This document shows, piece by piece, positions 1 through 48,613 of a stretch of 48,613 bases of DNA. The notes under the pieces were generated by a model, which saw nothing but the letters and a program-made list of their open reading frames with translations, did no database searches and had not been told where the DNA came from. How positions within the stretch are numbered: position 1 is the first letter of the stretch; every line of letters begins with the position of its first letter. The position numbers and the translations under genes are program-made. The DNA comes from Promethearchaeota archaeon. GTDB lineage: Archaea; Asgardarchaeota; Lokiarchaeia; Sigyniarchaeales; SOKP01. The DNA lies in contig JBHLLU010000031.1 of the NCBI GenBank assembly GCA_048938895.1, forward strand, positions 1 through 48,613. Reading direction: 5' to 3'.

Positions 1-231
1 AGTAATACTGGTAGTAAAATTACAGATATTATTAATAACATTCAACATTCATTTAGCAATATGGAAGGAATTAGTTCGGCATCGGAACAACAGAGTGCTT
101 CTATGGAAGAAATTACTGCAACTGCTAATAAACTAGGTTCAATGGCAGAAGATCTAAAAGAATCCTTGAAAGTAGAAGAGAATTCGCATAAACAAAAGAA
201 GAAGTTGAACCTAACAATAAAAAGGAAATAG
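1..231 (+). CDS. Methyl-accepting chemotaxis-like protein, C-terminal fragment (runs off the window start)
   Basis: Frame 1 is open from base 1 to TAG at 229-231. It translates ...MEGISSASEQQSASMEEITATANKLGSMAEDLK..., the typical MCP signalling-domain methylation helix. Confidence 0.8.
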   Translation, partial: SNTGSKITDIINNIQHSFSNMEGISSASEQQSASMEEITATANKLGSMAEDLKESLKVEENSHKQKKKLNLTIKRK

Positions 232-445
232 ACAAATCAGTCAGATAAAAAATTAAAAATTTTAACTAAATCGTTATAAACTAATTTTTTTCTTATCACA
301 TATATTAATATCCAAGTCTCTAGAATTAGATTATTAGATAAGAGATTCGAAGGTGATGATAAATATGCACAATATAAAAAACGAACCTGTATCTTATTTC
401 CTTGATTTTTAAAGAAAAAGTAATTAACTTTTAGTTTTATTAATT

Positions 446-961
446 TTATTTACAGTAATAATCAGTACTAGCACAAATAAATATCATAATAGCAATACTG
501 ATTAAAAATAACGGATTAATACCAAATAAAATAACAACACCAATCAAAATCAATGAGACACTAATTACTAGAATTATTAAACCCAATCTTGACTTTTCAT
601 ATAATGTTGAGCTAGAAATTCGTTTTTCTGTTTCAGGGTATTTTAATCCGTATTTTTCGTCAAGATAGTTTTCCATTTCTAATCTTTTTTCCTTACCGTG
701 AAGTTTTCTTATTCGTTTCTTCACATCTTTGAAAATGGGGAAAAATAACATCTTAAGATTTAAGTTATAATCGACATTGAGTTTATAAGTCGCTCCAATG
801 ACGTCAAAAAATTCATTATCAGAAAGAGAGGGGAATTTATCTTTATTAAGTAAATCAAATAGATGTATCAAAATTTTTCTTTTGGATGGTAAGCCCTTTT
901 GTAGCTCCTTTCGAATCTCTTCCATGGTCGAGTCTACATCATTCATTTTTTCTTCATCCAT
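446..961 (-). CDS. Hypothetical protein with two C-terminal TM helices
   Basis: 171-aa ORF with a hydrophobic hairpin at the C-terminus; no family recognised. Confidence 0.65.
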   Translation of the reverse strand: MDEEKMNDVDSTMEEIRKELQKGLPSKRKILIHLFDLLNKDKFPSLSDNEFFDVIGATYKLNVDYNLNLKMLFFPIFKDVKKRIRKLHGKEKRLEMENYLDEKYGLKYPETEKRISSSTLYEKSRLGLIILVISVSLILIGVVILFGINPLFLISIAIMIFICASTDYYCK

Positions 962-1119
962 CTCTTAAAGTTATGAAAATTAACTATTTAATCATTATGT
1001 TTTTTCCACTTCTCCTATGATTCTTAATCTGAAAATTTTTAAATACTCAAAAGTATATACCATAGAAATAAGTAGATAATAGACAGATTTTCAAAGATCT
1101 TCATTAAAAGGGATATATA

Positions 1120-2049
1120 GTGGTAAAAAAGAAAGAAACTGGTCGCAACAACACTGAACCAAATAATAATATCATTAAAGAAGAAATCAATTTACAATTG
1201 CATTGGTATTTACCTGCATTTTTCGTGATTTACTTCGCATCATTTTTGATACCCGCTGTTATTTTTATGTTATTTATAATGATGTTTTATTTACCGTTCT
1301 TCTTAGAAGTGAGAGATTTTATCTCACTCTTTACAAATATACCCTCTCTAATCGCTGCTTTAACTATACCCATAATAATTGTAATTTGTTATTTAATACA
1401 TCTATTTGTAGTGGCTTTAATTACTCGATGGTTCTGGAGTATTTCAGAAAAAAGATCTCCTTCCAAATCTGGGATAATTCCAAGAAATATTCCAAGTAAA
1501 ACTCTAAATTATTATCATTTTCGAAGTTTTATAATTAAATACCCTAAGAATGCGTTTTCAAGAGGACCTTTTCCTTGGTTGGTAAAATGGATGTTTAATT
1601 TTACCAAGACTAATAAAATTGGAAGATCTTCAGTGATAGAAGAACAAATCGCAGGAGATCGGTTTGTATCTATAGGAGAAAATTGTTATCTTGGAACAAA
1701 TATTGCAATTAGTTCCCATGCTGTAGAAGGGATTTTTGGAAATATATCATTCGCTAGGGTGAATATTGGAAATAATGTAACTACAGCAGGTTTCAATTGT
1801 ATCGCGCCTGGAGTGGATACAGGTGACAATTCTTGGTGGTTCCCGATGACAGGTGCTACAAAATACAACATTTTAAAAGGTAACAACTTCTATCTCGGTA
1901 CTCCCTTGAGAAAGATCTTCAAAAGAAAAGTTATAGAGTATTTACAAATATCTGAAGATGATTTAAATAGAGCAGAAGAATTAAATAAAATTTTAGAATC
2001 AAGAATGGTTAAAAAAAAGAAAAAGAAAGAGCTCTTATCTAATGACTGA
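1120..2049 (+). CDS. Membrane-bound left-handed beta-helix (hexapeptide) acyltransferase-like protein, module type A
   Basis: Two TM segments, PSKSGIIPRN, hexapeptide repeats (SIGENCYLG, NIGNNVT), SSHAVEG and a YLGTP end motif. GTG start; overlaps the next gene by 8 nt. Confidence 0.8.
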   Translation: MVKKKETGRNNTEPNNNIIKEEINLQLHWYLPAFFVIYFASFLIPAVIFMLFIMMFYLPFFLEVRDFISLFTNIPSLIAALTIPIIIVICYLIHLFVVALITRWFWSISEKRSPSKSGIIPRNIPSKTLNYYHFRSFIIKYPKNAFSRGPFPWLVKWMFNFTKTNKIGRSSVIEEQIAGDRFVSIGENCYLGTNIAISSHAVEGIFGNISFARVNIGNNVTTAGFNCIAPGVDTGDNSWWFPMTGATKYNILKGNNFYLGTPLRKIFKRKVIEYLQISEDDLNRAEELNKILESRMVKKKKKKELLSND

Positions 2050-2914
2050 AGATAATGAAAAAGTTGACTATACCATTGATTTCGTTACTAGCAGTGCAAT
2101 TAGCAAAATAGGTATAAAATTTTTGGTATTTTACATTCCAACCTTATGGATCGCAGGCTATATGGCTACAGCTGTCTTTTTTGACGTATCTCAGATATTA
2201 GATAACTGGGTACTAACTATGTTTTTAATCCCATTTTGGATTTTCATTTTGTATTTTATTTTCATTTTTGGAATAGCAATAACTACTAAAGCATTCCTAC
2301 TAATGATAAATATGATTCACAAACCTAAAGAAGGAGTGTTCTTAGCTAAGGAAGGAGATCAGGATTATGAATTTTGGAGACTACGTGTTGAATTGAAAAA
2401 ACTAGTTTTTTGGTTAATGAATAATGGACCATTGCCTTGGATCGTGATGTGGGGTTTCAGATGGTTAGGTATAAGAGTAGATTTTTCCAGTCATATGCAA
2501 GATGCTTGGGCTGACGGTGGTTTTATTGAATTTGGTCGAAACGTAACAGTTGGGCAAGGAGCAGTAGTTATGAGTTCTATGATCGTAGGAAAATATTTGA
2601 TTATAAAGAAAGTCATTTTAGGAGATTATACTGTCGTTGGGGGGGTTTCTAATATCGCCCCTGGTACGAAAATGGGAAAAGAGTCTGTATTAGGTGCTTT
2701 TAGTTCTACAATTCCTAATCAATTTATAGAACCGGGTTGGATTTACTTAGGACCATTGATGGCAAGAAAGTTAAAGCCAAATAAGTACGCAGAACAGAGA
2801 CGTGACTTAATTTACAAAAAGCATGTAGAAGAAGAGATCAAATATGAAGTTAAACAAGAAGTTAATATCGATGAGGATAAGAAAAAATTACTCAATAATA
2901 ATTTGGGGGAGTAA
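2042..2914 (+). CDS. Membrane-bound LbH acyltransferase-like protein, module type B
   Basis: DFVTSSAIS, two TM, HKPKEGVF..D.DYEFW and LbH repeats (FGRNVTVGQGAVV, LGDYTVVGG, PGTKMGKESVLGA). Confidence 0.8.
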   Translation: MTEDNEKVDYTIDFVTSSAISKIGIKFLVFYIPTLWIAGYMATAVFFDVSQILDNWVLTMFLIPFWIFILYFIFIFGIAITTKAFLLMINMIHKPKEGVFLAKEGDQDYEFWRLRVELKKLVFWLMNNGPLPWIVMWGFRWLGIRVDFSSHMQDAWADGGFIEFGRNVTVGQGAVVMSSMIVGKYLIIKKVILGDYTVVGGVSNIAPGTKMGKESVLGAFSSTIPNQFIEPGWIYLGPLMARKLKPNKYAEQRRDLIYKKHVEEEIKYEVKQEVNIDEDKKKLLNNNLGE

Positions 2915-2919
2915 ATTAG

Positions 2920-3768
2920 ATGTCAGTCCCTTCTAGCCTAAATGTTGGACCAAACACCACTCTAACTTTAGCTAAAAAAAGATACATGCTTTTTTATTTT
3001 ATTCTTATATGGGTTAGTATATTTACTATTCAGTTTGAATTTTGGCTATTTTGGGCTGTATATGAAATAGAAAAATTCATCCATTTCTACCTTTTTTTAC
3101 CTCTCTTAATTTTTATAATGTATTTATCAGCGATTTTAGTTTCGCTTTTATTTGCTAAATTTTTCCTTGTTATTGTCAATTTAATCCATAAACCACGAGA
3201 AGGAGTATTTCTTCGGCATCGTTCCGATAGAGACTATAGGTACTGGAGTATGAGAAGTGTAATTAAAAAATGGCCTTTATGGCTTTCTCATAAATTTCCA
3301 TTCCCTTTCATTAACAATATATGTTTGAAAATGTTTGGGATTAGAACAAAATACTCTAATTCTCTCTTTGAGGGGTTTGTTGATACAGAGTTCCTCCAAT
3401 TTGGAAAAAATATCATCGTCGGTCAGAGTGCTATTATCCAATCAGCTGTGATAGTAGGAAACTTATTTATAATAAGAAAAACAATTATTGAGGATAATAC
3501 AGTAATTGGTGCTCACAGCATTGTAATGCCAGGAACTCATATGAACAAAAATTCTATTTTAGCAGGGAGTTCTATGACATCTGTGGGGCAAGAATTAGAA
3601 GAGGATTGGGTTTATCTAGGGGCCCCTGCAAAAAAATATAAAAAAAATGTATTTTTTGATGAAGGATTAGAAGACATAATTGCTAAACACTTAGAAGGCG
3701 AAATTGTGACAGACATAAAACCTGAAGATCTTTATATAATGCGTAGAGATAAAGATACTAATATTTAA
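2920..3768 (+). CDS. Membrane-bound LbH acyltransferase-like protein, module type C
   Basis: MSVP..VGP start, two TM, HKPREGVF..DRDYRYWS, LbH repeats and WVYLGAPAKK. Confidence 0.8.
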   Translation: MSVPSSLNVGPNTTLTLAKKRYMLFYFILIWVSIFTIQFEFWLFWAVYEIEKFIHFYLFLPLLIFIMYLSAILVSLLFAKFFLVIVNLIHKPREGVFLRHRSDRDYRYWSMRSVIKKWPLWLSHKFPFPFINNICLKMFGIRTKYSNSLFEGFVDTEFLQFGKNIIVGQSAIIQSAVIVGNLFIIRKTIIEDNTVIGAHSIVMPGTHMNKNSILAGSSMTSVGQELEEDWVYLGAPAKKYKKNVFFDEGLEDIIAKHLEGEIVTDIKPEDLYIMRRDKDTNI

Positions 3769-3780
3769 ATTTCTAAGAAA

Positions 3781-4566
3781 ATGAAAGTAGGTTATATTCA
3801 GACAAATCCTATATTTGGTGAAAAGGAAAAAAATTTAAGGGAAGTAGAGAAACTATCAGCTAATTTGAAAGCTGATATAATAGTCTTGCCAGAATTATTT
3901 GCTACAGGTTACGCTTTTAAATCAAAGGAAGAAGTATATTCATTAGCTGAAAGTATCAGTGACACCACGTCCCAGTTTTTAATAGAGTTAGCTCAAGATA
4001 AAGAAAATATTATTATTGGAGGATTTGCAGAAAAAGAAGGAAAAAAATTATTCAATTCTGCGTTGATCGTTTCAGAAAATGGAGTAGTTGGGACCTATAG
4101 AAAACTTCATTTATATTATAAAGAAAAATTATGGTTTAATCCTGGAGATAAACCGTTAAAAGTATATAATGTTAATGGTTTTAATATTGGTATAATGATT
4201 TGTTTCGATTGGATATTCCCAGAAACTGCACGTACTCTAACACTTTTGGGTGCAGAGATAATCGCTCATCCTGCAAATCTAGTTCTTCCGTATTGTCAAA
4301 AAGCTATGGTAACAAGATGTTTAGAAAATCGAGTTTATGCAATAACAGCAAACAGAATTGGACAAGAAAATCGTGGAAATGATAAATTTAAATTTACAGG
4401 GGGTAGTCAAATTACGTCATTTGATGGGGCTATTCTCTCTTCAGCACCTTTAGATCAAATTTTTGTAGGAACTGCAGAAATTGATGTAAGTTTGGCAAGA
4501 AATAAAAAATTAAATGAATATAACGACCTATTGGGAGACAGGCGTAATAAATTCTATTCAAATTAA
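3781..4566 (+). CDS. Nitrilase/carbon-nitrogen hydrolase family protein
   Basis: Glu-Lys-Cys triad motifs LPELF, YRKLHLY and ICFDW. Confidence 0.92.
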   Translation: MKVGYIQTNPIFGEKEKNLREVEKLSANLKADIIVLPELFATGYAFKSKEEVYSLAESISDTTSQFLIELAQDKENIIIGGFAEKEGKKLFNSALIVSENGVVGTYRKLHLYYKEKLWFNPGDKPLKVYNVNGFNIGIMICFDWIFPETARTLTLLGAEIIAHPANLVLPYCQKAMVTRCLENRVYAITANRIGQENRGNDKFKFTGGSQITSFDGAILSSAPLDQIFVGTAEIDVSLARNKKLNEYNDLLGDRRNKFYSN

Positions 4567-4601
4567 ATATATATACCTCATTTCAAAGAAGATATGTACT
4601 A

Positions 4602-5522
4602 ATGAAAATTGGTTATCCCTGTATTAATTTAACCTTAAAATGTAGAAGTAGTCGTACATTTCGTTTGAAAAATTACTCTGAAGAAAGATTAGCCCAGACA
4701 GTTTCTAATAATTTGAAATGTTTACAAAAAATATTAGAATTTAATGTTGACAATAAAATCTTATTTTTTAGAATTACATCTGATTTAGTTCCTTTTGCGT
4801 CCCACCCTGTGATGGAATTCAATTGGCAGGATTATTTTCAGACAAAATTCAAATCTATAGGTAATTATATTAAGAACAATGATATCAGGATCACAATGCA
4901 TCCAGGACAATATACCATCATTAATTCTATGAAGGAAGAAGTATACAAGAACAGTTTAAAAGAATTAGCTTATCATACCGAGATTTTAGAGTTGTTGGGA
5001 TTAGATAATACCGCTAAGATTATAACCCATGTTGGTGGAGTATATAATGATAAACAAACTAGTATGAATAGATTCATTCAACGATATCATTCTTTAGACA
5101 ATAGGATTAAAAAATATTTTGTAATAGAGAACGATGATAAAAGTTATAATATAAGAGATTGTCTCTCAATTTTCGAGAAAACAGAAATACCTGTAATCTT
5201 TGATTTATACCACCATAAATGTAATAGTACAGACGATAAAGCTCAGGATATTATAGAGAACGTATTTCAGACTTGGAAACCAGAAGATGGGCTTCCAATA
5301 GTACATTACAGCTCAGAACACCCTATAAAAGGAAAATGTAGCCATGCGGATTCTATTGATCTACAACATTTCAAGTCTTTTATTGAATCAACATTAAATT
5401 ATGATTTTGATATTATGATTGAGATTAAAAACAAAGAGATTAGTACTTTAGAAGCTATAAATGCAATTAAAAGCGATGAGAGATTAAAAATTGTAAATAA
5501 TGATAAATTACTTCAAATATAA
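4602..5522 (+). CDS. uvsE: UV-damage endonuclease UvsE/UVDE
   Basis: MKIGYPCIN, FRITSDLVPFASHP, RITMHPGQY, IENDD, FDLYHH, HYS, HAD and DIMIEIKNKE motifs. Confidence 0.95.
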   Translation: MKIGYPCINLTLKCRSSRTFRLKNYSEERLAQTVSNNLKCLQKILEFNVDNKILFFRITSDLVPFASHPVMEFNWQDYFQTKFKSIGNYIKNNDIRITMHPGQYTIINSMKEEVYKNSLKELAYHTEILELLGLDNTAKIITHVGGVYNDKQTSMNRFIQRYHSLDNRIKKYFVIENDDKSYNIRDCLSIFEKTEIPVIFDLYHHKCNSTDDKAQDIIENVFQTWKPEDGLPIVHYSSEHPIKGKCSHADSIDLQHFKSFIESTLNYDFDIMIEIKNKEISTLEAINAIKSDERLKIVNNDKLLQI

Positions 5523-5540
5523 AATCACCTTACAAGAATT

Positions 5541-6011
5541 ATGGCAATATTAAAATTACCAAAAATGGATGATGATGAAATAATACAAGCAATCCAAACT
5601 GCAAATATTTGCAGGATCGCATTTATTGATGAAATCTATCCTTACATTTCTCCGTTTCAATACACTTATCTTAACAATACATTATATTTTCATTTTACAG
5701 ATTATGGAAAGAAAAAGCAGATATTGAAAAAGAATAATAATGTATGTGTATCAATTGAACATCTTGAAGAAGATTTAAGCTCTTTTTATTTTATATCGAT
5801 GCAGGGTAAGTTAGCTCTTATTGAAAACGAGCAAGAAAAGTCACAAGTATTAGAAATAATGGTAAAGAATGCGAGAAAAGTCTATTCTCAGAATTTTTTA
5901 TCTGCTCATGGATATGAAAAAGAAAATGGATGGGATGTTTTAACTAAAAAAAACCAAATTCTCTATAAATTTATACAAATGCGAGAACCAATAGGATTAA
6001 AATCTCCTTAA
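5541..6011 (+). CDS. Pyridoxamine 5'-phosphate oxidase-like (NimA-type) flavin-binding protein
   Basis: CRIAF....PYISP..Y.Y....LYFH....GKK...L..N.NVC pattern. Confidence 0.8.
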   Translation: MAILKLPKMDDDEIIQAIQTANICRIAFIDEIYPYISPFQYTYLNNTLYFHFTDYGKKKQILKKNNNVCVSIEHLEEDLSSFYFISMQGKLALIENEQEKSQVLEIMVKNARKVYSQNFLSAHGYEKENGWDVLTKKNQILYKFIQMREPIGLKSP

Positions 6012-6112
6012 CTTTCTTTAATTGTTTTATTCTTAATTTGGTAAGGTTGCGCTATAACCAAATGAGTAGAATTCAAGCATTTTTTATATTTTACTCAAAC
6101 CAAATCATATTG

Positions 6113-6583
6113 TTAATTTAATTTTTCAAGAATCGCAATTATCTCTTTGTTTTCTGGAATATCATCCATGGAATCGCCATAATATGCATATCTAATTATT
6201 CCTTTTTTATCAATAAGAAGGGTAGCAGGCATTCTTCCCATTTTTAAAGGCTTTACTTCTTGTTTTAACATTTTATTTACCTTCTTTTTTTTGTTAAAAT
6301 ATATGGGATATTTATGTGCGAAATTTTTTTCGAATTTCTGGGCAGCCTTTAAATCATCTGGTAAAATTGCTAAAATTTCAGTGGATTTATCAAGAAATTT
6401 TTCATAATCTGCACTAATTTTTTGAGCATAAGCTTTTGCATAGGGTCAACTTTTACTTCTGAATAATATAATTAATACATTACTTACACCCTCAAAATCA
6501 TGGATAGCAGTTGTTTCGCCTCGAGAATTCGTTAATCTGAAGTTTTTTATTTTAGTTCCGACAAGATTAAATTTATCTTTCAT
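6113..6583 (-). CDS. Peroxiredoxin-like (AhpC/TSA, thioredoxin fold) protein with in-frame UGA at codon 46; probable selenoprotein (absent from the ORF track)
   Basis: Manual translation from ATG 6583: MKDKFNLVGTKIKNFRLTNSRGETTAIHDFEGVSNVLIILFRSKS-U(TGA 6448-6446)-PYAKAYAQKISADYEKF...GRMPATLLIDKKGIIRYAYYGDSMDDIPENKEIIAILEKLN, TAA at 6115-6113. The UGA falls at the redox-Cys position. Confidence 0.85.
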
Positions 6584-6688
6584 ATTAAATCACTATTATT
6601 GATTATAATTTAAACATTGATTTTAATTTATAAAACAACTAGCGTAGTTTTAGTTGATTTCTAATAACTAATATTGTTCTTTTCTATC

Positions 6689-6707
6689 AAAAAAAAAGAA
6701 AAAAAAA
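6689..6707 (-). terminator. Archaeal oligo-U terminator candidate after the heliorhodopsin gene
   Basis: Near-pure T tract on the minus strand immediately after the stop codon. Confidence 0.5.
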
Positions 6708-7532
6708 TTATTGTGGCTGTAAAATACCTCCAAATGCTAACCATGCCAATAATGATTTGGCTACTAAGCTTAAAATAATGTAAACTCGTTCACCAAAAAG
6801 ATAATCTCTCCAAGGACCAACACCTTTATATTGAAGTACCATATTTATTGCAAAAATATTAAACAATACTAAATATGAATAAAAAATTGCATATACAAAA
6901 TCAGGTGGTCCATCTGTATTGGAAGTAACTCCATAAAAGTAGCCAATTATTACAATCCAAGGAATTGCTCCAGAGATACATCCCATTAGAAAAGGCTTCC
7001 AATTGGTCTTTTCTGTATATTGATTAACTAATTCCATTACGTAACCGAATAGAATCATCGTAGCATTTAATACAAATATCATTATAAGAGACCAAAAGTC
7101 CCATACTCCAAACAATAACGCAATGAACATAATCATAATTGAACTAGATAAAGCGTACTCATACCAGCGATATGGATTAAATCCTTTTTGTAGATTTGCG
7201 TTATATCTTTCATTTAATGGATAAGCAATTAACAAATGCGCTAACGCAGACAATAATAGAAAAGATGCTAATATAGCCCCCACATATGAAAATGTAAATA
7301 ATACAGTTGGATTGGGATTGATCTCGAAGACTCCGGGAGAAACTTCTTCAAAATTTAAGTAGAAAGTATATATATCTCTTGAAAAGTCTAAAATAAGTCC
7401 AACAGTAAGCATCAAAATCCCCTGTATCAAATGTAGAAAACCCATATTTCTATTAAACTTTTTCAGATAATCAAAAGAGATCCTCGAATTTGAAATAATT
7501 TCTTGACGTTCTTTGTAATTCATTTTAATCAA
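6708..7532 (-). CDS. Heliorhodopsin
   Basis: Seven TM segments; N..MGFLHLIQG, NPYRWYEYALSSSIM, FAINM.LQY and GE..YIILSLVAKSLLAW (retinal Lys). The real start may be ATG at 7523. Confidence 0.95.
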   Translation of the reverse strand: MIKMNYKERQEIISNSRISFDYLKKFNRNMGFLHLIQGILMLTVGLILDFSRDIYTFYLNFEEVSPGVFEINPNPTVLFTFSYVGAILASFLLLSALAHLLIAYPLNERYNANLQKGFNPYRWYEYALSSSIMIMFIALLFGVWDFWSLIMIFVLNATMILFGYVMELVNQYTEKTNWKPFLMGCISGAIPWIVIIGYFYGVTSNTDGPPDFVYAIFYSYLVLFNIFAINMVLQYKGVGPWRDYLFGERVYIILSLVAKSLLAWLAFGGILQPQ

Positions 7533-7823
7533 TTTATCAAGTTTTTAAATTTCTTTTTATAATATTAATTATTCAAGATAAGAACTTAAATAATTTTTTT
7601 AGGATTTATTTATTTTTTTAATATAAAAATTTTAAGATAAATGAAACAAAGCTAAATCTTTAATAATCTATACAAATAAAGATTAAATTATTTTTTATTC
7701 TATAAAAATACTTTAATTAGTAATTATTGAAATTCATTCAATTCACTTTTCAGTTTATATTTATTATTACGGAGAATTAAATAGTCAAATATCTCTTTTT
7801 GATTAGTATTAATCATTTAAGAT

Positions 7824-8327
7824 GTGATCAGAAAAATGTCTGCAATAATTGAAGAATTTTCACTTGAACAGCATGAAAAAATTGCAAAGGATAGCTTTAA
7901 TAAAACATGGGATTATCTTGATAAAAAAGATCGCAGTGAAGAAGATGATCTCAATATGATCCATTCTGCTCATGCTTCAAGATATCATTGGGGGATTCTT
8001 GTTGCTGAAGGAAAGGGAACAGTACTAAATCTTCAAAGGGGAGAATGGATGTTGTCGCATGTTTATACAATTCTAGAAAGACCTGAAGCAGCAATTTTTC
8101 ATGCAAAAACCTGTTTGGATTTAACTAAGAAGAATAACATTGAAGATTTTGATTTAGGTTTTGCTTATGAAGCAATGGCTAGGTCTTCAGCTTTAAGGAA
8201 AAATGAAGCTGATTTTAAGAAATATTTTGATTTAGCTAAAAAGGCAGCAGATAAGATTAAGAATAAAGATGACAAGGATTATTTTCTTGGAGAATTAGAA
8301 GGAGGAAATTGGTTTGGTTTAAAGTAA
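7824..8327 (+). CDS. Conserved helical hypothetical protein
   Basis: FNKTWDYLDK..RS.EDD..MIHSAHASRYHW, RGEW..S.VY and DLGFAYEAMAR resemble a widespread uncharacterised family. Confidence 0.7.
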   Translation: MIRKMSAIIEEFSLEQHEKIAKDSFNKTWDYLDKKDRSEEDDLNMIHSAHASRYHWGILVAEGKGTVLNLQRGEWMLSHVYTILERPEAAIFHAKTCLDLTKKNNIEDFDLGFAYEAMARSSALRKNEADFKKYFDLAKKAADKIKNKDDKDYFLGELEGGNWFGLK

Positions 8328-8448
8328 TTTTAATTTAATTTTATTTACCTTTTTTCTTATTATTGCATAAATTATGCATTTAGATAACAAATTTAAAATG
8401 GAAACATGAATTAATGTCTTTTTAAATTAATGATAAATTAATGCAGAA

Positions 8449-9456
8449 ATGAAGGCTGCTGTTTTTGATGGGCAAAATTTAATAGTAAAAACTGTAAAAG
8501 ACCCTAAAATTAATGATTTTCAGGTTTTAATTCAAGTTAAATCTGTTGGTATTTGTGGGACAGATTTAGCAATAGTAAAGAAATCATTACCTACTCCTAC
8601 TCCTATTATACTTGGTCATGAATTTGCAGGGGATGTGGTTGAAGTAGGGAGTGAGGTTGATCAGAAATGGTTGAATAAAAGAGTAACTTCTGAAATAAAT
8701 AGTAATATTGATTTTAAGTGTCATTTCTGCAAACAGGGTAATCATACACAATGTATTTCTCGTAAAGCACTAGGAATTGATATAGATGGGGCTCTTGCTG
8801 AATATATTGCAGTGGATTCTTATATGCTTCATGAAATACCTGATTCTATTTCTTATGACTGTGCAACTTTTATTGAACCTTTAGCAGCTGCATACCAAAC
8901 TTTTGAAGTAATGCCTTTAAATGAAAATGACCATGTAATGGCCGTTTTCGGTCTTGGTAAATTAGGACTCTTACTAATTCAGGTTGCTTTACAAAAGGGT
9001 CTAACCTTATTTGGAGTAGATGGTTCTCATAAAAAAATTGCTTTAGCTAAAAAATTAGGAGTTCATTACCCTTTAAATCGATTTGATGGACCAAATATAC
9101 CTAATAAAATAATAAGTCTAACGGGAGGATTGGGTGCAGATATAGTTGCTGATACTACTGGCAATCCAGTGGCTTTAAAAGATGTGATTGCATCTTGTCG
9201 GACTCGGGGGAAAATACATATCAAGAGCACGCATGGTATTGAAACCCCTATTAATTTAACTGATGTTGTAGTCCGTGAGTTAACAATATATAGTAGTAGA
9301 TGTGGTCCCTTTGATATAGCTATTGAAGGTTTAAAATCTGGAAAAATTAAGGTTGACAAATTAATCTCTAAAAAATACAAATTAGAAGAAATAGAAAAAG
9401 CTGTAAGTTCTTTTGAAGATATCCATCACCATATTAAAACAATTATCCATATTTAA
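8449..9456 (+). CDS. Zn-dependent alcohol/threonine dehydrogenase (MDR family)
   Basis: GICGTD, GHEFAG.V, structural Zn loop (D..C..C.......C, first ligand Asp), EPLAA and GLGKLG. Confidence 0.92.
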   Translation: MKAAVFDGQNLIVKTVKDPKINDFQVLIQVKSVGICGTDLAIVKKSLPTPTPIILGHEFAGDVVEVGSEVDQKWLNKRVTSEINSNIDFKCHFCKQGNHTQCISRKALGIDIDGALAEYIAVDSYMLHEIPDSISYDCATFIEPLAAAYQTFEVMPLNENDHVMAVFGLGKLGLLLIQVALQKGLTLFGVDGSHKKIALAKKLGVHYPLNRFDGPNIPNKIISLTGGLGADIVADTTGNPVALKDVIASCRTRGKIHIKSTHGIETPINLTDVVVRELTIYSSRCGPFDIAIEGLKSGKIKVDKLISKKYKLEEIEKAVSSFEDIHHHIKTIIHI

Positions 9457-9565
9457 TATTCAAAATGAACTTTAAAACTGAAACAACGAATTTTTTAGAG
9501 AAAAAAAATTAAATAATAAATATAGCTTAAAAAATATAAAAAATTCCTTAAGGATCTAATCTGTT

Positions 9566-11383
9566 ATGGCAGTGAAACCAAGTATAACAACAGAAAACGA
9601 GTCAGAGACTAAATTTATTAAAGAAGAAATTAAATTTCAATATTTCTGGTATTTATTTACTTTATTTGCTGTTTACTTAGGATCATTAATTATTCCTGCT
9701 CTTTTGTTCATTGCATATTTGATTTTCTTTTTCTTGCCAAATTTCCTCGAGATAAAAAATTTTGTTGTACTTTTTACTGAATTCAAACCTCTCATAGCAT
9801 GGATATTTATGCCATTAGTCCTAATTGGATGCTACATCCTTCGTATTTTCCTTACGGCATTAATCACTCGAGGTTTCTGGAGTTATTGTCAAAGAAAATC
9901 ACCTTCAAAAGAGGGGATAATCCCAAGAAATTTCCCAAGCAGAATCTTGAAATACTACCATATCCGAAGTTTTCTAATTAAGCAAGGAAAGAATACTTTT
10001 ACGAAAGGAATGTTTCCTTGGCTCATTAATTGGTTCTATAATTTTGTTGGGACAAATATTATTAGAAAAGGCACTACCCTTGAAGAATCTCCAAGCAATG
10101 ATAAATTTATTGAAGTAGGAGAGAATTCCTACGTTGGAGTGAATTCCTCTCTGGCAAGTCATGTTGTTGAGGGTATCTTTGGGAATATTTCTTATTTCAA
10201 GGTAAAAGTAGGAAATAATTTTACAGCAGCAGGGATGAATGTCGTCGGTCCTGGTTCGGAAATCAATGATAATGCGTTTTTACTCCCATTGGCTTCAGCA
10301 ACTAAGCATAGTGTTATTAAAGGAGATAACTTTTACTGGGGAATACCATTAAGGAAAATTTTTAGAAAAAAAACGATGGAGTTATTAGATCTTTCCGTAA
10401 AAGATTTGGAAAGGAACAAAAATATTGAAGGTTATAAGGATAATCCTCAATTAATAGCATCAGAATCAAAGAGTACATCTGTAGTGAACTCTAATCCACA
10501 TGAAGATAGTATAAATGATGATAATATTCATACATTAACAAAAGAAGATTTAGCTTTAGATTTCACAACCAGTAGTTCAATTTCAAGAGTTAATATAAAA
10601 TTCTTAGTAGTCTATATTCCCATTTTCTGGCTTTCAGGTATGGTGACGACAATTTTTTTTTACACATTTACAGAATTAGCATTCTCTGTACAATATTGGT
10701 ATATTTATGCATTTTTCTTACCAACTATAATCTTTATTATGTGGTTTATTTTTATTATGACGAGTATTTTTTTCAGCAAACTCTTTCTTTTATTAATTAA
10801 CCTTATACACAGGCCCAGAGAAGGAATTTTTAAAGCAGAAATAGGGGATAAAGATTTTGAGTTTTGGTGTTTGAGAACAGAACTAAAGAAAATTGTATTA
10901 TGGCTTATACGTAATTGGCCTTTACCATGGATGGATATCTTAGCATTCAAGTGGTTTGGGATTAAAATGAGTCTTGACAGTACTATGTGGGATTCTTGGT
11001 GTGATAGTGAGTTTATTAAGTTAGGACGTAATGTCCTGATAGGTCAGGGTGCAACTGTTATGTCATCATTGGTAATAGGGAAATATTTGTTGATTAAAGA
11101 GGTTATTCTTGGAGATTATACGGTTATCGGTGGAGAAGCTACTATTTCACCGGGAACTATAATAGGTAATGATTCAGTAGTTGGTGCCTTAAGTACAACT
11201 ACTTACAATCAAATTCTTGAACCTGGATGGATCTATTTTGGAATTCCTGTGATTAAACTAAAAGAAAACAAATATGCTGAGTTAAAAAGGGAGGTACTTA
11301 TGAAAAAAGATGTAGATGAAGAGAAAAAGTTTGAAGTTGAGCACGAGGTAAATATAGATGAAGATAAAAAAGGGTTTATTTAA
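9566..11383 (+). CDS. Membrane-bound LbH acyltransferase-like protein, A+B module fusion
   Basis: The N-half matches 1120-2049 (PSKEGIIPRN, ASHVVEGIFGNI) and the C-half matches 2042-2914 (DFTTSSSIS, GDKDFEFW); a polar linker joins them. Confidence 0.82.
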   Translation: MAVKPSITTENESETKFIKEEIKFQYFWYLFTLFAVYLGSLIIPALLFIAYLIFFFLPNFLEIKNFVVLFTEFKPLIAWIFMPLVLIGCYILRIFLTALITRGFWSYCQRKSPSKEGIIPRNFPSRILKYYHIRSFLIKQGKNTFTKGMFPWLINWFYNFVGTNIIRKGTTLEESPSNDKFIEVGENSYVGVNSSLASHVVEGIFGNISYFKVKVGNNFTAAGMNVVGPGSEINDNAFLLPLASATKHSVIKGDNFYWGIPLRKIFRKKTMELLDLSVKDLERNKNIEGYKDNPQLIASESKSTSVVNSNPHEDSINDDNIHTLTKEDLALDFTTSSSISRVNIKFLVVYIPIFWLSGMVTTIFFYTFTELAFSVQYWYIYAFFLPTIIFIMWFIFIMTSIFFSKLFLLLINLIHRPREGIFKAEIGDKDFEFWCLRTELKKIVLWLIRNWPLPWMDILAFKWFGIKMSLDSTMWDSWCDSEFIKLGRNVLIGQGATVMSSLVIGKYLLIKEVILGDYTVIGGEATISPGTIIGNDSVVGALSTTTYNQILEPGWIYFGIPVIKLKENKYAELKREVLMKKDVDEEKKFEVEHEVNIDEDKKGFI

Positions 11384-11396
11384 TCTTAATAGAAAG

Positions 11397-11801
11397 CTAC
11401 TCTATTGTTTTTATTGATAATTCTTCCTTTAAATATCGTTTAATCTCTCTACAAGTCTTCTTAAACATATCCTTATTTTCATAAAATAGACTTTTCCTAG
11501 GACAATCATCATCAAGCTTGCATTTCTTAATATCTAAGTCAAATATTAAAGGATAAAACGCACATCCACGAGGCCGATAATCATAAATCATACACTCTTT
11601 TCGAGAGGGTTCAAAGAATATGCAATGTTCTTTATAATTCTTTAATTGATATAGGTTAGCGTTATTTAGAAATATAAAATCATTTTCTCTAAGATTAGCA
11701 TGATAATTGGTGATGATTATATCAATATCCTTTCGAGAAAGAATCATTTCTGTATCTAAACAGCAATTCCCACAGTCTTTACACTTATTTTTCATATACA
11801 T
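11397..11801 (-). CDS. YkgJ family (CxxCxxCC) Fe-S/Zn cluster protein
   Basis: CKDCGNCC, CIFF, C.IYDYRP.GC.FYP and C.LDDDCP. Confidence 0.85.
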   Translation of the reverse strand: MYMKNKCKDCGNCCLDTEMILSRKDIDIIITNYHANLRENDFIFLNNANLYQLKNYKEHCIFFEPSRKECMIYDYRPRGCAFYPLIFDLDIKKCKLDDDCPRKSLFYENKDMFKKTCREIKRYLKEELSIKTIE

Positions 11802-11923
11802 CCTACAATTTTTCTTCGATTCAAAAATTTAAAAGGAAACGAAATATCTATTAAAGTATTATAAGTATCAATTGCTTTTTAATTGAATAAAACTTATAGT
11901 AAATTTATTAGAACTATGATATA

Positions 11924-13789
11924 TTGGTAAATATGAGTGAAGAATCTGAAGATGGCGAGCCAGCCAATCAGAAAGATGTCATAAAGGAAGATGTAAATCT
12001 TCAGTTTCACTTGTATATATTAGTTTTTCTTTGTATTTATTATTCCTCATGGGTAGTTCCAGGCATTTGTTTTTTTGTATACTTTTTGAGATTTTTTTTT
12101 CCATTTGTATTAGAAACTGCTAATTTTATATATCTTTTCACACAACCAGGACCATTGTTAAATTTCCTTTTAATGCCTTTAGTCTTAATAGGGTGTTATC
12201 TACTTCATTTATTCATGATTGGTTTAGTTTCTCGAATTTTGTGGAATTTTACTGAAAAAATGTCTCCTTCAAAATCTGGAGTAATCCCGCGAAATGTTCG
12301 TAGTAGGACGGCAAACTACTATCACCTCCGAGGGTTTATGATCAAATACGGAAAGAATTCCTTTACAAAAGGTGCGCTTTCGTGGTTAAGTAATTGGTTT
12401 TTTAATTTCGTAGGAACTTGTAAAATTGGAAAGGGTACAACTTTAGAAGAATCTTTGGTTAATGATAAATTTCTTAATATCGGATCAAATTGTTATATTG
12501 GGGTCAATTCTGCTTTAACTAGTCATTTAGTCCAAGGTGTTTTTGGTAATATTACCTATTTTGAAATTAATATTGGTGATAATGTAACTGGTTCAGCTAG
12601 GGCTGGTATTGGCCCAGGGGGGGAGGTTGGTGACAATTCTTATTTTTTACCATTAGCCTCAACAAGTAAACATAGTGTTATCAAAGGTGACAATTATTAT
12701 TGGGGACTCCCAATGAGAAAGATATTTAGAAAGAAAATTATAGAATACTTGGAGCTAACACCAAAGGAGCTTGAAATAAATGAAAATATCGAGGGGTATA
12801 AGGATAAGCAGCTATTGAAGAAGTTAAAAGCAGAAAATGTCTTAACTACAACTTTTGAACAACCAGAAGAGGAGGAATCTAAAATAGAGCAAGAAGAAGA
12901 AAAATTATCTATTGAAGAACTAACAGAGCAAGATTTAGCTCTTGATTTTACTACAAGTTCAGCGATCAGTAGAGTAAACGTAAAATTTTTAGCAGTCTAT
13001 ATTCCAATTTTCTGGTTAGCAGGATTAATTGTTTCGATATTTTGGTATTCGTATTTAATTGATTTACCAGATAATTTGCTTCTGATTATAATATTCCTTC
13101 CTTTTGCTATACTTGGCTCTATTTACTTCTTTATTCTATCGTGTATTCTTTTCAGTAAATTATTTTTAATTTTGGTAAACTTAATACATAAACCAAAAGA
13201 AGGGATATTTAAAGCAGAGATTGGAGATAAGGATTTTGAATTCTGGATGTTGAGAACGGAAATAAAAAAAATTGCTTTATGGTTTATGCGTAATTCTCCC
13301 CTGCCATGGACTGATGTTGTTGCGTTGAAATTATTTGGAATTGATATGGATTCTTCTAGCCATCTGTATGATGCGTGGTGTGACGCGGAATTCATTAAAT
13401 TCGGTAGGAAAACTTTAATCGGTCAAGGAGCTAATGTAATGTCTTCAATGGTAGTCGGGAAATATTTAATTATTCAAAAGATCATTTTCGATGATTACAT
13501 CATGGTTGGCGGTTGGGCGACAATTGCTCCAGGAACAATAATAGGAAAAGAATCGGTTGTTGGAGCACTTACTTCGACGACGGTGAACCAAATTTTGGAT
13601 CCAGGATGGGTTTATTTTGGGTTTCCGGCAATTAAAATGAAAGAGAATAAGTATGCAGAGGAAAGAAGAGAAGTTATCTTAAAACGTGATGTAGATGACG
13701 CGAAAAAATATGAAATGGAACATAAATTAAATATTGAAAAAGAAAAGAAGGAATTAATTAATCAGGAAAAAGAGGAGGAAAAAACATGA
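11924..13789 (+). CDS. Membrane-bound LbH acyltransferase-like protein, second A+B fusion
   Basis: Collinear paralog of 9566-11383 (TSHLVQGVFGNI, DFTTSSAISRVN). Overlaps the next gene by ATGA. Confidence 0.82.
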   Translation: MVNMSEESEDGEPANQKDVIKEDVNLQFHLYILVFLCIYYSSWVVPGICFFVYFLRFFFPFVLETANFIYLFTQPGPLLNFLLMPLVLIGCYLLHLFMIGLVSRILWNFTEKMSPSKSGVIPRNVRSRTANYYHLRGFMIKYGKNSFTKGALSWLSNWFFNFVGTCKIGKGTTLEESLVNDKFLNIGSNCYIGVNSALTSHLVQGVFGNITYFEINIGDNVTGSARAGIGPGGEVGDNSYFLPLASTSKHSVIKGDNYYWGLPMRKIFRKKIIEYLELTPKELEINENIEGYKDKQLLKKLKAENVLTTTFEQPEEEESKIEQEEEKLSIEELTEQDLALDFTTSSAISRVNVKFLAVYIPIFWLAGLIVSIFWYSYLIDLPDNLLLIIIFLPFAILGSIYFFILSCILFSKLFLILVNLIHKPKEGIFKAEIGDKDFEFWMLRTEIKKIALWFMRNSPLPWTDVVALKLFGIDMDSSSHLYDAWCDAEFIKFGRKTLIGQGANVMSSMVVGKYLIIQKIIFDDYIMVGGWATIAPGTIIGKESVVGALTSTTVNQILDPGWVYFGFPAIKMKENKYAEERREVILKRDVDDAKKYEMEHKLNIEKEKKELINQEKEEEKT

Positions 13790-14730
13790 GCATTCCTAAT
13801 ACAATGAGAGTTGGGCCCTTTACCCCAACTGTTTTAGCAAAGAAATGGTATTTAATATTTTATTTTCTACTTATTTGGGCAAGTATAATTCCACTCCTAT
13901 TGGAACTATGGATATATTGGCAATTGTTATGGAGTAATACCAGGCCAGTTCATTTTTATACGTATTTACCGCTTTTAGGTTTTCTAATGTACGTAACAAT
14001 CGTATTTGCCGCAATATTTTTCGCTAAAATTTTACTGATTATAATTAATGCAATTCATAAGCCTAGAGAGGGTGTATTTTTAAGAATTCCTGCCGACAAG
14101 GACTTTTGTTATTGGAGTCTTCGTAATACTATAAAGAGATGGCCAGTTTGGCTTGCACATAGATTTCCCTTTCCTGGAATATTAGATAATATTTGCTTTA
14201 AAGCTTTTGGTGTGAAAACCAAAATTTCGAATTCCTTATTCGAAGGATGGGTTGATACTGAAATGATTGATTTTGGAAAGAATGTAGTAGTTGGACAAGG
14301 AGCTATAATACAGTCTGCTTGTATTGTTGGAAACCTTCTAATAATTAGAAAAACAGTTATTGAAGATGGAGTTAGAATTGGCTCACATTCAATAGTTATG
14401 CCTGGTACTAAAATAGGGTACAATTGTATATTAGCTGCGAATTCCGTGACGACCGTTGGGCAAGTATTAGAAAAAGAGTGGATTTATATCGGCATTCCTG
14501 CAAAAAAATTCAAAAGAAATTATTTCTTTGAAGATGAACTTGAAGATAAATTAGGTCAAGTGGAGGATGTAGAAGCCTTAAGGGAAAAATATGAGGAAAT
14601 TTATGTTAAGAGATATGATGAACTCACATATAAGGAAAAGAAGGAATTAAAAAAAGAAAAGAAAGAAGAAGAGAAGAAACGGTTTGAGCTTGAAGAGCTT
14701 GATGATTTTGATGATGGATTCAATATCTAA
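13786..14730 (+). CDS. Membrane-bound LbH acyltransferase-like protein, second module type C
   Basis: Paralog of 2920-3768 (MSIP...VGP, HKPREGVF, SNSLFEG.VDTE, WIYIGIPAKK) with a long charged tail. Confidence 0.8.
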   Translation: MSIPNTMRVGPFTPTVLAKKWYLIFYFLLIWASIIPLLLELWIYWQLLWSNTRPVHFYTYLPLLGFLMYVTIVFAAIFFAKILLIIINAIHKPREGVFLRIPADKDFCYWSLRNTIKRWPVWLAHRFPFPGILDNICFKAFGVKTKISNSLFEGWVDTEMIDFGKNVVVGQGAIIQSACIVGNLLIIRKTVIEDGVRIGSHSIVMPGTKIGYNCILAANSVTTVGQVLEKEWIYIGIPAKKFKRNYFFEDELEDKLGQVEDVEALREKYEEIYVKRYDELTYKEKKELKKEKKEEEKKRFELEELDDFDDGFNI

Positions 14731-14758
14731 TTGTATTTAATATTCAAGAAAAAGTCTA

Positions 14759-16588
14759 TTAAAAGTTAAATTTCTGCTTTTGGATACTATTATAGATTTC
14801 TCTTGTCAACAGTTTATATTCCGAGTTTTCTGGGAGTTTGATATACAAGGGATCTTCAATAATATTAATGTCAAAACCTTCCTTTTTGAGATTTAATTTT
14901 TTAAATTTAAAGCTGTGAGTAGTTACAAGCTCTGATTTGAGTCTTAGAAAAATGGGAATCGCATAAGGTGCTAAATTTTTTTTTAATATCTCCATCAATT
15001 TTTGAAAATTGAGATTATCGATGTTTGATTCAGGTACAATTGCGGCCATTCCTGCCCTTCCATCTGTATGTGGAATTTTTACTCCATATACCGAAGACAT
15101 TGAAATTTGATCAAACACATTAAGTATTTCTTCAACTTCTGTGGTCGATACATTGTGTCCTTTCCATCGGAAGGTATCTCCTAATCGATCAACAAATTGA
15201 GCATGATTACAACCTTGATCTCGAACTAAATCTCCTGTATTAAACCATTCATCTCCTTTTCTAAAAACATTCCTGAAAATTTTTGCTTCTGTTGCTGCTT
15301 CATCTGTATATCCTGCGAACTTATTAATACCTGAATTATCACCAAGGAGTAGTCCAACTTCACCTCTTTTAACCCTTTTCATGAAACCTTTTTCATTTCT
15401 TACTGGTTTTTCTTCTTCTGCATCATATTCGACAATTGCATACGTTCCCGCTCCACGTCCTACAGTACAATCAAAATTTAATAAATTCATAAATCCAACA
15501 TTACCTTCAGATGAACCATAGAATTCCCCAACCAGAGGTATATCAAACCGTTCTTTAAATTCCTTCCAAATTTCTGGTCGAAGACCATTACCTATTACAA
15601 CTCTTATTGAATTATCTTTATCATTTGGTTTAGGGGGTTCATTCACTAAATAACGACAAATTTCTCCGACATAGTTGAATGCGGTTGCATTATATTTACG
15701 ACAGTCGTCCCAGAACTGACTGACACTAAATTTACGTGCTAAGGCTAAAGTACCACCACTTAATAAAATAGAAGACCATCCTGTCATAAGAGCTGTTCCA
15801 TGAAAGAACGGTAAGGGAATATACATTGTATCTTCTGGAGTAAAGTCAGCAAATAAATTTGCAAACATATAGCCAGGAATAATCACCCTTCGATGAGTAA
15901 GGCGTGCCGCTTTAGGCAAGCCTGTGGTCCCAGAAGTAAATAAATATGCCAATACATCTGTATTTAAAATTTCGGTAGTAATGGACGGATTTTCTTTTGG
16001 AAAATCTTTGACAACTGAAGGAAGGTCAATAAATCCTTCAGGAATATCCATATCACCATAATCTGGTATAAAACAGAATTTTACAGAATCAACTAAATTT
16101 AGCTCAGAACTAACTTTTTTAAAAGCATCATAACATTCCTCTCCAATAATGATGATTTTACCTGGGGTTAGATTAAGACAATGAATTAAAGGTTTCTGAC
16201 GTAAGTCAGTATTTATTAAAGAAGAAATTACTCCAATTTTGGCATTAGCTGTATATACAAGTAAAAATTCAAGACGATTTTTAATCAGAACTTCTGCTAC
16301 ATCACCTTTTTTTAACCCTAATGATATGAAATAATTGGCATACTGGTTGACTAATTCATTAAATTGCTTATATGTAAGGGTAGTGTCTTCAAATTTTACT
16401 GCAAAATTGTTCGAAAATTGGTTGGCATTTTCTTCAACGAAAAAACCCCATGATCTATTTTCTGCAGGAGGATTTTGAGCAAGTTCTTGAATACGTGGGC
16501 CATACTTTAACATCCTTTCTTGGAATCTTCGACTAAATTCTTTAATATCAATAAGATTTGATTCTTTTTGTTTGGAAGTTTCTAACAT
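14759..16588 (-). CDS. Long-chain acyl-CoA synthetase, FATP/VLACS type
   Basis: YLFTSGTTGLPKAA, EFYGSSEGN, WFNTGDL and FVDRLGDTFRWKGHNVSTTEVE. Confidence 0.95.
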   Translation of the reverse strand: MLETSKQKESNLIDIKEFSRRFQERMLKYGPRIQELAQNPPAENRSWGFFVEENANQFSNNFAVKFEDTTLTYKQFNELVNQYANYFISLGLKKGDVAEVLIKNRLEFLLVYTANAKIGVISSLINTDLRQKPLIHCLNLTPGKIIIIGEECYDAFKKVSSELNLVDSVKFCFIPDYGDMDIPEGFIDLPSVVKDFPKENPSITTEILNTDVLAYLFTSGTTGLPKAARLTHRRVIIPGYMFANLFADFTPEDTMYIPLPFFHGTALMTGWSSILLSGGTLALARKFSVSQFWDDCRKYNATAFNYVGEICRYLVNEPPKPNDKDNSIRVVIGNGLRPEIWKEFKERFDIPLVGEFYGSSEGNVGFMNLLNFDCTVGRGAGTYAIVEYDAEEEKPVRNEKGFMKRVKRGEVGLLLGDNSGINKFAGYTDEAATEAKIFRNVFRKGDEWFNTGDLVRDQGCNHAQFVDRLGDTFRWKGHNVSTTEVEEILNVFDQISMSSVYGVKIPHTDGRAGMAAIVPESNIDNLNFQKLMEILKKNLAPYAIPIFLRLKSELVTTHSFKFKKLNLKKEGFDINIIEDPLYIKLPENSEYKLLTREIYNSIQKQKFNF

Positions 16589-16689
16589 AATAATCCCTTT
16601 AGTTTAAAAAATCCTCAACAAAACTAATAGACATATTAAATTTTTCCAAGTTATAAATGTTACATTTTATTTTTGTAAAAGAAAAAAAA

Positions 16690-17263
16690 TAAATTAGAAA
16701 GGAAGAATTCTTGTTGTGCTTCATGGGAATATCGAATCGAACTATTGAGGGATTTAGTATTAGAAAATAATTTAATATTAGAAATTTTAATAATAGAAAG
16801 AACAGTCTAATAAAAGAAAATATAAAAAATAGAAAATAAAAAATTATCTTATAAAACTTTGAAATAAAGGATTGTATCCGACAACAACCTTGTTAACTCT
16901 TTTTTCTTTTTTATTCATTTTTTTAACCTTTTATTTTAGTTTTAGTTAATATTAAATTAGATACTATCCTATATTTAGTTTTATCACATGGATTACATGC
17001 GAAGTTCGAATCTTAATTGAAGTATTAGAATTAGAAAAAAATGAGGAAACTTAGTTTAGATGTGGTGTCCAATCATCTAAACTAGTTCCTCTGTTTTTAT
17101 TAAATTTTTTTAACCCTCTTTTTTATTTTCTCTCCAATTTAGTGAATTCATATGGGTTCAAAAGCTTAAAAGATTATTAATTGAAGGGGAGAATTTGACT
17201 TCTCCCTCTTCTGGTTTTGGCTTGTCGGATGATTTGAATTAACGTGAGATTATTGAGGAAACC
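16690..17263 (-). ncRNA. Candidate large structured non-coding RNA or structured 3' UTR
   Basis: ORF-free region with three inverted-repeat arms (17183-17211; ~17015-17139 with an 11-bp core; ~16737-17009 with a 13-bp core) and a 9-nt complementarity between 16876-16884 and 17222-17230. Boundaries and strand are inferred. Confidence 0.5.
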
Positions 17264-17518
17264 TTAGAACAATCCTGTATTTCTGAAGTTAATGTTCCTC
17301 TTAACATCTGCTACAGGTATTCTTTCTTCTAAATACTTAGCATTGTATTTTCCTTTTTTCATTAGTTTTAACAATGCTTTTTTGATTGGTTTCTCCTCTG
17401 CTTTAATCCTCACAACTTCATATTCTTCATCTTTAGCAGGGAGTTTTTCCAATACTATTAATTCTGCAATCTTAATCGGTTCCTCCAGATCTCTTTTCTT
17501 GATGTATACCTGTACCAT
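17264..17518 (-). CDS. Small charged hypothetical protein (84 aa; the ORF track starts at GTG 17530)
   Basis: Strong SD GGAGGTG (17534-17528) lies 9 nt before ATG 17518. Lys/Glu-rich; no family recognised. Confidence 0.75.
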   Translation of the reverse strand: MVQVYIKKRDLEEPIKIAELIVLEKLPAKDEEYEVVRIKAEEKPIKKALLKLMKKGKYNAKYLEERIPVADVKRNINFRNTGLF

Positions 17519-17706
17519 TGGTTTCACCACCTCCCTATTTTTTTTTTTTGATAATCAATAAAAAATATAGATAATTACCATAATATAGTTTTTATAACCA
17601 AAGTTTCATCATAGTTACGTACTATTATGGGAGTATAGTAAAACAAATATAAAAAGCACAAAATCTTATCTTAAATTAGAGAGAATATAGTGCGAAATTA
17701 CTGAAT

Positions 17707-19608
17707 ATGTCGGTAAAAAATTACCCTCCAGAAGAAGTTATCAATCCACCTTCATTAGAGAAAAAAAATTATGAACATGTTATTTTATGGATGTTATTCA
17801 ATAATGATGACTGCGAATGGTCTGATTTTCTCCATAAACCTCTAGAAATTCCGACATCAACTTTATCACGTTATCTTAATGCTTTAAAGACTGAAGGATA
17901 TCTTACCAAATTATCTAAAGGACGTTATAAAATTACCGCAGAAGGCAAGAAAAGATTTTATGATGTATCAAGAACATCAGATAAACAAAGAAAATTAAGT
18001 TATCCTCCAGAGATAATATTAAAAAACAGAAGAAACTATGAACATTGGATTTTATGGATGCTTTATAATAATATGTTTTGTAAATGGGCAGACTTTCTTG
18101 AAGAACCTCTTTCAATTAACCAATCATCTTTATCAAAAATATTAAATTTGATGATGAAAAAGGGGGTAATTAAAAAGGATGAGAGTAATAAAGAATATTC
18201 TATCACTCATTTAGGCAAATTTGAGTATTCAAATATGCTTGAGTATTATGATCTTGATAAACAAACTATTTTAGAGGAAGAGAGTAAGCGAATTGAAAAT
18301 ATTACCAAAAAGACCTTAGCCTTTTTTGAAAAGTTTAATGTTAAACAGAAAAGGATTCAATTTAGGTTTCTAAATAATTTTTTAAAATTAAGTTATGACA
18401 GAGTCAAAACTATCCTAAAAGATGAAGAAGATTATAAGAAAATTTTACTCTTCCTCGCAATTAATCATCCATTTCAATATCCTGAACATATTTCTTCTGA
18501 AGATTTCTCAATGGAATTTAAGATCAAGGAGAACACTCTGACTTATTATATAGATGAAATTGTTGAAAACAATATATATCCAGTAAAGTTTTTTAAACTA
18601 ATCCAAAGCCCAGATAAAAGTTTTTACTTCCAAGAAGATGAAAAACTGGAGACCATGATTCGTGCTATCTGTGAAAGTCACATAAAGGAGTTTACATATT
18701 TAAACAAATTATATGGAACTTCAAAAAGTTTTAACATTATTGTTGATGATATCATTAAGGAAATTTGTACTAATTTATTGAATGAAGGATTAAAAGATGC
18801 ATTAAAAGACTTTATTCCTAAATATTTGGAATACTTAGCATATAAAATTGAAATTGAACTGGAATTAAAAGAATCATATGATAAATTAGAAGGTATCATC
18901 TGGCAGAATATGACAATTATGTTCAATAGTAAAAAAACTAAAAGTATAGAACGCCAATATAAAAAGCAATTGGAAGAGATCGAGCACGCAATTGAATTAG
19001 ATCGAACCAATCTTGAATTATTTTACTCTAAACTCAACATTCTTGTATATTTTAGTAATTATAATGAAATTTTAAATTATTTAGATGAGATGCTTCTATT
19101 ATTTCCTGAAAATGAGATTGAAATTAGCTTGAAAAAAGCGTCTGTTCTTAAAAGAATGAAAAATGTTGAAGATGGATTAGAAATAATTAACCAATTGCTT
19201 TTAAAATTTCCAGATACTGGCGAATTACAAGTATATAAAGCCTACTGGCTGCAATATTTAAACAAAAAAGAAGAGTCAATTAATTTATTAAACAATCTCA
19301 TTAAACATAATCCCAATAATGGTTCCTATCATGATACATATGGTGAAATCCTAATGTATTTTGAAGATTACGAGGAAGCTATAGATCACTTTCAAAAAGC
19401 ATTAGAATTAGCTGGAAAAGAATGGTTTGCAAATCAAACTTATATTAAATTAGGCATTTGTTATAAAGAACAAGGAAATTATGAGTTGGCAATTAAAAAT
19501 CTGAATAAAGGGAAAGAACTAACTGAAGATTTATCATTGGAAGAAAATTTGAAACAAAAGTGGTTAAAGATGGCAGATCTTTTTATCAATGAGATTAAGT
19601 CCTTATAG
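17707..19608 (+). CDS. Tandem winged-helix + TPR protein (probable regulator)
   Basis: Two internal repeats YPPE...NYEH.ILWML.NN..C.W.DF...PL.I..S.LS..LN.....G.....Y.IT..GK, plus C-terminal TPRs (YHDTYGEIL..., TYIKLGICY...). Confidence 0.8.
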   Translation: MSVKNYPPEEVINPPSLEKKNYEHVILWMLFNNDDCEWSDFLHKPLEIPTSTLSRYLNALKTEGYLTKLSKGRYKITAEGKKRFYDVSRTSDKQRKLSYPPEIILKNRRNYEHWILWMLYNNMFCKWADFLEEPLSINQSSLSKILNLMMKKGVIKKDESNKEYSITHLGKFEYSNMLEYYDLDKQTILEEESKRIENITKKTLAFFEKFNVKQKRIQFRFLNNFLKLSYDRVKTILKDEEDYKKILLFLAINHPFQYPEHISSEDFSMEFKIKENTLTYYIDEIVENNIYPVKFFKLIQSPDKSFYFQEDEKLETMIRAICESHIKEFTYLNKLYGTSKSFNIIVDDIIKEICTNLLNEGLKDALKDFIPKYLEYLAYKIEIELELKESYDKLEGIIWQNMTIMFNSKKTKSIERQYKKQLEEIEHAIELDRTNLELFYSKLNILVYFSNYNEILNYLDEMLLLFPENEIEISLKKASVLKRMKNVEDGLEIINQLLLKFPDTGELQVYKAYWLQYLNKKEESINLLNNLIKHNPNNGSYHDTYGEILMYFEDYEEAIDHFQKALELAGKEWFANQTYIKLGICYKEQGNYELAIKNLNKGKELTEDLSLEENLKQKWLKMADLFINEIKSL

Positions 19609-19616
19609 TCAGAAAA

Positions 19617-19769
19617 TTAACGTTCTTTTTCTTCTAAATTAGAGGTTTGTGTTTCATTAATGATTTTGTAATCAATAACATACTTATTAGGAGGCTTCTT
19701 TTCTTCGAATTCTTTTTCCTCAATTTCTAATATTTCTGGAATTGAGATATCTCGATTTTTCTTATTCAC
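19617..19769 (-). CDS. Possible 50-aa charged small protein
   Basis: GTG 19769 to TAA 19617: MNKKNRDISIPEILEIEEKEFEEKKPPNKYVIDYKIINETQTSNLEEKER. It fills the intergenic gap; no homology recognised. Confidence 0.35.
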   Translation of the reverse strand: MNKKNRDISIPEILEIEEKEFEEKKPPNKYVIDYKIINETQTSNLEEKER

Positions 19770-19885
19770 TGCATACCACTAATATATAATTACAATTTTA
19801 CATTGAAATCTCGAATGATTATATTAAATAATCAATTTACCTATTAATAAATTAATCATTTAAAGAATAAATTTCGAAATCTCCG

Positions 19886-20761
19886 ATGATATACAAAGTA
19901 ATGATAATTAAAGCTAGTGGTATACTATGTTATTCTAAAACATTTTACGGAGATGATAAGATAGATGATGATTTTATTAGTGGATTTCTAACTGCTATAT
20001 TAGATATTTCTGAGAAAATAGGGGGTGGAGAAATAAGATCATTAAATTTCAGAAATTTTAATATTAACTATTCTTATGATGATGAAAAACTTTGTATTTT
20101 TATAATAATCGCGGATATTAATGATCCTGAAGAGGAGTTAAAAGAGAAAATAGGAGAATTGAAAAGTGAGTTCATGGATCAATATCGGGAAAGTTTTATA
20201 CGTTGGGATGGTAATATCTCTAAATTTGAAAAGTTTGATGAATTCACTGAACAAAATACGTATCTACCTCCTAAAATTTTACTGATCGGTGAGGATGGAG
20301 TTGGAAAAACTTCAATTCTAAATTTATTTCCTGGGGAGCTTCTAATAGAATTAGATGATGATATGAATGAAATTATACAGAAATCGGTTAAATTATCTAA
20401 TTTCAAAAGGATAAAGAAGTGTGCATTAAGAGAACTCAATGTTGAAGATATATTAAATAATCCAAAAGGATATACACAGACTTTAGAATCCGCTAATATT
20501 ATTTGTTTTGTTACTAATTCAGGTGCGTCCAATTTAAGCAGAACAAGGAACTATTTTTCCCTATTAGAATCAAAAGCGAACAAAGCAAATTTTTATGTTA
20601 TCGCAAACTTTCAAGATCTGCAAGAATTATCTTTTAACCCAGAGAAAATAGAAGAACTCTTTGGAATTAAAACATATGGCTTTTCAGCTATATTAGATAA
20701 TGCTAGAGAAGAGATATCTTCAATTTTATTTGATATGTTAAGTAAAACTATATTGGAGTAA
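19886..20761 (+). CDS. Longin-like domain fused to a small GTPase-like domain
   Basis: N-terminal II..SG...Y...F......DDDFISGFL.AI...S..IGGGEI.SL longin pattern; P-loop GEDGVGKTS; G4-like ANFQD; G5-like FSA. Confidence 0.8.
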   Translation: MIYKVMIIKASGILCYSKTFYGDDKIDDDFISGFLTAILDISEKIGGGEIRSLNFRNFNINYSYDDEKLCIFIIIADINDPEEELKEKIGELKSEFMDQYRESFIRWDGNISKFEKFDEFTEQNTYLPPKILLIGEDGVGKTSILNLFPGELLIELDDDMNEIIQKSVKLSNFKRIKKCALRELNVEDILNNPKGYTQTLESANIICFVTNSGASNLSRTRNYFSLLESKANKANFYVIANFQDLQELSFNPEKIEELFGIKTYGFSAILDNAREEISSILFDMLSKTILE

Positions 20762-21288
20762 TGTACAAACGAAAAATTATGAAATTTAATGAAGAAATTA
20801 TATTTCCTATCTACATATATCAAGACATTTTGAAGAGTATAAAGGAATTGTGCAGTCGATCAGAATCAGAAATTTTTGGATATTTAGTTGGTTCGATTCT
20901 AATATGGAAAGGCAATGTGTATATTATTATTGAGGATTCTATCTTTATTCAAGGTGCTGTTCATAGTGATAAATATTCAACTGCTCAAATAGAAGGGACT
21001 GCTGGTGAGTATCAGAAGGAGTTCCAAAAACTAAAAAAAATGAAAAAGAAAGAGAATTTGAGAATCGTAGGGTGGTGGCATTCACATCCGAATTTTGGAT
21101 GCTTCTTATCATCAACCGATTTACTAACACAAAAATCATTCTTTTATAAATCGTATCAAGTAGCGTTAGTAGTTGATCCAATCAGAAATGAATTCGAGTT
21201 TTTTGTAATCGACAATAGTATAAAAAAGGGTTATAAAGCAAGTAGTTATGCAATTATCAAAATTGATAGTTCTAAAGAAATAATTTAG
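20761..21288 (+). CDS. JAB1/MPN+ (JAMM) metalloprotease, Rpn11-like
   Basis: EIFGYLVG ... VGWWHSHPNFGCFLSSTD ... ALVVDP. Start overlaps the upstream stop (TAATG). Confidence 0.93.
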   Translation: MYKRKIMKFNEEIIFPIYIYQDILKSIKELCSRSESEIFGYLVGSILIWKGNVYIIIEDSIFIQGAVHSDKYSTAQIEGTAGEYQKEFQKLKKMKKKENLRIVGWWHSHPNFGCFLSSTDLLTQKSFFYKSYQVALVVDPIRNEFEFFVIDNSIKKGYKASSYAIIKIDSSKEII

Positions 21289-21290
21289 AA

Positions 21291-22175
21291 ATGCCAGAAA
21301 AAAATAAAAAATTGAAGGACTACACTGTATTTGGTATAGATTCTATAGATTCAGATATATTCGATCGTCAAAAAAGGATAAAAGGATGGGATCAAGGAAA
21401 AATTCAAAAATCTACTGTAATGGTTATCGGTGCCGGTGCTACCGGCAATGAGTTAGTAAAAAATTTAGTTTTAACTGGTATTGGTAAAATATACTTAATT
21501 GATTACGATTATATTAATCCTTCAAATTTAAACCGATGTATCTTGTTTAGTATCGAAAGCGCTAATCGAAAAGAGTACAAGGCGGATGTTGTGAAGGAAG
21601 CATGTGCAAATATAAGTTCTAATACAGAAATAATCTCTATTAAACAAGATTTAGATAATATTGATAAAACTCTTTATAAAAAATCGGATGTAATATGTTC
21701 TTGTGTCGATAATATTGAAGCAAGAATAGAGGCTAATAATAATGCCTTTTATTATAAAATTCCTTTTGTAGATTCTGGTATCGATGAATTTTTTGGAAGC
21801 ATTCAATCTGTATATTCTGAAGTGAAGGATGCTGCATGCCTTCAATGCAATATTACTGATATTGATTTAGATTTAATGTGGAAAAAATATTCCTGCACGG
21901 GCCAAGAAATAAATAGTGAAAACGGCGAAACTTTTGGAGTCATAGCTTCAATTATCACAACCACATCGATTATTGGCGGTTTACAATCACAAGAAGTCTT
22001 AAAATTTATATTAGGTTTAGAATATTTCAAGGAAAATAAAAAATGGAATCCTTATATCGGTCAACCCTTAATTGGTAAACAATTGAATTATAATGGGATA
22101 TTAAACCGATTTGAAATTATTGATAAATTAAAAAATCCAGATTGTTGGATATGTTCATATAAAGAAAATGTTTAA
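21291..22175 (+). CDS. Ubiquitin-activating E1-like enzyme (ThiF/UBA family)
   Basis: FDRQ, VIGAGATGNE, D.D.I..SNLNR, CVDN..AR, CLQC, candidate catalytic Cys in YSCTG, and CWIC. Confidence 0.93.
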   Translation: MPEKNKKLKDYTVFGIDSIDSDIFDRQKRIKGWDQGKIQKSTVMVIGAGATGNELVKNLVLTGIGKIYLIDYDYINPSNLNRCILFSIESANRKEYKADVVKEACANISSNTEIISIKQDLDNIDKTLYKKSDVICSCVDNIEARIEANNNAFYYKIPFVDSGIDEFFGSIQSVYSEVKDAACLQCNITDIDLDLMWKKYSCTGQEINSENGETFGVIASIITTTSIIGGLQSQEVLKFILGLEYFKENKKWNPYIGQPLIGKQLNYNGILNRFEIIDKLKNPDCWICSYKENV

Positions 22176-22237
22176 TCAGTAAAATTTTATAATTAGAAAA
22201 ATATAATGAAAAATATCAGAATAAAAAGTGATTTTTC

Positions 22238-22798
22238 TTGCCTGAACTTCCTTATGAAATATGGAAAGAGAGAATTGATAATGAACTAAATAATGTTCAA
22301 AAATTAAATGTTTTGGCTAATGACTCTATAAAAAGAACTGATGAGTTTACAGAACTTATCTTCAACGTTAAAGCATTAGGTTTTATTATGAAAGATTCTG
22401 AATTACTTCCAAAGGATTTGCATAAGATTCATTTAAGATTAAATCGAATGTTTCCGTATCCAGGAGGCGTAGATTTCTCTTGGCTCACTGAAATATTTCA
22501 CCCAAATATTGATTCAGTTGAAAAATCATTTTCAAGTGAACATGGTACAGGTTATATATGTTTAAACATATTGAAACAATGGTCTCGATTATCTGATTTG
22601 GTAACTATTGTAAAAGCTTTGGAAATCTTAGTAGAAAATCCAAATCCTGATGATCCCCTTGATTATCCTTATTGCTTGGAAGCCGCGAAGTATTTTAAGA
22701 AGCATAAAATTGAAAAATTAAAAAAGAAATTTATATCAGAGAGCAATGATAAAGAACCTAAAGAAGAAGATGAGGATGATATAGTTATTCTAGACTAA
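22238..22798 (+). CDS. Ubiquitin-conjugating E2 (UBC fold)
   Basis: FPY, W.T.IFHPNI, G.ICLNILKQWS and L...PNPDDPL, with an acidic tail. TTG start. Confidence 0.92.
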   Translation: MPELPYEIWKERIDNELNNVQKLNVLANDSIKRTDEFTELIFNVKALGFIMKDSELLPKDLHKIHLRLNRMFPYPGGVDFSWLTEIFHPNIDSVEKSFSSEHGTGYICLNILKQWSRLSDLVTIVKALEILVENPNPDDPLDYPYCLEAAKYFKKHKIEKLKKKFISESNDKEPKEEDEDDIVILD

Positions 22799-22803
22799 CT
22801 AAA

Positions 22804-23067
22804 TTATTCTAATAATCCCCCGATAACTCTTGTCCATAAAATTAATGTTTCTTTTTCTTTCAATCCATATTTATGAACTGCATCTGAGACTGTAATTTTA
22901 TTCGGTAACTCCTTGTTATTTAAAACTAATGTATAAGAACGTTGTTCAGAACTAATTATTCCTATATGCTTTACAACAATATCTATTATCCTTTCAATTT
23001 GGTGATGATCTTTAACTTCTAACTTAATAATTTTCCCTGTTCTTGAGTCCTCAACTGAGATTTTCAT
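22804..23067 (-). CDS. Ubiquitin-like (beta-grasp) modifier precursor
   Basis: MKISV...TGK.I.LEV start resembles ubiquitin; ends RVIGG followed by an LLE extension. Confidence 0.88.
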   Translation of the reverse strand: MKISVEDSRTGKIIKLEVKDHHQIERIIDIVVKHIGIISSEQRSYTLVLNNKELPNKITVSDAVHKYGLKEKETLILWTRVIGGLLE

Positions 23068-23136
23068 GTTATTACGCCATCTATTTTGAAATATATGTTT
23101 AAATTATTAATCGAAACCATATAAAAGTTAAGATTT

Positions 23137-23364
23137 TTATTCCTCGGCAGTAGATTCATCGCGATTAGCCATATAAAAAAGCAATCCTATAAAAAAAGGA
23201 GTGATCCAAACAATCAAAAACCATACAACAGCATTTAATCCTTTTTTTTTAGCATCTCTATAAACCCAAATTGCTACAATCATCAATATTGCATACGGAA
23301 TAATTAAAAATGTTAAAAGAAGTAAACCAATCAAGAAATATAAATCACTATAGACATTAAACAA
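23137..23364 (-). CDS. Small two-TM membrane protein (PLDc_N-like)
   Basis: IWVYRDAKKKG.NAVVW.LIV...P.FIGLLFY pattern; overlaps the upstream gene by 8 nt. Confidence 0.7.
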   Translation of the reverse strand: MFNVYSDLYFLIGLLLLTFLIIPYAILMIVAIWVYRDAKKKGLNAVVWFLIVWITPFFIGLLFYMANRDESTAEE

Positions 23365-24382
23365 TTGAAATATCCTCTCCCTCAGTTAATTTTGGTTTTC
23401 CCTCATCAAAGGGAGTTTCACATACCCAGCAGGAATTTTCCAAATTAGTTAAAGCATTAGAACACCTAACACAATACAAGACGTCACATTTAGGACATAC
23501 ATAATTAAGTCGAGAAATTTTACTCTTACATACAATACAAATCTTCTCTTTTCTAAAATGCTCTATTTCTTCTTCGGTGATGGTTTGAGGTTTAGTAAAC
23601 ATTGATAAAAAATCTTTTACAGTTTTTTTCTCTTCAATTTCTTCAGAACTTTGAGTTCTTCGACGCTTAGTTAGATTTATTACTATGTAAACAATTACTA
23701 TTCCAAGAACTATAGCGGAAATCCATATTATTATTAAAAAAATCATACTTAAAGGTAAGTTGGTAAATATTGTAAATCCTAAAAATATAAATATAGTTCC
23801 AATTGAGAATATAACTACCCAATTCGCCAGCTTTCTTGAAAAGAAATCAAGATTTACAACTAGTGGAGATAATGCTACTAATGCCCCTGACATGACTAAA
23901 ATCGAAGGAATGGCAGAATAAATTATATCTAAATGTTTTATTATAGTTATCTCAAAAGCCCACCCTATTAAAAATATGGTAAAACCAATCGTCATCACAG
24001 ATGAAATCGTCTGAAATTCTTCTTTGGATTTTATAGAAAACCATATATACATCACACTCAAGCATATTACATTAATAAAGATATATATAAAAAAATATAA
24101 ATAAAAATAAAGAAGAATATAATTTTCCACTCCGAAAGTTTCAATAATGACACTTAAATCTCCTGTATAAGTCCCTTCTAAAATATAATCAGATATATAA
24201 AAAAATGTCCTTGCAAGAGCAATATTAAACCAGAAAAGAGTAAATGCATACATCAAAGATCTTTCATATACCGTTTCTCCTCTACGACCTCGATTAAAAT
24301 AATAAATACTACATGTAAGTATTACAATGATTGTAACGCTTGAAAAGAACCTCTCAATTGGATCAAAGGTTATGAAAATAAT
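23357..24382 (-). CDS. Multi-pass membrane protein with C-terminal C4C4 RING-like Zn finger (candidate E3 ligase)
   Basis: CIVC...CPKC...YC..C...CWVC at the C-terminus. The frame stays open upstream of TTG 24256 to 24391 and encodes an extra TM helix; the start is uncertain (ATT 24382 proposed). Confidence 0.75.
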   Translation of the reverse strand: MIFITFDPIERFFSSVTIIVILTCSIYYFNRGRRGETVYERSLMYAFTLFWFNIALARTFFYISDYILEGTYTGDLSVIIETFGVENYILLYFYLYFFIYIFINVICLSVMYIWFSIKSKEEFQTISSVMTIGFTIFLIGWAFEITIIKHLDIIYSAIPSILVMSGALVALSPLVVNLDFFSRKLANWVVIFSIGTIFIFLGFTIFTNLPLSMIFLIIIWISAIVLGIVIVYIVINLTKRRRTQSSEEIEEKKTVKDFLSMFTKPQTITEEEIEHFRKEKICIVCKSKISRLNYVCPKCDVLYCVRCSNALTNLENSCWVCETPFDEGKPKLTEGEDISIV

Positions 24383-24548
24383 TTCTTTTTTTCACCACTC
24401 TCTTTTCTTGAAAAGAACATTCTCTAATAATTAGCTTATAAGGGATTTCTCTTTAAAAAAATTTTGATTTTTATTCTGGTAACTGATTTAAATATGACTA
24501 AGAATTAAAGAATTAAGTAGACATATACTAAAGAAAATTTTAGATATT

Positions 24549-25577
24549 ATGAAAAGAAAAGTAATTTTATTTCCATTCCTGATTATGATAGGCTTTAGTT
24601 TAATTATTGCCATACCAATCGGTGTGTTATCAGATAATCTTTCCTCATATGAAATTTATGATGATTCTTTTTACTATGAATATTTACCAGATACACCTTC
24701 AACTATTGAGAGTTTAAATCTTAATATCGAATTGGGAAATGTAGATATAAAATACTTGAATCCCCCAGTAGATTACTATGCGAAAATTGATGTATATATT
24801 GAGATGGCAGGTCCAGGATTGGCGGGAAAAGATTGTTTTGATTATTTTATTATAAATGAAGGGAATTCAACAGATTCACCAATAGATTTTTCATTACAGT
24901 TGCAACCAGGAATAACTGATTTTGAAGTAAATACTCTTATAAAGAATGTTACAATTCTGGTATCTCTGAGTAAAGCTATTATCTTTAATATATCGACTAG
25001 TGTAATTAACGGGAATATTGAATTGTCTGTACCTTTTAATGTTCAAGTTAACGACTTGAATGCTCACATTGCCAGTGGAGATATTTTATTTGACTTGAGA
25101 AATTGTATTCTTGAGGGAAATATCACGGGGATTGGGAACCAATCTAATATTGAATTAAGAACTTATAATATCCAATGTACGAGAGATAGCGACTGGTATA
25201 TAAAGAATGCTGTAGGTGATCTTATATTAAATATAACTCAATCAGTAGAAATGAGTGCAAATATTACAGCAAATGCAGAAATCGGAACACAATATACAAC
25301 GGCTTATGTATTTTATAAGGATTTTTCTCCTAATATTGGTTCAATACTATATCTAAATCAATGGGATGGGTATTTCCCTGATGAATGCCATCCTAATGAT
25401 CTTAATGAATGTGAAAGGGTTGGATATAAAAACTGGGAAGATTTGTACACTACTCCGATTACAGGGTATCTTTTTACTTCTTTTGATTTTCCTGCTCAAT
25501 ATAATTATAATATATCATTAAATAGAAATAATTATAGCAATCCTAAGCCCTATTTTTGGAATCTTTACAATGAGTAG
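24549..25577 (+). CDS. Membrane-anchored beta-strand-repeat surface protein (DUF4097/adhesin-like)
   Basis: N-terminal TM, repeated 'x-x-G-D/N-I-x-L/F' strands, many N-x-S/T sequons and a C-terminal S.DFP...NYNISL motif. Confidence 0.65.
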   Translation: MKRKVILFPFLIMIGFSLIIAIPIGVLSDNLSSYEIYDDSFYYEYLPDTPSTIESLNLNIELGNVDIKYLNPPVDYYAKIDVYIEMAGPGLAGKDCFDYFIINEGNSTDSPIDFSLQLQPGITDFEVNTLIKNVTILVSLSKAIIFNISTSVINGNIELSVPFNVQVNDLNAHIASGDILFDLRNCILEGNITGIGNQSNIELRTYNIQCTRDSDWYIKNAVGDLILNITQSVEMSANITANAEIGTQYTTAYVFYKDFSPNIGSILYLNQWDGYFPDECHPNDLNECERVGYKNWEDLYTTPITGYLFTSFDFPAQYNYNISLNRNNYSNPKPYFWNLYNE

Positions 25578-25594
25578 GTTTAAATAAAAAAGGA

Positions 25595-27346
25595 TTATTC
25601 GAAATATGCATATTTTAATATAAACTTCCATTGAGCACCTTCAACCGGGATTCCTTTAACGCTTGAAGCCCATACATGCCAGTATATATATGAATGTGTC
25701 CAAACTACAGGATAAAGTTCTTCAACAAGTCTTTTTTGAATATTATAGTAAATTTGTTCTCGAAGGGTTTCATTGGTCTCAATTACTCCCTGTTCGATCC
25801 AAGTATCCAATTGAGAATCACTAAGATTATAATGATTAAACCAGCCATTCGTATGATATAATGGGTTAATCATTTCCACGGGATCGTTGAAAGCAGGACC
25901 CCAACCCACAGACCAAAATTCCATTCCACCATTAATCAATTTTTCCCACCATAATTGTGATGATAAATTTAGAGCTATTACTTTGACTCCAATCTGTTTA
26001 AGATATTCAGCAATCAAACTTGCTTGCAAAATATGAGACTCTCTATCTGCCTCTATTGAAAAATTATATATAGCTAGAGGGGTATCATCATCAACTAATT
26101 TTTCCCATTCATTTCCAGCGCTTATATTATCATTTGCAGTTAAACCAGATGTACCAGACCAACTCGCATTTATTAACGTTTGTCGTGCTATGGTGAGATT
26201 AGTATAGGGTACATTTAGATCCCACCGAGAATATAGCATGCCGTTGGAAAGAGGTGATTTGCATCTTATAGCTTCATTATCTAAAAATATCTTGATAAAA
26301 ATGTCGATATAATCTGAATAATTAAATGCATACGATATTGCCTTTCGCATTTCTAAAGGAAAAAGATCGTAATTCATCGCAATAACAAAGTTAGTGGGAT
26401 GAATATATGAGATTGCTGTTAGATTTGATGTGCTCTTAAGAATCTCCAGACGAGTTGTATCTGAAGTCCTTGAAGTAAAATGTAACCGCCCTGTTAGCAT
26501 TTCAGAAACAATATCCTCATCACTTATATGTTCGAAATGAACAATATCAATTTTTGGTTTTCCCCCCCAATAATTTCTGTTTGCTCGAAGAGTTATATTT
26601 CCGCACAATCCATATGGGTAAACCATATCATACCATTCTAAAACAAAAGGACCGGTTCCAACCATTTTTCCATTGTATCTATCAACAAAATCTTCTTCCG
26701 GCGTGGAAGTTGGCGAAAGGAAAAAAGAAGAAAAAGTAGATAATAACGATCTAAATGGAGCATATACATCATTTAATACAAATCTTACGGTATATTCATC
26801 AAGTACTACTGTTTCATTAATGATGTACCTTCCGTCTGGTAAAAAATACATATAAGCCCAAACCCAAGTATCACCTGAATCTTTATTTTCAATAATCCAA
26901 TGTAATCTCTCGAAATTCCATTTTACAGCCTCGGCATTAAAGGGTGTTTTATCATGAAATTTAACTTTTTCTTTAAGAGGTACAGTTAAATTTAAATCAT
27001 CTGAACTCCACGTACCAAAATCTTTTGCTAAGCATGGAATCATTGGAGTATCTTCTCGGGACTGGTTAAACTCAAATAATCCTTCAATTATTTGAGACCA
27101 TACCCTTCCATTTGGGGTGAAACATAAATCATCAGGATTATATAATGGATCCCAAGAATTCAGAAACCAATCATGAAGACCGCTGTTTAGTACGCTTTCA
27201 GGTTTTTTTTCTTCTCTAAACAAATACATACCTCCAAAAATACCTGATATTGCGAGGGCAGCTATAAAACCGCTAATAATTAATGGTTTCTTTATTTCAG
27301 CGAGTTTCGATAACTTTTTTTTAGTTGAGGCTTTTTCTCCAGTCAT
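25595..27346 (-). CDS. ABC-type peptide/nickel substrate-binding protein (SBP family 5)
   Basis: N-terminal TM; P.LA....WSSD....T..LK..VKFHD.TPFNAEAVKWNFER, GTGPF, RKAISYA and R..IY..IQ. Confidence 0.9.
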   Translation of the reverse strand: MTGEKASTKKKLSKLAEIKKPLIISGFIAALAISGIFGGMYLFREEKKPESVLNSGLHDWFLNSWDPLYNPDDLCFTPNGRVWSQIIEGLFEFNQSREDTPMIPCLAKDFGTWSSDDLNLTVPLKEKVKFHDKTPFNAEAVKWNFERLHWIIENKDSGDTWVWAYMYFLPDGRYIINETVVLDEYTVRFVLNDVYAPFRSLLSTFSSFFLSPTSTPEEDFVDRYNGKMVGTGPFVLEWYDMVYPYGLCGNITLRANRNYWGGKPKIDIVHFEHISDEDIVSEMLTGRLHFTSRTSDTTRLEILKSTSNLTAISYIHPTNFVIAMNYDLFPLEMRKAISYAFNYSDYIDIFIKIFLDNEAIRCKSPLSNGMLYSRWDLNVPYTNLTIARQTLINASWSGTSGLTANDNISAGNEWEKLVDDDTPLAIYNFSIEADRESHILQASLIAEYLKQIGVKVIALNLSSQLWWEKLINGGMEFWSVGWGPAFNDPVEMINPLYHTNGWFNHYNLSDSQLDTWIEQGVIETNETLREQIYYNIQKRLVEELYPVVWTHSYIYWHVWASSVKGIPVEGAQWKFILKYAYFE

Positions 27347-27530
27347 TTTAACCTTCCATCCTTATCAATACTGTCTAAAGAGATAGTTGAAAATTAGATT
27401 TCTTAAATATAGTATAAATTTTAAATTGGATACATTTGTTATTAAAGCTTACGATCAACAATCTTAAATAATGATTGATTTTTATAATAAAAAATCATAT
27501 CAAAATAAATGAAATCGGTAAGTTTTCGAA

Positions 27531-28529
27531 ATGATAAAGAAAAGTGTAATTATCTACATGTTTTCTATTATATTAGGATTTGGCATTCTAATTTTCATCC
27601 CGATTAAAATCATTTCTATTGATCTTTCATCCTATGGCAAGATTGAACAAACTGTTTCCCATATTTATGCGCCAAGCTCACCCACATCTATTCAAGATTT
27701 AAATTTAGATATTGATGTAGGGGATATTAAAGTAGGATATGTATATCCCCCGATCAACTATGTCATTAAAATCGATCTGAGTTTAGAAATGGAGGGTATA
27801 AATTTAACAGGGAAATCAATTTCAGATATCTTTATTTTTACATGGCAAAATACGAGCACTGTTCTTAATTTGACCTTATTCTTGAAGGATAATAATTGGT
27901 TTGACAAATCTTTAGTGTTATCAAAAAATCTTGAAATTATTGTATCCCTTAACGCATTTTACCTATTCAATATAAATACTAATGTGAACTATGAAGGTGG
28001 TTTTGATTTAAAAGTACCTTGGAATCTTTCTCTAAATAATATCGATGTGAATGTAACCGATGGGAATATTCTTTTTGATTTTAACAATTGTATTTTAGAA
28101 GGTAATGTTACTGGGATTGTTAATCATGAAAATGGATATATAGAATTGAAAGCAAATAATATAGAGTTAGCACGTAATAGTTATTGGAATTTGAAAAATT
28201 TGAAGGGGGATATAAAATATAATATTACTCAGGAGAAAGAAATGGGTGCGAATGTAAGTAGTGTTTGTGAAACAGACCTTGGTAAAATAACTGTTTTATA
28301 TAAGGATACTTCTCCTGAAGTTGGTGCTATATTTTATTTTCATGGGACAAACAATCATGAGGGTATTTGGGAAGGTTTTAATGACAGATCTGAAATAGAC
28401 GAGGGAAAATGGTGGCTATCGCGTTTTATTTATGATTCTTTTGATTTTCCAACCAATAGCAATTATAATATCTCACTTTTTAGAAATTTCTATGGTCAGG
28501 ATTATACATTTAATCTACTCAATATGTAG
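27531..28529 (+). CDS. Paralog of 24549-25577 (beta-strand-repeat surface protein)
   Basis: Shared motifs P..I..LNL.I..G...., GNILFD..NCILEGN.TG, YKD.SP..G and SFDFP...NYNISL. Confidence 0.65.
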   Translation: MIKKSVIIYMFSIILGFGILIFIPIKIISIDLSSYGKIEQTVSHIYAPSSPTSIQDLNLDIDVGDIKVGYVYPPINYVIKIDLSLEMEGINLTGKSISDIFIFTWQNTSTVLNLTLFLKDNNWFDKSLVLSKNLEIIVSLNAFYLFNINTNVNYEGGFDLKVPWNLSLNNIDVNVTDGNILFDFNNCILEGNVTGIVNHENGYIELKANNIELARNSYWNLKNLKGDIKYNITQEKEMGANVSSVCETDLGKITVLYKDTSPEVGAIFYFHGTNNHEGIWEGFNDRSEIDEGKWWLSRFIYDSFDFPTNSNYNISLFRNFYGQDYTFNLLNM

Positions 28530-28566
28530 AATTTCTTGGAAATAAAAAAAAATATGAAATTAAGAA

Positions 28567-30270
28567 TTAAGTGAAATACCATTCATTCCAGTTCATCCCA
28601 TAATTATTATACTGATTATATCCCTCTATTCTTGTTGAAATAGGAATAAAACCTTCTGTTGTATACCACCAAATTACAGGATAGAGATCTTCTATCATAT
28701 ATCTTTGTATTTCATAATAAATCTGTTCCCGTACAGATTCATTTGTTTCAACCATTCCATCGTCTATTAATTGTTCTAAATATATATCTTGAACTTGACC
28801 ATAATTTTGAAATGTCACAAAATTTGGTAAGAGATTATTATGAGGATCATTATAATCAGGAACCCAACCATAAAGTATGAATTGATCAGTTGTAAGTGTA
28901 TCCCAATAATCAGGTCCTGTTTTGCCAACAGTAGTAACATTTATTCCTATTTGCGTGAGGTTATTTTGGAATAAAAGTGCGATTTCCTTTCGAAATTGTA
29001 CTCCAACAATATAAGAGAAATTATAGTTATCCAAAGGTGTTTTGCTTTTTGCCTTTAATTCCCATTCATTACCCGTACTAACATTATCATTTGCTGTTAA
29101 ATTCTCTGTACCGGGCCAATTTGCATCTTTCAGGAATTGCCTTGACTTTGCAATATTATAAACTGGTACTTCAAAATCCTCCCAATTAGAATAAAGCATC
29201 CCCTTTGAGAGAGGTGACTTACAACGAACTGCCGAAGTCGCTGATCCTGTGAAATTTAATCCATAAGGAACTAGTTTATCATAATCAAGAGCGTAAGAAA
29301 TTGCTTTCCTCATTGTAGAGTTAATTACACTATTATTCATTGTTATAAAGTTGACTTCGGGATTGACCTTTTCCAATATATTAATTCCAGTTTTGTTTTC
29401 AAATTCAACTTTAGGGAATCCAGACATAATTACATCGATTTCCCCAGATAGCATTGCTTCTTTTAATTCGTCATCATCATGGTAAGTTTTTATAATTATT
29501 TTGTCAAAAGATGGTCCAATTCCGTAATAATCATGATTAGCTGTTAAAGTTGTATTGTGCCATATATATTCCTCCAATACTGGATCCCAGCTACGAACAG
29601 TTGATTCATGTTTAAAAGGCCCGGTTCCAACAAGGTTTCCCGAGTCAAAATATGTGAAGTTATCAAAAGGAGTTGAACTAGGTGATACCATATTGGGTCC
29701 ACGAGCCAGTAAGGATATAAATGGCACGAAAGGTCTGGTTAAGACAAACCTTATCGTATAATCATCAATGACAACTGTTCTGTTAAGAATTGGAGTCCAA
29801 CCTGGATGAAACCACAAATACCATCCAGGTGTGCTAAAGAGAAGATTATCAAGCCTATCAAAATTCCATTTTACTGCTGTAGCGTTAAAAGGCGTACCAT
29901 CATGAAATTTCACTCCCCTTCTGAGGTTACAAGTGAAATTTAACCCATCATCACTCCAATCCCCATCTAGGGCCAGACAAGAGACTATGCTTGATCCTTC
30001 ACTGGTGAATTCATATTGAAATAATGGATCTACAATATTTTCCAATATAGCATAAACTTCAAAATTACCAAATAACATTGGATCAAGAACATACAAACCT
30101 CCATGAGTTCCATAAATAAGAACCTTTTCTTTTCCTTCAGTAGTTAACAAAAATATACCGCCAATAATTCCTGCGATTGCTACACTTGCAACCATTCCTC
30201 CGCCAATTAGAGGTTTTTTTAATTCTTTAAGTGATTTCTTAATTCTTTTTTTAGGTTCGTTCTCATTCAT
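28567..30270 (-). CDS. ABC-type substrate-binding protein (SBP family 5), paralog of 25595-27346
   Basis: LRRGVKFHDGTPFNATAVKWNFDR, GTGPF, RKAISYA, RCKSPLS.GMLYS and GW.PDYNDP. Confidence 0.9.
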   Translation of the reverse strand: MNENEPKKRIKKSLKELKKPLIGGGMVASVAIAGIIGGIFLLTTEGKEKVLIYGTHGGLYVLDPMLFGNFEVYAILENIVDPLFQYEFTSEGSSIVSCLALDGDWSDDGLNFTCNLRRGVKFHDGTPFNATAVKWNFDRLDNLLFSTPGWYLWFHPGWTPILNRTVVIDDYTIRFVLTRPFVPFISLLARGPNMVSPSSTPFDNFTYFDSGNLVGTGPFKHESTVRSWDPVLEEYIWHNTTLTANHDYYGIGPSFDKIIIKTYHDDDELKEAMLSGEIDVIMSGFPKVEFENKTGINILEKVNPEVNFITMNNSVINSTMRKAISYALDYDKLVPYGLNFTGSATSAVRCKSPLSKGMLYSNWEDFEVPVYNIAKSRQFLKDANWPGTENLTANDNVSTGNEWELKAKSKTPLDNYNFSYIVGVQFRKEIALLFQNNLTQIGINVTTVGKTGPDYWDTLTTDQFILYGWVPDYNDPHNNLLPNFVTFQNYGQVQDIYLEQLIDDGMVETNESVREQIYYEIQRYMIEDLYPVIWWYTTEGFIPISTRIEGYNQYNNYGMNWNEWYFT

Positions 30271-30397
30271 TCTATATACCTTTCAAAATTTTGAAATTTG
30301 ATAATTAAGCAATTGAGATTTCAAATTTTGTTATAATTTACTAATTAAACAGTTGAATTATTAAACTTTTCTAAAAATGGAGAAAAACCATATAAAT

Positions 30398-30943
30398 CTA
30401 CATAGTCAGAGTTTTTTCATATAATCTTTCAATAATTGCATTAAATGCTTCATGAACTCCTTTACCTGTTTTAGCAGAAGTTATATAATAATCAAGAAAA
30501 CCAAGATCTTGAATAACGTTATTAATAGGTGAATGATCTAAAGAATCTTCATCAATCAAATCAACCTTATTTGCAAAAAGAACGATTGGGACTTTACCAC
30601 AGAATTGAATTACCTCCTGATTCCAGTTGTTAATATTTTTAAAACTTAATTCACCTAATTGATTTTCTTCAAGGCTATACACTATAATAGCAGCATTGGT
30701 ATCCCTATAAAAAGAGGGGCGTAAAAAATCAAAATCTCTTTGTCCTGCAATATCCCAGAATAGTAATCTAATATTATCTCCATTAATATCTTTATCATAC
30801 TTAGAAAATTGAGCACCGATGGTCTCAACATAATCCGTTTCAAAAGTGCCTAAAGTATATTTAGAAATTAGGGATGTCTTCCCAACCCTTACATCCCCTA
30901 CGACTGTAATTTTATATCTTAATTTCCTTCCGGGGGCACTCAT
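30398..30943 (-). CDS. Rab-like small GTPase
   Basis: GDVRVGKTS, TIG, WDIAGQ, NKVD and TSAK; no C-terminal prenylation Cys. Confidence 0.95.
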   Translation of the reverse strand: MSAPGRKLRYKITVVGDVRVGKTSLISKYTLGTFETDYVETIGAQFSKYDKDINGDNIRLLFWDIAGQRDFDFLRPSFYRDTNAAIIVYSLEENQLGELSFKNINNWNQEVIQFCGKVPIVLFANKVDLIDEDSLDHSPINNVIQDLGFLDYYITSAKTGKGVHEAFNAIIERLYEKTLTM

Positions 30944-31037
30944 AAAATAGAAGAAATATGAGAGGATGATATTTACAATATGATTAGATTTTCAACAATA
31001 TAAAATTTTGTAAGAAGAATAATAATAACCTAATTGA

Positions 31038-31745
31038 TTATTTAAGGACAAAATACATTCTTCGGTTGTTTTTTCCCTTGTTTACTGTTTTAGTGAGCTC
31101 GATCGTTCCAATTTCATTTAGATGTTTAACATGGGTTCCCCCATCCACTTGTTTGTCAATATCTCCAATGTTAACAATACGAAATTCTTCTATATTTTCA
31201 GGTAATCCGACAGCTAATCGAGCTAATTCTGGTTTTCCTAACACTATTTCCTTTTTCATGTATTCCACGGTGATAGGGATATCTTGCTCTATGATTTCAT
31301 TAGCTTCATCAATATAAGCTTTTAATTTTTCTGGTGAATAATCTATCATCGAAAAGTCCATTCTTGTTTTATCCATCTCAATCTGATTACCAGTGATCTT
31401 TGCGTCAGCTCGATTATAAAGTATGTTTGAAATAAGGTGAGAAGCAGTATGATAACGCATAAAAGTGTATCTTCGATCCCAATCAAGCTCACAACGCACC
31501 ACATCACCCTCTTTTAAACCAGATTTATCAACTTCGTGGCTAATTTGCCCTGAGAATTTACCCGTATAAACAACTTTAAATTTTTCATTATTTCTTATGA
31601 TGTATCCCTCATCCCAAGGTTGCCCACCCCCCTTAGGATAAAATGCAGTATTATCCAAAATAATAAATTTCACGTCATTCACTTTGGTGACTTTAGCATC
31701 CCATTTTTGAAGATAGGAATCATCCATATATAACGCTCTTACCAT
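31038..31745 (-). CDS. alaXM: Alanyl-tRNA editing protein AlaX-M
   Basis: LY..DSYL, FYPKGGGQP.D.G, DW.RRY..MRYHTASH and DGGTHV. Confidence 0.92.
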   Translation of the reverse strand: MVRALYMDDSYLQKWDAKVTKVNDVKFIILDNTAFYPKGGGQPWDEGYIIRNNEKFKVVYTGKFSGQISHEVDKSGLKEGDVVRCELDWDRRYTFMRYHTASHLISNILYNRADAKITGNQIEMDKTRMDFSMIDYSPEKLKAYIDEANEIIEQDIPITVEYMKKEIVLGKPELARLAVGLPENIEEFRIVNIGDIDKQVDGGTHVKHLNEIGTIELTKTVNKGKNNRRMYFVLK

Positions 31746-31783
31746 AATGAGAAATAAAATTCAAAAGTTTAAAATTTTAACCT

Positions 31784-31942
31784 TTAGTCATTTTCATGAA
31801 TCTCTGAAGGTTTAACTCCGTCGAATAATTCAAGTTTTAAGAATTTCTTTTCTTTATTGCAATTGGGACAGAAATATATACCAGGTTCTCGATTCTTAAA
31901 ACTATAACCACAATCCTTATCCACAGCGTAAAACAAATTCAT
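31784..31942 (-). CDS. Small Zn-ribbon protein (52 aa, below the ORF-track cutoff)
   Basis: ATG 31942 to TAA 31784: MNLFYAVDKDCGYSFKNREPGIYFCPNCNKEKKFLKLELFDGVKPSEIHEND (DxxC...CPxC knuckles). Confidence 0.65.
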   Translation of the reverse strand: MNLFYAVDKDCGYSFKNREPGIYFCPNCNKEKKFLKLELFDGVKPSEIHEND

Positions 31943-32117
31943 ATAATAAAAATAATTAAGGATTGTTATTTAACTTATCTCATGATGTTCATTTTAACAA
32001 TTAATATGATTTTTATAAAGAAAATAAATAAATTAAAAGTCTTGTATAATTAATTTATATCTAACTAATGATTTATCATTCACATTATATTTTAAATCAT
32101 CAAGTAATGCGATTCTA

Positions 32118-33155
32118 ATGAAATCTGTTGAATGGGCAGGAAGTAAATTCGAAGTTATAAATGGCTTCCTTGATTTGGGACTATTAGAAATCAAAAATAT
32201 AGAAGAAATAATTGGATTAGACAAAATTAAAGGTCTAAAACACCTTGAGCTTAGCTCGAATAATATCGTTGTAATAAGAGGACTTGGTGGTTTAAACGAA
32301 CTAGAGATTTTAAATCTAGGGGGTAATGAAATAAGGGAAATCAAGGGATTAGATGATCTCGAGAATCTTGAGATTTTACATCTGGTAAGTAATCAAGTTA
32401 AAGATATAAGTGGATTAGATAATCTCTCCAATTTAAAGGAGCTATACCTTAGAGGTAATCAAATCGAAGAATTGAAGGGTTTAGAAAACCTAACTTCTCT
32501 TAAGAGATTAGACTTATCTTGGAACAATATTGCATCTATCCAAGGTCTTGATAGCCTTAGTAATCTGGAAGTTTTATGGATTGCTGGAAATCAACTACAA
32601 AAAATTAGAAATCTAGAAAATCAAAAGAACCTTGAAGTATTGAATATAGCAGGAAATCAGATAACAAGTATTGAAGGCTTGGAAAATTTAAAGAATTTAA
32701 AGAGTCTCTATATCAACAACAATAATATTAAAGAGATAAATGGACTGGATGAACTGCAAAACCTAGAAACTCTTTGGTTAAATTCTAACCTGATTTCAGA
32801 AATTAAGGGATTGGATCATTGTTATAACTTGAAGATTTTAAATTTAAAGCAAAATCAGATAAATCATATTAAAGGGTTATATTCCTTAACAAATTTAGAA
32901 AGTCTATTTCTTTCAGAAAACAGCATAGGAGAAATTAAGGGTCTTGAACCTTTGATAAAGTTAGAAACACTAGATTTGAGTCAAAATAAAATAATTCAAA
33001 TTAAAGGGCTGGAGTCATTAACAAACTTAAAAGATTTATGGATCGCTGACAATGTAATTCCTCAAAAAATAATTGATGAATTGGGTGGTCTTGATTCAGG
33101 AGGATGTGCAAATAATCCTCTTAAATTTGTTCAATACTGTCTAGTGAACCTTTAA
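32118..33155 (+). CDS. Leucine-rich repeat protein, SDS22-like
   Basis: About 13 regular 22-aa repeats of L..L..L.L..N.I..I.GL. Confidence 0.95.
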   Translation: MKSVEWAGSKFEVINGFLDLGLLEIKNIEEIIGLDKIKGLKHLELSSNNIVVIRGLGGLNELEILNLGGNEIREIKGLDDLENLEILHLVSNQVKDISGLDNLSNLKELYLRGNQIEELKGLENLTSLKRLDLSWNNIASIQGLDSLSNLEVLWIAGNQLQKIRNLENQKNLEVLNIAGNQITSIEGLENLKNLKSLYINNNNIKEINGLDELQNLETLWLNSNLISEIKGLDHCYNLKILNLKQNQINHIKGLYSLTNLESLFLSENSIGEIKGLEPLIKLETLDLSQNKIIQIKGLESLTNLKDLWIADNVIPQKIIDELGGLDSGGCANNPLKFVQYCLVNL

Positions 33156-33197
33156 TATTTTAATTTATAAAATAAGACAAGTTTTAATAAATTTTCT

Positions 33198-34472
33198 TCA
33201 CTTAGGGGCAACTTTAAAAGCCCACTCTCCATTTTTCATGATTGGTTCAATGCTCCCATCTTTTAAAAATCCATTAACATTTACCTTTTTCGATCCGATC
33301 ATAAAATCCATATGAAGAATGCTAGTATTTCCCCCAATTTTATGGAATTCCTCATCAGACATATTTTCACCATTCTTAACATTAAATTTATAGGCTGTTC
33401 CCAAAGCTAGATGAATAGAAGCGTTCTCATCTATAAGCCTATTAAAGAAAAGTAACTCTGATCGTGAAATAGGGGAGCTATGGGGAACTAGAGCAATTTC
33501 ACCCAGATATTTTGCACCTTCATCATAGTTAAGTAAACCTTCTAAAATCTCTTTACCTTTTGTTGCATATATCTCTGTAACTTTGCCATTAGAAAAAGTA
33601 AAGGAAAAATCTTCTATAATAGTACCAGCTTCATATATTGGTTTGGTTCCCCTAACAGTACCTTCTGTCCTGTTTTTATCTGGTGTTGTAAATATTTCCT
33701 CGGTTGGTAAATTAGGTACAAATTCAATCCCATTTTGACTTATTGAACTTCCTCCCATCCAAATATGATTTTTAATTAACCCTATTGTTAAATCTGTTCC
33801 AGGTCCCACTATCTTAAGTGAATCGTATTGTCTTTTATTTAAAAATTCACATCGAGCTTTCAAATTGTTAATATGCGTTTTCCAAGAAGAAACAGGATCT
33901 TTTTGTTTTATATGACAGATTTCAAATATCACATCCCACAACTTTTTTTCTCCCTCATTTGATGTTATACCCTGAAAAATGCTATCAGCCCAACCGTTAA
34001 CAGGTGCGGCTACTAAACACCAGTTCAATGTATTCTTAACTATTGATTCCATAACTGGTTTAAAGCTGCTATGCATAGCTTGACTCAAAATCATAAGTGA
34101 ATTAGGATCTTGATCTACAAATAATTTAGGATCTTGTGCCGCGATTGCTAAAACTGCGTCTCCATTATTAGCATATTCTAGTGCAGCTTCCATTCGCCAT
34201 ACCGGCACTTCTCCAAAAGAGTCTTTTGGGGCATTTTCTAATCTAATTAAATTTATTTGAGAGTCATTCCACATAACTTCTACAAATTTTGCTCCCAATT
34301 GATATGCTTTCTTTACGATCTTGCGAACAAATGGAGCTAGTTCAAGGGGTGTTCCTGCGTTAATTGGATTAACAACTCCTATTAATAATCTTTGTCCTTT
34401 TCGTAAATTTAATCCAACTTTTAAAATCACATCTATATATTTATCCAAATTTTGTTCAAATTCATTAGACAT
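33198..34472 (-). CDS. ampS: Aminopeptidase, M29 family (AmpS/aminopeptidase T)
   Basis: PNLPTEEIFTTP, LGEIALVP..SPIS, DENASIHLALG.AY and N.S..H.DFMIG. Confidence 0.93.
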   Translation of the reverse strand: MSNEFEQNLDKYIDVILKVGLNLRKGQRLLIGVVNPINAGTPLELAPFVRKIVKKAYQLGAKFVEVMWNDSQINLIRLENAPKDSFGEVPVWRMEAALEYANNGDAVLAIAAQDPKLFVDQDPNSLMILSQAMHSSFKPVMESIVKNTLNWCLVAAPVNGWADSIFQGITSNEGEKKLWDVIFEICHIKQKDPVSSWKTHINNLKARCEFLNKRQYDSLKIVGPGTDLTIGLIKNHIWMGGSSISQNGIEFVPNLPTEEIFTTPDKNRTEGTVRGTKPIYEAGTIIEDFSFTFSNGKVTEIYATKGKEILEGLLNYDEGAKYLGEIALVPHSSPISRSELLFFNRLIDENASIHLALGTAYKFNVKNGENMSDEEFHKIGGNTSILHMDFMIGSKKVNVNGFLKDGSIEPIMKNGEWAFKVAPK

Positions 34473-34622
34473 AATATTTCAAACTTCTAATCTAAATATT
34501 GAACGAATCTAACACTTAATTTCATTTAAATTTTCCTTATGAAAAATTTTTTTAAAAAAAAATATATTTTGCAGATGTATTAATAAGATCAATTTCAAAT
34601 TATTATTCCGAAGTTAATTGAA

Positions 34623-35876
34623 TTGAAAAATATCAATCCTTTTGAAAGTGCGAAAAAGAAACTTGATATCGCAGCAGAAGTTATTGACTTAGCACCTAAT
34701 ACGTTAGAATATTTAAAAAAAGTGGAACGTTCTTTAATAGTTTCTATGCCTGTAATAATGGATGATGGCAGACTTGAAATATTTGAAGGATACAGAGTCC
34801 ATCATTCAACTATGCGAGGACCTGCAAAAGGCGGTTTAAGATATTCTCCTCTTGTCACTTTAGATGAAATGAAAGCATTAGCTTTTTTGATGACCTTTAA
34901 AACAAGTCTTTTAGGATTACCTTTAGGTGGTTCAAAAGGTGGTATTCAAGTGGATATTAAGAAATTATCTCAGGATGAACTACGAAGGCTAACAAGAAGA
35001 TATACTTCAGAAATTATTAATATGATTGGGCCAGATATTGACATCCTAGCTCCAGATATGAACACAGATGAGCAAGTTATGGCCTGGATAATGGATACAT
35101 ATTCAATGAATAAGGGTAGATCTATTCCTGGTGTAGTAACAGGGAAACCTATTGAGATTGGGGGAACTGTTGGACGTACAGAAGCTCCTGGAACTGGAAT
35201 GTATTATATACTCGAAAGCTTGTATGAAAGGCAGAATCTCAAGCTAACTTCAAGTAAAGTTGCTGTTCAGGGATTTGGAAAAGTTGGAGGGGTAGTTGCT
35301 CAGATATTAAACGATTTAGGTTGTAAAGTAATTGCTGTATCTGATTCAGAAGGAGGAATTTATTCCGAAAATGGATTAAACATTAATAAATTGATAAGTT
35401 GGAAGCAGCAAGGAAATCCACTGAAGAATTACAAAAAAAATAATATTAAGATCATTTCAAATGAAGAATTACTTAGCACTAAATGTGATATTTTAGTACC
35501 CGCAGCAACAGAAAATCAGATTTTTAGTGGAAATGCTGATGAGATTCAATGTAAAATAATATTAGAAGGTGCTAACAGCCCTACAACTTCACAGGCGGAT
35601 GTTATATTAAATGAAAAAGGTATAATTGTGATTCCAGATATAATGGCAAATGCAGGTGGTGTCTGTGTTTCATATTTTGAATATGTTCAAGATATCCATT
35701 CATATTTCTGGAATTTAGAAAGAGTGAATAGGGAAATGAAAAGAATTTTACTTAGAGCTTTTGAATATGTTCTTAATCTATCGAGTGAAAAGGATATATC
35801 TTATCGAACTGCGGCATATGCTATTGGAGCAGAGAGATTAGCAAGAGCACACGAATTAAGGGGGTTATTTCCATGA
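34623..35876 (+). CDS. gdhA: Glu/Leu/Phe/Val dehydrogenase (glutamate dehydrogenase-like), copy 1
   Basis: GPAKGGLR, MTFK, GGSKGG, APDMNT, QGFGKVG and PDIMANAGGV.VSYFE. Confidence 0.92.
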   Translation: MKNINPFESAKKKLDIAAEVIDLAPNTLEYLKKVERSLIVSMPVIMDDGRLEIFEGYRVHHSTMRGPAKGGLRYSPLVTLDEMKALAFLMTFKTSLLGLPLGGSKGGIQVDIKKLSQDELRRLTRRYTSEIINMIGPDIDILAPDMNTDEQVMAWIMDTYSMNKGRSIPGVVTGKPIEIGGTVGRTEAPGTGMYYILESLYERQNLKLTSSKVAVQGFGKVGGVVAQILNDLGCKVIAVSDSEGGIYSENGLNINKLISWKQQGNPLKNYKKNNIKIISNEELLSTKCDILVPAATENQIFSGNADEIQCKIILEGANSPTTSQADVILNEKGIIVIPDIMANAGGVCVSYFEYVQDIHSYFWNLERVNREMKRILLRAFEYVLNLSSEKDISYRTAAYAIGAERLARAHELRGLFP

Positions 35877-35913
35877 GAAATTCAAAGTTTATAAAAAGAA
35901 GAGGTGAAGAATT

Positions 35914-37164
35914 ATAGAACTAAATCCGTTTGAAGTAGCAAAAAAACAAATAGATATAGTCGCAGAAGAGATGAATCTAGATCCAAATGTAACTAAATAT
36001 CTTAAGAGAGTTGAAAGAGCATTAATTGTGAATATACCTATAATAATGGATAATGGAGAACTAAAAGTATTTGAAGGTTATCGAGTACAACATTCAACTG
36101 TAAGGGGTCCAGGAAAAGGTGGTTTGCGATTTTCCCTAAATGTGAACCTCGATGAAGTAAAGGCACTAGCAACGTGGATGACCTGGAAGTGTAGCCTATT
36201 GAAATTACCTTTAGGGGGTGCTAAGGGGGGTATTTGTGTTGATCCAAAAAAACTTTCAAGAAGAGAGTTAGAACGTCTTACAAGAAGATATACAGCGGAG
36301 ATAATTAATTTTATAGGACCAGATATAGATATACCAGCTCCAGATATGAACACAGATGCCCAAATTATGTCTTGGGTCATGGATGTATATAGCATGCAGA
36401 AAGGAAGGGCTGTACCCGGAGTGGTAACTGGAAAACCAATAGAGATTGGAGGATCGGTGGGGAGAAATTCAGCTACAGGAATGGGACTATATTTTGTAAT
36501 TGATGCGATGTGTAATAAGTTAAATACCAAACTAGAATCCCAATCTATTGTCGTTCAGGGATTTGGTAATGTAGGAGGTTGGATTGCAAAGTTATTGTAT
36601 GAACGAGGTTGTAAGATTTTAGCTGTTTCGGATATATCAGGTGGTCTTTATAGCCCAGAAGGCTTAGAAGTAGAAAAATTATTAGAATGGACGCAGAAAG
36701 GAAACTATTTGAAAGATTATAAAGAAGTTAATTATAAATTAATCACTAATACCGAACTTTTAGGAACGAAATGTGATATTTTAATACCTGCTGCTCTTGA
36801 AAATCAAATCACTAAGGAAAATGTTGAGAATATTAATTGTAAAATCATCTTAGAAGGTGCTAATGGACCAACAACTCCTGAAGCAGATCGAGTCTTATTC
36901 GATAAAGGAATATTTGTTATTCCCGATATATTAGCGAATGCAGGAGGCGTTTGTGTTTCCTATTTTGAATACGTGCAAGATATTCAATCCTATTTTTGGG
37001 ATTTAGATAGAATTAATGAAGAGTTAAAGAGAATTTTGATTGAAGCATTTGAGGATGTATATAAAATATTTAAGGAACGTAATATACCACTTCGTACGGC
37101 TGCATATATCCTTGCGGTTTCAAGAATTGCTAAAGCTTACGATTTAAGAGGTATTTTTCCTTAA
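35914..37164 (+). CDS. gdhA: Glutamate dehydrogenase-like, copy 2 (probable ATA start at 35914; ORF-track ATG at 35971)
   Basis: GPGKGGLR, MTWK, GGAKGG, GR.SATG.G and QGFGNVG. The in-frame upstream segment IELNPFEVAKKQIDIVAEE aligns with the N-terminus of copy 1. Confidence 0.92.
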   Translation: MELNPFEVAKKQIDIVAEEMNLDPNVTKYLKRVERALIVNIPIIMDNGELKVFEGYRVQHSTVRGPGKGGLRFSLNVNLDEVKALATWMTWKCSLLKLPLGGAKGGICVDPKKLSRRELERLTRRYTAEIINFIGPDIDIPAPDMNTDAQIMSWVMDVYSMQKGRAVPGVVTGKPIEIGGSVGRNSATGMGLYFVIDAMCNKLNTKLESQSIVVQGFGNVGGWIAKLLYERGCKILAVSDISGGLYSPEGLEVEKLLEWTQKGNYLKDYKEVNYKLITNTELLGTKCDILIPAALENQITKENVENINCKIILEGANGPTTPEADRVLFDKGIFVIPDILANAGGVCVSYFEYVQDIQSYFWDLDRINEELKRILIEAFEDVYKIFKERNIPLRTAAYILAVSRIAKAYDLRGIFP

Positions 37165-37213
37165 TCAAAAATTATTTTAAATCAATTTTAATTACTTTTT
37201 AAGGTAAATTAAC

Positions 37214-38485
37214 ATGGCGGAAATTGAACCTATAGATATTGATTTTTTTTCATCTTTTAAAAGAGATGCTTGTACATTATGTGGTGACTGTTTCAGCAAA
37301 TGTCCTGTACTTAATCTTTCTAAAGATGAATCGATTGCAGAAATGAAGAGATTAATAGATGGAGAAAAAACAAATAGAATCTTATCTGAATGTCAAAGCT
37401 GTTTTTCATGTAATTTTTATTGTCCTGAAGAGGCTCACCCTGCGAGTATAATTTTGCAAAGATGGAACGAACAGTATAAAAAAGAGGGTTTGAGAAAGAG
37501 AGGTGCTTATTATATGACCTTATATCCTCACTATCCTAACTTTCGTTCCTATGTAATGGAGCATCTCCCGAAGAAAACAAAGGAATTAGTATCTTCATGG
37601 GCTTCTTTAGAACCATTGAAAGGAGACACATTAACTTATCCTGGATGTAATATCATCACTTTTGCTGAATTAACACAAACAAGTTTCTTTAAAGATTTAG
37701 ATATCAGAGGTAGATTAGAATACTGTTGCGGTGAAACCTTATTTCGAACAGGATATCGAGAGGAACTATTCCAAGTAACTAAAAGATTAGATAAATGGTT
37801 TGAGACATTAAATCCGAAGAAATTACTAGTTTTATGTACAGCGGGAACTAATGTGTTTAAAAATGTACTTCCTCATTATGGACTTACATATAAATTTGAA
37901 GAAATTAAATCGTACATAGAATATATTTGGGATGAATTGGAAAGCGGAAATATTGAAATAAAAAAACAATTAGGTATTTCTGTGGCAATACAAGATTCTT
38001 GCTATTCAAAAATGTTTGGGGATAAATACATGGATTTACCACGAAAGATTCTAAAAGCTATAGGTGTAGAAGTAATAGAAATTGGAGCTTGTAGGGAGAA
38101 TATGAGATGCTGTGGTATAGGAGCGGGTTTCTCCGTAGATTCTTCCTATCAACCATTTAAAATTAGATCATCAGCTCTTAGAAATTTTAAAGAATTTAAA
38201 AAGACTAAAACCAAAGCTGTTTGTGTTTATTGCGCTGGATGTTTAGCAACGTTTACAGCTAACAAAAAACTTTATGCAAGAAAAATAAAAGTTTATCACA
38301 TCATAGAATTACTACAGATGGCATTAGGAGAAGAACCCTCCCTTACAAAAAGAATAAAGAAAAAAAGGGCAAGCCATTTCTTTTGGGGGACTATACGGAA
38401 ACAAGTTCCAAGGATTTTTTCTAAAAAAACTTTTAAAATAACTGAAATTCCTGAAAATCTACCAAATTACGGAGATGCTTGGTGA
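37214..38485 (+). CDS. HdrD/GlpC-like Fe-S oxidoreductase (2x[4Fe-4S] plus CCG domains)
   Basis: CTLCGDCFSKCP, CQSCFSCNFYCP, YPGC, CCG, QDSC, CCG and CAGC. Confidence 0.88.
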   Translation: MAEIEPIDIDFFSSFKRDACTLCGDCFSKCPVLNLSKDESIAEMKRLIDGEKTNRILSECQSCFSCNFYCPEEAHPASIILQRWNEQYKKEGLRKRGAYYMTLYPHYPNFRSYVMEHLPKKTKELVSSWASLEPLKGDTLTYPGCNIITFAELTQTSFFKDLDIRGRLEYCCGETLFRTGYREELFQVTKRLDKWFETLNPKKLLVLCTAGTNVFKNVLPHYGLTYKFEEIKSYIEYIWDELESGNIEIKKQLGISVAIQDSCYSKMFGDKYMDLPRKILKAIGVEVIEIGACRENMRCCGIGAGFSVDSSYQPFKIRSSALRNFKEFKKTKTKAVCVYCAGCLATFTANKKLYARKIKVYHIIELLQMALGEEPSLTKRIKKKRASHFFWGTIRKQVPRIFSKKTFKITEIPENLPNYGDAW

Positions 38486-39849
38486 ATATGGTTTCTAGTA
38501 ATAGAATCTCTGCATTTAGAGAAGAATTATGTAATTTATGCGGAGAATGTCTACACCAATGTCCAGTTCTACAATTACCGTTGGAAGTGGCAAAGGAAGA
38601 AGTTAAAAGATTGATTGAAAATGGTGATTCTCAATATGCATTAACTAAATGCAACACATGCTTTTCATGTAACTTATACTGTCCTCAAAATGCTAACCCA
38701 TATCAGTTAATCCTTGAAAGATGGAATGAACTATATAAAAAAAGAGGTGCACCACCATTATATAAATTCGTGTGTCCTACTGAAACTCCAAATATATGGC
38801 AATTGCTTAATATTTTTCTATCTAAACAAGAAAAAATATGGATTTCGAATTGGATGAATTGCAAACCAAAACCAGAAGACAGGCTCTTAATTATTGGAAA
38901 TTATACACACTTATTTCCATTTATTATAGGCGGAAGCAAACTGCTAGATTACTTCAAGCCAGTTGATTTAATAGATCATTGGGAGGGTGGAGCATATCTA
39001 TATCAGGGAGGATATCTTGACGTCGTTCAAAAAATTGCGAATAAGTGTAAAAAAGATTTTGATAGATGGGGTGTTTCAAATATTGCTCATACACTTGACG
39101 CGGTTCAATACATATTTTCAGAAGTGCATCAAAAAGAAATGAAAGTTGAATATCAACAAAATTTCATTAACTTTAATGAATGGATTTTAAATAATATTCA
39201 AAATGGAAGAATACCAATCTCCAATGAATTGGATCTTACCGTAACAATTCATGATAATTGCTATTCGAAGACTCTAAACGGGAAATATTGGGATCCTCCA
39301 AGAAAAATAGTAGAATTGTGCGGTTGTAATATAAAAGAAATGAGACATATTAAAGAGAACTCCCTTTGTTGCGGTTTTGGAGCAGGGGCTTCTTGGGTAA
39401 AAAATCTGGCAATCCCTTTTGATATTATATCAGAGGGAATTAAAAAATTTAATGAAGCTGAAGAAACTAAAGCAAACGCCTTGGTTTCTTATTGCGGGGG
39501 ATGCTTATACCTCTTATGGGCAACTCGGGAATTGATTGGTAGTAAGATTGATATATTTCATATAATTGAGATTGTTAGAATGGCTATGGGAGAACAATTA
39601 GAATATCCCGATCTACATATAAAAAGAGCTTGGGATATAATAACGATTATAACCTATCAATTGATAATTTCTTTATTTCATAGAAATTTCTTCATAAGGA
39701 GAATGAGTTATGATAAAGCCAAAAGCACATTTATACCGAAAAGACTATTTCTACTAAGAACCATCAGATTTTTATTGAGGATTAAAATCATCAGAAAGGT
39801 TTTTAGAAAATTATTCTTGCTCCAGATGAATATTTTAAAGACCAGATAA
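38479..39849 (+). CDS. HdrD/GlpC-like Fe-S oxidoreductase, paralog with a degenerate first CCG domain
   Basis: CNLCGECLHQCP, CNTCFSCNLYCP, HDNC, CCG and CGGC; overlaps the upstream paralog. Confidence 0.88.
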   Translation: MVNMVSSNRISAFREELCNLCGECLHQCPVLQLPLEVAKEEVKRLIENGDSQYALTKCNTCFSCNLYCPQNANPYQLILERWNELYKKRGAPPLYKFVCPTETPNIWQLLNIFLSKQEKIWISNWMNCKPKPEDRLLIIGNYTHLFPFIIGGSKLLDYFKPVDLIDHWEGGAYLYQGGYLDVVQKIANKCKKDFDRWGVSNIAHTLDAVQYIFSEVHQKEMKVEYQQNFINFNEWILNNIQNGRIPISNELDLTVTIHDNCYSKTLNGKYWDPPRKIVELCGCNIKEMRHIKENSLCCGFGAGASWVKNLAIPFDIISEGIKKFNEAEETKANALVSYCGGCLYLLWATRELIGSKIDIFHIIEIVRMAMGEQLEYPDLHIKRAWDIITIITYQLIISLFHRNFFIRRMSYDKAKSTFIPKRLFLLRTIRFLLRIKIIRKVFRKLFLLQMNILKTR

Positions 39850-39884
39850 CTGAAAAAAAAAAAAATAATTTAATCCCTTTTTAT

Positions 39885-40973
39885 TTAGGTACTGGTACCA
39901 TCAACGTCAATATCCCCAGTATTAACGGTTAAATCTAATGTATATGTACTTGATGCTGTGGCATAATCTGATGAGTAAAAGGGATTATAATTTGTTGGAG
40001 AAAAACCACCACCGCTAGAACGGGAATAACTACCTGTATCCCAGCTTCCAAAGAAGCTTGCACCTACACTCGCTAGATTATCTTTATAGATTAAGTCAAT
40101 ACTTCCTGTAGATGTTACTAAGCTACCGGTAATATTAGCATTCATATCAACATATTGATATATTTCCACATCAATGCTTCCTGTACTTGTATCAATATCC
40201 CATACACAATTCTTTCCATATATCATGTTGTAGCTCTTAAATGTTATGCCCCCAGTTGAAGCTTTTATTCTAATATCTTCGCCAATAATACAATTAGTAA
40301 AATTCAAATTCAGGGAACCAGTTGAGGTAACGGTCCTAAAACCATTAGTAAAGTTGATTCCTTTTGAGATTAAACGAATTTTACCGGTACTTGATTCTAA
40401 ATTCAATTTTCCCAAAAAAATACTATTTTTTTCTGCTTGAACAGTTATTGAACCCGTTGAAGCTTCTAGATTTGTATTATTAAGACCAATATTTTCAGGT
40501 ATATTCATTGCAACAGAACCTGTACTCGTAAGCGCTGAAATCTCATATATTATATCAGTTCTCAAGGTTATGGAAATATTAATTTTATTTATCATAAAGA
40601 GTGTAAACCATTGCTTTTTTTCAAGTGAGAAAGTTGTGATAGCTATACTATTATTTACCCATGTAAGGGTAAACAAATCAGAAAATGATTTATCAGCCAT
40701 AAAAGCTCCTCTCACTTCAACATCAAGGTTTAACTTTACATAGATATCTGTGGGTGTGGTATTATAACTGATAGTTATACTCCCTATATCACTATTGAAA
40801 CTCACTTCTTCTATGCCTGAAGGAGCTACGTGGGGATTGTAATAGTAAGTGTTAGAATATTCAAGTTCTCCCCATGTAACAGCTATAATTATACCAAATG
40901 TAACTCCTCCACCAACGATAGCAATTAAGGTAATTAATAAAGCGATTTTTAGACCTTTTCTCATATTATTCAA
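39885..40973 (-). CDS. Membrane-anchored beta-strand-repeat surface protein (DUF4097-like), third family member
   Basis: N-terminal TM; repeated (T/A/S)STG(S/K/G)(I/V/L) units; YKD....VGA.F shared with 24549 and 27531. Confidence 0.7.
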   Translation of the reverse strand: MNNMRKGLKIALLITLIAIVGGGVTFGIIIAVTWGELEYSNTYYYNPHVAPSGIEEVSFNSDIGSITISYNTTPTDIYVKLNLDVEVRGAFMADKSFSDLFTLTWVNNSIAITTFSLEKKQWFTLFMINKINISITLRTDIIYEISALTSTGSVAMNIPENIGLNNTNLEASTGSITVQAEKNSIFLGKLNLESSTGKIRLISKGINFTNGFRTVTSTGSLNLNFTNCIIGEDIRIKASTGGITFKSYNMIYGKNCVWDIDTSTGSIDVEIYQYVDMNANITGSLVTSTGSIDLIYKDNLASVGASFFGSWDTGSYSRSSGGGFSPTNYNPFYSSDYATASSTYTLDLTVNTGDIDVDGTST

Positions 40974-41097
40974 CTATTTTTTTTTAATTTTAGCTTAAAA
41001 AAGATTTATTCTCATTCATATTTAAATAAATGTTAGACTGTTTTTTGACATAATACTTTGAAAGGTAAAAATGATAAAAAAAGAATAAATTTTGGAA

Positions 41098-41619
41098 TTA
41101 TAACTTTTCAATTACTAATTTGGCAAAATTTTTAGCATTCTCTAAATCCTCTTGATTTGGTCGTCCTTTTAACCATTCCTGATGTTTTTCTGCTTCTTTT
41201 CTTTTATCTTCTGGTAATCTCTCTAACATTGATTTTCGCATAGCTTCTGGTATCCCTATATTATCACCACAACAATCAAATTCAGCAATAATTTCAGAAG
41301 ACTCGTCCATATTTTTCTTTACTACTTTAAAACCATCTTGATAAGCCACTTTACTTGCATGCGTATTAAAAAATACAAATTTCGGTGGTAGTTTTGGAGC
41401 AGCTACCAATAAATCTACAAGTGCTTTATTAACCCTGCTAGCATAGATACCAGAGCCTAAGAAAATTAAATCATAATTATTCAATATTGTTGGATCTACA
41501 TCTTTAACAGGCTTTAAATCTACATTTTGCCCTTGACATCCTTTATAAATGCTTTTCGCTACTTTTTCTGTATTTCCTGTTTGGGAATAGTATGTTATTA
41601 AAATTTTCATGTTTAGCAT
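41098..41619 (-). CDS. Flavodoxin-like protein
   Basis: YYSQTGNTEKVAK, YDLIFLGSGIY and P...DL..AK.FA. Confidence 0.88.
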   Translation of the reverse strand: MLNMKILITYYSQTGNTEKVAKSIYKGCQGQNVDLKPVKDVDPTILNNYDLIFLGSGIYASRVNKALVDLLVAAPKLPPKFVFFNTHASKVAYQDGFKVVKKNMDESSEIIAEFDCCGDNIGIPEAMRKSMLERLPEDKRKEAEKHQEWLKGRPNQEDLENAKNFAKLVIEKL

Positions 41620-41681
41620 CCAATTCTAACAAAAATTAAGATTTGTAATTTGAGAAATGAGTATTTAATTTTTGAATATTT

Positions 41682-42590
41682 CTAATTTTCAATTTTCAAA
41701 TTGAAAAATCTTATAGCATTTTCAACAGTTTTTTCACTTATCATTTTTTGTGGTACATTATGAGAGAAAGCTATGGCCGAAATTGCATATCTCACATTTC
41801 CAGGTACATTTATTGGTCCTCTTTTATATGGGTGTTGATAATAAGAATCTGTTTCAGTTACTAAAGATTCTACAGGACTATTTTGAGTAACTCTTCGCCA
41901 TCTATTAAAACCATAAGCAGAACTAGGTACAGAAAGAGTAAATCCTTGTTGAGGTAACATTCTACCATACTCATCAGGACCAGAAAAACAATGCCACATA
42001 ACTCTCTTAGGATCCACATTATATCTTTTTATTATTTTGAGTATTTCTTTATTTACTCCATCACTTTTATTGAATCGATGTTTAGGATTATCTTTATCAA
42101 ATTCATGTTCTGCGGCATTCCTTACATGTAAGACATAGGGTTTATCAAAATCTATTGTTAATTTTATTATCTCCTTGAAAACTTGTATCTGTTTTTCTCG
42201 TTTTTCTAAAGTTCTGGCATGATGAAAATCTAATCCAATCTCACCTATTGCCAGATATTTTTCTTGATTATTTTGGATAAAATCTACCCATTTTTTCCAC
42301 TCATCGTAATATTTGTCTTTAGGTGTATATGTCACTGTTTGAGGTGCCCAACCACAGGTAAAACCAAAATTTTTTTGATTTTTTTGCATGAAAGCTAATG
42401 TTTGGTTTAGTGTTTGCATGTCTATAGTACTAGTGATTAAAAACTGCCCTCCTAGGTTAAAATAATTTAAGATCTGCTCCTCATTAGATGGTAAGCGATC
42501 ATTTTTTGGTCGGGGAAAAGGTAAATGGCAATGAACATCAATAAACTTCAAATTTTCTTCTGGTTCTGGTAAATTAATCTTTTTAGACAT
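41682..42590 (-). CDS. tatD: TatD family nuclease/hydrolase
   Basis: IDVHCHL, AIGEIGLDF, LHVR, HCFSG and ETDS. Confidence 0.9.
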   Translation of the reverse strand: MSKKINLPEPEENLKFIDVHCHLPFPRPKNDRLPSNEEQILNYFNLGGQFLITSTIDMQTLNQTLAFMQKNQKNFGFTCGWAPQTVTYTPKDKYYDEWKKWVDFIQNNQEKYLAIGEIGLDFHHARTLEKREKQIQVFKEIIKLTIDFDKPYVLHVRNAAEHEFDKDNPKHRFNKSDGVNKEILKIIKRYNVDPKRVMWHCFSGPDEYGRMLPQQGFTLSVPSSAYGFNRWRRVTQNSPVESLVTETDSYYQHPYKRGPINVPGNVRYAISAIAFSHNVPQKMISEKTVENAIRFFNLKIEN

Positions 42591-42746
42591 CTTAGCTCGA
42601 ATTTTTCACTATTTTTTCGATTTATTTGAATTTATCTATAGATATAACTTTTTCTTTTGAGAAATCAATAATCTTACCTCAATATTTCTTGATTCAATTA
42701 TTTTATTTAATAATCTTTTAAATAGACTCCTTTATTACTTTATATC

Positions 42747-43160
42747 ATGATTAATCATTTACTTCTAAAACTTGAAGAATTACAACAGAGAAAAAAGGAA
42801 TTACAGCCAAAAATTGATGATCTTAATACTCAAAGAGAAAATGAAATCCAGAATATTCATAAAAAATATGATCATATTATAGCTGATATCAATTATGAAC
42901 TAACTAAAATCGAAAATGATGTTTTTAATAAAATGATTGAATCTTTTGTTAATTTAGTCACTCGAGAATTAGAGGTAAAAAGAAGTAGTTCACTATACAC
43001 TGTTTCTGACGAATTTAAAGAGTATAGGAAAAATATTTCTAAATTAGGAATATTTCCAGAAGATTTAATAAGGAAACTTGATAAAGTTATTGAGGGTAAT
43101 CCAATCGAAGAATTAGTTTATTTAATTGATGATATTAAAACCAAGTACTTAAAAAACTAA
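42747..43160 (+). CDS. Hypothetical coiled-coil protein
   Basis: 137-aa ORF with a heptad-rich N-half. Confidence 0.65.
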   Translation: MINHLLLKLEELQQRKKELQPKIDDLNTQRENEIQNIHKKYDHIIADINYELTKIENDVFNKMIESFVNLVTRELEVKRSSSLYTVSDEFKEYRKNISKLGIFPEDLIRKLDKVIEGNPIEELVYLIDDIKTKYLKN

Positions 43161-43243
43161 TTTTAACATTAAAAATAGAACCAGCATAGATAATATCTAG
43201 GTATTACACTAATACATATGTTTCTTGGATCCCTTGGAGAATA

Positions 43244-43411
43244 ATGAATACAGAAAGTAATAATAACATGGAAATTTTTGAAGAAGAAGTTGAGATATAT
43301 AATTCTAAACTACGCTTGATGTCTTGGCTTTATGATGAATTAAGGCTCCATCCAGATGTACTTAAGGATCTTATCAATGAAAAAGGCCAAAAATTACCAT
43401 TAAACCTTTAA
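43244..43411 (+). CDS. Small hypothetical protein (55 aa)
   Basis: ATG 43244 preceded by GGAGA; MNTESNNNMEIFEEEVEIYNSKLRLMSWLYDELRLHPDVLKDLINEKGQKLPLNL; TAA at 43409-43411. Confidence 0.5.
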   Translation: MNTESNNNMEIFEEEVEIYNSKLRLMSWLYDELRLHPDVLKDLINEKGQKLPLNL

Positions 43412-43428
43412 ACTGATTTATATGAAAG

Positions 43429-43980
43429 TTATAAAATTGAGATTGTTGATTTGATAATCTGATTAACAGCTTTTATTCCCCTCTTAATAGATTCTTTATG
43501 GGGGATATGTATAAATATTACAGGATATTGATATTTTGATATTGAAAGAGCTAAATAATATATATAATTACATAAATAGAATCCGGGTAAATATGATAAT
43601 TTAAGTTCCATTCTATTTCTTAATTTAGAGTAAAGGCTTGAAATATCTAAGGATGTTTTTAACAATAAATTTAACTTATATTTAATAACCCCAAATTTGA
43701 AGTTGTTATCAATATCCTTACCAAACGCAAAATTCCAACTAATACATTCCAAGGAATAATGCTTACTTGATTGGATTCCCATCAAAATTACACATTTGGG
43801 AACCATGTTTGAATTTTGCAATACTCTTTTATATAATCTGATACTTGATTTCCAGCTAACGGGTAAAATTTCTTTTCTAATCTTTAATTCAAAATTATTT
43901 GATTCAAATTCTTGAACAATTAGGCCGCTTACATTATCTCTATAACTTTGGTACGGTCCGAAACCTGTTAAAATTATCAA
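43429..43980 (-). CDS. pcp: Pyroglutamyl-peptidase I (C15)
   Basis: ILTGFGPY, LPVS, LE, G.YLCNYIYY and FIHIP (Glu-Cys-His triad). Confidence 0.85.
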   Translation of the reverse strand: MIILTGFGPYQSYRDNVSGLIVQEFESNNFELKIRKEILPVSWKSSIRLYKRVLQNSNMVPKCVILMGIQSSKHYSLECISWNFAFGKDIDNNFKFGVIKYKLNLLLKTSLDISSLYSKLRNRMELKLSYLPGFYLCNYIYYLALSISKYQYPVIFIHIPHKESIKRGIKAVNQIIKSTISIL

Positions 43981-44069
43981 TTAAATTACCTAAGAATTCT
44001 CGGGATTATAAAATAAAAAAAAAGTATAGGAAATATATGTGAGAAATTTAAGATAATGAGAGTAATATT

Positions 44070-44498
44070 TTAATCTTCAGCTTCTTGTGCTGCCTGTTTG
44101 GCTTTTTCTTTTTCCAAGGCTATTAATTGTTTTTGGAGTGCCTTAATCTCGGTCTGAACAGCCTTAATTTGTGATTTTTTATCAGCCTCAATCTCTTTTA
44201 ATTTTGCATTCAGTGCTTTTTCTTTATCACTTTTGAGATTTAACCATACTTTATTAGCATTTTTAGCTGATGTTATTTTTTCTTTCTTTTTCTGAGACCA
44301 TTCTTCTGTTTTTTGAATAGCCTCATCTCGCAATGCTTCTTCTTCATCAAGCTTTGCTTTTGCTTCTTCTATTTTTGGATCAAATTCTGCTTCAATTTCA
44401 GCTTCTGCCGAACCATCCTTTTTTGAAGCTTCTTCTTCTATTCGTGTAATTTCATCTTCTTTCGCGCTAATTTGACCTCTTATATATTCTTCAGACAT
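44070..44498 (-). CDS. Highly charged coiled-coil protein
   Basis: E/K/A-rich, essentially all helical, 142 aa. Confidence 0.75.
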   Translation of the reverse strand: MSEEYIRGQISAKEDEITRIEEEASKKDGSAEAEIEAEFDPKIEEAKAKLDEEEALRDEAIQKTEEWSQKKKEKITSAKNANKVWLNLKSDKEKALNAKLKEIEADKKSQIKAVQTEIKALQKQLIALEKEKAKQAAQEAED

Positions 44499-44716
44499 TT
44501 TTTTTCATTTATTATGATTATTTGAATTATAACATTACTTGATAATTTTTTTAATTATTCTATTTTAATAAATTCTTGGCTAGTTACTAATGTAATTTGT
44601 TATATTCTCAGAAGTTGTTTATAAACTGCATTATCTAAAATAATATATAATTGAACAAAAATGTTTAAATAATACTTGATTCAAACATCTCATAAAGCTA
44701 ATTAATTTCTATTTAG

Positions 44717-46108
44717 GTGGGAGTTTTAAATATTTCCAAAATCACGTTCAAGCTACGTTCTACCTTAATATTCATTTGTCTCTTTGATATATGTTTTCTT
44801 TCAATATATAGAATCAAACAGACTAATTGTAGAGACTTTGAGACTTTTCCTGAAAATATAAAAGTGAACAATTGGAATGTCAATTCGATTGAAATTATTG
44901 GGAACAATGGGTGGTCAGATTTGGCTACTTCCCAACCTTGGTGCTCTGGATCTGGTTTATGGACTGACCCTTATATCATCGAAAATATCACAATTGATGG
45001 AAACCATGAATTGTGGGAGTGCATTGTGATAAAAGATTCAAATGTGCCCTTTATTATTAAAAATTCAATAATTGTTAATTCTAGCTGTTGTTATCCCTAT
45101 TGGTGCTATTGTGGGATTAGGAAAGGCATAGAGCTAATCAATGTATATAATGGTCAAATCTCAAATAATCAGATAATTTATCATGATTATGGAATAATAA
45201 TGAAAAATTCTGATAACAATACGATTAAAGGAAATATTATTAAAAATAATAATTATGGAATCTCTTTAGAAACTAACAGCTGCAATAACTCTATAGAAAA
45301 TAACTATTTAAAAAACTCTTATGGGCAAACTAAGAGGGGTGTAAGAGTAGGAATTAGAATCACTAATAGTTTTAACAATTCAATAAAGGAAAATTTAATT
45401 TATAATACAGGGGTGGAAGTAAATCCACAAGAAACTAATTTTTATAACTCAAATTTGGTAAATGATAAGAACCTTTATATCTATTATCATCAAAATAATC
45501 TTTCAAATGAAAATTTCATAAATGCAGGTCAAATTATTTTGAAAAATTGCTCAAATTCTAATATCAACGGAATAAACATTTCTTATACATGTGATGGAAT
45601 CATTTTAGAAGATTGCTTTAACATAACTCTAAAAAGCAGCACTTTTGCTCTAAATTGGTTTACGGGAATTTCTTTAAATAACTGTAACAAGATAAATATC
45701 TCTGAATGTTACCTTCCAGGTAATGATCTTGAATTAAAAAATAGCACCCAAAACAAAATAAATTTTAATATTTTAAGAGTCTCAAGCATTCTTTTGGATG
45801 ATAGTCATAATAATAATATTGAATTCAATTTGCTTAACTATACTCCTAATGGGATTAGATTAAATGGGAACTATAATAGAGTAATAAATAATACTATTTG
45901 GACTTATCATAACTGTATTACTGATATCGGTATAGGAAATATTATCGAAAATAATACCTGCATTAAACTAAAATATCCGTCCACTCCAAATAATCCTCAG
46001 AATGTTCTTGTAGGTTATCCTATATTAGTGATAATGGTAATTTCATGGGGTATGATTGCCATTTTCATTTTAAAAATGATGAAAAAGAGATTTAAGAGAT
46101 TAACTTAA
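44717..46108 (+). CDS. NosD/CASH right-handed parallel beta-helix surface protein with C-terminal TM anchor
   Basis: W..GSG...DPYIIENITIDG, repeated GI.L..S.NN.I..N and a C-terminal TM followed by a basic tail. Confidence 0.85.
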   Translation: MGVLNISKITFKLRSTLIFICLFDICFLSIYRIKQTNCRDFETFPENIKVNNWNVNSIEIIGNNGWSDLATSQPWCSGSGLWTDPYIIENITIDGNHELWECIVIKDSNVPFIIKNSIIVNSSCCYPYWCYCGIRKGIELINVYNGQISNNQIIYHDYGIIMKNSDNNTIKGNIIKNNNYGISLETNSCNNSIENNYLKNSYGQTKRGVRVGIRITNSFNNSIKENLIYNTGVEVNPQETNFYNSNLVNDKNLYIYYHQNNLSNENFINAGQIILKNCSNSNINGINISYTCDGIILEDCFNITLKSSTFALNWFTGISLNNCNKINISECYLPGNDLELKNSTQNKINFNILRVSSILLDDSHNNNIEFNLLNYTPNGIRLNGNYNRVINNTIWTYHNCITDIGIGNIIENNTCIKLKYPSTPNNPQNVLVGYPILVIMVISWGMIAIFILKMMKKRFKRLT

Positions 46109-46202
46109 TTTTTCAAAATTTGAAACAACCTTTTTTTAAATTGTATTTTAAATTATTATATCTTTAAGCTAATTAAAAATTATTACAACTAGGTAATAAA
46201 AA

Positions 46203-48128
46203 ATGGGAAAAACATTAACCGAAAAAGTCATAGAACAACATTTAGTAGAAGGGAAATTAGAGAGAGGCACTGATATAGCCATTAAAATCGATCAGACGTT
46301 AACTCAAGACGCAACAGGTACTATGGCTTATTTACAGTTTGAAGCTATTGGCATTGATCGTGTACAAACTGAATTATCTGTTAGTTATGTGGATCATAAC
46401 ACTCTACAAACTGATTTTAAAAACCCTGATGATCATAGATACCTCCAAAGTATAGCTGCTAAATATGGGCTATACTTTTCTCGACCCGGGAATGGAATTT
46501 GTCATCAGGTCCATTTAGAAAGATTTGCACGACCGGGAAAAACACTTCTAGGAAGTGATAGCCATACTCCTACGGGAGGTGGTGTTGGTTCTATTGCGAT
46601 TGGGGCAGGAGGTCTTGATGTGGCAGCAGCTATGGCAGGAGAAGCCTTCCGTTTAAAGATGCCAAAAATTGTTAATGTATATCTTACCGGTAAATTGCCT
46701 GATTTTGTTTCAGCTAAAGATGTCATTTTGGAAATTTTAAGACGAATTGGTGTTAAAGGTGCAGTCAATAAAGTCTTAGAATATACTGGTCCAGGAATAA
46801 AATCACTGACCGTACCAGAAAGAGGAACTATCACCAATATGGGAACTGAAACAGGTGCTACTACATCGATCTTTCCTTCTGATGAGATCACAAAAGAATT
46901 TTTAAAAGCTCAAGAAAGAGAAGCCCAATGGATCGCATTAGAACCAGATGATGATGCTGAATATGATGAAATAATTGAGATTAATTTAAGTGATCTTGAA
47001 CCTCTAGTTGCCGAACCTCACAGCCCTGGAAATGTAAAAACTGTAAAAGAAATTGAAGGATTAAAAGTTGATCAAGTTTGCATTGGCTCTTGTACGAATT
47101 CTTCCCTAAGAGATCTTAAAGCTGTTGCTAGTATATTAAAGGATAAAACAATTGATGAAAAAACTGTCTTAACTGTCTCAGCAGGCTCACGACAGGTAGT
47201 AGAACATATAATTCATTCAGGAGAAATGTTAGATTTATTAAAAGCGGGTGCTAGGATTTTAGAAAATGCTTGCGGTCCATGTATTGGTATGGGATTAGCT
47301 CCTAAAAGTGATGCTGTTTCCCTAAGAACCTTCAATCGAAATTTTTTAGGCAGATCAGGAACAAGAAGTGCCCAAGTGTATCTTGTGAGTCCTGAAACTG
47401 CCGCAGTCTCCGCTCTTACAGGAAAACTAACTGATCCTAGATCTTTTGGAAAGCTTCCTAAGGGCGAGATGCCAAAGAAATTTTTCGTGAATGATAATAT
47501 GATAATTCCTCCTTTACCTTTTGAGAAGGCAAAAGAAGTGGAAATCGTAAGAGGTCCTAATATTAAACCATTACCGGAGTTTAATCCGTTACCTGATAAG
47601 TTGGAAGGAGAAGTTTTGTTGAAAGTCGAAGATGATATAACAACCGATCATATAATGCCTGCAGGGGCTAATATTCTTCCATTAAGGAGCAATATTCCAG
47701 AAATCAGTAAATATGTCTTTAACGTTATAGATGAATCCTTCCATGATCGTTCATTGGAAAAAAAAGGTGGATTTGTTGTGGGTGGTGATAATTATGGTCA
47801 AGGATCAAGTAGAGAACATGCTGCCATCGCTCCAAAATATCTGGGTCTTAAAGCAGTTATAGTTAAATCTTTCGCTCGTATACATTTAGCTAATCTTGTA
47901 AATTTTGGAATTGTCCCTTTAACATTTGAAAATAAAGGAGATTATGATAAAATAGACCAAGGAGATAAATTTGAAATCGATTTAACGACTTTACAATCTG
48001 GAAAAGTAGTTTTGAAAAACCTTACAAAAAACTTTGAAGTTTCATTAATTCATTCATTAAGTGAAACAGAAATTGAGGTTTTAAAAGCCGGAGGTAAATT
48101 ACCTCATATCAAGCAAAAACATACATAA
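46203..48128 (+). CDS. Aconitate hydratase (compact ~640-aa type)
   Basis: QDATGTMA, DHN, GICHQ, GSDSHT, IGSCTNSS, CGPCIG, FNRNF.GR, TTDHI.P and NYGQGSSREHAA. Confidence 0.93.
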   Translation: MGKTLTEKVIEQHLVEGKLERGTDIAIKIDQTLTQDATGTMAYLQFEAIGIDRVQTELSVSYVDHNTLQTDFKNPDDHRYLQSIAAKYGLYFSRPGNGICHQVHLERFARPGKTLLGSDSHTPTGGGVGSIAIGAGGLDVAAAMAGEAFRLKMPKIVNVYLTGKLPDFVSAKDVILEILRRIGVKGAVNKVLEYTGPGIKSLTVPERGTITNMGTETGATTSIFPSDEITKEFLKAQEREAQWIALEPDDDAEYDEIIEINLSDLEPLVAEPHSPGNVKTVKEIEGLKVDQVCIGSCTNSSLRDLKAVASILKDKTIDEKTVLTVSAGSRQVVEHIIHSGEMLDLLKAGARILENACGPCIGMGLAPKSDAVSLRTFNRNFLGRSGTRSAQVYLVSPETAAVSALTGKLTDPRSFGKLPKGEMPKKFFVNDNMIIPPLPFEKAKEVEIVRGPNIKPLPEFNPLPDKLEGEVLLKVEDDITTDHIMPAGANILPLRSNIPEISKYVFNVIDESFHDRSLEKKGGFVVGGDNYGQGSSREHAAIAPKYLGLKAVIVKSFARIHLANLVNFGIVPLTFENKGDYDKIDQGDKFEIDLTTLQSGKVVLKNLTKNFEVSLIHSLSETEIEVLKAGGKLPHIKQKHT

Positions 48129-48200
48129 TAAACCAATAAATTTTATTTATCTCTTTTTTTTAATATAACTTAAAAAAATAATATATGGTTAAAAAGAAAA

Positions 48201-48347
48201 ATGCCAATAATTCCAATTGAAATTAATGGAGAATTAAAAACACCAAAAATTGATCCCTCTTGTTGGATTTCAGATTCTGCTTGGTTAATAGGTGATGTGA
48301 CAATGGGGGCAGAAAATGTCGTGAAAAACCAACAAGAGAAACCCTAA
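48201..48347 (+). pseudogene. Truncated gamma-carbonic-anhydrase-like (YrdA/LbH) gene
   Basis: MPIIPIEINGELKTPKIDPSCWISDSAWLIGDVTMGAENVV matches the family N-terminus, then stops after 48 aa; I saw no continuation. Confidence 0.65.
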
Positions 48348-48458
48348 GTTTTTTTCTTATTTTTTAAATATTATCTTTTTAGATGCATAGTGATAAAGAA
48401 TTATATACCCAGAGAATTGATCTAAACTTATATAAATCATATATTTGGAGGTTGAATT

Positions 48459-48613
48459 ATGAAAGAGTATAAAGTGGTAACAATTAAAGGAGGTAAGACA
48501 TTAGATAAACTTGTAAATGCTGCTCAGGAAAAATTGGATGAGATGGCAGCTCAAGGCTGTGAATTTAAATTTCTTGATAATATCCTTTGGATTTTCGAAA
48601 GGGAAAAAAGTTA
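48459..48613 (+). CDS. DUF4177-like small protein (reaches the window end)
   Basis: SD GGAGG; MKEYKVV...QEKLDEMAAQGCEF......IFEREK pattern. Confidence 0.65.
   Translation, partial: MKEYKVVTIKGGKTLDKLVNAAQEKLDEMAAQGCEFKFLDNILWIFEREKS

Follow-up and report, generated by a model that had tools for sequence, protein, structure and literature searches.

Three types of membrane-anchored left-handed beta-helix modules in an Asgard archaeon and their likeness to the Pls/PosA polymerisation domain

Enzymes built on the left-handed beta-helix (LbH) are mostly homotrimers. One report describes an AlphaFold model of PosA in which three modules, each composed of two transmembrane (TM) segments, two helices and an LbH, form a pseudo-trimer on a six-helix base (PMC10522769), and another states that the H115A substitution in galactoside acetyltransferase (GAT) abolishes about 90% of conversion (PMC12775004). 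The copy of the PDB that we searched contains no solved structure of the Pls/PosA polymerisation domain, and in a literature search largely outside the subscription journals we found no cryo-EM structure of Pls, no work on hexapeptide acyltransferases of Lokiarchaea, no stand-alone relatives of the Pls/PosA domain and no Pls homologues devoid of adenylation (A) domains. Here we analyze a window of 48,613 nucleotides, corresponding to contig JBHLLU010000031.1 of a Promethearchaeota archaeon (GCA_048938895.1; Lokiarchaeia, Sigyniarchaeales), in which modules of this kind are encoded by separate genes and two-module fusions. The locus sets the Pls/PosA polymerisation domain within a large unnamed superfamily of two-TM LbH (2TM-LbH) membrane proteins. 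The new element is a histidine column that aligns with GAT His115, and its pattern across the archaeal sets, their single-module relatives and non-ribosomal peptide synthetases (NRPSs).

Module types, gene arrangement and order

Six plus-strand open reading frames (ORFs) of the window carry eight modules, each with two hydrophobic helices followed by Hexapep/LbH matches. A1 (1120-2049, 309 aa), an A-type subunit with two TM segments, two helices and an LbH, overlaps by 8 nt the B-type B1 (2042-2914, 290 aa), which is separated by 5 nt from the C-type C1 (2920-3768, 282 aa). AB2 (9566-11383, 605 aa) fuses an A part (residues ~1-325) to a B part (~326-605) and has no C gene of its own; AB3 (11924-13789, 621 aa; A ~1-330, B ~331-621) overlaps by 4 nt (ATGA) the C-type C3 (13786-14730, 314 aa). 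These coordinates and an all-against-all blastp comparison, which separates three types among the eight modules, bear out the description given in an earlier note, made from the sequence alone, of separate A, B and C genes, an AB fusion and an AB fusion plus C. Identity is 43-48% between A modules (E 1e-105), 48-54% between B modules and 55% between C modules, as against 30-36% between B and C and 21-24% between A and either of these (E 1e-8 to 1e-16), the last values still being far above chance. The module tree unites every A-type module in a single clade (support 100); the B (98) and C (96) clades both lie inside a B/C clade (98).

The two motifs that the earlier note had assigned to all modules hold in part. 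B and C have the P..G.F junction (HKP[KR]EG[VI]F), whereas the proline of A is displaced by one position (SPSKxG[IV]I); the Y and G of Y.G.P are invariant in 8/8 modules, but the P is variable. Pfam Hexapep scores exceed the 27-bit cut-off in AB2 (44.2) and C3 (39.5), fall just under it in AB3 (26.9), C1 (24.3) and B1 (24.1), and reach 11.9 in A1. Hexapeptide repeats and the LbH fold, the features of the superfamily, are both present, the AF2 models showing the strand ladder. Lysine and arginine residues number 0-2 in the loop between the TM segments versus 3-5 in the 25 residues past TM2. Protein atlas labels for these proteins are no more specific than "acetyltransferase/hypothetical".

Typing with hidden Markov models assigned 154 modules in 44 loci of 20 related genomes. 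Of 82 steps between neighbouring or fused modules that could be typed with confidence, 79 are A>B (39, 16 of them fused), B>C (33) or C>A (7, 6 fused); the remainder are A>A (2) and A>C (1), and no B>A or C>B step occurs among the 82, which leave aside 12 further steps with ambiguous B/C typing. The fusions are of the A-B, C-A and C-A-B kinds, the last as natural three-module single chains (P0124 and P0125) in relatives only; chains in the window hold one or two modules, never three. Another six modules lie on three other contigs of the source genome. The A-B-C order, said to be constant, holds in all three arrangements of the window, but elsewhere in the same genome C-A fusions are followed by B, so that the order is better stated as cyclic, A>B>C>A. 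Scattering of A, B and C over independent positions had been named as evidence against a joint system; in genomes of the lineage that carries them, the three types are instead adjacent or fused in fixed cyclic order, and two complete genomes (G147 and G040) have exactly 12 modules each, equivalent to four trios. The trio pattern has exceptions: AB2 lacks a C gene, two loci read A-A-B-C, one has an A>C step and one genome (G089) has only 5-6 modules; AB genes with no directly following C also occur in related genomes (loci L042, L045 and L048).

A single conserved histidine and similarity to Pls-type repeats

In alignment with the A-type profile, His115 of E. coli galactoside acetyltransferase (1kqa, E 2.5e-8) falls on a conserved His, which is H200 in A1 (codon 1717-1719) and H201 in AB3. 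This His is found in A modules (54/54) and practically absent from B (1/42) and C (0/46), with Ser at that column in B1 and Ala/Ser in C1, so an equivalent of GAT His115 is a feature of A only. Judged on sequence, A1 is the putative catalytic subunit of the first trio. Single-module relatives retain the His in 74 of 75 cases, and Pls/PosA-like NRPSs have it in module 3 (93/96) and seldom in module 1 (4/96) or module 2 (3/96). One GAT-type His in three modules is thus a pattern common to the trios and to Pls/PosA-like NRPSs, although it is not part of the curated TIGR02353 definition. Separately, in divergent X-Y pairs the His is in X, and it is also present in an unlinked solo A; were X, Y and solo A to form one complex, it would have two His-bearing subunits.

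Loss of the His from two of three subunits could also be read as a sign that the complexes are not enzymes but LbH assemblies with a structural or regulatory role in the membrane, with the gamma-carbonic-anhydrase-like heterotrimer of plant complex I as a parallel; CA and CA-like subunits of complex I are among the proteins matched by sequence and by fold. We regard this as very unlikely: the A His persists in all 54 modules across family-wide divergence, and among solved structures A matches acetyltransferases best (1kqa). Gamma-carbonic anhydrases bind Zn through three histidines, none of which was seen among the conserved columns.

The NCBIfam model TIGR02353, which represents the terminal domain of epsilon-poly-L-lysine (Pls) and delta-poly-L-ornithine (PosA) synthetases, is the top match for B1, C1 and C3 and spans both TM and LbH regions in AB3, with scores of 12.1 (A1), 22.6 (B1), 34.9 (C1), 43.8 (AB2), 50.9 (AB3) and 37.8 bits (C3), all under the curated cut-off of 423.1. 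A profile of the eight modules matches an A-T-[3 module] NRPS (P0263) at 2.1e-25, as well as proteins with three modules in one chain and TIGR02353 scores of 157-184 bits. The profile similarity to Pls repeats expected in the earlier note is therefore present, and its proposal that A and T domains are missing agrees with the lack of any AMP-binding or PP-binding match in the six ORFs. PDB sequence searches with AB3 and C3 returned generic soluble LbH matches only. TIGR02353 likeness alone is no argument for a polymerase, because it is common to the whole 2TM-LbH superfamily, one-gene forms included. The notion that A, B and C are orthologues of Pls C1, C2 and C3 was dropped, as the NRPS modules appear in the tree as unresolved long branches.

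Predicted assembly, probable acyl donor and candidate activity

Co-folding of AB3 with residues 1-300 of C3 gave an ipSAE of 0.84 (0.85, 0.84 and 0.83 in individual runs) versus 0.00 for the best of three controls, which were unrelated proteins and not paralogues or homotrimers; of 157 solved complexes, 116 attain the ipSAE mark applied, as do 2 of 215 mismatched pairs. The runs have at least 81% of their contacts in common, partner pLDDT is at least 81, and C3 contacts both the A and the B half of AB3, in TM and LbH regions alike. Within the reach of such controls, the model supports the proposal that A, B and C assemble together, but the pass may reflect likeness to solved LbH trimers, and not real binding, because such trimers are common among solved structures. 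An AF2 model of the natural C-A-B chain P0124 (797 aa) has pLDDT 78 and pTM 0.75, with the limitation that separate third-module proteins seem to have been aligned onto module 1, so that its module 3 rests on two sequences only. Foldseek assigns a probability of 1.00 to LbH acetyltransferases (TMt 0.55-0.60), the nearest solved folds being the CoA-dependent maltose and galactoside O-acetyltransferases and the N-acyltransferase AntD.

These results bear on the least probable of the explanations considered, in which A, B and C are separate homotrimers acting in turn on one substrate and gene order follows the pathway. Homotrimers are the usual state of LbH enzymes, and one-module relatives stand alone in most bacterial loci examined (75 ORFs of <320 aa). 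Nonetheless, the 16 A-B fusions, the six C-A fusions and the C-A-B chains bind the types 1:1, B and C lack the His that all but one of the stand-alone relatives keep, C3 is predicted to lie on both halves of AB3, and the triple chain is modeled as one body.

We consider it reasonably probable that the A, B and C of each trio form a 1:1:1 membrane heterotrimer with a single active site, which would probably be served by an acyl-CoA donor. Each subunit would consist of a two-TM hairpin with both termini inside, a short strand, two helices and a cytoplasmic LbH, and A, B and C together would form a six-helix membrane base beneath a three-prism LbH head. Such an architecture would be that of the Pls/PosA polymerisation domain split over two or three genes, without adenylation and carrier domains. 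Since the His is lost from B and C, one active site per complex would be expected; it would sit at an A interface, with B and C as scaffold or substrate-binding subunits. A CoA thioester would bind at the cytoplasmic face, and its acyl group would probably pass to the amine or hydroxyl group of an acceptor associated with the membrane, for instance a lipid head group, glycolipid or lipid-linked glycan. The four to five sets per genome may be paralogous complexes of differing specificity.

The proposed donor follows from the distribution of carrier domains. No A-T protein lies beside the trios at any of the 44 loci, and the PF00550 carrier domain occurs in one of five near-complete trio-bearing genomes and is absent from the other four. 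Because most trio-bearing genomes have no carrier domain, a CoA thioester is the likeliest acyl donor; this probable assignment draws on the carrier domains and on the fold relatives, and not on a recognised CoA-binding signature. The source genome has a single PP-binding ORF, a type I FAS/PKS-like gene (3514 aa) that lies on a different contig; with 2 of 31 family genomes carrying it, this gene was ruled out as a general carrier partner.

Neighbouring genes were considered as a guide to function and set aside, as those of the Asgard loci (CxxCxxCC, ADH, DUF6512, DUF1295, RNR, UvdE, PNPOx, CN-hydrolase and FACL) point to no pathway and are conserved within one family only, where they may reflect synteny. 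The most often conserved neighbour (13 loci, 12 genomes) is a CxxCxxCC protein (PF03692; 11397-11801, minus strand), divergent from the AB plus C set, which may be functionally linked to the trios or may be a case of plain synteny. A nitrilase-like carbon-nitrogen hydrolase (3781-4566, plus strand), whose link to the trios is uncertain, starts 12 nt downstream of C1 and takes the same position at six loci in six genomes. A long-chain acyl-CoA synthetase (NF006134, 732 bits; 14759-16588, minus strand), convergent with C3, could supply acyl-CoA; this link is weak because it is a neighbour at only four loci.

The same AMP-forming ligases (FACL, four loci) would also suit a true Pls-like polymerase, in which aminoacyl thioesters supplied in trans would be joined into a polyamide threaded through the six-helix base and secreted or kept membrane-bound. 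Consistent with this are the rank of TIGR02353, first or second among the NCBIfam matches of the B and C modules, the one-His-in-three asymmetry that Pls/PosA-like NRPSs share, and strongly conserved TM segments, the best 120 database matches of C3 being 66-98% identical over their full length. The shortage of A-T and carrier proteins argues against it, as do window scores of 12-51 bits versus a cut-off of 423 and the stronger TIGR02353 likeness (60-100 bits per module) of one-module bacterial relatives that adjoin glycosyltransferases. We therefore judge a polymerase of this kind unlikely.

A broader interpretation, on balance rather unlikely, extends the heterotrimer proposal to a function: the trios would be lineage-specific, asymmetric single-site membrane acyltransferases that use CoA thioesters to attach aminoacyl or acyl groups, the latter perhaps from fatty acids, to archaeal membrane lipids or lipid-linked glycans, and that may also extrude a polymer processively through the six-helix base in the manner of Pls. 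Acylation of lipids or glycans, or polymer extrusion, would be new chemistry for modifying lipids or the envelope in the archaeal group nearest to eukaryotes, and the origin of the Pls polymerisation domain would lie in a homotrimeric 2TM-LbH enzyme that was duplicated and lost two of its three active sites. For Asgard biology, the locus brings to light a gene family expanded to four to five complexes per genome within one order, with a function unassigned so far.

Comparison with known systems

Single-module 2TM-LbH genes form a large unnamed, mostly bacterial family with the same similarity to the Pls model, drawn from Betaproteobacteria, Myxococcota, Bdellovibrionota, Brocadiia, Poseidoniales and other Asgard families; the literature searched held no characterised member. 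Like the trios, they combine a TM hairpin, a P..G junction and an LbH, with TIGR02353 as top NCBIfam match; unlike them, they occur as one gene per locus and nearly always keep the His, and are thus presumably homotrimeric. The ORF directly upstream comes, at 11 of 63 mapped loci, from a cluster whose six scanned members are all GT1-like, and one single-module member is fused to an HpnI-like GT2; this glycosyltransferase link concerns distant bacterial relatives and not the Asgard trios.

The galactoside and maltose O-acetyltransferases (LacA, 1kqa; Maa, 1ocx) share with the trios the LbH fold and, in A, the equivalent of His115, and are their best solved matches by both profile and Foldseek. 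They are soluble homotrimers with three active sites, whereas the trios are membrane-anchored and made of three different chains, two of them without the His. Like the assembly proposed here, the gamma-carbonic-anhydrase/CA-like heterotrimer of mitochondrial complex I brings together three different LbH chains, which sit on a membrane complex, but it has no such TM hairpin, its chemistry depends on Zn, and the likeness is that of LbH proteins in general.

The terminal domain of Pls/PosA shares with the trios a three-module architecture, significant profile similarity and one His in three modules, a simple rule that can be tested in both. It carries its three repeats in one polypeptide, preceded by N-terminal adenylation and thiolation (T) domains, and yields an isopeptide-linked homopolymer, whereas the trios are encoded by separate genes or by a two-module fusion plus one gene, lack A and T domains and usually have no carrier protein in the genome; their His lies in the first module of the A-B-C order, and that of Pls/PosA in the last. 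The trios are a natural taken-apart version of this domain, with subunits that can be expressed, mutated and mixed separately.

Module types and their cyclic order

Six forward-strand ORFs in the window encode the three types of module (A, B and C), each a pair of transmembrane (TM) helices with a hexapeptide beta-helix (LbH): A1 (1120-2049), B1 (2042-2914), C1 (2920-3768), the A-B fusions AB2 (9566-11383) and AB3 (11924-13789), and the separate C gene C3 (13786-14730). ORF positions, domain matches and all-against-all blastp confirmed these genes and the three types as the earlier note had placed them. In every module two hydrophobic helices precede the hexapeptide/LbH matches, and we assign the LbH to the cytoplasmic side because Lys/Arg residues are few between the helices (0-2) and numerous in the 25 residues after the second (3-5). 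By blastp, identity is 43-48% for A-A, 48-54% for B-B and 55% for C-C, against 30-36% for B-C and 21-24% for A with B or C. A1 and B1 overlap by 8 nt, AB3 and C3 by 4 nt, and B1 and C1 are 5 nt apart; AB2 has no C gene of its own, and AB without an adjacent C recurs in related genomes (L042, L045, L048). Domain scans of the six ORFs found no A or T domain of the NRPS kind.

The Asgard origin of the window is reflected in C3 relatives labelled Promethearchaeota/Lokiarchaeota, and the window also encodes a ubiquitin-type E1/E2/JAB cluster, a Ras-family GTPase and a heliorhodopsin. The heliorhodopsin gene (PF18761, E 7.6e-98; 6708-7532, reverse strand) lies between the first trio and AB2. The ubiquitin-type cassette (19886-22798, forward strand) is a tight same-strand run starting with an unassigned 291-aa ORF and continuing with a JAB/MPN peptidase (20761-21288), a ThiF-type E1 (21291-22175) and a UQ_con E2 (22238-22798), all on the forward strand. 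Beyond it lie the Ras-family GTPase (30398-30943), an LRR protein (32118-33155) and, at 34623-39849 on the forward strand, a tandem pair of glutamate/leucine-type dehydrogenase genes with a second tandem pair, of CCG-domain/4Fe-4S (HdrD-like) genes, after it.

Six further modules of the same genome are spread over three other contigs. One locus has a C-A fusion with a B-like gene after it, another has the divergent pair X and Y adjoining a metallophosphoesterase gene, and a solo A-like gene stands at a separate place. Among the 151 genomes of the phylum sampled, strong matches to C3 were obtained in 25/25 genomes of the window's family and 2/2 of its sister family, weak matches only (1e-11 to 1e-15) in three other families, and none in all remaining families; in the five genomes examined, the weak matches are scattered single modules of about 27-91 bits, not trios. 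A profile census found exactly 12 modules, or four sets of three, in each of two complete genomes (G040, G147). In both, A,B,C sets account for two of the four, a [C-A]+B set for the third and an X,Y pair with a solo A for the last; G040 has one of its A,B,C sets as an AB fusion plus C. Counts elsewhere were 11 (+1 weak), 18 and 5-6, the last in a genome (G089) with an incomplete complement.

Type-specific HMMs were used to type 154 modules, with 43 loci fetched besides the window, and 94 neighbour or fusion steps were scored among typed modules. A was followed by B in 39 steps (16 fused), B by C in 33, C by A in 7 (6 fused), A by A in 2 and A by C in 1; B-versus-C typing was ambiguous in 12, which involve X/Y pairs or the module that completes a [C-A]+B set, and none of the 94 steps ran from B to A or from C to B. 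C-A fusions also occur among database representatives (P0121, P0122 and others), together with two natural C-A-B single chains (P0124, 797 aa; P0125). A quick IQ-TREE search on 63 modules, with SH-aLRT as the sole support measure, gave a single clade for all A-type modules (100), solo A and the A halves of C-A fusions among them, and nested the B (98) and C (96) clades in a joint B/C clade (98). A heterotrimer of fixed handedness would be expected to leave just these traces: types in a constant cyclic sequence, adjacent types fused 1:1, and module counts divisible by three.

Two further arrangements recur around the sets. The Y module (245 aa) precedes a 531-aa metallophosphoesterase in a shared reading frame, with a single stop codon between them (L012 4916-7255, reverse strand), as it does in matching loci of G008, G049, G077, G132 and G141; the open frame spans 779-780 aa with one stop, TGA or TAA depending on the genome, and is probably mere tight operon spacing, though its conservation is odd. 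A class II ribonucleotide reductase with an HNH-endonuclease intein adjoins trios at 11 loci in 11 genomes (for instance L025 4586-8314, reverse strand).

Predicted assembly and the histidine column

AB3 and C3(1-300) were co-folded, each with an alignment of orthologues made in this analysis, yielding an ipSAE of 0.84 (0.85, 0.84, 0.83), whereas none of three unrelated-protein controls rose above 0.00; that mark is attained by 116/157 solved complexes and 2/215 mismatched pairs. The runs have at least 81% of contacts in common, with partner pLDDT of at least 81, and C3 contacts AB3 at residues 62-307 in the A half and 333-570 in the B half, through TM and LbH regions alike. The model supports, but does not show, AB3-C3 binding; the solved structures include many LbH trimers.

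When all modules were aligned to one HMM, one column held His in 74/75 single-module relatives and 54/54 Asgard A modules, in 1/42 B modules (that one an X module), in 0/46 C modules and in 5/12 ambiguously typed Asgard modules, all five X modules. Stand-alone three-module chains carry it in module 2 (5/5; modules 1 and 3 in 1/5 each), and Pls/PosA-like NRPSs (99, three modules being detectable in 96) in module 3 (93/96; module 1 in 4/96, module 2 in 3/96). A profile of 17 A-type sequences matches E. coli galactoside acetyltransferase 1kqa at 2.5e-8, aligning S-S-H-x-V-E-G over T-G-H-P-V-H-H, that is, over His115 as counted from the printed start residue 63. PMC12775004 describes His115 as catalytic in that enzyme, with conversion falling about 90% in H115A. 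This pattern suggests three active sites in homotrimeric relatives and one each in Asgard trios, single-chain forms and Pls-type domains; in the trios, A would be the catalytic subunit and B and C its non-catalytic partners. With the His retained in X modules, the set made up of X, Y and possibly solo A may be unlike the other sets.

Pls/PosA synthetases and single-module relatives

TIGR02353 is the best NCBIfam match of B1, C1 and C3 and the second best of AB2 and AB3 (AB3 residues 368-584 align to model positions 18-226, covering TM plus LbH), at scores of 12-51 bits, far under the 423-bit cut-off. An eight-module profile searched against 1.84 billion representatives retrieved 4108 proteins at E<=1e-3, of which 109 reached E<=1e-30; the matches include P0263, a 1711-aa NRPS with A domain, T domain and three modules (2.1e-25), several 650-680-aa proteins consisting of three modules alone (TIGR02353 157-184 bits) and one protein that joins three modules to an SDR domain. 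The published AlphaFold model of PosA, as presented in PMC10522769, packs three LbHs over six membrane helices, with two helices and a strand separating each TM pair from its LbH; AF2 models of C3 (pLDDT 75.8) and of the C-A-B chain P0124 (pLDDT 78, pTM 0.75) have the same element order. Sequence and fold searches of solved structures found none with this architecture, the best matches being soluble maltose/galactoside O-acetyltransferases and AntD.

A species-genome scan with single-chain proteins recovered 503 relatives. The 80 loci kept come from Betaproteobacteria, Myxococcota, Bdellovibrionota, Brocadiia, Poseidoniales and further groups: one (Propionivibrio) has a three-module ORF, single-module ORFs under 320 aa number 75, and four have two separate one-module ORFs: L059, L061, L093 (the second module at just 61 bits) and L104 (a second same-cluster ORF directly upstream). 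TIGR02353 is the top match of these single-module relatives too, at 60-100 bits per module, so likeness to Pls is not specific to polymerases. The earlier note's observation and its reading of a split, Pls/PosA-like A+B+C architecture are supported and extended here; the polymerase function it had entertained gains no specific support, this likeness being common to single-module relatives.

ORFs of one cluster lie directly upstream on the same strand in 11/63 mapped loci of single-module relatives, and 6/6 scanned members are GT1-like glycosyltransferases. In a recurrent betaproteobacterial cluster (L062, L067, L068, L075, L082, L087, L089, L092 and others), for which we know of no name, a one-module 2TM-LbH gene occurs together with genes for a GT1 glycosyltransferase, PEP-CTERM proteins, MacB/FtsX permeases, a ThiF-nitroreductase fusion, a LolA-like protein and a giant TPR protein. 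In an Oligoflexia MAG, a 661-aa ORF (L059 5744-7729, forward strand) joins one 2TM-LbH module to an HpnI-like GT2/GT21 lipid glycosyltransferase (TIGR03472 at 113 bits, under the cut-off), which hints that single-module relatives acylate glycolipids. Judging from these loci, the family would in general comprise membrane acyltransferases that operate alongside glycosyltransferases, with Pls-type synthetases as one specialised branch.

Donor, acceptor and standing of the system

A donor tethered to a carrier, as in Pls, would call for PP-binding domains, and the window's genome has these in a single ORF, a type I FAS/PKS-like one of 3514 aa on a different contig (L138 4430-14974, contig C125; NMO-type ER, KS, AT, three PP-binding domains, KR, DH, PPTase). 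Genes for an acetyl-CoA carboxylase carboxyltransferase, a biotin carboxylase and a biotin ligase flank this ORF, which was found in just 2/31 family genomes. The contig may be foreign or recently acquired, because this genome is ~1 Mb larger than its congeners and has 7.5% estimated contamination. Given the 2/31 count, and PF00550 in 1/5 near-complete trio-bearing genomes, a carrier-tethered donor is unlikely to be general. Pfam scans of the conserved, clustered neighbours of the sets showed no A-T protein. A CoA thioester would be the simplest alternative, favoured because the solved enzymes closest in fold depend on CoA and because some sets have a CoA ligase close by. This is an AMP-forming FACL at 4 loci and an ADP-forming-type CoA ligase at 2 loci of solo A and beside two A,B,C sets. 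By analogy to bacterial relatives, the favoured candidate acceptor would be a membrane-associated hydroxyl or amine.

Taken together, sequence comparison and structure prediction argue that the system is a form of the known LbH acyltransferase/Pls-type membrane pseudo-trimer, with which the Asgard sets would share their kind, while appearing new in their split and probably heterotrimeric, single-site make-up.

Follow-up and report, generated by a model that had tools for sequence, protein, structure and literature searches.

The window analysed here, i.e., the whole stretch of 48,613 nucleotides of contig JBHLLU010000031.1 from a Promethearchaeota archaeon (assembly GCA_048938895.1), contains a 574-nt gap (16690-17263) between the genes for a small protein, designated p88, and an acyl-CoA synthetase, which raises the question of whether this gap specifies one large RNA or several smaller elements. 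The initial annotation had proposed a single non-coding RNA (ncRNA) of ~570 nt with three arms and a pseudoknot between the loop of arm 3 and a 3' segment. The analysis described below indicates that the gap is likely to represent a row of independent minus-strand units, i.e., small genes with a promoter/leader, hairpins and oligo-T ends, rather than one RNA (Table 1). The gap had also been described as devoid of ORFs, which holds true for long ORFs, but not for a 24-codon frame on the minus strand, termed sORF A. The neighbouring 609-aa acyl-CoA synthetase is recognized by Pfam AMP-binding (E = 2.4e-55) and NCBIfam NF006134 (731.7 bits, cut-off 625).

Table 1. Features of the gap and its flanks, in window coordinates.
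Feature	Coordinates	Strand	Basis or remark
Long-chain acyl-CoA synthetase gene, 609 aa	14759..16588	minus	downstream neighbour of the gap
Putative promoter region of the acyl-CoA synthetase gene	~16589-16760	minus	
T-runs T6, T4, T6, T4, T4, directly past the sORF A stop	16811..16843	minus	sequence
sORF A, 24 codons + TAA, unannotated, MNKKEKRVNKVVVGYNPLFQSFIR	16844..16918	minus	translation, family comparison
Conserved module, putative promoter/leader	16916-17039	minus	nhmmer and alignment of 25 modules
Arm 2 hairpin (17043-17091), then T7 (17041 to 17035)	17035..17091	minus	kept in G064:C194 and L123
Non-coding spacer between the two hairpins	17100..17175	minus	conserved in two syntenic relatives only
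Arm 1, G-rich/C-rich hairpin	17183..17211	minus	homologous in position to the p88-paralog hairpin
Conserved box, reads ...AUCAUCCGACAAGCC... on the minus strand	17216..17247	minus	88% identity to C125:60497-60528
p88 ORF, 88 aa	17264..17530	minus	small protein; homologs start MVQV, corresponding to the ATG at 17518
wHTH-wHTH-(wHTH)-TPR protein, 633 aa	17707..19608	plus	divergent from p88

All five pairings on which the single RNA had been built were located, four of them, i.e., arm 2 (11 bp), both stems of arm 3 (7 and 13 bp) and the 9-nt pair atccgacaa/ttgtcggat (16876-16884 and 17222-17230), as exact reverse complements, while arm 1, with strands of 11 and 12 nt, pairs with one bulge. The 574 nt, part of a region of 19-28% G+C, contain 21 inverted exact 9-mers as opposed to 5.9 +/- 3.7 in dinucleotide shuffles (1 of 500 as high) and seven inverted exact 11-mers as opposed to 0.6 (2 of 500 as high), and a 9-mer pair with at least four G/C is present in 24 of 500 shuffles. 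In folding energy, the gap stands at z = -2.69 (plus strand) and z = -2.83 (minus strand), a level reached by 1 of 100 shuffles in either case. This signal is concentrated in the right-hand part, 17028-17263, where z reaches -3.67 on the minus strand (0 of 200 shuffles) and -2.93 on the plus strand (1 of 200), whereas the part containing arm 3, 16690-17027, falls within the range of the shuffles (z = -1.34, 9 of 100, and z = -1.56, 4 of 100). In agreement with the initial annotation, which could not assign a known RNA class, Rfam release 15 returned no match in the whole window at gathering thresholds, and the three matches obtained with permissive filters for 16500-17700 score far under their gathering values (22.3 versus 51, 19.2 versus 70 and 18.3 versus 75 bits); ARAGORN detected neither tRNA nor tmRNA genes in the whole window.

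Comparison with related genomes reveals that only sub-stretches of the proposed RNA are conserved, as separate modules. The genome itself carries diverged copies only of 16768-17016 (on contig C41 and, twice, on C125), the best matches in 40 relatives span just positions 84-350 of the 574-nt query, and counterparts of 16773-17039 at other places of this genome, as well as in further genomes, are not accompanied by arms 1 and 2. A relative, G064:C194, has p88, the box, arm 1, the spacer and arm 2 with its T7 in common with the window and diverges thereafter, without an sORF module past the two arms, while in metagenome locus L123 the full order of elements is identical to that of the window.

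One of these modules precedes sORF A. On the minus strand it is composed of 'ACTTC', a palindrome TTCGAACTTC, a TATA-like element, an A-rich leader of ~45 nt and a Shine-Dalgarno (SD)-like GGTT. In the window, the operator-like ATTCGAACTTC is located at 17012 to 17002, the TATA-like AAACTAAATATAG follows ~10 nt past the palindrome at 16981 to 16969, and GGTT lies at 16928 to 16925, ahead of the sORF A ATG; an SD-like GGT is situated 8-10 nt ahead of the ATG in the 25 aligned modules. An nhmmer search of the genome returned C15:17039-16916 (E = 7.4e-20) and nine further matches with E <= 1.4e-8, and these ten matches precede different small genes. Furthermore, the exact module pattern is present in 37 of the 154 genomes of the order (63 matches versus 12 for the reversed control) with, almost always, a single spacing, nearly all matches being 40 nt long. 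A TATA-like element at a fixed distance from the palindrome and from the start codon is thus recurrent before several genes, and across subfamilies the promoter/leader is more conserved than the ORF that follows. These features suggest that 16916-17039 acts as a promoter with an operator-like palindrome, and a palindrome-binding factor probably controls the genes of the family jointly. A literature search at the level of abstracts and listings found nothing on this promoter. In a scan with sigma-70 and terminator consensus patterns, the sole hit was arm 1 on the plus strand, but the scan was uninformative, as the 11-nt loop of arm 2 exceeds its limit.

At each of the 26 related places examined, an ORF of 22-30 codons begins with the ATG expected there. 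The eleven members of the same length as sORF A all comprise 24 codons and end with TAA at the same codon, and their differences by codon position (227, 221 and 424 at positions 1, 2 and 3), as well as the number of variable columns (15, 13 and 21 of 23), reveal an excess at the third position; subfamilies B and C follow the same trend (6/4/9 and 35/28/45, respectively). Frame, length and stop are therefore conserved alongside a third-position excess, as is the case for protein-coding sequences. Synonymous changes (GGA/GGC, TAC/TAT) leave the G-Y-N-P core intact, and the last Arg is encoded by AGA, AGG or CGA. The sense frame is open in all eleven members and both other sense frames contain stops in all eleven; one antisense frame across sORF A is also stop-free in eight of the eleven, so that openness alone offers little proof and it is the codon-position pattern that carries the coding case. 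Since differing codon pairs are more often non-synonymous (444) than synonymous (212), the predicted peptide evolves fast. Directly past the stop, the T fraction over 60 nt amounts to 0.55-0.67 in all eleven members. Archaeal transcription terminates at oligo-T runs, and the T-runs at 16811-16843 would represent the terminator of the sORF A transcript. As part of the multi-unit reading, and with the same degree of assurance, sORF A is considered a likely gene for a basic peptide of 24 residues, its translation being predicted from the substitution pattern.

The small genes form a family of 22-30 codons with at least four peptide types and a common promoter module in this and a neighbouring genus. 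The peptides have a Lys/Arg-rich N-terminus and no long hydrophobic stretch, which argues against Sec export. The products of sORF B exhibit only a weak likeness to 65-85-aa 'NPRYFEE' proteins (z = 3.3-4.1 against shuffles). Members of this family are found clustered with genes for wHTH-TPR regulators, for small GTPases and for further uncharacterised small proteins. Like known bacterial and archaeal small-ORF proteins of less than 50 codons, sORF A has a putative promoter, an SD-like site and a putative terminator, is conserved in frame and length across species, has escaped gene callers and is a member of a multi-copy family; what sets this family apart, unusually, is that divergent peptides share one highly conserved promoter/operator module. 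A literature search at abstract level found neither a member of this family nor any other account of Asgard small ORFs.

Projected onto these units, arm 3 consists of the A-rich leader and the Lys codons facing the T-runs. Its A-rich strand corresponds to the T-runs at 16811-16843, which are read on the minus strand, its T-rich strand and the outer stem partner 17003-17009 fall in the promoter/leader module, and its apical loop represents V-G-Y codons of sORF A, with the 9-mer located at codons 12-15. This arm exists because the A-rich leader and the Lys-rich 5' codons are complementary by composition to the unit's own T-rich putative terminator region. Across twelve homologous sORF A units, the stems as initially drawn are paired in 51.7% of cells compared to 52.0% in shuffles (332 of 500 as high), and a minimum-free-energy version of the arm in 59.2% compared to 58.4% (63 of 500 as high). 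Neither folding energy nor conservation of its pairs thus sustains a structured arm 3, whereas arms 1 and 2 are kept in all three syntenic sequences, with four predicted pairs changed on both sides.

These two arms belong to the 3' flank of p88 (17263 to 17028), which, together with the box, is kept in two syntenic relatives. The p88 protein has no match in Pfam, NCBIfam or PADLOC and no usable match in the ESM Atlas, its predicted structure is poor (pLDDT 53, pTM 0.22), and relatives are present in 49 of the 121 genomes of the family. Along its flank, a conserved single-stranded box comes first, then the G/C hairpin of arm 1 and, past a conserved spacer, the long hairpin of arm 2 with its T7. 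The box counterpart at C125:60497-60528 is sited behind a p88 paralog, and the box was also found in G064, G019, G049, G002 and G048 and in metagenome loci L122, L123, L126-L130 and L139. Arm 1 has a counterpart hairpin (GGAGGGGGA / TCCCCCTCC) past the stop of p88 paralogs, in which nine of nine predicted pairs are standard in at least seven of ten sequences, the pairs being mostly invariant. Arm 2 is followed by T7 or T8 in G064:C194 and L123, with both-side changes at alignment columns 208/250 and 223/236. The alternative wording of the initial annotation, a structured 3' UTR, therefore fits arms 1 and 2, two hairpins that share their strand with the small gene, and its slight preference for the minus strand has proved correct. 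The spacer finds a full-length match in G064 only among 53 other genomes of the genus, and shares a 13-nt identity with an ORF behind the C125 paralog; it could tentatively be viewed as a relic of the 30-32-codon ORF seen at the same position behind paralogs. A mini-ORF of 13-15 codons at ~17140-17100 was rejected, its ATG being lost in L123.

Arm 2 and T7 most likely represent the end of the p88 mRNA. As in known transcript ends of the hairpin and T-run type, a long hairpin is directly followed by T7 on the strand of the gene, and arm 1 and its homologs are G/C hairpins past a stop codon, several of the homologs being followed by T-runs; unlike such ends, arm 1 of the window lacks a T-run. 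A T-run alone probably suffices for archaeal termination, and the hairpins of the p88 flank may have a role in RNA stability or processing instead of termination. The gap would thus be read as follows: an mRNA of p88 with box and hairpins would end at T7; a promoter/leader module with an operator-like palindrome, a TATA-like element, an A-rich leader and a weak Shine-Dalgarno site would then drive a 24-codon gene for the basic peptide; oligo-T terminators would close the sORF A unit; and the acyl-CoA synthetase promoter region would fill the remainder. The wHTH-TPR proteins, often encoded beside the small genes, would be the obvious candidates for binding the palindrome.

A single ncRNA of ~570 nt is, against this reading, extremely unlikely. 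The stems on which it was founded are real, the region as a whole folds somewhat better than shuffles (z = -2.7 and -2.8), its inverted repeats exceed those of shuffles over the 574 nt (1 of 500), and it matches no known family. However, arm 3 is indistinguishable from shuffles and its pairs are not conserved, its loop and one strand coincide with a conserved coding ORF and a putative promoter, T6 and T7 runs occur within the proposed RNA on the minus strand, and its halves separate in other genomes. Both strands, moreover, fold about equally well, as expected of inverted repeats at the DNA level combined with A/T asymmetry. The pseudoknot fares no better: a complementary 9-mer within 700 nt was found at none of ten other sORF A loci and none of six other box loci, i.e., the pairing is missing in cis from 16 of 16, and it spans two modules that are non-adjacent in one relative (G064:C194). 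It is also very unlikely, if slightly less so, that 16811-17039 encodes a small ncRNA in which the 24-codon frame is incidental. Such an RNA would account for the greater conservation of the promoter/leader than of the ORF across subfamilies, for a peptide without known domain and for the frequent non-synonymous changes, but not for third-position differences twice those of positions 1 and 2, an identical ORF length and stop in eleven of eleven members, a G-Y-N-P core that synonymous changes have left intact or the SD-like GGT 8-10 nt ahead of the ATG in 25 modules, and no conserved pairing was found within the unit. Finally, a MITE-type mobile element or a replication origin, in which the inverted repeats would function as DNA, would be in keeping with the high A+T content, the many inverted repeats and the repetition of part of the region in the genome. 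Both readings were dropped as scarcely credible: the copies are 72-75% identical, extend over promoter and small ORF only and lack bounding terminal inverted repeats, and the three Orc1/Cdc6 genes (with Cdc6_C matches) are located on contigs C5, C91 and C88 only, not on that of the window.

The 9-bp pairing retains some interest in another form, in which the p88 3' flank would be a structured 3' UTR or a derived small RNA whose box pairs with codons 12-15 of sORF A, either in trans or, in the window, within a read-through transcript, thereby controlling translation or stability of the sORF A mRNA. In this case the pairing would be real but intermolecular. The partner 17222-17230 lies inside the box, which is conserved behind p88 paralogs in at least seven genomes of the genus and several metagenome contigs; box and stable hairpin resemble a seed-plus-terminator layout, the flank folds with z = -3.67, and a 9-mer pair of such G/C content arises in 24 of 500 shuffles only. 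Furthermore, the G000 box ATCCGACAA is matched by the sORF TTGTCGGAT, while in G064 the ortholog box GTCCGACAA and the sORF TTGTCGGAC, which resides on a different contig, have both changed with the pairing retained, and in G019, G049 and G002 the pairing would consist of eight Watson-Crick pairs and one G-U. Nevertheless, we regard this possibility as unlikely: L123 keeps the box while its sORF TTGTTGGTT introduces one mismatch and one G-U without compensation, G048 has one mismatch, the G052 box has changed (ATCCATCAA) and the G052 sORF is not complementary to it, and G061 and G069 possess sORF A with a different 3' element. The conserved V-V-G-Y codons fully explain the sORF side, and the G064 case is a single event found post hoc. 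As in 3'-UTR-derived small RNAs, the putative end of the p88 mRNA combines a conserved single-stranded box with a stable hairpin after it, and 9-10 nt of the box are complementary to another mRNA; unlike in those RNAs, the complementarity of the p88 flank to the sORF is not kept in all genomes.

Returning to the multi-unit reading, the 633-aa protein encoded divergently from p88 contains Pfam HTH_34 and TPR families (AlphaFold model pLDDT 78.8) and is a candidate regulator of the module via the palindrome. Only five wHTH-TPR paralogs are encoded by the genome, two of which (that of the window and C125 gene 1) have a strong module match (E <= 1.4e-8) less than 1 kb away, whereas the matches near two more (C107 and C125 gene 2) are all weak (E = 0.0083 and E = 0.61, respectively). 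Of 23 sORF regions, 10 encode a wHTH-TPR homolog no more than 1.5 kb from the module. The assignment is weak, because nine close sORF A relatives are nowhere near a wHTH-TPR gene and an upstream one is present at just 9 of 41 metagenome p88 loci. The best 50 Foldseek matches of the model are generic TPR proteins (APC/C subunits, OGT, Tom70, MamA) and include none of the RRNPP receptors Rap, Rgg, NprR, PlcR, PrgX and AimR, and a PDB sequence search likewise yielded TPR proteins only.

The arrangement invites comparison with peptide signalling, in which the 22-30-codon genes would encode ligands of neighbouring wHTH-TPR regulators as an independent archaeal analogue of RRNPP, perhaps with the p88 box as an RNA layer; this analogy we hold to be improbable. 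On this reading, several receptor paralogs and several peptide types are found per genome. As far as the available descriptions of RRNPP systems in Bacillota go (Rgg/SHP, PlcR/PapR, AimR/AimP), they share with the present loci a TPR DNA-binding protein beside, and often divergent from, a tiny peptide gene, a palindrome in the common control region and multiple receptors and peptides within one genome. RRNPP receptors, in these descriptions, have an XRE-type HTH, in contrast to the two or three winged helices seen here, and, unlike RRNPP, the present peptides are basic without a hydrophobic export segment and adjacent to a TPR gene in fewer than half of the regions mentioned above. One preprint assigns the RRNPPA family to Bacillota and to the conjugative elements and phages of these bacteria (10.1101/2023.09.19.558401). 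Two further RRNPP papers, at the level of search listings, contain no occurrence of 'archaea', and a literature search at abstract level found no archaeal RRNPP-like system.

The claim of a large new structured RNA has not been upheld, which saves follow-up effort, and what replaces it is modest but real, i.e., a family of unannotated, very small genes in Asgard archaea with a common promoter/operator module. The annotation of metagenome-assembled genomes systematically overlooks small proteins, and gene regulation in the archaea most closely related to eukaryotes is, to our knowledge, virtually unexplored. If the peptides were indeed ligands of the TPR proteins, they would form the first known archaeal peptide-receptor pair of such a layout, none having been found in the literature at the level of abstracts and search listings. 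With its cis-element defined, its target genes few and a candidate regulator proposed, the regulon can be tested directly.

The genome carrying the window, which is its contig C15, comprises 4.65 Mb in 174 contigs with a G+C content of ~30%, and the homologues of window proteins bear Asgard labels in the public records (Promethearchaeota, Hermod-, Hod-, Thor- and Lokiarchaeota). The initial annotation had described 574 nt of the gap beside an 88-aa ORF (p88) as one large structured RNA with three arms, a reading that is not supported here: the observation behind it is real but composite. All stems lie where they had been placed, four of the five pairs being exact reverse complements and arm 1 containing one bulge. 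The stretch holds 21 exact inverted 9-mers, against 5.9 ± 3.7 in dinucleotide shuffles (reached by one of 500), and seven exact inverted 11-mers, against 0.6 (two of 500); an inverted 9-mer pair with at least four G/C was present in 24 of 500 such shuffles. No known RNA family is recognizable, with no Rfam hit at threshold and no tRNA or tmRNA found. The whole stretch yields fold z-scores of -2.69 (plus strand) and -2.83 (minus strand) relative to shuffles; near-equal values on the two strands are expected where inverted repeats act at the DNA level and A/T content is asymmetric. This signal sits in the right part, 17028-17263, for which z is -3.67 on the minus strand (reached by none of 200 shuffles) and -2.93 on the plus strand, whereas the arm-3 part (16690-17027) is indistinguishable from shuffles (z = -1.34 and -1.56, with 9 and 4 of 100 shuffles, respectively).

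Features of the gap and its surroundings, elements of the promoter module and associated small ORFs (G000, genome of the window; other G numbers, related genomes; C, contigs; L, extracted loci)
Feature	Position	Strand	Remarks
Long-chain acyl-CoA synthetase gene	14759-16588	minus	
Gap under study	16589-17263		between acyl-CoA synthetase gene and p88
Arm 3, outer stem	16737-17009		
T-runs (T6, T4, T6, further runs)	16811-16843	minus	after sORF A stop
sORF A	16844-16918	minus	translation MNKKEKRVNKVVVGYNPLFQSFIR
Arm 2, hairpin	17043-17091		
Arm 1	17183-17211		
Box	17216-17247		conserved stretch in p88 3' flank
p88	17264-17530	minus	88-aa ORF, without family match
wHTH-TPR	17707-19608	plus	633-aa protein, winged-helix domains and C-terminal TPR domain; divergent from p88
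Module core (palindrome)		minus	5' to 3': ATTCGAACTTC, 4-6 nt, GAAGTT
TATA-like element AAACTAAATATAG	~8 nt after palindrome	minus	
A-rich stretch of ~45 nt, then AAAGGT(T)AAAAAAA, then ATG	after TATA-like element	minus	
30-32-codon ORF	L060:1630-1728 = G000:C125:60626-60724	plus	also G064:C261, G048:C50, G049:C6, G002:C9
Type B peptide			...GYNPRLFNR
Type C peptide			...KGLIKINxYGQNxxLRDLLK
Type D peptide			...LHPKKYxYGLKDL

An ortholog of p88 with 79% protein identity (G064:C194) shares with the window p88, the box (UCCGACAAGCC), arm 1, a well-conserved spacer and arm 2 followed by T7; similarity ends at this point, and the module carrying the 24-codon sORF A is absent. On metagenome contig L123, where p88 is 72.7% identical, the full order of the window recurs, with the module and an sORF A of 24 codons in place. 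Furthermore, p88 paralogs of several genomes are followed by the same box and a GGAGGGGGA / TCCCCCTCC hairpin, past which lie T-runs in some cases and a conserved 30-32-codon ORF plus a type-D small ORF in others; at more distant p88 loci, T-runs mostly follow directly after the stop. RNAalifold, applied to the sequences of the window, G064:C194 and L123, kept arms 1 and 2, with four predicted pairs changed on both sides. Arms 1 and 2 are thus best read as structure at the 3' end of the p88 mRNA, which would be ended by arm 2 and T7; of the earlier wordings, only that of a structured 3' UTR fits these two arms.

The ORF of 30-32 codons (MKKKxLERIERIKIKNDLEEHKxxINRIIK) behind the p88 paralogs is likewise unannotated, the second small ORF of this kind; five genomes conserve it, Pfam gives no match, and ~17100-17175 of the window is possibly a relic of it. 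As regards p88 itself, the mechanically called GTG start is probably wrong, with aligned homologues mostly opening with MVQV or MEQV; the matching start in the window is the ATG at 17518 (84 aa), preceded by a strong SD (GGAGGTGGTGA).

A search of the own genome returned matches only to 16768-17016 of the window, one copy lying on C41 and two on C125 (72-75% identical), and in 40 relatives the best matches spanned only positions 84-350 of the 574-nt query. A profile of 25 promoter modules identified ten own-genome places at E <= 1.4e-8, every one ahead of a small gene, while 13 of the 54 genomes of the genus contained matches at E <= 1e-8, amounting to 26 places, all of which are followed by an ORF of 22-30 codons, a stop and T-runs. 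Among 154 genomes of the order, 37 contain exact matches to TTCGAAC-N15-30-AAACTAWAWAT, among them 27 of the 53 other genomes of the own genus and, in a second genus, 7 of 42; the matches number 63, nearly all of one spacing, versus 12 for the reversed control. Neither motif taken singly is over-represented in the own genome, which argues for a small regulon rather than a general promoter consensus.

Arm 3 overlaps this unit. Read on the minus strand, sORF A has a leader and Lys-rich first codons that are A-rich and, past its stop, a T-rich region, and the arm would reflect compositional complementarity between the two. In its outer stem (TCGAACT / AGTTCGA), the operator core, with the self-complementary TTCGAA inside it, faces another, inverted copy close to the promoter of the synthetase gene, and the 9-mer previously assigned to its apical loop represents codons 12-15 (V-V-G-Y) of sORF A. 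When an alignment of 12 homologous sORF-A units (A1) was compared with shuffled pairs, the three stems proposed for this arm were paired in 51.7% of cells versus 52.0% (332 of 500 shuffles as high), and its full MFE version in 59.2% versus 58.4% (63 of 500). The inverted operator copy (16733-16744, TCGAATCGAACT on the plus strand) precedes the start codon of the acyl-CoA synthetase gene by ~150 nt, and may place this gene under the same regulator.

The coding character of sORF A was assessed on 11 members, all of 24 codons and at least 58% identical to that of the window. Differences at codon positions 1, 2 and 3 number 227, 221 and 424, and variable columns 15, 13 and 21 of 23; the stop falls at the same codon in all members, and both other sense frames contain stops in 11/11. 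One antisense frame is also open in eight of the 11, but its most variable position would be the first, so that the minus-strand frame is the better fit to the pattern. The same promoter precedes genes of at least three other peptide types (B, C and D), and the codon-position trend recurs in types B and C, albeit on small numbers. A multi-copy family of 57-67-aa proteins (MSDIKYYDFLYTIQEISQKSH...) without a Pfam match also lies behind this module (G000:C137:29434-29637, C119, C23, C53 and C17, near contig ends); several copies being at contig ends, this family may break assemblies.

The long-range 9-bp pairing proposed in cis is unique to the window among the loci tested, its partners residing in different modules, i.e., the p88 box and sORF A. 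A complement was found within 700 nt upstream at none of ten other sORF-A loci (best 6-7 of 9), and within 700 nt downstream at none of six other box loci. In L123, the sole relative with the same layout, sORF TTGTTGGTT and box ATCCGACAA show one mismatch and one G-U, uncompensated, which also speaks against a trans RNA-RNA contact of the p88 box with the sORF A mRNA. Such a contact would be consistent with G064, whose ortholog box (GTCCGACAA; C194, L062) and sORF (TTGTCGGAC; C139, L032, another contig) both differ from those of the window and are exactly complementary, and in G019, G049 and G002 the pairing would hold with one G-U; however, G048 has one mismatch, and in G052 the box is changed and a complementary sORF is absent, and we consider the contact quite improbable. 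The G064 change in the sORF replaces a conserved Tyr with His.

Only five wHTH-TPR paralogs are present in the own genome. A strong module match (E <= 1.4e-8) lies within 1 kb of the window's gene and of C125 gene 1, weak matches lie near those of C107 and C125 gene 2 (E = 0.0083 and E = 0.61, respectively), and a p88 paralog adjoins those of the window, C125 gene 2 and C107; the C9 gene has neither a p88 paralog nor a significant module match (only one, E = 6.4). On C125, one wHTH-TPR gene and a type-D small ORF diverge directly from each other, with the palindrome ~55 nt from the start codon of the former. Across genomes the association with sORFs is only partial: a wHTH-TPR homologue occurs inside the +/-1.5-kb locus of 10 of 23 sORF regions, nine close sORF A relatives lie away from such genes (several adjoining aldehyde:ferredoxin oxidoreductase and DUF6144 genes), and wHTH-TPR is upstream of p88 in only 9 of the 41 metagenome loci with enough upstream sequence.

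The two C125 genes (encoding 631 and 843 aa) form part of an island (G000:C125:53245-62418) that also contains three genes for small GTPases, one p88 paralog and a p88 relative of 85 aa; its small ORFs are of types D and C, with one decayed A-like member and another D. The island mirrors the window locus, where a Roc-like gene comes after the wHTH-TPR regulator. Just downstream of that Roc-like gene, 20761-22175 holds what resembles a ubiquitin-like modifier pair, formed by a 175-aa protein with a JAB domain and a 294-aa E1-like adenylyltransferase (ThiF/MoeB). In three genomes (G000:C125:55548-55575, L039 in G013:C30 and L119 in G052:C3), small ORFs are closely followed by a perfect palindromic hairpin, CCTCCTAGTA...TACTAGGAGG, of which the own genome has a single copy.

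The wHTH-TPR family is large, with 1198 proteins at E <= 1e-10 among 8000 candidates scored, and named entries are mostly 'hypothetical' or 'TPR repeat protein', with a few generic regulator labels such as PadR or DtxR. In the model of the 633-aa protein (pLDDT 78.8), two to three winged helices are joined to a TPR solenoid. A role of the peptides as TPR-domain ligands would be an attractive, if speculative, analogy to RRNPP, the peptide-receptor signalling of Bacillota, although the listed structural matches are generic TPR proteins with no RRNPP receptor among them, and the sORF peptides are without obvious export signal. The best reading of these sequences is a small regulon of micro-protein genes that would be controlled via the palindrome, for which the wHTH-TPR proteins are the candidate regulators. 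What is new at the locus is a predicted family of small genes in Asgard archaea, unannotated so far, that share a conserved promoter module.

Follow-up and report, generated by a model that had tools for sequence, protein, structure and literature searches.

A probable ubiquitin-like conjugation locus that encodes a longin-GTPase and a RING-like membrane protein in a Promethearchaeota genome

In a stretch of 48,613 nucleotides from a Promethearchaeota archaeon (contig JBHLLU010000031.1; hereafter the window), we found a ubiquitin-like conjugation locus made of two converging gene groups (Table 1). The plus strand carries a longin-GTPase, a JAMM metalloprotease, an E1 and an E2, and the minus strand carries a RING-like membrane protein, a small protein with two hydrophobic segments (2-TM) and a ubiquitin-like protein (Ubl). 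All seven open reading frames lie where an earlier note on this DNA had placed them, and its description of the convergent layout was accurate, including the 5 nt between the E2 and Ubl stops, which follows because the E2 ends at 22798 and the Ubl frame at 22804. The GTPase stop and the JAMM start share 1 nt, and the 2-TM gene overlaps the end of the RING gene by 8 nt. A 2731-nt contig assembled independently from another run covers positions 21449-24179 with 8 differences and 0 indels, and bridges the convergent E2/Ubl junction. The arrangement is not confined to one genome, as it recurs in 38 related loci that together with the window form a synteny sample of 39 loci from the same family.

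Table 1. Genes of the locus and of the cassette companions that flank it, with positions in the window.
Feature	Position	Strand	Size and remarks
wHTH-TPR protein	17707-19608	+	633 aa, cassette companion
Longin-GTPase	19886-20761	+	291 aa
JAMM/MPN+ metalloprotease	20761-21288	+	175 aa
Compact E1	21291-22175	+	294 aa
UBC-fold E2	22238-22798	+	186 aa, TTG start
Pro-Ubl	22804-23067	-	87 aa
2-TM protein	23137-23364	-	75 aa, two hydrophobic segments (hydropathy)
RING-like polytopic membrane protein	23357-24256	-	299 aa from TTG at 24256; probably from 24382
Probable surface protein	24549-25577	+	342 aa, cassette companion

The conserved module extends past the coordinates of the earlier note and adds the two companions in Table 1. 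The wHTH-TPR protein has two winged-helix domains (Pfam HTH_34/MarR) followed by C-terminal TPRs (Pfam TPR families); a homologue lies within 8 kb in 15 of the 39 loci and also adjoins satellite cassettes, described below, at L064-L066. The other companion is probably a surface protein: it has a membrane anchor at its N-terminus, carries 10 N-x-S/T sequons (hydropathy and sequon count) and matches no Pfam family above cut-off. Its homologues lie within 8 kb in 11 of 39 main loci and also flank satellite cassettes, and two paralogues are present in the window (27531-28529 and 39885-40973). Around the locus lie ordinary metabolic and surface genes, and composition shows no shift along it. A search of the window ORFs of at least 90 aa (E ≤ 1e-5) detected no ESCRT or proteasome family, in line with the earlier note. 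The lack of ESCRT genes does not set the locus apart, however, because in Lokiarchaeota the ubiquitin genes and the ESCRT genes are reported to occupy two separate regions (PMC9192718).

Pfam matches above cut-off were obtained for the JAMM (JAB, 2.3e-12, as compared to 3.9e-6 for Prok-JAB), the E1 (ThiF, 5.2e-45) and the E2 (UQ_con, 8.6e-12); the GTPase, the Ubl and the RING-like protein gave sub-threshold matches only and were therefore examined by structure or profile. The catalytic motifs of the three enzymes are intact, in agreement with the earlier reading. The JAMM motif E…HSHP…S..D is found in 19 of 19 sequences, one of which has HSHI, and we infer that the JAMM is both the pro-Ubl maturase and a deconjugase. 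In the E1, the motifs GxGAxGNE, SNLxRC, CxQC, K.SCTG.E and CWxCS are invariant (19/19). When aligned with the 411-aa E1 of the same genome, it consists of the adenylation domain alone and has no C-terminal extension; because it ends 8 residues past the second CxxC, it has no C-terminal ubiquitin-fold domain. The E2 is divergent, but its motifs HPN and GYICLN are kept in 21 of 21 sequences. About 10 additional residues separate HPN from the catalytic Cys, and the C-terminal tail (…EDEDDIVILD), acidic and hydrophobic, is kept in 20 of 21. The best PDB matches of the E1 are eukaryotic Uba1 (1.3e-20), MoeB (5.5e-16) and BubCD (8.4e-11), and those of the E2 are eukaryotic Ubc13-like and Rad6 E2s (4e-8). 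Judged by these sequence matches, with UQ_con found and no PADLOC match for the E2, both enzymes appear closer to eukaryote-type than to bacterial enzymes.

In the AF2 model of the Ubl (pLDDT 86.3), the best PDB matches by Foldseek are ubiquitin itself (TM 0.72/0.81, 31-33% identity), and a profile aligns residues 7-84 with ubiquitin 6-76, although E-values against single ubiquitins are only 0.06-0.5. The Ubl is thus predicted to have a ubiquitin fold. It ends in VIGG followed by LLE, and V[IV]GG followed by 0-8 variable residues is present in 19 of 19 sequences. These features bear on whether the locus could encode a MoaD/ThiS-type sulfur-carrier pathway, with a MoeB/ThiF-type E1 and no protein conjugation. 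While the E1 has the size of MoeB and matches ThiF and MoeB best in NCBIfam (all far below cut-offs), the conserved UBC-fold E2 with its HPN and Cys, the RING-like finger, the pro-peptide past GG, an E1 without a rhodanese domain and a Ubl whose nearest structures are ubiquitin make this reading exceedingly improbable.

The AF2 model of the GTPase (pLDDT 81, pTM 0.77) suggests a longin domain joined to an Arf/Rab-like small G domain: residues 1-129 resemble the longin domain of VAMP7 (Z 14.1, rmsd 2.3, 114 aligned), with further matches to Fuzzy (Z 14.0) and Sec22 (Z 13.1), and residues 126-291 resemble Arf1 (Z 16.4). In a 14-sequence alignment, the P-loop GxxGVGK[TS] and the G4 motif NFQD are invariant; however, the canonical switch-II DxxG is absent and an invariant switch-I Thr was not seen. 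On both counts, GTP hydrolysis, and even switching, is uncertain.

The membrane protein is 299 aa long if it starts at the canonical TTG (24256); from an ATT near 24382 it would have about 341 aa and seven hydrophobic segments. The locus end of 24391 in the earlier note is only the stop-to-stop limit of this frame and had to be corrected. The N-terminal helix continues in frame upstream of 24256, and GGTGA followed by ATT or ATC is found in 5 of 5 loci, so a non-canonical ATT start is likely. Eight Cys spaced C-x2-C-x10-C-x2-C-x4-C-x2-C-x10-C-x2-C, and a Trp in CWxC, are invariant in 15 of 15 relatives, consistent with a RING-like zinc finger of the C4C4 type at the C-terminus, on the cytoplasmic side. 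Its RING identity is unproven, as all Pfam and PDB-profile matches are below threshold: zf-C3HC4_3 (best 2.6e-6, in 5/15), RNF4 (2.4e-4) and TRIM37 (3.4e-3) are among them, and C1_2 matches all 15 relatives as compared to only 5-6 for RING families. Searches of the seven-helix domain for sequence or feature similarity to named families, and a family search with the 75-aa 2-TM protein, found none. A 2-TM homologue is present within 8 kb in 17/39 loci, always adjoining the RING-like membrane gene.

On another contig of the same genome, we found a canonical cluster with a PF00240 ubiquitin, the 411-aa E1, a 175-aa E2 and a 277-aa JAB. The window E2 is only 26-31% identical to other E2s of this genome, and BLAST detected no similarity between the window Ubl and the ubiquitin. 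Among 400 genomes of the phylum, close E2 and Ubl orthologues occur in only one order, in two families. The proposal that this is a distinct system therefore holds up. The proposed link to the GTPase is also borne out. JAMM, E1 and E2 are adjacent in this order in 39/39 loci with a convergent Ubl in 37, a GTPase of the locus family lies immediately 5' of the JAMM in 36 and within 8 kb in 38, and in a sister family GTPase, JAMM and E1 are contiguous in 3 of 3 loci while E2 and Ubl are dispersed. Of 134 genomes in the home family, 64 have the E2, the Ubl and the GTPase together, 61 have none of the three and 9 are mixed. Because kin are not independent, fewer independent observations stand behind these synteny and co-occurrence counts than the numbers suggest. 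The membrane link is less firm: 33 of 39 loci have a RING-like membrane protein no farther than 8 kb away, with no such match in the other 6, and the finger is present in the sister family as small soluble proteins.

Another reading is that the locus is a paralogue of the ordinary Asgard ubiquitin operon and redundant with it, and that the GTPase and membrane genes have unrelated functions and adjoin it by chance. These genomes are indeed rich in small GTPases and longin proteins (the longin-GTPase architecture is found at 1e-15 in 217 of the 400 genomes) and some loci have no membrane genes; however, the position of the GTPase next to the JAMM in both families and the overlapping gene starts and stops speak against chance. 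High-scoring orthologues of the locus GTPase are also confined to genomes with the E2 and Ubl, and enzyme-less satellite cassettes again unite a Ubl, a GTPase and a RING-like membrane protein. We therefore disfavor this explanation as very unlikely.

The satellite cassettes (RING-TM2-GTPase/Ubl, without enzymes) are found on contig C37 of the same genome and at loci L038, L042 and L064-L066. In a Ubl tree built from an 87-column alignment, in which many forks are unresolved, Ubl lineages partly follow the type of the adjacent GTPase, with five of six helical-type satellites forming a starred clade. One GTPase-family member, at a single locus, is fused to a TIR domain (TIR_2, 3.2e-15, with a weaker ThsB_TIR match), and members in 12 of 39 loci are fused to a CN-hydrolase domain; such fusions are no less expected of a conflict system than of a housekeeping one. 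The system is dispensable, as it is missing from same-genus genomes rated 100% complete (G185 and G207). The main rival explanation is an antiviral or conflict system like bacterial Bil/Bub or CBASS Cap2/Cap3, in which conjugation of the Ubl would mark a protein of an invader or activate an effector, the sensor or switch would come from the GTPase family, and the effectors would be TIR, CN-hydrolase or membrane proteins. An accessory system carried by about half of the family genomes, lost as a unit and present in multi-copy, diversifying cassettes would fit this picture. In contrast, PADLOC gives only generic JAB and E1 matches and none for the E2, Ubl, GTPase or membrane proteins, an E1-E2 fusion is absent, no Ubl or E2 relatives were detected on viral contigs, the TIR fusion is limited to one locus, and neither the neighbours nor the composition are unusual. 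We consider a conflict role unlikely, though worth serious weight.

Taken together, we favor the reading (probability about 0.6) that the locus encodes a self-contained, GTPase-gated, membrane-anchored Ubl conjugation system that works at the cytoplasmic membrane, apart from the ordinary ubiquitin operon. The evidence consists of the genes present and their folds, the intact motifs, the conserved synteny and the coupled presence and absence; from it we infer all of the biochemistry, the membrane substrates and what the GTPase does. The JAMM would trim the three residues past VIGG from pro-Ubl, the compact MoeB-sized E1 would adenylate the exposed Gly and load the Ubl on the Cys of its invariant SCTG loop, and the Ubl would be transferred to the E2 Cys in GYICLN. 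Since the E1 has no ubiquitin-fold domain to recruit the E2, the conserved acidic/hydrophobic E2 tail is the likeliest docking substitute. With the seven-helix protein and its 2-TM partner in the membrane, the cytoplasmic C4C4 finger would discharge E2~Ubl onto membrane-proximal substrates. The longin-GTPase, probably co-transcribed with JAMM and E1, would bind the Ubl as a nucleotide-dependent adaptor and regulate how it is supplied or delivered, and the JAMM would also reverse conjugation. Satellite cassettes, each with a Ubl, a GTPase and a RING-membrane protein of its own, would draw in trans on the one E1/E2/JAMM set. A comparable route is described for Caldiarchaeum, where a 9-residue pro-peptide is cut off by an Rpn11-like JAMM before E1 and E2 act, and the JAMM deconjugates (PMC5654768).

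When the RING C-terminus, Ubl and GTPase were predicted as a complex, with the GTPase scored, we obtained 0.57, 0.55 and 0.57, as compared to a best of three of 0.00 in controls, including one in which the Ubl alone was replaced. The runs share at least 30% of contacts, with partner pLDDT of at least 79. Of 157 solved complexes, 116 reach the mark, as do 2 of 215 mismatched pairs; just 18 of the 157 reach it with scores of up to 0.60, and so do both passing mismatches, and our predictions used custom alignments and three chains, unlike the calibration. These models lend weak support to such a complex, as scores of this size are more often wrong unless the complex is likely beforehand.

We found no paper describing such a system in the literature. 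If the favored reading is true, this Asgard archaeon has a second, lineage-restricted ubiquitin-like tagging system beside the ordinary one, and the locus would physically join two eukaryote-like toolkits, Ubl tagging and a longin-GTPase switch, previously considered scattered.

Among eukaryotic systems, UFM1 conjugation uses Uba5, a compact homodimer-type E1 without a ubiquitin-fold domain, together with Ufc1 and the ER-anchored UFL1-DDRGK1; a short peptide rather than a domain recruits the E2, and ligation takes place at a membrane. The locus E1 matches Uba5 at 1.9e-12 (PDB); however, the locus E2 keeps HPN and is nearest to classical eukaryotic E2s, and the ligase candidate is RING-like. 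Orthology is not indicated. The membrane protein shares the architecture of the polytopic ligases Hrd1, gp78 and TRC8 and of the MARCH family, in which several membrane helices precede a cytoplasmic C-terminal RING-type finger, but its finger is of the C4C4 type, with 4 residues separating the fourth Cys from the fifth. Like Bil/Bub and Cap2/Cap3, the locus is a compact, patchily distributed set of Ubl, E1, E2 and JAB; unlike them, its E1 and E2 are separate genes and the E1 is nearer to Uba1 than to BubCD. A longin fold joined to an Arf/Rab-like G domain is also known from the SRX-SRbeta pairing of the SRP receptor, and SRbeta chains are among the structural matches of the locus GTPase. The same combination occurs in Asgard longin-GTPase fusions, described as a 'Rag family' (bioRxiv 10.1101/2020.10.19.343400), from which the locus subfamily differs by its N-terminal longin and degenerate switch II; it is the only longin-GTPase subfamily that we found inside a Ubl enzyme operon in this analysis.

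Closer to home, a Hodarchaeial neighbourhood unites ubiquitin, UEV-Vps23, Yip1 and a Rab-like GTPase (bioRxiv 10.1101/2023.07.25.550441), and it shares with our locus an Asgard ubiquitin gene adjoining a small GTPase and a membrane protein. That neighbourhood is ESCRT-linked through UEV-Vps23, and the passage describing it lists no E1, E2 or JAMM; in contrast, the locus has no ESCRT genes and combines a full enzyme set with a longin-fused GTPase and a RING-membrane protein. The Caldiarchaeum subterraneum operon, described with Ub, E2, E1 and srfp and an adjacent Rpn11-like JAMM, and the Asgard clusters I and II (PMC5654768) share with the locus a clustered pro-Ubl, JAMM, ThiF-type E1, UBC-type E2 with HPN and Cys, and zinc-finger E3 candidate. 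The supplement of that study assigns a ubiquitin-like domain at the C-terminus to cluster I/II E1s, which the locus E1 does not have, and describes 'Cluster III', whose E1 is likewise without this domain, as bacterial-like; 'Cluster III' may include relatives of this locus. Compared to these operons, the locus has an E3 candidate fused to a seven-helix membrane domain, a longin-GTPase in the operon, enzyme-less satellites, E2 and Ubl orthologues within one order and an ordinary ubiquitin cluster alongside.

In the window, we found all seven open reading frames that an earlier note on this DNA had assigned to two converging operons, and the 5-nt distance that it had given between the stop codons of the E2 and Ubl genes is seen in the coordinates (see table). 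On the plus strand, the GTPase and JAMM genes overlap by 1 nt, JAMM and E1 are separated by a 2-nt gap and E1 and E2 by a 62-nt gap; on the minus strand, there is an 8-nt overlap between the 2-TM gene and the end of the RING-like gene. GC content is ~30% and flat across the locus. The assembly is 4.65 Mb in 174 contigs, 98.7% complete and 7.5% contaminated. A 2731-nt contig from a different public run spans 21449–24179 with eight substitutions and no indels; as this independently assembled contig bridges the region without an indel, an assembly artefact can be ruled out for the convergent junction.

Features of the locus and of the gene set that recurs with it
Feature	Coordinates	Strand	Product or remark
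wHTH-wHTH-TPR protein	17707–19608		part of the recurrent gene set
Longin-GTPase	19886–20761	+	291 aa
JAMM	20761–21288	+	175 aa
E1	21291–22175	+	294 aa
E2	22238–22798	+	186 aa, TTG start
Ubl	22804–23067	–	87 aa
2-TM protein	23137–23364	–	75 aa
RING-like membrane protein	23357–24256	–	299 aa from the called TTG start
Probable surface protein	24549–25577		342 aa, membrane-anchored, sequon-rich; part of the recurrent gene set

Among window ORFs of at least 90 aa, we found no Pfam family of ESCRT-I, -II or -III or of Vps4 at E ≤ 1e-5, in line with the absence of ESCRT genes reported earlier. There is no tRNA in the 48.6-kb window, and a scan for sigma-70-type promoters and terminators, whose promoter model is wrong for archaea, gave sites no commoner than in shuffles. 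The window also carries a heliorhodopsin gene (6708–7532, minus strand; Pfam 7.6e-98) and three paralogues of the 342-aa type of surface protein, at 24549, 27531 and 39885–40973, the first two of which are interleaved with two SBP_bac_5 solute-binding proteins (24549–30270). At 28567–33155, genes for an SBP_bac_5 protein, a Ras-family GTPase (30398–30943), an AlaX-like protein and an LRR protein follow one another; a second genome of the genus has the same Ras GTPase and AlaX genes with a single Ubl of this family, standing alone, inserted between them (L069, 5908–11109).

Three of the locus proteins pass the curated Pfam cut-offs (JAB 2.3e-12, ThiF 5.2e-45, UQ_con 8.6e-12), and a search of NCBIfam with the locus proteins gave no match up to its family cut-off. 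The catalytic motifs described earlier as intact (JAMM HSH/S/D, the E1 cysteine in SCTG, E2 HPN and cysteine) are conserved in relatives. The JAMM set of E, HSH, S and D is kept in the window and in 18 relatives, with HSHI replacing HSHP in one. All 19 E1 sequences have GxGAxGNE and SNLxRC, DN.E.R at the Mg site, the two CxxC pairs and, without variation, a K.SCTG.E loop; judged by its motifs, the E1 has the make-up of a ThiF-type adenylation domain with a zinc-binding CxxC pair and a predicted catalytic cysteine. Among solved structures it comes closest to eukaryotic Uba1, in the active adenylation domain (1.3e-20), followed by Uba6 and SAE2, and further by MoeB (5.5e-16), Uba5 (1.9e-12) and bacterial BubCD (8.4e-11). 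The window E1 ends eight residues past the second CxxC, whereas the 411-aa E1 encoded elsewhere in the same genome runs ~85 residues further, and in this comparison the C-terminal ubiquitin-fold domain that recruits E2 is absent from the window E1.

The E2 keeps HPN and the cysteine of GYICLN in 21 of 21 sequences, and its best PDB matches are eukaryotic E2s (4e-8), relative to which it carries ~10 extra residues between HPN and the cysteine. At the extreme C-terminus, 20 of 21 sequences, those of the sister family of the same order among them, carry an acidic stretch and after it four to five Ile/Val/Leu residues and Asp. E2-like tails also end window-type RING proteins (…EDISIV; 5/15) and, in some loci, the third tandem copy of the GTPase. 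We infer that the E2 tail is a candidate docking peptide; by analogy with a SUMO-interaction motif its receptor could be Ubl, or else it could be the longin domain.

Ubl has no Pfam match. Its C-terminus is V[IV]GG in 19 of 19 sequences, followed by 0–8 variable residues. An Arg or Lys stands before V[IV]GG, so that trypsin would leave V[IV]GG on a modified lysine, a remnant that differs in mass from plain diGly. An AF2 model built from an alignment of 17 sequences (pLDDT 86.3) is nearest to ubiquitin itself (TM 0.72/0.81, 31–33% identity in the structural alignment). The Ubl profile aligns end to end with ubiquitin, with an E-value against single ubiquitin of only 0.06–0.5; the low E-values against polyubiquitin arise because the repeats are summed. 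In one related locus (L067, 6911–8539, plus strand), a 542-aa ORF has an N-terminal Ubl of this family with VVGG at the junction and ~430 aa after it, resembling a ubiquitin-fusion precursor. Sulfur transfer as the function of the locus is a poorly supported reading.

The membrane protein ends in a zinc finger, at about residues 225–299, with the spacing C-x2-C-x10-C-x2-C-x4-C-x2-C-x10-C-x2-C, in which eight cysteines and a tryptophan are invariant in 15 of 15 relatives. We take this spacing to resemble that of C4C4 RINGs such as CNOT4. All database matches of the finger are sub-threshold, both in Pfam (C1_2 in 15/15, zf-RING_2 in 6/15 and zf-C3HC4_3 in 5/15, the last at 2.6e-6 at best) and among PDB profiles (RNF4 2.4e-4, PKC C1 domain 3.2e-3, TRIM37 RING 3.4e-3), and they are common to C1, B-box and zinc-ribbon families as well as RING; because they are sub-threshold and mixed, we call the protein RING-like. 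A search of the ESM Atlas with the full protein gave no usable match.

The frame of this gene is open for 45 codons upstream of the called TTG start and encodes a hydrophobic helix homologous to the N-termini of relatives. This upstream frame has no ATG, GTG or TTG in the window or in four related loci (L036, L039, L040 and L041); in all five, a GGTGA box lies 6–12 nt before an in-frame ATT or ATC. The gene thus seems to start at a non-canonical ATT/ATC codon (window 24256–24394, minus strand), and a start at 24382 gives 341 aa with about seven hydrophobic segments. Our reading of the topology, from the Lys/Arg-rich loops, is that the finger would face the cytoplasm. In the window, there is also an ATG on the upstream side of an A7 run (A_AAA_AAG), in the –1 frame; we rejected a frameshift there in favour of the non-canonical start because the four relatives lack the A7 run and keep GGTGA and ATT/ATC, and because contigs from other runs show no indel.

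The same C4C4 finger is found on non-membrane proteins near the cluster in three loci (L073, 14758–16443, minus strand; L079, 10543–12114, plus strand; L047, 5845–7617, plus strand): FG-GAP beta-propeller proteins in two cases (523 and 561 aa), and in the third a coiled-coil/zinc-ribbon protein of 590 aa. The sister family has small soluble proteins of 67, 70 and 158 aa, with one or two finger copies, that lie 1–5 kb from a GTPase-JAMM-E1 operon (L091, 4897–5365, minus strand; L092, 1209–1685, minus strand). Because the sister family has soluble fingers beside GTPase-JAMM-E1, these data suggest that the fusion of finger and membrane protein arose in the home family, to which the window belongs.

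In a model of the 291-aa GTPase (pLDDT 81, pTM 0.77), residues 126–291 match Arf1 (Z 16.4) and also other Arf, Rab and FeoB G domains. Residues 1–129 match longin domains, namely VAMP7 (Z 14.1; rmsd 2.3, 114 aligned), Fuzzy (14.0), a chain of the beta/delta-COPI core complex (5mu7_B; 13.8) and Sec22 (13.1), and the secondary structure of the model follows the longin order beta-beta-alpha-beta-beta-beta-alpha. ESM Atlas matches to the longin part score 0.82–0.83 at best, under the 0.9 lead level, with Fuz_longin_1 in 34% of the members of one cluster. In 14 sequences, the GxxGVGK[TS] P-loop, NFQD (G4) and FSA (G5) are kept, P-loop and NFQD invariantly; the switch-II (G3) DxxG glycine is absent, the aligned position being RE[LIV][DN][LVIF]x[DE]L, and there is no invariant Thr (switch-I) between the P-loop and the switch-II strand. 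The small-GTPase fold and guanine pocket are retained in this putative GTPase.

The family occurs in three forms: longin-G (~290–315 aa, at times as two or three copies in tandem), longin-G-helical-CN-hydrolase (~870–880 aa), and G-helical without a longin domain (~340 aa). The long form reaches Pfam CN_hydrolase above the cut-off (1.1e-5 to 1.3e-8), and we read its Glu-Lys-Cys residues as present; this nitrilase-superfamily domain could act as an amidase, a deconjugase or an acyl-transfer enzyme. A CN-hydrolase-bearing protein lies within 8 kb in 12 of 39 loci.

When we predicted a three-chain complex of the finger domain, Ubl and GTPase and scored the GTPase, three runs gave 0.57, 0.55 and 0.57, for which the verdict of the tool is 'weak support' and which fall in a range (0.60 or under) where only 18 of 157 solved complexes, and both of the mismatches that passed, come up to the mark. 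Over all scores, 116 of 157 solved complexes and 2 of 215 mismatches do so in the calibration, from which our prediction differs in having three chains and alignments of our own. Agreement between the runs extends to at least 30% of contacts, partner pLDDT is at least 79, and three controls, including one in which only Ubl was swapped out, all gave 0.00. Taken with the conserved GTPase-JAMM-E1 core, this weak support would make a Ubl-binding adaptor or switch the most economical role for the GTPase.

To see how far the arrangement recurs, as the earlier note had proposed, we classified the ORFs of 38 further E2-centred loci with the proteins of the window. These were chosen from 69 other E2-positive genomes of the home family for long contigs and spread over six genera, not for gene content, and counts of 39 include the window. 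JAMM, E1 and E2 are colinear in 39 of 39. Ubl converges on E2 in 37, with spacing from a 17-nt overlap to a ~290-nt gap; L038 and L042 lack a convergent Ubl. A GTPase-family gene lies directly upstream of JAMM on the same strand in 36 (all but L042, L050 and L084; the script counted 34, and L080, with a split gene, and L083, with an ORF-call overlap, were added on inspection) and within 8 kb in 38. A RING-like membrane homologue is found within 8 kb in 33 loci (28 at 290 aa or more), the 2-TM gene in 17, wHTH-TPR in 15 and the surface protein in 11. In the sister family, E2 and Ubl stand alone among unrelated genes, and GTPase-JAMM-E1 is contiguous in three of three loci. A chance neighbourhood of GTPase and membrane genes is poorly supported.

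In a sample of 400 genomes of the phylum, the home family (69/134) and the sister family (3/4) are the only ones with full-length E2 orthologues (E ≤ 1e-47); the remaining matches are partial, at 1e-10 or weaker, to ordinary E2s of ~155 aa. Ubl (E ≤ 1e-3) is present in 72 of 134 home-family, 4 of 4 sister-family and 0 of 262 other genomes. A search for E2 homologues gave 278 proteins at E ≤ 0.001; each of the best 120 of the 278 is a close orthologue and bears the name 'ubiquitin-conjugating enzyme E2'. They are assigned to Promethearchaeota (Asgard) MAGs whose labels at lower ranks disagree, and no eukaryotic or bacterial sequence is among these 120. Of the 134 home-family genomes, 64 have all of E2, Ubl and a high-scoring GTPase (E ≤ 1e-35), 61 have none and nine are mixed; same-genus genomes rated 100% complete lack all three. 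Since the genomes counted are kin, synteny and co-occurrence counts do not stand for independent events, yet the pattern is still that of a single module, its parts acquired and lost jointly.

Ubl also occurs in satellite cassettes, with a GTPase and a RING-like membrane gene. On contig C37 of the same genome (39687–43611; L056, 6688–10612), a gene for a longin-G-helical-CN-hydrolase protein of 861 aa faces a RING-like membrane gene and a Ubl that converge on it, and the cassette lacks E1, E2 and JAMM; this Ubl is 67% identical to the window Ubl and ends VIGGLEYNY. Elsewhere there are one to three satellites per genome (L038, L042, L064–L066), with the layout surface protein; RING-membrane, 2-TM and G-helical genes converging on Ubl; wHTH-TPR. 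In a tree of 51 Ubls (87 columns, with many forks unresolved), one starred clade holds five of six satellites beside G-helical genes, and another the Ubls of six loci with the long CN-hydrolase GTPase. Because these clades track GTPase type, Ubl lineages tend to travel with it, although shared ancestry explains part of this.

The main rival reading takes the locus for a defence or conflict system. In its favour, genomes can do without the module and lose it as a unit, cassettes have multiplied and diverged, and members of the GTPase family carry a fused CN-hydrolase in many loci and a fused TIR in one (TIR_2 3.2e-15). In that locus (L051, 8920–9876, minus strand), the fusion of G domain and TIR lies directly downstream of Ubl, at the place of the 2-TM and RING genes in other loci. 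However, PADLOC recognises only the generic JAB and E1 parts, viral contigs scanned with the Ubl alignment and E2 gave pattern matches and no tblastn relative, and the surrounding genes are ordinary. Lipid conjugation of the Atg8 type was set aside, since only the membrane setting speaks for it.

A biochemical cycle for the locus can be proposed by analogy with the reconstituted Caldiarchaeum system. There, according to PMC5654768, a pro-peptide of nine residues is cut off by an Rpn11-like JAMM, and without this cleavage the modifier is refractory to E1; E1 and E2 become charged, transfer is stimulated by a small RING protein, and deconjugation is again the work of JAMM. In the window system, the E2 tail would replace the missing E1 ubiquitin-fold domain as docking element, and the GTPase would bind Ubl as adaptor or switch. 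Taken further, Ubl would be a nucleotide-dependent ligand of the longin-GTPase, the seven-helix RING and its surface-protein partners would be receptor-like ligases, and the paralogous cassettes, each with its own Ubl, GTPase, 7-TM RING and wHTH-TPR regulator, would be separate signalling channels on one E1/E2/JAMM core; we give this joint reading roughly one chance in five. Ras recognises ubiquitin-fold RBD/RA domains, and by analogy Ubl would be a ubiquitin-fold 'effector'. If true, the joint reading would make the locus a forerunner, in a prokaryote, of ubiquitin signalling coupled to receptors, in which a single enzyme set serves several modifiers.

Asgard genomes have many small GTPases, longin proteins and ubiquitin parts, and the genes are mostly scattered. 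Here, in two families, one operon ties a longin-GTPase to a full set of Ubl enzymes and to a candidate membrane ligase, which offers a concrete, reconstitutable assay for an Asgard GTPase. An E1 that has no E2-recruiting domain and is accompanied by an E2 whose conserved tail resembles a docking element, a polytopic RING-like protein in a prokaryote, and several Ubl paralogues apparently sharing one E1/E2 all bear on the diversification of eukaryotic ubiquitin signalling.

The same genome has a canonical cluster on contig C126, in which a PF00240 ubiquitin (110 aa), the 411-aa E1, an E2 (175 aa; UQ_con 5.4e-26) and a JAB protein (277 aa) stand in a row; further E2-like genes are on C140 and C146. 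The one at C146 44046–46172 (L059, 6206–7843) encodes a 545-aa protein with UQ_con (6.8e-12), UBC-like and RWD matches, an E2/UEV-type multidomain protein unrelated to the window locus. The window E2 is 26–31% identical to the other E2s of the genome over ~120 residues, and the window Ubl has no BLAST similarity to the PF00240 ubiquitin. The separate C126 cluster, the low E2 identity and the order-restricted E2 and Ubl rule out that the window locus is the ordinary Asgard ubiquitin operon, and the suggestion of a distinct system holds in that respect. A full-text search of literature on Asgard ubiquitin, ESCRT and ESP neighbourhoods found no description of a longin-GTPase/membrane-RING-linked Ubl cluster in the portions available; Supplementary Fig. 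1 of PMC5654768 and the bioRxiv supplements may bear on this point. The parts themselves are already known, annotated piecemeal in public records, with E2 named as such.

ESCRT-linked Asgard ubiquitin clusters have ESCRT neighbours, in contrast to the window locus, for which none was found among ORFs of at least 90 aa (E ≤ 1e-5) on the whole 48.6-kb contig. It is reported that Lokiarchaeota keep ubiquitin and ESCRT genes in two regions (PMC9192718), that in Hodarchaeia ubiquitin adjoins UEV-Vps23, Yip1 and a Rab-like GTPase (bioRxiv 10.1101/2023.07.25.550441), and that Asgard genomes encode longin-GTPase fusions (bioRxiv 10.1101/2020.10.19.343400). According to the PMC5654768 supplement, the ubiquitin-fold domain of cluster I/II E1s is linked to stable E2 binding; the window E1, in contrast, has no such C-terminal domain. 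'Cluster III' of the same source comprises archaeal loci with UBL-less E1s and may overlap the window system. With respect to bacterial Bil/Bub and CBASS Cap2/Cap3, PADLOC matches of the seven locus proteins are only to generic JAB (best 1e-7) and E1 (best 1.6e-13) models, with no match for E2 or Ubl, and whereas Cap2 is an E1-E2 fusion, the window E1 and E2 are separate genes. With archaeal and eukaryote-like E1-E2-RING cascades, the window locus shares a GG-ended modifier, an E1, an E2 with HPN and cysteine, and a JAMM protein.
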